Assembly (NCBI RefSeq): GCF_002105155.1
Contig: NW_019029078.1
Span: 1 to 40,226 of the forward strand
Source of the DNA: Lobosporangium transversale
Taxonomy: Eukaryota
DNA: 40,226 nt
Direction: 5' to 3'
Of the stretch, positions 1 through 40,226 are shown in pieces. How positions within the stretch are numbered: the stretch's first letter is position 1; the number at the start of each line of letters is the position of its first letter. The position numbers and the translations under genes were made by a program. The notes under the pieces were generated by a model. That model did no database searches. It saw nothing but the letters and a program-made list of their open reading frames with translations, and was not told the origin of the DNA.

Positions 1-1118
1 CGAGAGGCCTCGAGACGCCGTCGCTGGGCCGGTCTCAAACTTTCAGACGCGGGCATGTCATCAGCTGCCCGCTTGGTGTTATGCTTAGCAGCTGCTGCTA
101 GGCCAGTGTACGCAACCGTCTGAAATGGACGCGAAGTGATCCGGGGATTTGCTGTAGATGTGAGTGTCCCCGTGTTTGCCAAAGGCAATGGCCCGAAGTT
201 GCCTGGAAGAGGCGTCATAGCTGTGGCGGAAGCAGGCCATGGAAAGAACTGACCTCGCTTCTCATGAGATCCGCCATTCTGATATTGCTGTAGCGGCAGC
301 TGTTGTGTTTGTTGCTGGAGCATGCTTTGTTGCTGCTGTGGAGATAAATTGTGGTATTGTTGGTAAAAAGGCTCAATACCACTGGTCGATTGCTGGAGCG
401 TCGCTGGTTGTTGCTGGTTAGGATGAGTGTCATAGTGGGAATGCTCATATTGTATCAAGTGTGGAGCTGATAGAGGAGCAACAAGGGGAGGGGAAGGAAG
501 AGTGAGCGCTGTCGGAGGTAGTGGTGGTGGCAGTGATGATGCTGAAGGCGACGGTGATGACGATAACTGTGTTAGTGGTGGTAGCAGGAAAGGTTGAAGA
601 TGAGAGGAAGGGTGCATAACTGGTAGAAGTTGTTGAGGGTGAAACTGATTATGAAGGAAAGCGGTCTGAAGCCACAGTTGATTTTCTTGAACCTGACGTT
701 CTAAATTTTCCTGGGCACAATCCTGGGGGATTGTCATCAGCATGGTGCTCTCTGGCTCGAAATTATGGCTGCTGTGGTTATCGCCAGGGGTCAATAGATG
801 ATAAGGGTCGATGGCAGAGAGGGATATGGGCCCGAAATCAGCGCAGACTAGAGGCTCGGAGCCTGGTCTGCTTGGTTTGAGTGTATAATCTATTGGTTCA
901 ATAGAGAGTTGTGGTGATGGTGCTATTGGCGGCGTAGGAGAGGCGGCATCTGTTGTAGAGGGTGGTGTCAACGATGACGACGAGGGTAATGATGATGGGT
1001 TCAGGAGAGGGGAGCTGGTTAGCAATGCCGAGCTGCATGTCGTGGACTTGGCTGTGGTACTGGAGCTGCAGTGGTGCTCACGGCCTTCAAGATTCTTATT
1101 CTGGTCGGCTGGCTGCAT
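1..1118 (-). CDS. Second copy (5' part only, continues off the window) of the C2H2 zinc-finger gene at 4543-6063
   Basis: Reverse complement of 4543-5660. The ATG mirrors at 1118 and the frame is open to the window edge. Confidence 0.8.
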   Translation of the reverse strand, partial: MQPADQNKNLEGREHHCSSSTTAKSTTCSSALLTSSPLLNPSSLPSSSSLTPPSTTDAASPTPPIAPSPQLSIEPIDYTLKPSRPGSEPLVCADFGPISLSAIDPYHLLTPGDNHSSHNFEPESTMLMTIPQDCAQENLERQVQENQLWLQTAFLHNQFHPQQLLPVMHPSSHLQPFLLPPLTQLSSSPSPSASSLPPPLPPTALTLPSPPLVAPLSAPHLIQYEHSHYDTHPNQQQPATLQQSTSGIEPFYQQYHNLSPQQQQSMLQQQTQQLPLQQYQNGGSHEKRGQFFPWPASATAMTPLPGNFGPLPLANTGTLTSTANPRITSRPFQTVAYTGLAAAAKHNTKRAADDMPASESLRPAQRRRLEAS

Positions 1119-1944
1119 CGGCAACGAGGCGAGGACACGGAGCAATTCGGGGCAAATGGATATGAGAGCGAGGACGTCCGGGAAGAGAGTGGACGTTCTG
1201 CAGGGTCTGTTAGCTTTGATTGGGCTGAAATTGACAAACATGCACTTTTCATCCAGACAAAACACGCACGCACGTTCACAAACAAACAAAACATTTGTTC
1301 AAACTCACATTTAAATAACTACTTTATAAATGTATGAATTGTTCAGCTCTTTGTCTGTATTGAGAAGCTGCTGTCGCTACGCTCGAGGAAAGCAGCGTTA
1401 CTCGAAGCAGAAGAACGGGGTGGACAGAAGGATGGAGGGAAGTGAATAAAATTAACAAACTAAAAGAGAAAGTGAATAGTGAATGAGCAATGCAGTGGAT
1501 GAGTGCTTTGGTGTCGTTTTTTTTTATCTTACATATATATCTCCCAGTCTTTCCGAGAGATGAAGAGAAGCATGAAGAGGGCAAAAGAGACAAAGATAAT
1601 GAAAAGAGAAAAGGAAAAAAAAAAAAAAAAAAAAAAAGAGACAATTGATTTAAATATGTTGCGCAGTGAGGGAAGGATGCAAAAATGCATTGCATTTGGA
1701 AATAAGTGTAATAGCTCACTCCTGGATCATTTCACGCGTCATGCCCTTTTTAAAAATCTATCTCCTGAAAAACTGTTGTTTCTTCAAGACTGTCGATCAC
1801 ACCTCTGCCGAAAAACTAGTATAAAATAAGAAAAAAATGCAAGCAGACAGAGATACAAAAGATTTTGGCAAATATGCAAACTCAAAATTCATCATTATTA
1901 CTGCTCATAGTCATCCAACGAACTTTTCAGAACAGGGTCTGTAA

Positions 1945-2057
1945 ATTAAAAAAGAATAAAAAAGAATTAAAAAAGAATTAAAAAGAATTAAAAAAAAATT
2001 AAAAAAGAATTAAAAAGAATTAAAAAAGAATTAAAAAGAATTAAAAAAATTAAAAAA
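1945..2057. repeat. (AAAAAAGAATT)n ~11-bp tandem repeat; mirrored at ~3605-3717
   Basis: About 10 slightly variable units are directly visible near the inner end of each inverted arm. Confidence 0.9.
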
Positions 2058-2479
2058 GCGTCTACCGGTCATGCCGCTATTTTGGCAACCTTATTTTTCT
2101 CAAATAGATTAATTTTTTTTTTCTTTTTTGTTATAGTTGATTTATTACGTCAACGTGTGTGTATTAATTCAACACCTCCACCAGAGGTCTACCGCTAATC
2201 GAATAAAGCAAAAACGAATACTTTTTTACAAAGTACAACAAAAATAAGTTAACCGAGAAAAATATAAACCACAGGCATGGTTGTCAAATAGATTAATCCC
2301 TTAATTTAATTTATTTTGCCTATGTGACATGGTCCTTATTTTGAAACTTTAAATCACCATGCAAAAAAAGTCGATTTAAAAAGTAAACGAGTACTGGTCA
2401 AGTCAAAATCCCTCATCTGGAAGGTATTCTACGCCGCTTTTTAGAGCTCTTTGGTGGCCAAGACGCGGCAATCAAAGCC

Positions 2480-3545
2480 ATTCGCAATAATGTGGAGGAT
2501 CAATAGCAAGTGGTCTTCGGCCCTGATGCTAACCTCGAGGAGGTCATCTCCTGTGCCCAAGACTCGCAACCCATGGCATGATTCAAGCCCAATAGTGACA
2601 TTGAGAAAGGAGTTTCGAAGGCAGAAGTCGCAAATGCGGCCAATGCTGAGACCGCAAGCAATATAAAGGTACCAGAATACTATTTGTACCCTGATATACC
2701 TTACCACGACACCCGGGACAAGCGTGGTAGGAGACGGATATTTTGTTCAGCCAAAGAGCGCGGACGGTACTGTCTTCGGCTGCTACTTATGCATACCAAA
2801 GGAGTAAAGAGTTTGCTAAGCTCCGCATAGTGACTGAAGTCAATCAGACCTTTGATACATTCCACTCAGCTGCTCTTGCTCACGGCTTGCTCGAGATGAT
2901 GAATAATCGAGTCGCTGCTTAGAAAAAGCATCCACATGTCAGTCACTGAGGATGCTGCGGCACCTGTTTGCTATTATGGTGATCAACTGCAGCCCCTCTG
3001 ATCCACTGGTTTTGTAAGCTCACTTTGCAAGTAATCTGTCAGAAGATTTCTTTCATACATGCAGAGGGCTCCAGGGAGAGGCAACTGCTACTGCGGAGCG
3101 TATCGCAGAGGAACAAGCTAATAGCTTGGTACTTTACGACCTAAATGAAGTGTTGAAGGAGCTTGGACCCTGCCTGGCCAGCTTTCCAGAGATACCTCAA
3201 GGAATTGGAGATACCCTACAGAAGGAAGATCGGGTTGATGACACGCAGAGGCAATGGGGATTTGAACAAGGGGCGCTGAATAACGTGGTGCCTTCAAGCC
3301 CCTGAAGCAGCAGTCACGGCTCCATTACTCTGTGGAATACCTGAACAAGTTCAATCCACCAGGCTTGCCTCCGTTCAAACTGAAGTTGAAAGTCGATCAA
3401 TCTGTCATCCTTCTTTGCAACTTGAGCCCAAGGCGTGGACTATGTAATAGCATCCGCATGATTGTGCGTGCGTTAGGCACAAGAATGATCCAGACTGAGA
3501 TTATCAATGGGAAGTATCAAGGAGAGCGTGTTTTCCTCCTTACCT
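2480..3545 (+). pseudogene. Helitron Rep/helicase remnant (internally deleted, with stops and frameshifts)
   Basis: Manual translation gives YFVQPKERGRYCLRLLL..., TFHSAALAHGLL, LRHLFAIMVINC.P and LSEDF (Helitron Rep-helicase linker), then EYLNKFNPPGLPPFKLKLKV..VILLCNL...GLCN..R (PIF1 helicase domain 2B). Confidence 0.88.
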
Positions 3546-3561
3546 TGCTTGTGTCCGGTAA

Positions 3562-5660
3562 AGAAAAATAAGGTTGCCAAAATAGCGGCATGACCGGTAG
3601 ACGCTTTTTTAATTTTTTTAATTCTTTTTAATTCTTTTTTAATTCTTTTTAATTCTTTTTTAATTTTTTTTTAATTCTTTTTAATTCTTTTTTAATTCTT
3701 TTTTATTCTTTTTTAATTTACAGACCCTGTTCTGAAAAGTTCGTTGGATGACTATGAGCAGTAATAATGATGAATTTTGAGTTTGCATATTTGCCAAAAT
3801 CTTTTGTATCTCTGTCTGCTTGCATTTTTTTCTTATTTTATACTAGTTTTTCGGCAGAGGTGTGATCGACAGTCTTGAAGAAACAACAGTTTTTCAGGAG
3901 ATAGATTTTTAAAAAGGGCATGACGCGTGAAATGATCCAGGAGTGAGCTATTACACTTATTTCCAAATGCAATGCATTTTTGCATCCTTCCCTCACTGCG
4001 CAACATATTTAAATCAATTGTCTCTTTTTTTTTTTTTTTTTTTTTTCCTTTTCTCTTTTCATTATCTTTGTCTCTTTTGCCCTCTTCATGCTTCTCTTCA
4101 TCTCTCGGAAAGACTGGGAGATATATATGTAAGATAAAAAAAAACGACACCAAAGCACTCATCCACTGCATTGCTCATTCACTATTCACTTTCTCTTTTA
4201 GTTTGTTAATTTTATTCACTTCCCTCCATCCTTCTGTCCACCCCGTTCTTCTGCTTCGAGTAACGCTGCTTTCCTCGAGCGTAGCGACAGCAGCTTCTCA
4301 ATACAGACAAAGAGCTGAACAATTCATACATTTATAAAGTAGTTATTTAAATGTGAGTTTGAACAAATGTTTTGTTTGTTTGTGAACGTGCGTGCGTGTT
4401 TTGTCTGGATGAAAAGTGCATGTTTGTCAATTTCAGCCCAATCAAAGCTAACAGACCCTGCAGAACGTCCACTCTCTTCCCGGACGTCCTCGCTCTCATA
4501 TCCATTTGCCCCGAATTGCTCCGTGTCCTCGCCTCGTTGCCGATGCAGCCAGCCGACCAGAATAAGAATCTTGAAGGCCGTGAGCACCACTGCAGCTCCA
4601 GTACCACAGCCAAGTCCACGACATGCAGCTCGGCATTGCTAACCAGCTCCCCTCTCCTGAACCCATCATCATTACCCTCGTCGTCATCGTTGACACCACC
4701 CTCTACAACAGATGCCGCCTCTCCTACGCCGCCAATAGCACCATCACCACAACTCTCTATTGAACCAATAGATTATACACTCAAACCAAGCAGACCAGGC
4801 TCCGAGCCTCTAGTCTGCGCTGATTTCGGGCCCATATCCCTCTCTGCCATCGACCCTTATCATCTATTGACCCCTGGCGATAACCACAGCAGCCATAATT
4901 TCGAGCCAGAGAGCACCATGCTGATGACAATCCCCCAGGATTGTGCCCAGGAAAATTTAGAACGTCAGGTTCAAGAAAATCAACTGTGGCTTCAGACCGC
5001 TTTCCTTCATAATCAGTTTCACCCTCAACAACTTCTACCAGTTATGCACCCTTCCTCTCATCTTCAACCTTTCCTGCTACCACCACTAACACAGTTATCG
5101 TCATCACCGTCGCCTTCAGCATCATCACTGCCACCACCACTACCTCCGACAGCGCTCACTCTTCCTTCCCCTCCCCTTGTTGCTCCTCTATCAGCTCCAC
5201 ACTTGATACAATATGAGCATTCCCACTATGACACTCATCCTAACCAGCAACAACCAGCGACGCTCCAGCAATCGACCAGTGGTATTGAGCCTTTTTACCA
5301 ACAATACCACAATTTATCTCCACAGCAGCAACAAAGCATGCTCCAGCAACAAACACAACAGCTGCCGCTACAGCAATATCAGAATGGCGGATCTCATGAG
5401 AAGCGAGGTCAGTTCTTTCCATGGCCTGCTTCCGCCACAGCTATGACGCCTCTTCCAGGCAACTTCGGGCCATTGCCTTTGGCAAACACGGGGACACTCA
5501 CATCTACAGCAAATCCCCGGATCACTTCGCGTCCATTTCAGACGGTTGCGTACACTGGCCTAGCAGCAGCTGCTAAGCATAACACCAAGCGGGCAGCTGA
5601 TGACATGCCCGCGTCTGAAAGTTTGAGACCGGCCCAGCGACGGCGTCTCGAGGCCTCTCG
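3562..5660 (+). repeat. Right arm of the inverted duplication
   Basis: Starts AGAAAAATAAGGTTGCCAAAAT, the reverse complement of the left-arm end at 2100. Confidence 0.97.
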
Positions 5661-6063
5661 AGGCCTAAGCATCTCCTCCGAGGCCACGGTGGTAGCGCTA
5701 CCAACAGTAGCAATGAGAGCGGCATCACAACCAACGACTGAGTCCAGTCCGCGGTCCACACAGCCTTCGATGCCCCGCTCCCCCACAGCTACCCATAGCT
5801 CCAAAGTGCTCTCGGCCATGCCACCGCAGGGCCCTAGGACAACTACTGGCACCGAAAGCGTTCGATCCACAAAGTGTCCACATTGCGACAAGGAGTTTCA
5901 GTCCAAAGGGCTCCTGCGTTCGCATATGGTAAGCCATTCGGCGGAGAGGCCGTTTGTCTGTTGGGACTGTGCAGGCAAGAGTTACAAGAGGAACCATGAC
6001 CTGCTTAGGCATCGGAGAGAGAAGCATAACGTGGATAGAGTCTCCGCTATCCACAGTATATAG
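4543..6063 (+). CDS. C2H2 zinc-finger transcription factor, ~506 aa; long S/P/Q-rich region followed by two C-terminal fingers
   Basis: CPHCDKEFQSKGLLRSHMVSH, linker SAERPF, then CWDCAGKSYKRNHDLLRHRREKH. ATG 4543 (MQPADQ) is the preferred start within ORF 4372..6063; a TATAAA lies at ~4334. The start is inferred. Confidence 0.85.
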   Translation: MQPADQNKNLEGREHHCSSSTTAKSTTCSSALLTSSPLLNPSSLPSSSSLTPPSTTDAASPTPPIAPSPQLSIEPIDYTLKPSRPGSEPLVCADFGPISLSAIDPYHLLTPGDNHSSHNFEPESTMLMTIPQDCAQENLERQVQENQLWLQTAFLHNQFHPQQLLPVMHPSSHLQPFLLPPLTQLSSSPSPSASSLPPPLPPTALTLPSPPLVAPLSAPHLIQYEHSHYDTHPNQQQPATLQQSTSGIEPFYQQYHNLSPQQQQSMLQQQTQQLPLQQYQNGGSHEKRGQFFPWPASATAMTPLPGNFGPLPLANTGTLTSTANPRITSRPFQTVAYTGLAAAAKHNTKRAADDMPASESLRPAQRRRLEASRGLSISSEATVVALPTVAMRAASQPTTESSPRSTQPSMPRSPTATHSSKVLSAMPPQGPRTTTGTESVRSTKCPHCDKEFQSKGLLRSHMVSHSAERPFVCWDCAGKSYKRNHDLLRHRREKHNVDRVSAIHSI

Positions 6064-6164
6064 CCTTAAGCCTATAAAAGGCTTGTAATAGTAATTTAAT
6101 AAAGATCCTCTTCTTATATACCAAAATGATACGCAGAGTGAAAGAAAAGAAGAAACACCTCATT

Positions 6165-7520
6165 AACTAATGAAAGGAGAAAATAAAGGGCAGCTCTCTC
6201 TCCATTGCAAATCTCGACACCAAAAAAATATGTTTACTCATGAAAATTTGGCCTCTACTTCTGCTACTCATTACGTATTATGCAAGTTCTGACGCTGTTG
6301 ATGTGCTCTTTGGGTACGGTACACCGCACACACTATTAAAGGTCATGTCTACAATGTGTATATATTGTGGGCCTGAACTCTTAGCATACTAATTTACTAC
6401 TTTAAATCTTTTTCTATCAGATTCTTTACTTTCATAGACTTTACCTTTACTTTCACTTTTCATTGAGAGAAAAAAATAAAAATAAAAAAGATATATTCCA
6501 CACGCTCATCTGTCAGACATTCACCGCCTGCCAAGTACTCTCGCACATCAAGTGTGCAACGGGTCATCAAAGTACGACGAACCCGGCGAGCCGTGAGGTC
6601 TGAAGAGAAGTTGCAAGAAGAACGGGCGGAGGAGGAAACTGAAAAGGAGGAGGAATATAACTGGGCTTATAGCCCTATCGACTCTACCCTACTTGGGCGG
6701 AAGAGAGGAAAAAGGGGGGGAAGAAAGGCTTAAAAATGCAACCAAACTTGAATGTAGTGCTTGCTTGACCCAGGTTGCGCTTCTCAGCAAGAGTGTATTT
6801 GTCCTATTCCAAGGACAGCCAAGCTCAGGTCCTTGATTGAACGGCACTCACTGCACCAAGTTCCCCCTCTCATCGACTGAAATCGTGGTTTCGATGCCTG
6901 GCGACAGTAATAAGGTGTCCCAGTGAAACATCATAACAGAAAGTAGAGTCGGTGGTTTGAAAGAAATCAGTGAGGCCCATACGGCTTACGACAACCTCCA
7001 TTATGTCCTCTTGCATCCAGAAGGCGAGGAGGGCTGGACATCTAAAAAGTATAGAAAACAGCCTAGGCCCGGTCAAACCTCTACAAGGCCTCATGGTGAC
7101 AGCGGAGACGAAGGTAGCAATGACGGCCAGCAGGAGGTGGATGTGAGTGGGGGCGATGGTCAATCTATGAAAAGTCTAAAATACGTCAACCCGAGAGAGT
7201 TTTACACGTACAGGTTGCAGATTCGTCCTATGAGTTCAACAGACCAGCGATCTCTCATCTGAATGAATACGTGCTTGATTCACCAGTACACTGCCGACCA
7301 ATATGGAGCTATACAAGCGGAATATGATCTACAAGGCTTTTCAGACAGTCATCGCTCTCATTCACTGCCGCGTCTTTCTGATATTCTTCCTTATGTTTAT
7401 AATGTATCTACTTTGTTGTGTAGTTCACAACTATATATTACTCTACCTGGTTTTACTTTATTGATATATTTTGATGCAGTGTCGATTTTGTCAAAAAGCG
7501 ACAGGGGTCAATAAAAAATT
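6165..7520 (+). mobile_element. Decayed Helitron: 5' segment, Rep N-terminal fragment and 3'-UTR-like segment
   Basis: ~6165-6860 is colinear and similar to ~27630-28255. ORF 6957..7262 gives EISEAHTAYDNLHYVLLHPEGEEGW...REFYTYRLQIR, followed by LIHQYTADQY (Helitron Rep-associated motifs). ~7380-7520 resembles ~30630-30765. Confidence 0.8.
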
Positions 7521-8360
7521 TATGCAAAGGCACAGCTTCTTTCACTTGGTCACGGTATCTTATGATTTTGAATTGATTGAATAGACTTCGACGAACATTG
7601 TCCATTCATTGAATTGAGTCGGTTGTATTTCGCAAGCAAACTCATTGGCTGTCAATATATTCGAGGCTATTCAAAAAATATAAAGTATCGTGACCAAATG
7701 AAACGGGCTATATAATGTGTATTAGTTGAAAAAAAGTTGTCAGCATTACAACGATATTAAAGTCGCGAAAGTTGCCAAACACTGTAACAATAATAATTTA
7801 ATATTCTTTTGCTCATTCAAAGGACCCAATAGGACTACATAGCGTCCCGACAGGATATCCGTAGTATTCCTGTATGATTTCTCTATATAACTAACGTGCT
7901 TGGAGTGATAGGCGCACGTTGGCGATCCAACATTTTTATACATGATGTCGACATAGTTGTTATTGCCAAGATAACAAGCGCCATCATTTGTATCCTTATA
8001 AAATAGAGGCAAAATGGCTCTCATTTGAAAGCATATGGAAACCAATCCTCGATCCCAGCTTGAAATCCCATAAAGTCAGGTGTGATTCAGAACTGTATGA
8101 AAATGTTCTCATCAGTGTGAGAGTCGATGTCAGTGCGAATAGCCTGGAGCCTACCTCGCATAGAAAATAAAACATTGATCCTATACTTGCGTAGTTACTA
8201 AATATGTTCTTCAATGAATACGCAATATCCCTCAAGACATTATTGTTTGTTCAAGAAAGCAGTGTATACTTCACTCTCTTTTTTTTTCGATAGTTAATCA
8301 GCAAGTATCTTTTCCCACTTTATTCTTTATCCTAAATGGCTTCCTACTTCTTGTTTCCCT

Positions 8361-11300
8361 TCACTTTCGAGGTTTGCATGAAATGACATGTGCAAAACTA
8401 CATTCGCTGCACACACTGTATTTGAACCGGTAATCTCTGATCGATTGGCTTGTTTCAATCAACTCTGTCAATGGTACTCCTTCGCTCAGACATTCTGCCT
8501 CTAAATCTGCCTTTGTTGGTGGTTCTCGATAATGGTTCACTTGACTGGACGATGCACTCTTGGCCTTGGATGCTGTCGATGGCATTCCTACACTCTTGGT
8601 CGCCTCATGTGCAGCCAAAGGGTAGGATTGCTTGTCTATAGCTCCACGTTGCACCAAAAGCTTCCTGTTGACTTCACTCAACCCATCTACATCTTGGATA
8701 CGAGCGTTATTTGCATTAAGGACCGTTTGCTTGGTGCTCCACTTTAGGTGATATTGATATTCTTCATCCCTCTTCACAATCTGCCACATCCGAATAGAAC
8801 CATTCTCGGAGCCTGTAACCAGATAGTGGCCCTCTTTGGAGGCATTCCATACAAGCGTATTAGCATAACCGCCTTCAAATAGGATTACAACCAAACACTG
8901 GCCTGATTTTGGATCCCACACTCGTACTGTCATGTCCCAGCTGCCTGAGGCAATATACCTTCCATCGGGCGAATAAGCCACCGCAGCGACCAACCTGGTA
9001 TGTCCTTCAAACACACATAATACTGACCCTGTTTCCATATCTACCACACTAACCAGCCCTGCAAAATCTCCAACAACCATCTGCTGACGACATGGTGAAG
9101 ATGCTACACATTTTGGAATATTGCCAACCTGTGTTTCGTAACAGAACTCGCCCGTTTCTGCAGACCGTACCTGCAAGCTCTTGTGTTCACGGTGGCGCTT
9201 GAACACCATCTTTTGACTGTCATGCATGTAGACAATATCAGAAACATTACTTCCTACAACACTCACATCGTACTGGAGATCGCCTGCTTGAGCTCTCCAG
9301 ACTTTGATATTACCGCTTTCAGCATAAGAAGCAATCTGGTGGCCATTGGGCGAGAATACCACACGCTTCATCTCTACTTTGTGGCCATATAGTGTGCGGA
9401 CGAGCTCTCCTGTTTGTGTGCTCCATATAGTTATATTCCCAGATTTATGGCCACAGGCAACTGGGTGGCCAATGGGTGAGAAATCAAAGACGTAGATGTC
9501 ATCAGCACCTTCACCATGTAACTTTAAAGTGTGAACAACTTGACCTGTCCGAACATCCCAAAGGTAGACGCATGGAGCTTTGTGGCAAGTAGCAAGCAAC
9601 CGGCCATCAGGTGAGTACTTGATATCTTTTATATATTCATCGAGGCATTGTAAAATGTGGATGGACTGCCCTGTTCTTGCATCCCATATATGCATTGTTT
9701 TACCACCGCCCGTTGAAGCTATTTGCTGTCCATCCGGCGAGCTCTTGATGTTACGTATCCCCGCTGGGTGGTTATGTAAGGCATGGCTGAATTGTTGTGG
9801 TCGGGTATCCCAAAGACGTATCGTTTTGTCTCTACTGAAGGACGCAATCTGGTGCTTGTTTGGTGAATATGCCAAGCAGTTTATCCTCCCAGAGTGACCG
9901 TAGAAGGTATTCATGAGTTGTCCTGATCTCGCGTCCCAAAGCCATATTGCGCTCTTCCCGTCGCAAACGGCTATCGCTTCTCCGTTTGGTGAATACTTTA
10001 AATCAGTGATAAAATAATATATTTCTCCAAAAGTTGGAATAGCTTTGCCTGTTTGCATGCCCCACTGGTATATCTTTTCATCGGTGAACGAGGCAGCGAA
10101 CTTCCCACTAGGTGAATACCGTACGCCTTTGACATATTGATCATGTTCCAAATTAAACTTCTTTTGACCAGATCCAACATTCCACACATGCAGCCAACGA
10201 TCTTCGTAACAACGAGTTATGACTTCTTGTCCATTAGGTGAATACTCAATTTCCTCAATCCTAGAGCCATGGTCCATGAACACTATCGACTGTTGCCCTG
10301 ATGCCGCATCCCACAGCCGCAATATCTTGTCTTCACCGCCAGTTGCAACCTGCTTTCCATCAGGTGAATATGCCACACTCCTCACAGCACCAGTATGGCC
10401 TTCTAACATATATTTGAGAATGCCCGTTTGGGTGTCCCACACTCGCACTGAGCCATCATCACAGGCTGAGGCAAGATCGTTTCCATTTGGCGAGTACGCT
10501 ACACAATGAATAGACTTTGTATGGCCCACCAATCTATGAACCAATGCTCCTGAGCCTGCATCCCAAATTAAAACTGCAGTTCGACTATTGCCCCAAGAGG
10601 CAATACGCCTGCTGTCTGGTGAGTATAAAAGTCTATGGCCAGTTACATCGCCCTCCAAAACGGAAAGCTTCTCCCACCTTGATGTGTCATACACGATGAT
10701 TGAATAGTTATGTCGTTCGCCTTCGGTAACTGCAGCGAGCGCCTTGCCATCAGGTGAATATGCCCCATCAATCACCCAATTACCTGCTTCGATAAGAGGC
10801 CATTCTCCAAACTGAACACCTGCCATCTTTGCCCCGTTCAGGTTTGCTTCACGAAGCCAACATTTCCGTAAGTTGACCTTCCTCAAATCTGCTCCTTGCA
10901 GCTGAGCATACTCAAAAATACCATGGCTGACATCGGCTCCTGGAATCTGAATGCCTCGCAGGTCTGCTCCAATGAATGACTCGCCTGCTCGGACCAAGAT
11001 CGTCATCGCATTCGCTGCTGCTATCCGCCACTTGCTATCTCTCTTTGAAAGCTCTACATATCCATACAACTGCTGTTTGAACACTGACTCAAGATGGACA
11101 CGATCCTCCAGGAACTGAAGGATAGATGGCTCATCTACAAAACTCCTCCATACTAGAGGCGATGTCTCATCAGCTTGGACCACATCCACTTCTTGCTCGC
11201 TCTCCTTGATGTCTATACCTTCAAAACTGAATACTGAACTAACACTCTGTCGACGAGAGAGCGATGTGGTTGCATTTACTTCTTTATCACTTGTAGAAAT

Positions 11301-14300
11301 GCTCGTTGCTGCCTGCGGAGCAAATATCGCTCGCACCAGACTGTACTCTAGTATAGATCGATGGAGAAACCGATGCTGATTGCCTGTCCGAGTGAGTGGT
11401 GATGCCTCACGTAATAGATTTCTTCTGCTTTCTTTACTGAAATATGCTTCTTTCCATGTGCCTTTATCCTTGGATGGTGAGTACTCCACCACTGGGTTGC
11501 CATTCTGTTGCTTATAGATTGCTATAGCCAGCTCTGTGAGATACTTGATCCCATTCTGTGCAAACCCTTCATCTGTCAATACTCTGTACATCCTTCTATC
11601 TTCTGGTCTTAATGTCTCGCTTAGTCGCTTCTTGCCTCGTTCGAACCACTGCTCAACAAACTGGTCATACAATGTGACTCGTTTGATCTTGCTTTTGGTG
11701 ACCTCTTGGCCTGGATCCACCATCCGTGGGAGTACTTCTAGTGTCATCGATAGCATGAATGGGTTCTTCACGAGTTCTTGTAAGCTAGGGATCATCTTGA
11801 GTGCGCCCTTATAGTCCTTCACACCCCACAGTAAGTCCATGGAATTGACATATTGTTCGATATAGTCTTCAATCTGTTCCTCAGAGAATGGCACAATCAC
11901 TGCCTCTTGGAACAAAACACTATCTACTTGATGATTGCGATTCATAGGTTGAAATCGATCCCGATAGTCTGATCCAAGGTACTCACTGCGACAGCTGATC
12001 ACCATCTGACACTTCCACTCTCCAGGTTTATTCAGTTGGTTGGTAACATACAGGTTGATGGTTTGCATACTTTCATCATATCCATCACAGATCAACACAA
12101 ATGATCGATTCATCTTCAGTTCCTTAATCTCCGAGTCTGCAAAACCGTAATCTCGTAGCTGCTTTGCAACCATACCCTTCTCTGGATTGTCGATGGCTGG
12201 AAGATTGATAAACAGTGGGATTGGACCATGCCTCTTTCGGTATGTCCCCCAGAGTGTGCGCTCCAGAGTGCGGTTGAATGTGGATTTGCCTGCTCCTGAA
12301 TCTCCTTGTACAAGCATCACTTTCTGGTCGCTGCCTAGGAACTCTTTCACTTTGTCCATCAACAAAAACCGCTCATCATTGCTTGCTTGAGGACTTGATT
12401 TGGCATATTGTCGAACATAGAACCTTTGGTTATTCCCAACATCCGCTCGCTGTCGTTTTAGTTGGCGTAGAGTATCCTCAACACCAGGGTTCTTCTGTAC
12501 ACGTTCAAGCAATTGTGAGGATTCAGATCGAGAGAGCGTAGCAACGGGGGTGAGCTGGATCAGTGGCCCTTGGAGAGAGAGCCTGTATAGCTCTTGTTTG
12601 TTGACACCTTCGTCCATCTCAAGATCATACAAAAGAGTGTTTGCAGCTGGAATAAAAGAGAACAAAGGAAGAGAAGAAGGCATGTATGGTGTATGTGGAT
12701 TAATCACTACATATTGATTGCTGTCATTGCCATCAAAAGCATCCATAGAAGAAGAATGAGATACATACCTTGAGGACCATCTAGTGGCAACGAGGATAAT
12801 TGCTTAAGAATATTTACGACCCATTGCTTAATGTGTACATGATTGCCCCACTCCTGATCATTCTTGTAGATCTCTCCTAGGAATGTGATGGCGTCTTGTC
12901 GAGTATCCATGCTCCACTTTGTATCAGCTGCTATCTGTCCCAGCCTTTGACATAGCCCCCATTGGAATGCTGCTTCATTTCGACAGGATACTTCACACAT
13001 AAGAGTCTTGAACTTACTCAGTTTGCCTGTTTGGAGTAGTCTATCAGCTACTCGAAGTGCTGGATACCATCCTGACTTGCGACTGAAGCTCAGTCCTTCT
13101 TCCATACACTCTCTGAACAATGATCCGCTCTCATAGAGTGATGTTGCTCCTTTGTACACTTGAAGGCTCTTGTCCATGATATCTGTCACTGATGAAAGCC
13201 CTTTCTGGATGTTGCTTATCTCATCCACGAGAGCATTCAGATCAAGGTCCTTGACCGCACTCACTACTCCAAACACCCCTTGAAGTACTGATGATGTCCG
13301 TCGGAGCATGCCTTGCATTGCTGATTCATCATTTGGGATATACAATAGAGCTTGGAAAGCATAAGCTGCTTGATAGACTAGATGGGGATCTGAACTCTCT
13401 TTCAGTCCCTTAAGATATGCAGCAAGCGGCTCATAGAGTTGTTCTCGCTTGAGTCCTTTGACTTGAATGTTGATCATGGCATCGAGGATATGTGAGACTG
13501 TAGATGAGATGCGATAGAGATGATCCTTAGACTGGTTATGTGTGTTTTGCAAGCGAGAATTGAGAGTGCCAAGGATCTTGACAAGATCATCCGAGTCGAG
13601 ATATCCAAGAGGAGCATGCTGCATCAAGTGAGCCAATCCTTCCAGCAATTGAGTCTCCAGCACAATGTTATGGCTGATGCCATTGATCAAAGCCGCAAGT
13701 AGTGCTCTGAACTGGGTTTGATCAAGAACTGGAGCCAGAGTCACAATCTCAGCTACAGCTTCGGTCTTCATCCCATCCTTGATGAACAGTTCAATCATAT
13801 CCGACGCCAATTTACGCAATCGATCATGTTCATCCTGATTGCTTGATATGGCCTGTTGCCACTCTTTCTCGTGGTTATTAAGCTCATTTGTTTGGATAGG
13901 AGCAGTAGGAAACAGACTGAGACAATACGCGAGCTGGCAAATATCATCCAGATTCGCATCGACATCTGGCAAGCTGTACTTGATGACTGTTGGAGGTTCA
14001 TCATGGTTGAATATGTCCTTTGATATAGTTGCAATGGTCTGTACTGGCATGTATCGCACTGTTTCCATCATGTTGCTCAACTTGCTACTACTGGATTCGC
14101 TGACTTGTTGGTTGGCGGCGATATTCCTATTGTTGCTGTCATTCCTGTTGCTCCCTTGGATGTATCCCCATTTCTCTGCTTTCTTGTCTCGCCTCTGTGC
14201 ATCAGCTGAGTGACCCAATTGGTCAAATAAGCGAGCAAGTTGATAGTAGGCTGAGCCAATACCTTGGCGCAATACCATGTCTTCATTGGAACCTGAAGAG

Positions 14301-14509
14301 GTCAAAGAGGCTGAAGTCATTGTAGCGAAGGACTTTTTCCAAGGCTTCTGAATACGAGACAGTACAGAGTCAGCATCGAGGCATAGCTCTGTCACTAGGA
14401 TGCTATCGTCGTCTATGGTGCGAGCACCCTGCATGTACAAGTCAAAGAGTCTCAGAGCCTGTGCAGGTGAGAGTGTACTTCGTGATGGAGAATTGGTACT
14501 GCCAAACAT
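8361..14509 (-). CDS. Fungal NLR-like protein, ~2008 aa: helical/ARM-like N-terminus, NACHT, pentapeptide repeats, ~14 WD40 repeats; two exons (14509-12769, 12646-8361)
   Basis: Phase-1 intron 12647-12768 (GTATGT...TTATTCCAG) joins ORF 12707..14509 and ORF 8361..12746 in frame (GPQ-A-ANTLL). Walker A GDSGAGKS; Walker B FVLICDGYDE; ADLRG/ADVSH/AQLQG/ADLRK/ANLNG pentapeptides; repeated GH...YSP.G...WD. A small 3' intron cannot be excluded. Confidence 0.92.
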
Positions 14510-15869
14510 GGTCTATTGCTTTCGTTTTTGCTCGTAGATGGTATTCCTATCTATACCACTGAGAAAAATGGTTATCAAAAGATAGTTTGTTAGTAGCCAG
14601 TGTGAAAAAATATTTTCTTTCGCCATATTTGCCTGTCTCTTACATGCATGTATGCTTTAAAGATTCGAGAATCGAACTAACAAAAAAGAAATGCAATTGG
14701 AATTGTCTGATGTGCTGAAGGATGAAGGTTGAAGGATAAAAAGATGAAAGATGAAAGACAGATGGCGAAGGATGATGAAAGATTAAACGCATGCATCTCC
14801 TTGCCTTTGTGCAACTAAAATTGTTGCACATTTACTTCATTTCCTCAATGCGCGCTGTATAAGGGTCAATTGTTTTTGTGATTTCAGCTCGATTCCTTCC
14901 TCCTCTTTTTAATTCAGGGTTAAAGAAGAATGTCCTTTTGGTACATGAATGAAGTGAATGAAGAATAATTCGTGAGATCATGCTTGTGTTTCCGGCCTGC
15001 GCAGGAATGTTTACATGCATGGAAACATTGAATGCCTTGCACATGTGACAAGAGGGATCATCTCTTGGCACGGAGCAATGGTTGGTATACCTCACTACTT
15101 TATCGGTGCAACTCGAACTTCAGCTACTTATTGACGCCACCCTTGAAAACTGAATGGCCATTCTCATCCATCAACACCCAGCATTTGGAGAAAGTATAAT
15201 TTAGGTGGTATTGCTGTTATCATTTGCATGAACATGCCTTTTATATGACCCACCTATACAGGGCAGCTCTCTTTTTTCTTTCTTCTTTTTTCTTTTTTAT
15301 ATTTTTTTTTTTTTTGGCACCATACCGGTGTAAAGACGTATGAATGTACGAAAAGCAAAACATTTGATACACGCGATACACCTTCACACCTCAATCTTAG
15401 CAAAGCGCTTGAAAATGTCAGCACCACGGACTCTTCGTAGCAAAAAAAAAAAAAAATTAGAAAGGTCGACAGTATGCTATGCTATTCGCTAGATCACCAG
15501 GGTATCAAATAGGCCAGTATTTATCATTACCGCTTGCCCTCAATGAAGCATTGCAGCAGCAGCTCCGGAACAAAGGAATGGTTCGTGGTACAGTCTCTTC
15601 GCAATACAGAGACATTTTATTTGCTCTTCTCCTCCATAGGGCCATTCAAAAGCAACGAGGCTCAATAAATAATCAACAACTACAAGATTATGTACTTGTT
15701 TTGATAAGTGCGCCTTATTGAATAAAGATTCAGCAAACAGATGTCTTGGCCATCATTTCAAGGTGTCTTCCTTGATTGGAGACAGCCAGGTTTGTAATGG
15801 TTAACACGATATGTACTCCATTGAAAATAAGAAAAGAGAGTTCAGTTTGCAAAGAAGCAGAGAAGTTAT

Positions 15870-16092
15870 GGATAGCGTAGTCGAACGCTAGTGAAGGCTA
15901 AAGCCTATTGTTCGGCAAAGAGGAGACAATGGATGTCCCACCCGCAGCCCCCCTGGTTCCTTTGGTAGTAGATTGGAACATCCAAGAGGGCTCCACAGTG
16001 TATGCAGTAGTCAAAAAAAAAATCCTTTATTTCCAGTAGTAGCAATAAAAGAAAGGTAACACATCCATTGTCTCCTCCGAAGGACGAACAAT
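15870..16092 (+). mobile_element. 3'-end remnant of a DIRS element (part of the ICR plus terminal repeat)
   Basis: Perfect 17-bp inverted repeat 15920-15936/16061-16077. The first copy is followed by CCCACCC and the second is preceded by AAGAAAGGTAACAC, matching the layout of the intact DIRS (CCCACCC at 20448; AAGAAAGGTGACAC at 20561). Ends in AAT at 16090-16092. Confidence 0.65.
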
Positions 16093-16331
16093 TGGCACTT
16101 CTTTAGACCTATTCGCTTATTTTATCTCTCGGACTGTAAACGAGGCAAATCTACCCTTTACCTTTCATCAACTCATGGGCAGATCGGATCTAGTTCTCTG
16201 TGCTTTCTATTAGCAGAAATTAGCTGTCTATCGCATGCCAATTAAGATAAAAAATCAGTAAAATTAATCAACCAGCAAAAAAAAAAAATTAGGCTCTATC
16301 ATCACCATCATCACCATGAACTATGTCCGCC

Positions 16332-16453
16332 ATTGTCTACGGTACCATGTCCGTATGTGTGTGTCACCTTTCTTCATTGAAAATCCGACGAGAAATAAAG
16401 AAAAATAAACTAAATAAAAAGATCCCTCTGCCCTGCAACTCTGATCTACATCT
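16332..16453 (+). repeat. DIRS left inverted terminal repeat
   Basis: Reverse complement of 20482-20600: a perfect 94-bp core plus an imperfect outer part. Confidence 0.93.
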
Positions 16454-16508
16454 TTCTTCTCGTCGCTCCTGGAACTCATCCGTTGCAGACTATTATCTAT
16501 TCGTTCCA

Positions 16509-17438
16509 ATGAGCGACAATTCTACCGACAACACTCATAATGCACTCCTTCATGAAATCAACACTCTTCGTCAGCAGGTGGCTGCCCTTACGCAGGCCAA
16601 CCCTTCCTCCTCTTCCCCTTCCCCCATCACCATTGATCGCCCACAGGCCAAGATACTTGTCCTCTCTGATACCCTCAAAGCGGCTGTACCTTCCCTTGAC
16701 GGCTCTCATTTCTTCCGTCCCCCGGACAACTCTGGCGACGATAACATCCTCACCGAGTACGTCCTCTATCCCAAGAACCCAGATCAGCAGTACAAAGCGC
16801 CCTCTCTTGAGTTGCCTTGGCCTCAGGAGACCACTTCTTTTCAACGAGTGGACAAGTGGTTATCCCAACTACAGGAACGTCAGGCCCACGCTACGCGACC
16901 CTTGGACGAATTCCTGGCAGAATACTTTCACAAAGTGCACGATCCTGCATTACGGCAGATCGTCGCAGATTTTGGGCATGCCATGCGATCTCATCTGGCC
17001 GTTACAGCACGCCAAATCACCGATCTGCGCATGGATAATTTTGTGTACGCAAAGGGTCTCAAGCCAGCCCCTGATCATGAAAAGACTGCAACTATCACTA
17101 AAGATGATATTGCAGCCCGAATTAAAGCTGCTGAGGAGTACCAGGAGGCCAGCAAGCCTCGCAAGACAGCTTTGCAAAACAGAGGGTCCGGTCGCAATTC
17201 CGGTTCTCGCAGCAGGGGTATTTACTTTAACATGTACCCCCACCAGCAGCAACAGTTCCAGCAATTTCCATCACAATCGCAACCTTATTCACCAGCGAAT
17301 CATCATCAAGCACAACAAGCCACACCTCCTCAGCTCACTTACGGGTATGGAGAGCCCATGCATAACAACCAGCAGGGACAGTATTTTTACAGAGGCAGCC
17401 GTGGACGGGGACGCGGCAGCGCCAACAAGAGCCAGTAG
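16509..17438 (+). CDS. DIRS ORF1, Gag-like (309 aa)
   Basis: First ATG after the ITR, in frame with ORF 16323..17438. Contains DKWLSQLQERQAHATRPLD...ITDLRMDN and an RG-rich C-terminus; its position is typical of DIRS gag. Confidence 0.8.
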   Translation: MSDNSTDNTHNALLHEINTLRQQVAALTQANPSSSSPSPITIDRPQAKILVLSDTLKAAVPSLDGSHFFRPPDNSGDDNILTEYVLYPKNPDQQYKAPSLELPWPQETTSFQRVDKWLSQLQERQAHATRPLDEFLAEYFHKVHDPALRQIVADFGHAMRSHLAVTARQITDLRMDNFVYAKGLKPAPDHEKTATITKDDIAARIKAAEEYQEASKPRKTALQNRGSGRNSGSRSRGIYFNMYPHQQQQFQQFPSQSQPYSPANHHQAQQATPPQLTYGYGEPMHNNQQGQYFYRGSRGRGRGSANKSQ

Positions 17439-20265
17439 GAGGCCGTCTGCACCTCTACTCGAGGGCTTGGAGGCTCCTCACGGACGACAGGTGGGTCCGC
17501 TCCGTGATTGGAAACGGTTTTCAGATTCCCTTCCACAGACAACCTCCAATAACACACACATCAAGAGCCCTTTCCCCGCATCTATCCAAGGAGGAGACAC
17601 TGGCGATAGAGAACGAAGTGATCGCACTTCTGGCCAAAAAAGCCATAGAGCACGCTTCGGGACCTGGTTTCCAGAGTCGTTTGTTTACTATCCCCAAGAA
17701 GACAGGGGACCTCCGGCCTGTCCTCAACCTACGTCCTCTCAATCAATTTATCATCACAGACTCGTTCAAGATGGAGACGATTCAGGTAGTATGCAATACC
17801 CTTCAGAAGAACGATTATTTGACGAGCATCGATCTCAAAGATGCTTTCCTTCATGTGCTGATTCATCCACATTTTCGTCCTTACCTTCAGTTTCAGTGGA
17901 AGGGTCAGCTGTATCAGTTTCGCACTCTACCTTTCGGGATGTCACTGTCGCCGTTAGTCTTCACGAAGGTCCTACGCCCGGTGTTGAGATGGGCGAGGCG
18001 TCGAGGAATACGGCTGACAGCTTACATCGACGATCTGTTGATCATGGCCAACTCCAAAGCCCAAGCAGAAGAGCACACGAATCTTGTCCTGGACAAACTC
18101 AAGTCTCTTGGATTCCTCATCAACAAGGAGAAATCCTCTCTGATGCCAACGAAATGTCTAGATCATCTGGGTTTCACCATCAACACCACCGACATGACCC
18201 TCTCGGTACCGAAGTCCAAGGTCAGGGACATACGGCGAGAAGCAGCGAAGATGCTCAGCAAGGGATGGACGACGGTTCGCAACTTGGCTACGTTCATAGG
18301 GAAAGCCATGGCGACGACAGCAGCAGTATTTCCAGCTCGTCTAATGACGCGGCATCTTCTGGCATTGAAGAACAGAGCGCTCAGCCATCAGGGGTCATCT
18401 TGGGAAGCGACGATCTCACTGGACGACAGAGCTCGAGCCGATCTGGATTGGTGGACACACCAACTCAAGGAGTGGAACGGGACGTCATGGATTCAGTCGC
18501 CAACTCAGATGGACGTGTACACAGACGCCTCCGACCAAGGCTGGGGGATCGTCATAGGGCAGCGCACTTGGACAGGGCTATGGCCACCAAACATACGCCA
18601 CCAACACATCAATTTAAAAGAGTTACTAACCGTGTACTACGCAGTCACTCTACCGCAAACACAAGGGAGGATGCTCAACCTAGTAATCGACAACACAACC
18701 ACCATCGCTTACATCAACCGGTTCGGCGGAACTCGTTCACAACCTCTGATGGACCTGGCGGACAAAATATGGAAGCATTGTCTAGCAACAGGCACAAGAC
18801 TCAGGACCACATATGTACCTTCAGTATTCAATCCAGCAGATGCACCATCACGCCGGATGCAAGCGCAGCTCGAATGGAGGCTGGACCCGTCATTTTTCCG
18901 TCGTCTAGACCAGCAGTGGGGGCCTCATCGGATAGACCTCTTTGCATCGCCCAGCAACAACCAGCTTCCTCAGTTCATGACATGGAAACCTCATCCTTTG
19001 GCAGTGGACTTCGATGCGCTGAGACACAAGTGGAGCCACTTGGGCAACCTTTACATCTGTCCTCCATGGAACTTACTTCCAAGGATCCTGCAGAAGCTAG
19101 ACCAGGAAGGCCTGGAAGCGACCATAATTACTCCATTTTGGCCATCGGCGATTTGGTTCCCGAAGATACAGGCAATGGCGACCCAACCCCCTTTACCGAT
19201 TCCACGAACATGTGTTCTCCCTCCACCAGGAAACGACGCGCACATCCTGCTCAAGAATCCACACTGGGGCCTTACCGCGTGGAGAGTAAGAGGACGAGGA
19301 TGCTCATAGATGGCCTCTCGCCAGCGGTGACTGAGTTTATCTGTGCTCACAAAGGATCCAAGAGCACCAAGCGAGAGTACGAAAAGCATCAAGCTGAATT
19401 CGTCACTTGGCTGAAAGAGGGCTCGTTCGAACAAGGGATTAACCCCGCGATCCCAGTAGTGAACTGGCTACACTACGTGCGGGTCGCTCGCAATTTGAAG
19501 TGGTCCACGCTGATGACCATGAAGTCGGCTGTCCTCGCCCTATTTCGTGACCCAGAGAGAGTACGATCAGATGAATACTACCGCCAGTTCCTCAAGGCTG
19601 GAAAGCAAGAAGGTGTCGTTGAGTCCAGGTCTGGTCACTTTGACATCACACCTGTTTTGGACCATTTTCGGCAGTCATCAGCAAATATGGAGTTGCCTTT
19701 TGAGGAGCTTACATGGAAGCTGTGTTGGCTCTTAGGCGTCTGTGGCTTCATGAGACCAGACGACATCAGATGTGTAGATGTCAGTCTCTCCAAGCTTGTG
19801 TTAGGGAAGCTTCAGCTTGTTGTTGTTTTCCCAAAAGAGAAGAGTGATGGACAACGTATCATTAAGCATGTGACCATTGGTTCTCACTTTGACAAGAAGC
19901 TATGCCCTGTCGACGCATACACCGCTTACCTGGACAGGCTGTCTTGTCCTTCCACTACCTCTCCTCATCCGAAGGACCCAACAAGAAGCATTGTACCTTT
20001 GATTAGATTTGTGAAAGACCACACCCAGCCGGCGCGTGCGACTACTATTGGCTCCCACATGAGTAGGATTTCTTCGCTGATGGATTTAGGAGACAAGAAA
20101 GCTCCTAAGCTCCGAGCCTTAGGTTCTACGCTCGCGGCTATAGCAGGCGTACCAGTGGCTGATATCATGGTGCAGGGGAATTGGTCGTCCCCGAAAGTCT
20201 TCGAGAAGCACTACCGTTTGTCGAGTGCCACCTCCAACAACATGTCCATGAGCACTCTAGGCTAG
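16540..20265 (+). CDS. DIRS tyrosine recombinase ORF; recognisable YR domain at ~19300-20265, with the frame open from 16540
   Basis: CGFMRPDD (catalytic R), PKEK, LCPV, KLRALGST, GNWSS and FEKHYR (catalytic Y). The translated extent of the upstream overlapping part is unknown. Confidence 0.88.
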   Translation: MHSFMKSTLFVSRWLPLRRPTLPPLPLPPSPLIAHRPRYLSSLIPSKRLYLPLTALISSVPRTTLATITSSPSTSSIPRTQISSTKRPLLSCLGLRRPLLFNEWTSGYPNYRNVRPTLRDPWTNSWQNTFTKCTILHYGRSSQILGMPCDLIWPLQHAKSPICAWIILCTQRVSSQPLIMKRLQLSLKMILQPELKLLRSTRRPASLARQLCKTEGPVAIPVLAAGVFTLTCTPTSSNSSSNFHHNRNLIHQRIIIKHNKPHLLSSLTGMESPCITTSRDSIFTEAAVDGDAAAPTRASRRPSAPLLEGLEAPHGRQVGPLRDWKRFSDSLPQTTSNNTHIKSPFPASIQGGDTGDRERSDRTSGQKSHRARFGTWFPESFVYYPQEDRGPPACPQPTSSQSIYHHRLVQDGDDSGSMQYPSEERLFDEHRSQRCFPSCADSSTFSSLPSVSVEGSAVSVSHSTFRDVTVAVSLHEGPTPGVEMGEASRNTADSLHRRSVDHGQLQSPSRRAHESCPGQTQVSWIPHQQGEILSDANEMSRSSGFHHQHHRHDPLGTEVQGQGHTARSSEDAQQGMDDGSQLGYVHRESHGDDSSSISSSSNDAASSGIEEQSAQPSGVILGSDDLTGRQSSSRSGLVDTPTQGVERDVMDSVANSDGRVHRRLRPRLGDRHRAAHLDRAMATKHTPPTHQFKRVTNRVLRSHSTANTREDAQPSNRQHNHHRLHQPVRRNSFTTSDGPGGQNMEALSSNRHKTQDHICTFSIQSSRCTITPDASAARMEAGPVIFPSSRPAVGASSDRPLCIAQQQPASSVHDMETSSFGSGLRCAETQVEPLGQPLHLSSMELTSKDPAEARPGRPGSDHNYSILAIGDLVPEDTGNGDPTPFTDSTNMCSPSTRKRRAHPAQESTLGPYRVESKRTRMLIDGLSPAVTEFICAHKGSKSTKREYEKHQAEFVTWLKEGSFEQGINPAIPVVNWLHYVRVARNLKWSTLMTMKSAVLALFRDPERVRSDEYYRQFLKAGKQEGVVESRSGHFDITPVLDHFRQSSANMELPFEELTWKLCWLLGVCGFMRPDDIRCVDVSLSKLVLGKLQLVVVFPKEKSDGQRIIKHVTIGSHFDKKLCPVDAYTAYLDRLSCPSTTSPHPKDPTRSIVPLIRFVKDHTQPARATTIGSHMSRISSLMDLGDKKAPKLRALGSTLAAIAGVPVADIMVQGNWSSPKVFEKHYRLSSATSNNMSMSTLG
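17366..19309 (+). CDS. DIRS Pol: reverse transcriptase, RNase H and adenine-methyltransferase-like domain (no ATG before the conserved N-terminus)
   Basis: The frame opens after TAA 17363-17365 and reads PVGGRL...W...TDDRWV, IDLKDAF, LPFG, YIDD (RT); DASDQGWG, HINLKEL, DNTT, NPADAPSR (RNase H); IDLFAS...DAL...YICPPW (MT-like). Confidence 0.93.
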   Translation, partial: QPAGTVFLQRQPWTGTRQRQQEPVGGRLHLYSRAWRLLTDDRWVRSVIGNGFQIPFHRQPPITHTSRALSPHLSKEETLAIENEVIALLAKKAIEHASGPGFQSRLFTIPKKTGDLRPVLNLRPLNQFIITDSFKMETIQVVCNTLQKNDYLTSIDLKDAFLHVLIHPHFRPYLQFQWKGQLYQFRTLPFGMSLSPLVFTKVLRPVLRWARRRGIRLTAYIDDLLIMANSKAQAEEHTNLVLDKLKSLGFLINKEKSSLMPTKCLDHLGFTINTTDMTLSVPKSKVRDIRREAAKMLSKGWTTVRNLATFIGKAMATTAAVFPARLMTRHLLALKNRALSHQGSSWEATISLDDRARADLDWWTHQLKEWNGTSWIQSPTQMDVYTDASDQGWGIVIGQRTWTGLWPPNIRHQHINLKELLTVYYAVTLPQTQGRMLNLVIDNTTTIAYINRFGGTRSQPLMDLADKIWKHCLATGTRLRTTYVPSVFNPADAPSRRMQAQLEWRLDPSFFRRLDQQWGPHRIDLFASPSNNQLPQFMTWKPHPLAVDFDALRHKWSHLGNLYICPPWNLLPRILQKLDQEGLEATIITPFWPSAIWFPKIQAMATQPPLPIPRTCVLPPPGNDAHILLKNPHWGLTAWRVRGRGCS

Positions 20266-20355
20266 ATTTTCTTTAGTTAGTTGTTCATTTCGTTCAGTTT
20301 TCTTTTAGTTTTAGTTTTGTTTTAGTTTAGTTCTCTTTGGCGATCCCTCTGGAGC

Positions 20356-20447
20356 CACATACGGACATGGTACCGTAGACAATGGTCTACTGAATGGTCT
20401 ACGAAGGACGACCTATTCACATTGTCATAGGTACCATGGACGTATGT
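20356..20447 (+). repeat. DIRS internal complementary region (ICR)
   Basis: 20356-20385 is the reverse complement of 16330-16359; 20381-20447 is the reverse complement of 20573-20639 (67 bp). The two halves overlap at AATGG. Confidence 0.95.
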
Positions 20448-20481
20448 CCCACCCACACCACCCCTTTTTGGCTCGAGAAGT

Positions 20482-20639
20482 AGATGTAGATCAGAGTTGC
20501 AGGGCAGAGGGATCTTTTTATTTAGTTTATTTTTCTTTATTTCTCGTCGGATTTTCAATGAAGAAAGGTGACACATACGTCCATGGTACCTATGACAATG
20601 TGAATAGGTCGTCCTTCGTAGACCATTCAGTAGACCATT
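20482..20639 (+). repeat. DIRS right inverted terminal repeat plus 3' extension
   Basis: Complementary to the left ITR and to the second half of the ICR; ends GACCATT. Confidence 0.93.
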
Positions 20640-22137
20640 TACTTACCTCCATCCTTTTAGCACATCTAGCAACATTTACTATTTTTCATTCCTTCTTTCC
20701 CTGCCAGAAGAAAAACAAAACACCTTTCCGACCCCTTTTCCCTTTTTCTAGAGGCATGTTACCGAATCTCTATACTGCTTTAGAATGGTTGTCATTTGAG
20801 ACTTTAAAAGATCGATTGATTGCATGCTCAAGCCTTTGTCTCTGACAGCAATAGTATCAAGGTAAACTGCTAGGTGGCAATCGTGCGCGTTGTTACCTTA
20901 CCAATCGCACCAGCCCTCTAGAATCAACCCCTCCAAAAGGAGAGCACAATGTGAAGCTGTATTCTCCAAGGCCTGTGGAAATTGGTGGACTTTTGAAAGG
21001 ATGGAATCAACAATTGCCTTAGGAAATCTGCAGGCACGAAATACCTCTTATATGTCCATATCCTTTTTTCAAGATGAGTTTTGTAAATACAAGTTTTGGT
21101 TCCGTAATGAGCCTATATCAATTTCAAAAAAGAACAAGTTGGACTTTGTGGTATGATATACATTTTTTTAAAATAAAACTACAACATGTGTCCACACCCA
21201 AACAAATATCATCCTATCATTGCTGTGCATTGACCACATGACGCTCTCAAGAATCTAAACTCAGTAATACAGTGCAACCTTATCAGGATTAGGAAATACA
21301 GCCAAGATGGAGTGGTTGACTGCATGATGTATGTCGTTTGGACCTCTTACTCTAAATGGACCAACGCAATTGCTGTAATGAGTATAAATTGTTTGAGAAA
21401 AATGTGCCACCAATAAGGGGGGGTTTTTTTTTCCCTTACTTTATTTTACTTACCAATGCTTTTTCATCTTTTGCATCCCGTAGAGATGGTTCTATACTTC
21501 TTTCTTGGAAGCAATGTACATATTTAAACTGCAAGTCTCCACAATATGGCCCATCAAATTATTGTATTCACCTTCGTTAAGGGATGCGTGAAAAGTGCCG
21601 CTCTATGCTGGCTTGGTAATCAAAGCACTGTGAGCAATTCGTTCCATGTAGAGGATCCATGACCTACTCTAAAAGATGCTGGCTCTTAGTCCCAATGCGG
21701 TGTCTATCAAATATTTTTTTCTCTTTTAATGTTGTAGCTTTTGGCCTTCTTAAAATATTCGATCAAAAGTCATAAGAAGGAGGACCCTATATATTGCGGG
21801 CGCATTTAGTCTTGTAGATAATATATTTTTATTTTTATTTTTATTTTCACTTTTTTTATTTTGTGATCCAGTGGATGTGATCATATTACAAAGCTCTTCA
21901 TAGCATTACAATGACTAAAGTCGGGTATTTTTCTTTATAGTTCTCACAAAATACAACATCGTCTCTCTTAACGAGACAAAAAGTAGTTCATAATATTTTA
22001 AGCTTTATTTCTGGTCTTATTTTCTATAGAATCAAAGGAGCTCCATCATACCGATCACTTGTGGATTTAAGTTATCCCTGTACATAGCCAGTATCATCTC
22101 TGAGTTTATTTCAAGGTTGGCTTTCTTGACCTTAATC

Positions 22138-22525
22138 TTAAGGGCAGCTGTTTGTCAATCTGCAACCAATGCTGGCTTCCTCAACCGAGTCGGCTTCCTT
22201 GACATTAGCAGGGCAGCTGTTTGTCAGTCTGCAACCAATGCTGGCTTCCTCAACCGAGTCGGCTTCCTTGACATTAGCAGGGCAGCTGTTTGTCAGTCTG
22301 CAACCAATGCTGGCTTCCTCAACCGAGTCACCGATTGGGATCTTGATTGGGCCAGCTATAAGATTAAATGGAAGGTGATAATGAGGTAAATGTTTAGTAT
22401 ATTTTAATAATATATAACTCGTAAACATGCATATGCATATGAACAGGTGTAAAGATCTTACCTTCGGCGGACATGACCAAGGCGGCAGCAACTACGGAAA
22501 GGGCGGCGGCGATTGAGAACTTCAT
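22138..22525 (-). CDS. Secreted repeat-peptide precursor, 93 aa: MKFSIAAALSVVAAALVMSAEA-GPIKIPIG-DSVEEASIGCRLTNSCP-(ANVKEADSVEEASIGCRLTNSCP)x2; exons 22525-22462 and 22355-22138
   Basis: ATG at 22525. Phase-1 intron 22356-22461 (GTAAGA...CTTATAG) restores the frame: 64+218=282 nt including TAA. MKF plus a hydrophobic stretch plus an A-E-A signal peptidase motif. TATAAAA lies ~95 nt upstream. Confidence 0.9.
22141..22329. repeat. 69-bp coding tandem repeat, 2.7 copies
   Basis: Units start at 22141, 22210 and 22279 and are identical except one synonymous change (Leu TTG/CTG at 22158). Confidence 0.97.
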
Positions 22526-22616
22526 GATGTGGAATGGATGGTGGATAGTAAAGTAGCTTTTTTAGTGTTGTAAGGTACTTGAGGATAAGGAAAAGGAAAG
22601 GTGTAGGAGTGTCTGC

Positions 22617-22625
22617 TTTTTTATA
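22617..22625 (-). promoter_or_regulatory. Putative TATA box of the peptide-precursor gene
   Basis: TATAAAAAA on the minus strand, 92-100 nt upstream of the ATG. Confidence 0.55.
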
Positions 22626-23236
22626 AAAAAAAAAAAAAAAAAAGCAAAAAAAAAAATTTACCTGTATATGATAGCGGAATACCTAACATATCTTGAAACA
22701 TCAAGCAACCTATAGCTATAAGTCAAAGATGCTTTTCTGTTTGACTATTCTTATCCTATCTCAGTTACATCAGGGGCTGAATCACTCGTCTAATGAAGTG
22801 AGACTTGAGATAGCCATCAGAACGTCTGATCCACACATCTAAGACAATTTTCGAAATTTCCATATGACATGCCTGTGAGACAGCCAATCACACAAGTCTT
22901 GTCGTCATAGTTGACAACATACAGCTTCATGTAGCCGAAAAGGCATAATGCAGATGTAGGATAGTTGGGGTAGTTGTGCAGAAGGCTGTGTCCGTGTATT
23001 GCTGTTGCGATACTCAGTCAGGGTCTAGTTGCTCATACTTTGGAGGCACAAAATCAATGTGATGATATCTTTTCCTTGGGACTCTTTATTTTCTTACCCC
23101 TCTATAGCCAAATGATCTGTCTTCGCCTGTTCATACTATACAGCAGAACGGCAATAGCGTATACTGTCCTTATCCAGTAATTGCTAGATTAGGTTAGGTT
23201 GTTTAGGTTGTTTCCCATGATGAACCAGTTTAATCA

Positions 23237-23292
23237 AATCTTCTGTTTGACTTAAGAATCTCCTGTTTGACATTGGAAATCTCTTGTTTGAC
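23237..23292. repeat. Three copies of AATCTYYTGTTTGAC at 20-21 bp spacing
   Basis: Copies at 23237, 23257 and 23278; a fourth CTGTTTGAC at 22737-22745. Confidence 0.75.
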
Positions 23293-23809
23293 ATGTCAGA
23301 ACCTTATCGAAACATCTTGCCCGATATTTTACTTTTCTTCTATTCGCTCTGACTTTGATCCGCCTGTTAACATATTGACAGCCCGATACAGCACAATCGC
23401 CGTTGTACCGAAATGCTCAAAAAGTGAGACATTCTATTTTGTGTAAGTTGGGGTCAATATAGAAAACTCGATATAGTTAGAGATACAATTATCTGGAGCT
23501 GAAACATCGGTATAGACCCGACTCCATCCTTAATCAAGAGAGAAACATTATGGGGTGCTCAGAGTGTCCTTTGTTATCGCTGGAAGGTATAATAATATCA
23601 TCTACGTACACCTTAACGTAATGAAGGCCTCCAAGCGAAGATACTAATCATAGGTTTGGGTATGAGCAACGTTGTATTGTGTTTGAATGCAATGTGGCTT
23701 CCTCTGGAGGAGATCTATGGTGTGCTTGAAGTTGATTGTAGTAAAATACCTGTAGCCTGTCTACTTGCGTGTAGAACCTATCCTCGAAGAGCGCGTTCAT
23801 GGCAGCAGC

Positions 23810-24060
23810 AAACACCAGCCAGGAATTTCGTTGTGCTGTGGGAGAGGTCAAATAGAAACCCCTCATCGAGAGCATATTCCACGCTTGGTAGAGCTTCTTG
23901 GAGAGTGACAGAAGCTCAAACATGTCGGTGTTTATCTTCCCCAAGATGCTTTCAGCCATGGTTATCTCTACACTGCTTTGTCTCGATGTATAAACCCAAA
24001 TAATCTAAAGGTACTTGTCATAAACGGCAACTGTTTTTTACCAAGAACACGGATAGAGCC
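23810..24060 (+). pseudogene. Heavily deleted Helitron coding remnant (N-terminal Cys motif joined to helicase motifs V/VI)
   Basis: EFSLCCGRGQIE at ~23823-23860, then QKLKHVGVYLPQDAFSHGYLYTALSRC..PNNLKVLV at ~23909-24020 (PIF1 C-terminus). Confidence 0.75.
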
Positions 24061-24318
24061 AAAACGTGATTTATTGTTCCTTAATTTACATAGTTTAATT
24101 TGACCATATGACACGGCCCTTATTTTGAAACTCTAATCGAGCCTGAAAAAAAAGTCGCGTCTACGATGCACTGCAGATCTAAAATGTAAACCTGTTCACT
24201 TTGTTTTACTGTCCTACTTTCTCAGCACACCTAAATCTGCCTCCATTTTCCCTGGACCTTTTTTTTCATTGCTTTCGTCTATTTTATCAGTTTTTTTTAA
24301 AAAAGAAAAAAAAAAATC

Positions 24319-25926
24319 ATGCCTGCCACACGTTCCACACGTTCGTCATCTGTTGCACCTCCTACAACTCAGTTGCCTACCAAGCGCTCTCGCTCTATCT
24401 ATGGCGGCTCGAACCACTCGAAAGCTGTTTCTTCTCTGGTCCGCTGGATTTGTGGACTCGCTTTGCAAGGGATCTGTCAGAAGACTTTCTTAATACATGT
24501 AGAGGGCTCTTGGAAGAGACAACTACTATCGCTGAAGATAGCGCAGAGGAACAAGCTAAGGGCTCGGCACTTTATGATCTGAATGAAGTACTGAAGGAGC
24601 TTGGATCCTGCCTGGCTAACTTTCCAGAGATGACCCAAGAGCTTGAAAATGCCCTGCAGAGGGAAGATCAGGTTGGTGACACGCAGTAGCAATGGGAATT
24701 TGAACAAGAGGCGCTCAACAACGTGGTGCACTTGAACTTGGACCAGAGAATCGCCTTAAAACACATCATCAAAGCAGCCAAGGGTGAGGTTCATAAGAGG
24801 CTTTTTTTCATTGATGGCCCAGGAGGAACAGGCAAATCATTGTTATACAGCACACTCATTGGCTGTCTCACTGGTCGACATAAACTAAGTGTGATTGCTG
24901 TTGCACCATCAGGGATTGCCTTTCTCATTCTTCATAATGACCATACAGCCCACTCTATGTTCAAGATACCGATCCCTTTTGACTGTCGCTCCACCTTCAA
25001 TCTTAGTATGCGGCGAGATGAGAATATGCAATGCTGGCGTCTTCTGGGACGAGACTCCTTTACAGTACAGGCATTGCTTTGAGGCTGTCGACAGGCTACT
25101 TCGGGATATTATGGGACAGGATACTCCATTCAGTGGTAAGGTGTTTGTATTTGGAGGCGACTTCAGAAAGGTACTTCTGGTTGTCATCCGTGGGACCCAG
25201 GCTCAGATTGAGGATGCTTCACTAAAAAGATCTTATATAGGCCTTCAGTGGCGGCATTCAGACTGAGCAAGAATATGCGGGTTAACAGCCATCCTGAGAA
25301 TCAAACAGGTTGCGATTATCAAAGAGCTATATCAAGGAGAGCGTATATTCATTCCTCACATACCGCTTACAGCGATTGATGACCATTCTTCCCCAATCAT
25401 GCTCTGCAGACGCTAGTTTCCAGTCAAGCCAGCCTTCGCCATGGCTTTCAACAAGTCTCAAGGACAGACACTTAAACACGGTGTTTATCTTCCTCAAGAT
25501 GTCTTCAGTCATGGCCATCCCTATGTTGCTTTATCATGATGTACTGGCCCAAACAATCTTAAGGTACTGATAGGGGACGGGAAGATAGAAGGCAAGCCTG
25601 GGATATACACCCGGAACATAGTCTTCAAAGGTGCTTTGTAGACACCATATCTTTTGATCTTCAGGTATTCTGTCGCTTATTCATCTCCAGTTTGTTCACG
25701 CCAGCCTCCAACTCACCTCTGCCGTTACTCCATCTGACGTTATTCTGCCAGATGCTCCCCTCTTGGTTGTAACATTTTTTTTTTGTATTTTATTTTGTAT
25801 CTTATTTTGTATCTTATTTTGAACTACAATAAAGACAACCTTTTATGTCGTTCTCACGAGGCAAAGCATTAAATTTTTTAATAAGGCACAAGGGCAGGCT
25901 GTGGCGAAGCCACGGTCTCTAGCTCG
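24319..25926 (+). mobile_element. Decayed Helitron with a PIF1-helicase pseudogene and 3' hairpin terminus
   Basis: LSEDF...LYDLNEVL; FFIDGPGGTGKS (Walker A); AVAPSGIA...TAHSMFKIP; PFSGKVFVFGGDFR; VFSHG.PYVALS; TRNIVFK. Hairpin at 25899-25915 and terminus ...GCTCG|T at 25926. The 5' boundary was not determined. Confidence 0.9.
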
Positions 25927-25959
25927 TTTTAATATAAGAAAAGAAGATATTAAAGTACT

Positions 25960-26537
25960 AGTCTTTTGACGATGAAGGTCCTCAACTTGTTTCTTCAGTT
26001 CCTGGATCATGTTTTCTTGATCTGCCACCTGCTTTTGAAGTTGTAAAACTTGAATGGAGGTTTCTTGTACTGTATTGGTGTTGGTGCTACTTTCTTCAAC
26101 TTTTCTTTTTTTTTGACTTATGCTTGAGAGGAGCAGGGATGCTGAATGGAAGAGGAAATTTGATGGGTCCTGACGGAACTTTACTATTAATGGTTGGCAT
26201 CATTTGTTTCAGATAATCACAGTCTTTAAAGTGCCTCGATACGGATGCTCGGTCTCGAAAGAAATTAGAACACACAAATATAGTTGTAATCGGCCTGTGA
26301 ATCTCGATGTACCTCCAATAAACGATCGATACCGATATCTGGTTTGCGATAATTAAAGGTGGTTGAACAGTCTTTATGATAACGACCATAGTGGTGTTTC
26401 GATGATATATCAAGTTTCTTGTATGCCACATTCGAATCGTCTTTTAGCTCTCGCGACCTGATCTTAGAGAGAGGTAATAATTTTTCGCAATTGTTGTAGT
26501 GGCAGCCTTCAGGAACCGCCTCTTCAGAATGATTCAT
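25960..26537 (-). pseudogene. Frameshifted zinc-finger/coiled-coil gene remnant
   Basis: ATG 26537 MNHSEEAVPEGCHYNNC...HYGRYH...YIC, frameshift, CSNFFRDRASVSRHFKDC..., frameshift in poly-A, LQKQVADQENMIQELKKQVEDL. Confidence 0.55.
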
Positions 26538-27375
26538 GTTTTTGATTAGAGTTGATGTTAAGTGATTGTTTAATGGTTCAATGAAAGAGATGAAAGTTGA
26601 TGCAAAAGTAAAGTCTGTCTTTTGAAATGATCTGTTTAATGTTGGGCTGTTTTTTTGACCGCAACAATTCATGCATCCTTTTTTGCATCTCAATCTCTCA
26701 TACAATTGCGGTGTACATGACTCATTTGCATAAATTTTTGTGCCGCAAACCAACATGTTTTTTGCGTCGTAAACAATCCATATTTGAGACGCCATTACAT
26801 TTCGATCACGTCATCCAGGACACATAAATAGATGCAGTTTAAAAACAAGCCCTCTCTGATTCATTCAATCCCATCATCTTCTTTAATCCTCATCATGTTT
26901 GTTCTAAACGATAAGTATTACTTTATTGATTCAATTATAATCTTGTTCCATCGTTGTGCTGGAAGAATGAAAAGCTTGTTCAATAGGGACCGGTGCTTTT
27001 GTCATTTCATTCGAATTGATCAAAAGCTGTATGTTGCGATCCGATGAGTGAGGCAACAAAGAACATTCTTCTAAAAGCACGATATCAGTGAAAAGCTAAT
27101 TCCACGAGGGATTGGTGTTCTCTGTGCATCCTTTTTGCTCCTGCGAAGGCAATGTAAAGAGAACTAAGGTGGCTTTGTGAAAGCATTGCGCCGAAAAACA
27201 CTGAGAGATGGACACAACGGTTTTGTCTTAATTCTATTGTTATGTTATATACATACACTAACCTAAAATATAAATCGTCGATGATGAATCAAACTTTAAG
27301 AGCACAATTCAATGAATCCCTCTTGATTATATTGAGTGGTCTTGTTAGTCTGAGACGAATTTATTTAAATAAATA

Positions 27376-27495
27376 CGAGCCGGAGACCGTGGCTTCGCCA
27401 CGGTCGGCTCTTGCCTCGTTAGAAAATTTAATGCTTAGCCTCGTAAGAACAAAAAGAAACATTGTCTACAGCAGCAAAAGGTTTATATTTTGACA
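27376..27495 (-). mobile_element. Helitron 3' terminus on the minus strand, interrupted at 27495 by another Helitron
   Basis: Hairpin 27387-27403 with terminus CTCG|T at 27376/27375. Nearly identical to the reverse complement of ~30798-30854 and similar to ~25830-25926. Confidence 0.8.
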
Positions 27496-30400
27496 TCCTA
27501 TATATTAAAACGAAAGGGTGTCTGCACGTGCCGAAATGTGACTGCATGAAGGCAAAGTGACTGCTACAGAGAGTGGCTTTGGCCCCAATATGGCTCCCTG
27601 GGTGGAAATAAAGAGGTATCTTATTTGTAAATGAAAAGAGAAAATAAAGGGTAGTGCTCTCTTCATTGCAAATGTCGACACCAAAAAATTTTTGCTCAAA
27701 AAAATTTGACCTCTACTCTGAGTACGGTATACCATACACACTATTAAAGGTCATGTCAACAATATACGATGCGAGAGTATATACATATTATGGGCCTGAA
27801 CTCTTAGCGTACTTTACCACTCTACACCTTCTTCTATCACATTCCTTGCTTTCACACACTTTACCTTCACATATCTTTCACTCTTCATTTGAAAAGAAAA
27901 AAAAAAGATATGTCCCATACGTTCATCTGTCAGACCTTCGCCACCTGCCAAATGGGTCATCAAAGCATGGCAAGTCCGGTGAGACGGAGGTTTGAAGAGA
28001 GCTTACAAGGAGGAGAACAGGTGAAGGAATATGACTGGGCTTATAGGCCAATCGGCTCTGCCCTGCTTGCATTGCTTGAATAGGAGATGGAAAAAGGGGA
28101 AGAAAGGAAAAATGAGGTAGAAAGGTTTAAGACTGCAGCTGAACTTCGATGTAGTGCTTGCTTGACGTAGGTTGCTCTTGCAGCAAGGATGTGTTTGTCC
28201 TATTCTAAGGATAGCCAAGCTCAAGTCCTTGGTCTAACGGCACTCACTCCACCGAGTTGATCTCCAGCAGCCGTCCCGCATACCTCCACATGAACAACTG
28301 TTCGCTCTCTTTCAATCCCACAATCTCCCTCACAAAAAGAGGACAAGGGACCTACGTACCATACTGATGCATTGTCTATAATAGAGGTAGCTAAATAGCC
28401 AAGTAATGATCATAAAAGAGTACCTCCTACACTACAAAAGTAATGCTAGAAAGCCTATCTAAAACTATGGGAATGATAATTTACATTACGTAGTTCTTCT
28501 GCGAGGAACAATCTAGTGTAACAGTTAAATTCTAGCATTTTCGCTTGCATACCCGCCAATGCTAAAATGCTAACTTTATTTTTGTTATTGCATTAGGTGA
28601 GGAGAATATCGGTTTATTTCCGAAGGGACTACATATAATTCACGTTTATCCACTGTTCTCTACTTTCGCCACTATTACATTTATTTTTATTTTATTTTAT
28701 TTTTGGATTTTATTATCTATATTAGTTAAAGATCCCTCTCAATGCTACGCCTTATGGCATGTAGCCTGTGCAGCAGCGACAGACATGGCAAGAGACTATG
28801 CCCTCAGAATGTAAGGAATGTAGTAAGGCCTTCTTATCTTTTTGTTTTTATGTTTTTGGAATATATAAACATTAATAGTATTTTCCCAACTGATAAAGAC
28901 AGAACGATTTTTCCCAATCGCCTCGCTCCCCCTTCCATTCCACGTCTGTATGTGGGTGCAGTCGTCCAGGCCATGTGCGCAGCTCATACCCAAATAATTA
29001 AGAGTGTGATTTCGGTATTTAACAATCGTAGAAAACTTTTTTTTTTATTTTATTTTATTTTATTTTTGACATGGTAGTGGTTGGTGCATGCTGAGCTTAA
29101 GCTTATATACCTTCTATAACTTGAATAACGCTGCCAGCAACGATGTGCAGAATATTGGGTCAATTCGGAGGCAAAGGTTCCTATTTTATATTCATTAGAT
29201 TTTGTCATTCTTTTTTTAACCCTCCATCATTATTACTTACCTGCAGGGCGAGCACCGTCAACCAGCTCCTACAGTGTATAAATGCAGTATCTGCAGTTGC
29301 CTAGGAGTAGATATAGACCATGCTCAAGTAATAAAGGGTGAGTTTGATTTTCAACGGTTGGATTTTTTCGTCTCAGCAATAGACTATTAATCCTTAGCTT
29401 TTTCCTTTTTACTGCTTGCTTTAATAGCGTTGTTAGTAACTCAGTGCAAAATGGCGCTAGGCCTGTGTGCACACGAAGTATTGTTTTGGAGATGGTGGAG
29501 ATGAAAATGAAAGACCCGTGCAAAGACAAGGGTGTGCTACTTTTTGTTCGGTTTTTTATTGGCTTATTATACTGTATTATACATTGCGTGTACTTAATCT
29601 TACACAATTACCATTTACCATTTACCATCGACCTTCAGAATACACGAGCGTAAAGGTGATCCTTCTGTTGAGGATGCTCCTTCTACCGAAGATAATTCCT
29701 CTGTCGAAGACAACTTTCTACCACCCGCTAGAAAAAGGTTTCACCAAGATTTCGTTTCGGGTTCCAATATTATGCAATATAGGTACCGGTCAGTTGCCAT
29801 TATTGCGGTGCCTTCATGTTTATTGAAGAATGTGTGTGCAACGCAGTAGTAAAAGCCGGCCAGAATTTCCTTTATGCTGTGGGAGAGGTCAAGTGGATAT
29901 TCCTCCACTTAGCCTTGGTTTAACTTCTTGATGGGCAGAGCCGCAAGGTAAGTTATTCCGTTAACACATATAAGCATATAACTGCGCTCTTTCGTTCACG
30001 TTCGTGGAAGTGAACCTTGATAAAGACCTTGCGAACAACCTACATGAAGTGTACACGTTTCGTACCATTGGAAGGGTTAGTACTCTGATTGATCCTATGA
30101 CGCCAACTGAAGGCGCTGCCTCTCTGTTCCTGCAGGCTCATGCTCACATTCATGACCCTGCTCAGCAAGCAAGACTCCGTAATAACCATTTCGGGGATTC
30201 CTTGATGAAGGCCTGTTGCAGTAACCACAGCAGCTCCTTGAACTACACTACCCGATAGCCCATACGCTCAAAGATGTCAGAGAATGTGCGCACGAGGATA
30301 TCATGCGGCTGAAGGTCGTCATCCGTGCTGGGCCTCAGCATGAGGGGAGAGGGCAAAGGCGAATGCAGTACAGGCCATCTCATCAACTGGAATCGTGCTA

Positions 30401-30850
30401 TTGATGGCTGGCGCCAGTAGTAAGGTTTCTCAGCAAGGCATCATAATTGAAAGCAGAGCCAGTGGTTTGAAAAAAACCAGTGAGGTTCATCAAGCTGAAG
30501 GCGGATGCATATATCGGTACAATGGGTGCAATTGAGCTAAATCTCAGACCTGAGCTATAGTTGCGGAACATTGTCTCCAAGGAATGGTTTGTAAATAAGC
30601 ATCCTCTCATTTACTACCGTATCTTCTAGATATTCTTCCTTATTTTGTATTTTATTTTTTGTTTATTTTACTGCTGTATACAATTTACCGGATTTTGCTT
30701 TATTGTATTTCTATATAGTTTGTAGTTTTTAAAATGGTAAAAAAGATCCCGGTCAATAAAAATGTTATAGATGGTAACGCTTTATTTTGTCTTCATAAAA
30801 TTTCTAACGAGGCAAGAGCCGGCCGTGGCGAAGCCACGGTCTCCGGCTCG
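27496..30850 (+). mobile_element. Non-autonomous Helitron with both termini (A|TC...hairpin-CTCG|T), 3355 bp
   Basis: 5' end A|TCCTATATATTAAAA at 27495/27496. Degenerate Rep N-terminus CHYCGAFMFIEE...FPLCCGRGQVDIPPL and YNCALSFT...YTFRTIGRVSTLIDPMTP...LQAHAHIHD at ~29795-30160. Hairpin 30823-30839 followed by T at 30851. Confidence 0.82.
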
Positions 30851-30948
30851 TATTACTTATAAAATTGCTGTTTAATTTGTCAACAGGCGCACAATACCAG
30901 TGGCGATCTTTTTGTTTTCCTCAGAGACCTTGCTTCCCAATATTGTGG

Positions 30949-32530
30949 CTAATGTTTGTTTAGCTCTGCATTACCGATCACTGTAATCTCGTCTACGGAA
31001 TCTGAAAATAGAGCTTGAATTGCCTCGAGAGACGTACGAAAGTCTTGATTAGACGTGCATTGTTCGAGACTGACTCTAATGACACTTCTTGCAAGCTTTG
31101 CTTTTTCTTTGTTAATAATCACTGCTTGACCAATTTTATTGAAAAGAAATCCAGCACCAAATGCCCTCCCACGGCCACCTCCGGAATTGGCAATGGTGAA
31201 GATTGTGTATGGCTGATAAAGTATTGAGTTTGTCATTGGCCCAGAGCACCGAGAGAGGTCGTATGTGTTAAACCGATCGAACTTTGTTCTAATCTGCCGT
31301 AGACACTCCACTCCCATATTTCTTGTCACCCTGCAAAGTGATTTCTTCATTTCCTTGCAGAGCTTGACTCGCTCAGAGTCAAAGAAAATACGGATTTTTG
31401 AAGAATCTTTTTCAGAGATGATGAAGATGTGGGTATCACCTCCCACAGAAACAGCTGATTTTCCTTCTGGATCAAGACGAACACAACTTGTAACCAGGAT
31501 GTCGCATGTAAAAGTGCTGATGACGAGCCGCTTGCCATCTTTTTCATGCAGGGTGACTGGATGGATGCCCTTGTATTTGTCTTTTCGGACTGTTTCTGAA
31601 AGCGATGTGTCCTTTGGCACACCCTTCACTGTTGCTGTTTGTTCGGAATGGCAATCAACCATTCTAGTCCGGCCATAGGATTCAACCCCGTTGATTAAGA
31701 TGCAGCTTTGTTCACTTTGTTCATGATCGCACCAGAGAGGATGTGGCTCGAGATCTGCCGTGCTTGCGGGTAGGCTGTCCAATTCAGGTTCAGCAATTTG
31801 GCTGTCTTCTTTGACAGCTCGATGTAATGGCGTGTTGATAAAGAACCAATGAAAGGTGACTTTTCAAGGATGTCTTTAATAGGGGTTGCAATGGGGGGGA
31901 GCATTTACGCATTGTTGGGTGTCCCATGCTGCTGCGCTTTCAGAAGCTTGAGTTGGTCGATTGATGGGAGTGAAAGTTGGCTGGCTTGGTAGTTTGTTGA
32001 AGATCTCCTTCCTGATCATCACATTGTACTCTTTCCCTTCCAGAGCAATTCCGATGGGATATTCACCAACTTTGTCTGCAAAATAGAGTGCCTTTTGCAG
32101 TGATAGTGATGAAATTGGTGATGCTTCAATAAGAGCCTCGTTGAATGATCTCCAGACTTTTGGACTAGGACTGGGATTGACAACACTTGCTTCCACTTGT
32201 GTTTGAATGTAATCGAGGCAGGCTTTGCTCTTTCGTCAAGAATGTGTTTTCGAAATCCTCATTTTGTGTCACATATTTCCTGCAACGATATTGGCCTTCA
32301 CTCCGCTGAATAATGACGGATCCTCCATCACTGAAATAAATAATGCCCCCTGGAGTGCGCCAATCGTGAATGTGGCTGTTAAGAGATGTCGAGCTTGCGA
32401 ATTCTTTCTTGCAAATGTGGCATTCTTGTCGTGTCTTTTGTCTTTTTACGTCTCTTTCTTCGTCTCTTTCTTCGTCTCTCTCTTCATCTTCTCCCTAAGA
32501 CGATTTCGTCATTCTTTGAAGATCGTTCCT
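30949..32530 (-). pseudogene. Frameshifted gene with an N-terminal C2H2-like finger and an uncharacterised C-terminal domain
   Basis: CHICKKEFASSTSLNSHIHDW at ~32360-32425, followed by ORF pieces 31876..32196, 31695..31904 and 30949..31782 that chain via frameshifts. Confidence 0.6.
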
Positions 32531-33008
32531 AAAAAAAAAGAAATTTTTAGTCAGGCATCAGCAATGAACTAAAAAAAAGACAACGATGGATCGCGATGGG
32601 CAAGCTAAAAAAAAAAAAAAAAAAAAAAAAAAACTGAAGAAAAGACAGTAATAGACAATAAGACTGCAATGGACAGGCCAAGGAAACAAAAATTACATTT
32701 CTGCAATTTAAGATGCACTTGTTTTTGGCTGAAGGGAGTGGGCAAAAAAAAAAAAAACCAAAAAAAAAAGAGTCTGGGCAATGAAGACAAAGTTGTAGAA
32801 GTTGGAGAGTCGAAGAAAGAGAAAAATGAATAAGACGACAAAGAGAGAAGAAAGGTGAAGAAAGTGAAAGATGCGGGAATGAAACGAAGAAAGAGAGTGG
32901 ATGGCATTGAGAACAGGGGGGAACAAATATCGTGAGGAAAAAAAAAGGTCCCTGAAAATGGTCGCTGCGGGATGACGTTTTTTTTTTTTTTCTTTTTTTT
33001 AAGGGTGC

Positions 33009-33560
33009 TTACCGTCTCAACGTAGTCTCCGTCAGTAGGCTCTGGCTTGCACACGCTACAGGATTGCTGTTCTTCATTGTTGGTACGCAACCGTGCTGCA
33101 CACAAACCCATTCAATCGCATCCAAATCCACAACCAAGCCTGCTTTCATCTTTATTGTGATTGCATCCTCAAAGTAGAGAACACGACAGCAAACACAGCA
33201 AAAAAAATCAGGACTTCGTTGGGCGTGTTCTTGATATTGCCTCAAATTTCGTTCGACAATGACAGGCATATGACGGCCTTCAGGCATAATGTCCCTAAGG
33301 AATGGGCCTCATCATCCAGCTGCTTCTGAAGCAACCGCTTCTCCTCTTCTCCATCGTATGCCTGTACGTTTGCTGCAGCATCCACACTAAGCAAGGATTT
33401 CGGTAGAGAAGTAAATTATATTCAGCGGTTTGCACAAAGAAATACTTGCAGGCTGAACAATAAAAGTCACAAGTCTGACGTACATGTTTTCTTCCCACTG
33501 ATCATACTCATCCATGTCATCTAAGTTGAAGTGAACCTCTTCGTCGTACAAACTATCATC
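33009..33560 (-). pseudogene. Cys-rich degenerate coding fragment, possibly a Helitron/Helentron N-terminus
   Basis: PDFFCCVCCRVLY motif preceded by acidic exon-like segments and splice-like signals; the family assignment is tentative. Confidence 0.3.
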
Positions 33561-35294
33561 ATGAGAAGTCAAATCGAGAAGCTTAGAAAAAAATAAAAAT
33601 AAAAATAAACAGTATAATAAATAAAATAAAATAAACAATAAGCTCATTGCTTTGCTGAACCAGCTCTTTAGCATTAAAAGATACTTACTTTTCAACTGTC
33701 CCAGCTATGCCAAATTTCGCTAGGTAATGTAGCAGGAAGTAAGGCTTAAAGACTATTAATGTTTCCATTTTAGTGTCATACACAAGAAATAAAAGTACTA
33801 TTACTACCGCTACTGAAGCTCCTTACTCTTCGGCGTTATCAGAGCGCCAACTAAAAGGCCCTGATGAACTAGACAATTGAATAAAATAAGTGAGCAACAA
33901 GTTGAAGGATAACATAAATGAAGTACAGCGCATAACAGTTTCGACAAGCATGCAAAAAGTAATGCCATACTCAGAGCGAGGTCCTTGCCAAGGACTAGAC
34001 GAAGTCTCTTCATTGCTGGAGCCAAAGGAAACATCGTGCCCTTCACTAGACTGAGGGAAACGAGGATCTGACCAAGGACACTCAAGGGGGGTGATGATGG
34101 AGGATCAGACATGGCGATGTTGCAAGATGGGCTTTCAAAGATAGAAAAGCGGGACATGTTGAAGGGAAAATCACGAACATCGACCTGGAAGTCTGTGGAC
34201 ACTTCAGAACAACCGCCTACAACAGCGACCGTGGCACGAGCATAAACTCCCGTTTGGTTGTATCCACCGCTAGACCACCCACCGATGAAGAGGACTCCAC
34301 CCCCATGAAGGTATACGACAAACCCGTGAAGGAGACTCATCCATCGACCACTGCGAAGAGACTGGTGGAAGCCCCACTCCAGCAACTGGTAAGGAAAACT
34401 CTCTAGCTCTCTATTGCTTATTTATACATTTGATTAATTACACTGCTTACTCCATTTAGCCACTATCTCAGATCATCCCAAGACAGGGCGCACTAGAGCA
34501 AGCCGTAAGTTCTAGCACATTTAACAACAACGATAAAAATAAAAAAGAGTTCTTAAATGACTTTGCTTAGCAACAGCCTCTAAGTTGTCCATTTAAACTT
34601 TCTCCTTTTCTGTTCTACATCTAGCCGTCACTGATAAAATCAAAATCCAAAAGAGGAGGTGCGCGCCAAGGTGCCGGAAGACCAAGAAAAGCAGCCCCAG
34701 AAGTAGAAGCAGAAAATCACTAAGCCACAGAGGCAAAAGACCACACAGAAACAGAAACAGAAACAGAATCAAAAGCGGAAGAGGACAAGATCAATGAAGA
34801 CAGCTCACAAGAATCTGATTACAAAAAAAAAAAAAAAAAGAAAAAAAAGCCGAGACTAGAAGCGATTAAAAGAATTAAAAATTAATAGCAATAAAGATGA
34901 ATGAACTTTGCTATTAAAAAAAGAGTGAACAACAAATGCAGCCATGAAAGAGCCTCACAGTTTGTCCTTAAAGTCTTCTGTCGTCTTGATACTCTAAAGA
35001 CATCTTCATCATATTCATTCAGAACGTATTCAAAAAGATTGAATTCAAAAAGACAATGCAGAAAAGCTGGATTGTGGCTACGAAAAAGATCTGAAACAAA
35101 TATCTATGTCACGTCACTTCTGTCTTACATTAATTCACTCGCCAAAAACTGGGGCCTGGGGCCCGAGATTTCAATAGCTTTGAGGGAACACCGAGCTCTC
35201 ACAGCTAGTCAAATCTGAGGTGATACTTCATAGTCGAATAAATAAATGAAAATCAAAAAAGATGCCAGCATGGAATAAAAGTTATGGGGTCTTT

Positions 35295-35373
35295 CAGGAA
35301 TAACTGGCTTGTGGTAGCCAAGCGTTCATAGCGACGTTGCTTTTTGATCCTTCGATGGCGGCTCTTCCTATCA
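35295..35373 (+). rRNA. Isolated 79-nt fragment of 28S/25S rRNA (domain V); non-functional copy
   Basis: CAGGAATAACTGGCTTGTGGTAGCCAAGCGTTCATAGCGACGTTGCTTTTTGATCCTTCGATGGCGGCTCTTCCTATCA matches the conserved eukaryotic LSU stretch as I recall it, with ~3 substitutions. The flanks are not rRNA. Confidence 0.9.
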
Positions 35374-35408
35374 AGCGTTCTAGAAAAATTTTGTTTACGC
35401 GTTTAATA

Positions 35409-35668
35409 CAGTGTTTTTAATTGTTTTCGCCATTTTAAAAAATGGATTCGCTATTTTCAATTTGAGTTTCTCCAAAGAAAAACAAGATTTATCCAATTTA
35501 AGCTAATAAAATTATCCCACAAGTTATCCGAATGTGTCTAAAATATTATCAAGTTCTCCAAATTGATAACCGAACCGATTATTAGAATTATCCAAACATC
35601 ATGTCTTTATTAGCAAGATAGGCGACCAATTTGAGTAACTTTACATACATATTATCCTAAATATTAGC

Positions 35669-35699
<31 letters not shown>

Positions 35700-36398
35700 C
35701 ACTGAACTCTCACAGACCCTATTGTATATCGCGGAACACAGAACAAATGTTAATAACCAAGAAGATGAAATATTTTTAGGGTATGAAACTGACAAGATCA
35801 CACATACACTGGAGCTATCATCCCAGTTCAAGACGGCTTTCTGAGCCTCGAGGTCAACGTAGAACTCTTCGTCATCGGTGTCAACCAAGTTGATAATTTC
35901 AGGTTGGTTCTTGCTAGATGCCATAGTAAATGTGGTTTTGGTGATTTGGAGTGTTGAGGTGAGCTTGATTGAAAAATCTAAGCGGTGGTAACTTTGGTTT
36001 TTTTTTTCTTTGAACCCCACTTCCTTTTATACATGGGTCCCTCAATGCAAGGAAACTACCATTGCCTTCTGGTATTGTGCCAACGCGCCAACGCGCCATG
36101 CTCTTTACAACGCGTTTTTCTTTTTTTTTTTTGAATTCCAAGAAAAAAATTCAACGCGGTGGATAATTTTCAGGACGCGCCGATAAAATCACAAGGTTCC
36201 ATGGTTGTTTCCGCATGACCTTCTGGAATGTTTGAACTGCATGGTTGGACAAAATTTGTAAACACTCGGATAAATTTCTCCGCCCTTTTCGGCTAACTTT
36301 TTAACTTAACTTTGGACAACTTTTTTATTCATTGGAGAAATGTAAAATAAACATAGAGAAACTTTATTTTTACTTAGCGAAAACAATTAAAAACGCTG
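35409..36398. mobile_element. Non-autonomous TIR DNA transposon, Tc1/mariner-like, 990 bp
   Basis: 22-bp TIRs CAGTGTTTTTAATTGTTTTCGC (35409-35430) and GCGAAAACAATTAAAAACGCTG (36377-36398), 21/22 match. TA on both sides (35407-8, 36399-400); imperfect subterminal inverted similarity. Confidence 0.78.
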
Positions 36399-36519
36399 TA
36401 CGTTTATGCGCTAATACGTTTACGCTTAAAGTTAAGGTTGTATTAAACAGCTTGTGCGTTAATAATTTTTTGTGACTTGGTTCTTCTGTTAAGGGGCTAG
36501 TCACTATTTTCTTTTTTTC

Positions 36520-37351
36520 ATTATCACAGCGGGAGCCGACCTATAATGTGTCACTTCTTTTCTTTATTAATTCGCCGAAAATCCATAGTCACTAAATAAA
36601 AATAAACAATTTTTTTTTTTTTTTTTTTTTTTTTTTGCTACAAAACTATGGTGCCACAAAGATTGATCAGCATCTTCGACTTGAGCTCCGGACCAGACTA
36701 GCTTAGGGAGAGGAGGGTGGGACATTATAGGTCGGCTCCCTCGGATAATATGCTTTTCTCTTCATATTATTCGAGAACGCTGTGTAATTATCACAGCGGG
36801 AGCCGACCTATAATGTGCATCCAGAGTTTTGTCCCAGGGTGATCTCAGTAAAATTGGTTCTTGTCTGACTAGCCATGCGGTAGAAATATTGGAAAGTTTC
36901 CGGAGAAGACCAATTACCATGAGCGATGATGTCGTCAATCGATACCCCTGCTGTAGCTGCAGCTGTAGAGCCGAGTGCGCGTGGCTTGATACGTCGGGAA
37001 GCCTTTTCCACTTCTGGGATCTTAGTTGAGATCGAGTCCATGTGATTGGAAATGGTTTCTGCTGATACTGCTCGATTCAAATATTTGGAATGTCGGATGA
37101 GAGGTTGAATTGTCAGACTGTCATCCTTCGGATGTGGTACCTCCAGTGGATGATCTGTTAATCTTTGCAAATACGCAGCAAATGTATTCACAGGGCACAG
37201 TTTCGGATCACTGTTGGAACGAATACAAACTGTCTTCTCGATGCGGTTCCCAAGTCGTTTCTCTTTGGGAATAGGAATGAAGAGCATGAGTTGGCTTGTG
37301 GTCCATGTAGTCTTGGTCAGGTCTATACATCGAATGTCGTCTGGACGAAGG
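36520..37351 (-). mobile_element. 3' portion of a second DIRS-family element (YR C-terminus, ICR-like block, terminal repeat)
   Basis: YR fragment plus a 31-bp direct repeat 36520-36550/36787-36817, an imperfect inverted copy at 36721-36749, and the CCCACCC motif after the ICR. Confidence 0.88.
36808..37350 (-). pseudogene. Tyrosine recombinase, 5'-truncated by an insertion
   Basis: LRPDDIRCIDL...PKEK...LCPV...PHPKD...KPRALGST...HGNWSS...FQYFYR is homologous to the YR at 19750-20265; similarity stops abruptly at 37350. Confidence 0.9.
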
Positions 37352-37675
37352 TGAAAAATATTTAGACAGTAGTTATCAGAAGCTAAGATAAGTGAGAATA
37401 AGATGTGGGTCCACACACCACATCCATGGGGTATTTATTCATTTTCTGGTAGAGAGACTCGTACCAAGTAACTACATATCTATCTAGAAGCGACATGGGA
37501 TTATTCAGGAACCATGTCGTGTTTTGTCGCGTCTTTAGTGACGCGTTATTATTATTATATTTTTCTTAGCGTATTAATTTTGGGAATTCCCCTAGTGTGT
37601 TCCTAGTGTGTTTTTAGTATTTTTCTTAATCTTATAGCTGGGCCGTTATTATCTTGTATATTGAAATATACAACA
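37352..37675 (-). repeat. Putative 3' LTR of the Ty3/Gypsy element
   Basis: The minus strand reads PPT-like AAAAGAGAAAG-T, then TGTTGTATATTT ... AAATATTTTTCA. Internal TATAAG (~37633) lies upstream of AATAAA (~37435), and the CA end coincides with the YR truncation point. The partner LTR is not in the window. Confidence 0.62.
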
Positions 37676-37867
37676 ACTTTCTCTTTTATTGAGGAATAAA
37701 GCATAACATTCCAGGCACCAAGCGGGTTGAGAACGGACGCGAAGGATGATCGCGATTGCTTAGTTCTTTATTTTATGTAAGCGCATAAAAAAAAAATTTT
37801 TTTTTTTTTTTTTTTTTTTAGGAACAAAATAATTTGCTCAAATATCCGAGCATCATGTTTCTCTCTC

Positions 37868-37898
<31 letters not shown>

Positions 37899-38213
37899 GA
37901 TTCTTACACATGCATGAATCAGGTTCAAAGATTGGTTCAAATCAGTGGCACTTATAGGACACGATTATAACTCACAATGATGATTGGTTTGAAAGATCAG
38001 CCAGGATCAGATCATGTGGAGAAAAAGATTTGTAATGTCAGGAACGAATCAGGATGAAGGAGAGTTGTAATGAGAAAAGCAATGAGGAGAATCAACTGGG
38101 GGTCATTGTGCTTTTCATTCCTTCATTCCTAAAACATTGTTGTCACTCAAACTCTTCTCAACACAAAGCAGGCTTTCAAATCTCATTTTATCATTCTTTG
38201 CATTGCTTGAATT

Positions 38214-38900
38214 ATGTCTTTCTCCAACAACACTGCTTCTTCTTCCACCAGCAAAGTTGCTGGCAAAAAACGCGCTCGTGAGGAATTGGAAAGTGATAAG
38301 AGCGCAAGTCGCCAGTCTTCACCTTCTACTGATGGTCCACCCGCTGACCCAGTGTTTTCTTATGTACCGTGGGAGCGTCCTACCAGGGATGGGCGCAGGA
38401 TCAAGAAGCTCTTTTTGGAGAGTGAACACTGCAATTTCAGGGCGCGGACAGAGAGTCCACTCTATCAGGATGGGGATGAAGTGCGACCTCGCAAGTATCT
38501 TTACCTGGAGGGAGGACAAAAACTTGACTTATACAGTAGACCTATAAGCCGTGACAATTTTGACGTATTCTGGGTACATGAGCCATCGTTGTTCAAGCAA
38601 CTGAGACGTCGTAACCTGATGTTGGTCAAGGAGGCGGACTGGCAACGGTTAGAAGCGTCAGCCAAGGCATCACAACATGCACAGGTTGCTGTCACTTCAG
38701 TAGCAACGGAGACGGAAGTTGTGACAGAAACGTCAAGCAGTTGTCAAGAGTCAACGTTGGGGATGTCAGAACGACAACTCCGAAAGGTTCTCACTGAATT
38801 AGAGTCAGTTGATGTAGAGTCGCCTCGTAGCAAGCTTTTGCAAGAAAGAGCAGCACTGTTGTTAGATGTGTGTAGAACCTTTAAACCAGTTGCAGAATAA
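38214..38900 (+). CDS. Hypothetical 228-aa protein, antisense to Gypsy pol
   Basis: Clean ATG-TAA ORF with protein-like composition and a basic NLS-like motif (GKKRAR); bounded by poly-T tracts; no family recognised. Confidence 0.65.
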   Translation: MSFSNNTASSSTSKVAGKKRAREELESDKSASRQSSPSTDGPPADPVFSYVPWERPTRDGRRIKKLFLESEHCNFRARTESPLYQDGDEVRPRKYLYLEGGQKLDLYSRPISRDNFDVFWVHEPSLFKQLRRRNLMLVKEADWQRLEASAKASQHAQVAVTSVATETEVVTETSSSCQESTLGMSERQLRKVLTELESVDVESPRSKLLQERAALLLDVCRTFKPVAE

Positions 38901-38929
38901 AGTGTTGTTTTCAAAATACATTTGTTGTT

Positions 38930-38962
<33 letters not shown>

Positions 38963-39192
38963 ATGCATGCCAAAATCTCATTCATTCATTGGTTCATTTG
39001 TTCTGATCATCACGCCATTTGAAATGACTAATGGCAATTGAAGAAAAAGGATGTGAATGGATGCTTGTGGGCATAAATTGATGGCCATTTCGTTTTCATT
39101 CCTTCATTCTTCATTTCGCCATTCTCACACTTTCAGCTAAACTTCAAGACACTCATATTCCTGTGAACAATTCCATTATACACATATTCAGA

Positions 39193-39684
39193 ATGTCTTC
39201 CAAGAATGTTCCTCAAAGTTCACCTTCAAGTTCACCTGTTGAACTTCACTTTTCTTTCACTAGTGGGGAGAATAGTTTTGAGCACGATGATAGAGATCCT
39301 GCCTTCAGACAAGCCGACCGTCATGCACTTTGGAGAGAGAGAGGGGATCCTCGTTATCGTGATCGCTCTCCGTCTCTAGAGATTGGTGGGTCTATTGTGA
39401 CCGAGTCATCCACAGGGACTTCGCTTGGTGTGCGGAAGCGCGGTGAGGAGGATGATGGAGAATCTGAACGTGCGCAGCATCATCAGCGCCGTAAAGTATT
39501 GGAGGAAGTAGACACGATGGTCTTGGACATCGTAGCTCTTTACAAGATGGTGCGTGAGCAAGGAGAGATAATTGCAAATCTGACCAAGCAGGTGGAGGAT
39601 TTGCAGAAGCAAGTAGGACGGTCAAGGAGATACAATCTGCGTCCTACTTCAAGTAGAAATAGCAACCGTAAAGAGAAGAAATAA
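39193..39684 (+). CDS. Hypothetical 163-aa coiled-coil protein, antisense to Gypsy pol
   Basis: ATG 39193 (MSSKNVPQ); heptad-like VREQGEIIANLTKQVEDLQKQV and a basic tail RRYNLRP; AATAAA at the stop. Confidence 0.6.
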   Translation: MSSKNVPQSSPSSSPVELHFSFTSGENSFEHDDRDPAFRQADRHALWRERGDPRYRDRSPSLEIGGSIVTESSTGTSLGVRKRGEEDDGESERAQHHQRRKVLEEVDTMVLDIVALYKMVREQGEIIANLTKQVEDLQKQVGRSRRYNLRPTSSRNSNRKEKK

Positions 39685-39715
39685 AGCTTTGCGATTGTTG
39701 ATTTGTATGATTGTT

Positions 39716-39755
<40 letters not shown>

Positions 39756-39833
39756 GTTATTGCTATTACTCTTATTGTGATTGTTACTGTTATGGATACT
39801 GAGGTGGGTATAAATAAGGCGGTCGTGATATAT

Positions 39834-40226
39834 CTAACGACGCATGCGTCGACGTTTAGGTCGAGAGGTTTTTCTGACAGATGTATGGTCATCAGACGTT
39901 GGCGACACATTCTGCACCGAGTCAACAGGTTCTGATAGGGAATTATGAGGTCGTTTGGGCTAGCATTAACAATCTTAGAGGCGTGATGATTGGCCCAATA
40001 TTCAGTTATACATTGTCGTTCAATGAAGTGTTCTTCAGGTTCCCATGTATTGAGATCATGTGGATAATTTTTCCATTTGACGAGGTATTCATACTCATGA
40101 GGGGACGAGGCATTTTGCCGATGATCAATTATAGTTTCCACTTCATATGTGTCCGTGTCTTCAAAGTCATCAAGTACGAGTTTCAATTGAGATGGAGCAT
40201 AATGTCTGGCCAGAATTGCACCTGTG
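39834..40226 (-). pseudogene. Ty3/Gypsy pol C-terminus: integrase tail plus chromodomain, with a probable frameshift near 39940
   Basis: TGAILARHYAPSQLKLV, then YEVETIIDHR...YLVKWKNYPHDLNTWEPEEHF (chromodomain). A plausible basic C-terminus SRPKRRRMRR* lies in another frame (stop 39834-39836). Confidence 0.85.

Follow-up and report, generated by a model that had tools for sequence, protein, structure and literature searches.

The closest described systems are the Kex2-processed repeat proteins (KEPs) of fungi, which combine a signal peptide with at least three tandem repeats of 8–100 residues, the repeats being separated by KR, KK, RK, or RR (PMC7329392; Umemura 2020). For Mucoromycota, the available sections of that survey of 1461 genomes list 357 KEPs, spread over 38 of 39 strains and never with a DUF3328 neighbor, which corrects the statement of an earlier note on this DNA that the architecture of a signal peptide followed by tandem cores is characterized mainly in Dikarya. 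In the same sections, Lobosporangium transversale has 0 KEPs and Mortierella verticillata has 8, and M. elongata occupies 13 rows (PMC7329392). The zero in L. transversale could mean that processing has genuinely moved away from dibasic sites, or simply that small genes, such as the one described here, are poorly annotated.

The Cys-type alpha-pheromones of Sordariomycetes, Leotiomycetes, and some Dothideomycetes are a second group for comparison, with identical two-Cys cores of about 11 residues and acidic spacers containing E-A dipeptides. Pheromones of this type and of similar length are described in PMC6339444, and the pro-pieces of alpha-type precursors are described as acidic spacers with E/D-A dipeptides in PMC9769878. 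According to the accessible part of PMC6339444, Mucoromycotina use apocarotenoid pheromones, little is known about the pheromones used in other early lineages, and no peptide pheromone is known in the phylum of L. transversale. Dikaritins need Tyr for an ether cross-link together with DUF3328 (PMC7329392, PMC6339444), and none is reported outside Dikarya in the accessible part of PMC7329392. The precursors of dikaritins (ustiloxin, phomopsin, and asperipin-2a) carry a leader and tandem cores behind an acidic stretch, together with a core Tyr, a dibasic site, and a DUF3328/tyrosinase neighbor. Cycloamanide (MSDIN) precursors, which are cut by prolyl oligopeptidase B, are single-core and cytosolic, with an MSDIN leader and a core between two Pro residues. 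The precursors of Impatiens Ib-AMP and of cnidarian and ctenophore neuropeptides have a leader, short repeated cores, acidic spacers, and non-dibasic release.

The window analyzed here, a stretch of 40,226 nt, comes from L. transversale, an early-diverging soil fungus of the Mortierellaceae. It holds a small two-exon peptide gene on the minus strand (22525–22138), made of a 64-nt exon, a 106-nt intron, and a 218-nt exon. Exon 1 (22462–22525) begins with ATG and carries 21 codons of a signal-peptide-like leader, as judged by hydropathy and by look-alike leaders in sequencing run X1. The intron (22356–22461), whose splicing is predicted from its sequence, is a phase-1 GT-AG intron that runs from GTAAGA through a pyrimidine tract to TATAG, and exon 2 (22138–22355) includes the TAA stop (22138–22140) directly after the last Pro. 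The exon join proposed in the earlier note was reproduced and reads 93 codons, whereas the unspliced frame ends after 43. Eleven AGs lie within 200 nt of the donor; three of them give the repeat frame, and a pyrimidine tract is present at 22356 only. The acceptors at 22314 and 22263 are in frame but lack such a tract and were rejected as main splice forms. The GC content was 0.59 and 0.53 in the exons, compared with 0.26 in the intron and 0.38 and 0.33 in the flanks. A TATAAA sequence (22620–22625, minus strand) lies about 100 nt upstream of the ATG, with a T tract before it and a C/T-rich leader after it, and may serve as a promoter box; AATAAA motifs on the same strand at 22110 and 22009 (22004–22110) are candidate polyadenylation signals. 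One of the three sense frames is open over the repeat. On the opposite strand two frames are open as well, without a start or leader, and a plus-strand frame of 119 codons (22030–22389), which has no leader, was rejected as a gene and taken as a shadow of the repeat. The codon use of the peptide gene (GC3 0.60, AAG in 4 of 4 and TGC in 6 of 6 cases) is given with counts that the repeat inflates. No second copy of the gene was present within the window. The acceptor context, the repeat frames, the TATAAA sequence, the GC contrast, and the stop exactly at the unit end place the gene beyond chance, and it is very probably real.

The precursor opens with a hydrophobic leader ending in A-E-A and a Pro/Ile pro-piece, followed by a 17-residue cassette that occurs three times, the copies being joined by a further hexapeptide. 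Each cassette is an acidic hexapeptide followed by the core SIGCRLTNSCP, and the period is 23 residues; at the DNA level, the unit is 69 nt, with 2.7 copies that are 99% matched. The short pro-region (residues 23–36, 22312–22353) is rich in Pro and Ile with one Lys and then runs into the acidic hexapeptide. All three cores have the form C-x5-C-P, as had been claimed, and occupy residues 37–47 (22279–22311), 60–70 (22210–22242), and 83–93 (22141–22173) on the minus strand. Between them lie two identical spacers (22243–22278 and 22174–22209) of 12 residues, with 4 acidic residues, one Lys, and Ala at 3 places. The sole difference among the copies is a synonymous CTG/TTG change of Leu at 22158 in core 3, again in agreement with the earlier note. 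Since 22% of single-base changes in one unit would be synonymous, this one change is weak evidence of selection; DNA copies so nearly identical suggest a recent duplication or conversion event and need not reflect selection. The leader has Lys at position 2, an Ala/Val/Leu core with 9-residue hydropathy means of up to 2.8, and an A-x-A end that is completed in exon 2, so that the previously claimed signal peptide is predicted here too. A crude signal filter passes 28 of the 1599 ATGs in the window, and the leader therefore convinces only in combination with the other features.

Compared with KEPs (Le Marquer 2019, PMC6339444; Umemura 2020; Vogt 2022, PMC9769878), as the accessible parts of these papers describe them, the precursor shares a putative leader for secretion, three tandem repeats, and a short length. 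Three 17-residue cassettes recur at a 23-residue period, and the predicted leader agrees with a signal peptide in hydropathy and in its A-x-A end, but the defining dibasic site is absent: the 93 residues contain 0 pairs of KR, RR, KK, or RK. By definition the precursor falls outside the KEPs, although it probably works in a similar way, and KEP screens would miss the gene, as had been foreseen, because the KEP rule requires such a pair (PMC7329392). The earlier description of a multi-core secreted-type gene in an early-diverging fungus holds for this member of Mortierellaceae, and what appears new, judging from the sequence, is a predicted secretory precursor with several cores that lacks the dibasic sites by which the known fungal class is defined. 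With Cys-type alpha-pheromones, the precursor shares the identical two-Cys cores of about 11 residues and the acidic spacers with E-A dipeptides; the ring is C-x5-C here and C-x6-C in two examples given in PMC6339444. Those pheromones also have Kex2 sites, whereas the present chain has no Kex2 site, a broken X-A/X-P run, and no Trp.

By analogy, the best reading is likely that the precursor works like a KEP or alpha-factor precursor and is cut in another way. Processing to free ring peptides, taking all processed readings together, seems probable. The fuller proposal, that a predicted secreted precursor is cut into three disulfide-closed peptides that end in Pro and act as a diffusible signal, is put forward tentatively, as somewhat short of an even chance. 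After transcription and splicing of the 106-nt intron, as the sequence signals suggest, the product would enter the ER and lose its leader after residue 22. A disulfide would form between Cys4 and Cys10 within each core, as expected for a secretory protein with a pair of Cys in every unit. Kex2/Kex1 release as defined is excluded because the chain has no dibasic pair, and the simplest Kex2-free route would be a peptidase of the S28 An-PEP/EndoPro type, which Mortierellaceae presumably possess, cutting after Pro and Ala. Alternatively, a cut at the single Lys could be followed by exopeptidase trimming. The stop directly after the third core fixes its C-terminus at Pro; matching ends in the other two copies would mean that the Pro-Ala bond is cut, or the tail trimmed, in these. 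Since the core contains no Ala and only the terminal Pro, a Pro/Ala cut would free the same 11-mer from all copies, and the repeats would triple the yield per transcript. The calculated monoisotopic mass of the 11-mer in its plain disulfide form is 1147.51 Da; the oxidized 12-mer, 17-mer, and 23-mer come to 1218.55, 1777.76, and 2390.08 Da, and forms extended at the C-terminus to 1431.66 or 1559.76 Da.

In an in silico digest, 6 of the 210 one- or two-residue specificities gave three identical two-Cys fragments; all six included Pro, and Pro plus Ala gave the 11-mer. Cutting at Lys gave three different products of 25, 23, and 19 residues, cutting at Glu/Asp gave 17, 17, and 12 residues, and cuts at Arg or Asn opened the ring. 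The digest makes the Pro/Ala route plausible, not demonstrated, and it is partly built in, because the stop forces Pro and a 10-residue core often lacks Ala by chance. The Aspergillus secreted protease An-PEP cuts after Pro (about 50%) and Ala (about 30%), and its specificity for Pro/Ala is only about 80% at pH 1.5 and looser above (PMC7710147); a protease of this type belongs to family S28 (PMC10731622). For the Lys route with trimming, the dipeptide register is in phase with the core start from 4 points, namely residue 23 and each of the 3 Lys residues. The dipeptides after Lys are EA, DS, VE, and EA, 2 of 4 of which fit the X-A/X-P rule of Ste13; V-E and I-K break it. Because the three copies have 17 residues in common, the point at which the 11-residue core begins is an assumption, and the mature peptide could be an 11-, 12-, or 17-mer.

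The lack of a canonical processing site would also agree with intact secretion, in which the product is a 71-residue small acidic Cys-rich repeat protein (of the wall or spore surface, metal binding, or a cross-linked coat) and recent duplication within the gene produced the repeats as structural modules. The DNA copies are 99% identical, and unequal crossing-over inside a coding repeat can also leave the stop at a unit end. A single-sequence model gave, at low confidence, one helix per repeat through spacer and core, as would suit an intact protein, but with a pLDDT of 61.5, a pTM of 0.44, and a range of 37 to 62 over the five models; it appears to speak neither for nor against an intact folded protein. 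A search of Pfam with the exon-2 product gave two matches below the cut-off, which were rejected, and 0 passing stretches, and no solved relative was found for it, the best PDB sequence having an E of 0.84. The acidic spacers alternate with neutral two-Cys cores, which is the usual look of precursors. Intact secretion is rather unlikely.

The processed chain could be modified further by enzymes, as a precursor of a ribosomally made peptide with a dikaritin-like cross-link or a head-to-tail ring closed at Pro. The signal and tandem cores would agree with this, as would the acidic pair directly before the core and the core end, since Pro-cyclized fungal peptides have Pro at the core end. As in cycloamanide precursors, the core ends in Pro and a post-Pro cut may free it, but the present precursor is multi-core and secretory, its leader is hydrophobic, and Ala precedes the core. 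The suggested likeness of the spacer to the dikaritin precursor UstA is a tentative lead. With dikaritins, the precursor shares the leader and the tandem cores behind an acidic stretch, and it lacks their Tyr, dibasic site, and enzyme neighbor; the mature chain has no Tyr, Trp, His, or Phe. The 18 neighboring frames that were scanned, among the 61 window frames of 100 or more residues, contained no tailoring enzyme, DUF3328, tyrosinase, peptidase, or transporter, in agreement with the earlier note; the neighbors are transposons and an NLR-like gene. The pattern HxxHC gave 7 matches in six window frames, none in a recognized gene. In the available sections of PMC7329392, 0 of the 357 Mucoromycota KEPs has a DUF3328 neighbor. 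Enzyme modification is very unlikely, and the earlier proposal of a ribosomally made peptide in the dikaritin sense is not upheld, given no Tyr, no DUF3328 in the 18 frames, and no dikaritin reported outside Dikarya in that source.

By analogy with Cys-type alpha-pheromones, the ring peptide would bind a receptor on the fungus itself or on a neighbor. A neutral polar seven-residue ring in identical copies seems more in keeping with a receptor ligand than with a lytic antimicrobial, and the net charge of +1, with no aromatic or amphipathic face, would argue against a membrane-lytic antimicrobial. The same processing could instead yield a peptide for defence or directed at a host, such as a trypsin-type inhibitor loop acting through Cys-Arg, an antibacterial peptide, or a plant-active peptide; the defence peptides of animals and plants include examples with C-x5-C rings and with Cys-Arg reactive loops. 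The gene also lies among mobile elements and near an NLR-like gene. Effectors and toxins are among the linear KEP peptides (PMC7329392), and Coprinopsis kep knockouts show no axenic phenotype in the accessible part of PMC9769878, which points to biotic roles. A defence or host-directed role is nevertheless quite unlikely given the charge of +1 without an aromatic residue, the three identical cores in place of a diversified set, and the lack of a sequence match to known inhibitors. Ib-AMP and the cnidarian and ctenophore precursors share the leader, repeated short cores, acidic spacers, and non-dibasic release, but Ib-AMP cores are cationic with four Cys, and no sequence likeness to the non-fungal multi-peptide precursors was found. 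For the preferred reading as a fungal signal, a mating role would be without precedent in the host lineage, because Mucoromycotina use apocarotenoid pheromones.

Homologues of the 72-residue exon-2 product were not found among near-length proteins (0 of 1048 candidates at E ≤ 0.1), longer proteins (0 of 1486 at E ≤ 0.01), or viral candidates (0 of 7), and an atlas search gave no usable match. Six matches among 1.84 billion representatives were rejected as long unrelated repeat proteins (LRR and NosD-like) matched through periodicity. One candidate from metagenomes (of 313) and one from prokaryote genomes (of 172) were rejected too, each being a CheB methylesterase that shares a 9-residue word. 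A leader query (the 43-residue exon-1 read-through) gave 0 of 309 candidates at E ≤ 10, which is a weak test. The absence of core homologues is weak evidence as far as unannotated genes are concerned, because the collections hold annotated or prokaryote-style gene calls in which small spliced fungal genes are poorly represented. The peptide product itself is absent from the protein collection, where the near-length search would have listed it, and that collection contains 2 of the 10 window proteins looked up; the gene is apparently unannotated. The core and spacer motifs had no match in the literature searched or in the supplements of PMC7329392 and PMC6339444, as far as these were accessible, and no relevant paper linking Mortierella with KEPs or RiPPs was found.

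Five sequencing runs share words with 21900–22700; none is recorded as RNA, and run X1 is only guessed to be RNA. Contigs on the peptide gene came from X1 (three), and X2, X3, and X5 gave none. The first X1 contig is a 99-nt exact match to 22227–22325, partly covering core 2, at a depth of 3278; it spans one period plus 30 nt, which would be the shape of a tandem repeat in a 31-mer graph. The other two (window 22470–22545) match the leader and about 20 nt upstream, ungapped, at 64 of 76 and 44 of 50 letters, with depths of 39 and 174; contig depth is not a measure of expression. These two contigs represent two other genes that share the leader and about 20 nt upstream and then diverge. By eye, and on the assumption that the loose ends as printed abut the joint, both look-alikes stay in frame as leaders; one passes without an intron into K-A-A-P-I, at the place of E-A-G-P-I in the spliced gene. 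At the level of sequence, the look-alikes support the proposed joining of the exons and a leader common to a family of small secreted proteins. The X1 contigs reach neither the intron, the flanks, nor the gene's own leader or splice junction, and they are uninformative either way on these parts. The new peptide family suggested in the earlier note is not borne out, with no core homologue in any search and two leader look-alikes in X1 only.

A leader common to other genes, together with the lack of a core homologue in the collections searched, the absence from public protein sets, and the transposon-rich surroundings, would also suit a young or decaying gene, in which a leader borrowed from a small secreted protein family was joined to a coding minisatellite under little selection. 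This is very unlikely, as the promoter, splice, and stop signals are intact, the codon use is as given above with its repeat-inflated counts, and the exact unit is present at high depth in another run (X1).

The peptide gene lies between a DIRS-type retroelement and PIF1 Helitron remnants (24690–25266), with the ARM_5 and WD40 NLR-like gene further off. The retroelement (16320–20640) is apparently intact, with a gag-like frame, a reverse transcriptase with a Dam-like methylase tail, and an RNase H-like domain. Its inverted ends lie at 16357–16453 and 20482–20578, it has an internal complementary region, and a long overlapping frame ends, by eye and with no Pfam match, in a tyrosine-recombinase-like part. 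A second, truncated tyrosine-recombinase-like frame (36808–37434, minus strand) resembles the end of that frame by eye. A Helitron-like element is present in two diverged copies (about 2300–7400 and 24090–30650), 67–88% identical in blocks, with broken PIF1 helicase frames and other inserts in each. The NLR-like gene (8361–14512, minus strand), split by at least one intron near 12700, encodes ARM_5 and many WD40 repeats, with a NACHT-like P-loop region and a pentapeptide stretch seen by eye; its ARM-like domain had no match at 0.9 in the atlas search, and no literature on Mortierellaceae NACHT WD40 proteins was found. At the contig end, an inverted duplication (1–2100 and 3562–5660; 2100 nt, 99.95%, 1461-nt spacer) copies part of a C2H2 zinc-finger frame (4363–6063); it is a fold-back artefact of the assembly or else a palindrome of very recent origin. 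A frame at 38214–38897 (plus strand) encodes a 228-residue hypothetical protein with no Pfam match, near-identical copies of which occur on several L. transversale contigs. Its product matches named L. transversale proteins at 227 of 228 residues (99.6%) and is probably the cargo of a mobile element. A chromodomain-like stretch was seen by eye at the window end (about 40000–40226, minus strand).

Fungal peptide catalogues rest on dibasic Kex2 sites, and a repeat precursor without them, from a lineage with no known peptide signals, is a pointer to a blind spot; of the 69,264 secreted repeat proteins that the survey of 1461 genomes collected, the KEP filters set aside about 61,000 (PMC7329392). 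Whether this precursor is the first of a class, in which fungal multi-core precursors are freed independently of Kex2 by Pro/Ala cutting to give a disulfide-ring hormone or pheromone in Mortierellomycota, is doubtful on present evidence. If it is, Pro/Ala-cut precursors would be invisible to every KEP screen, which could explain why L. transversale is the only one of the 39 Mucoromycota strains without a KEP, and the common leader family in X1 would be a way to find other members.
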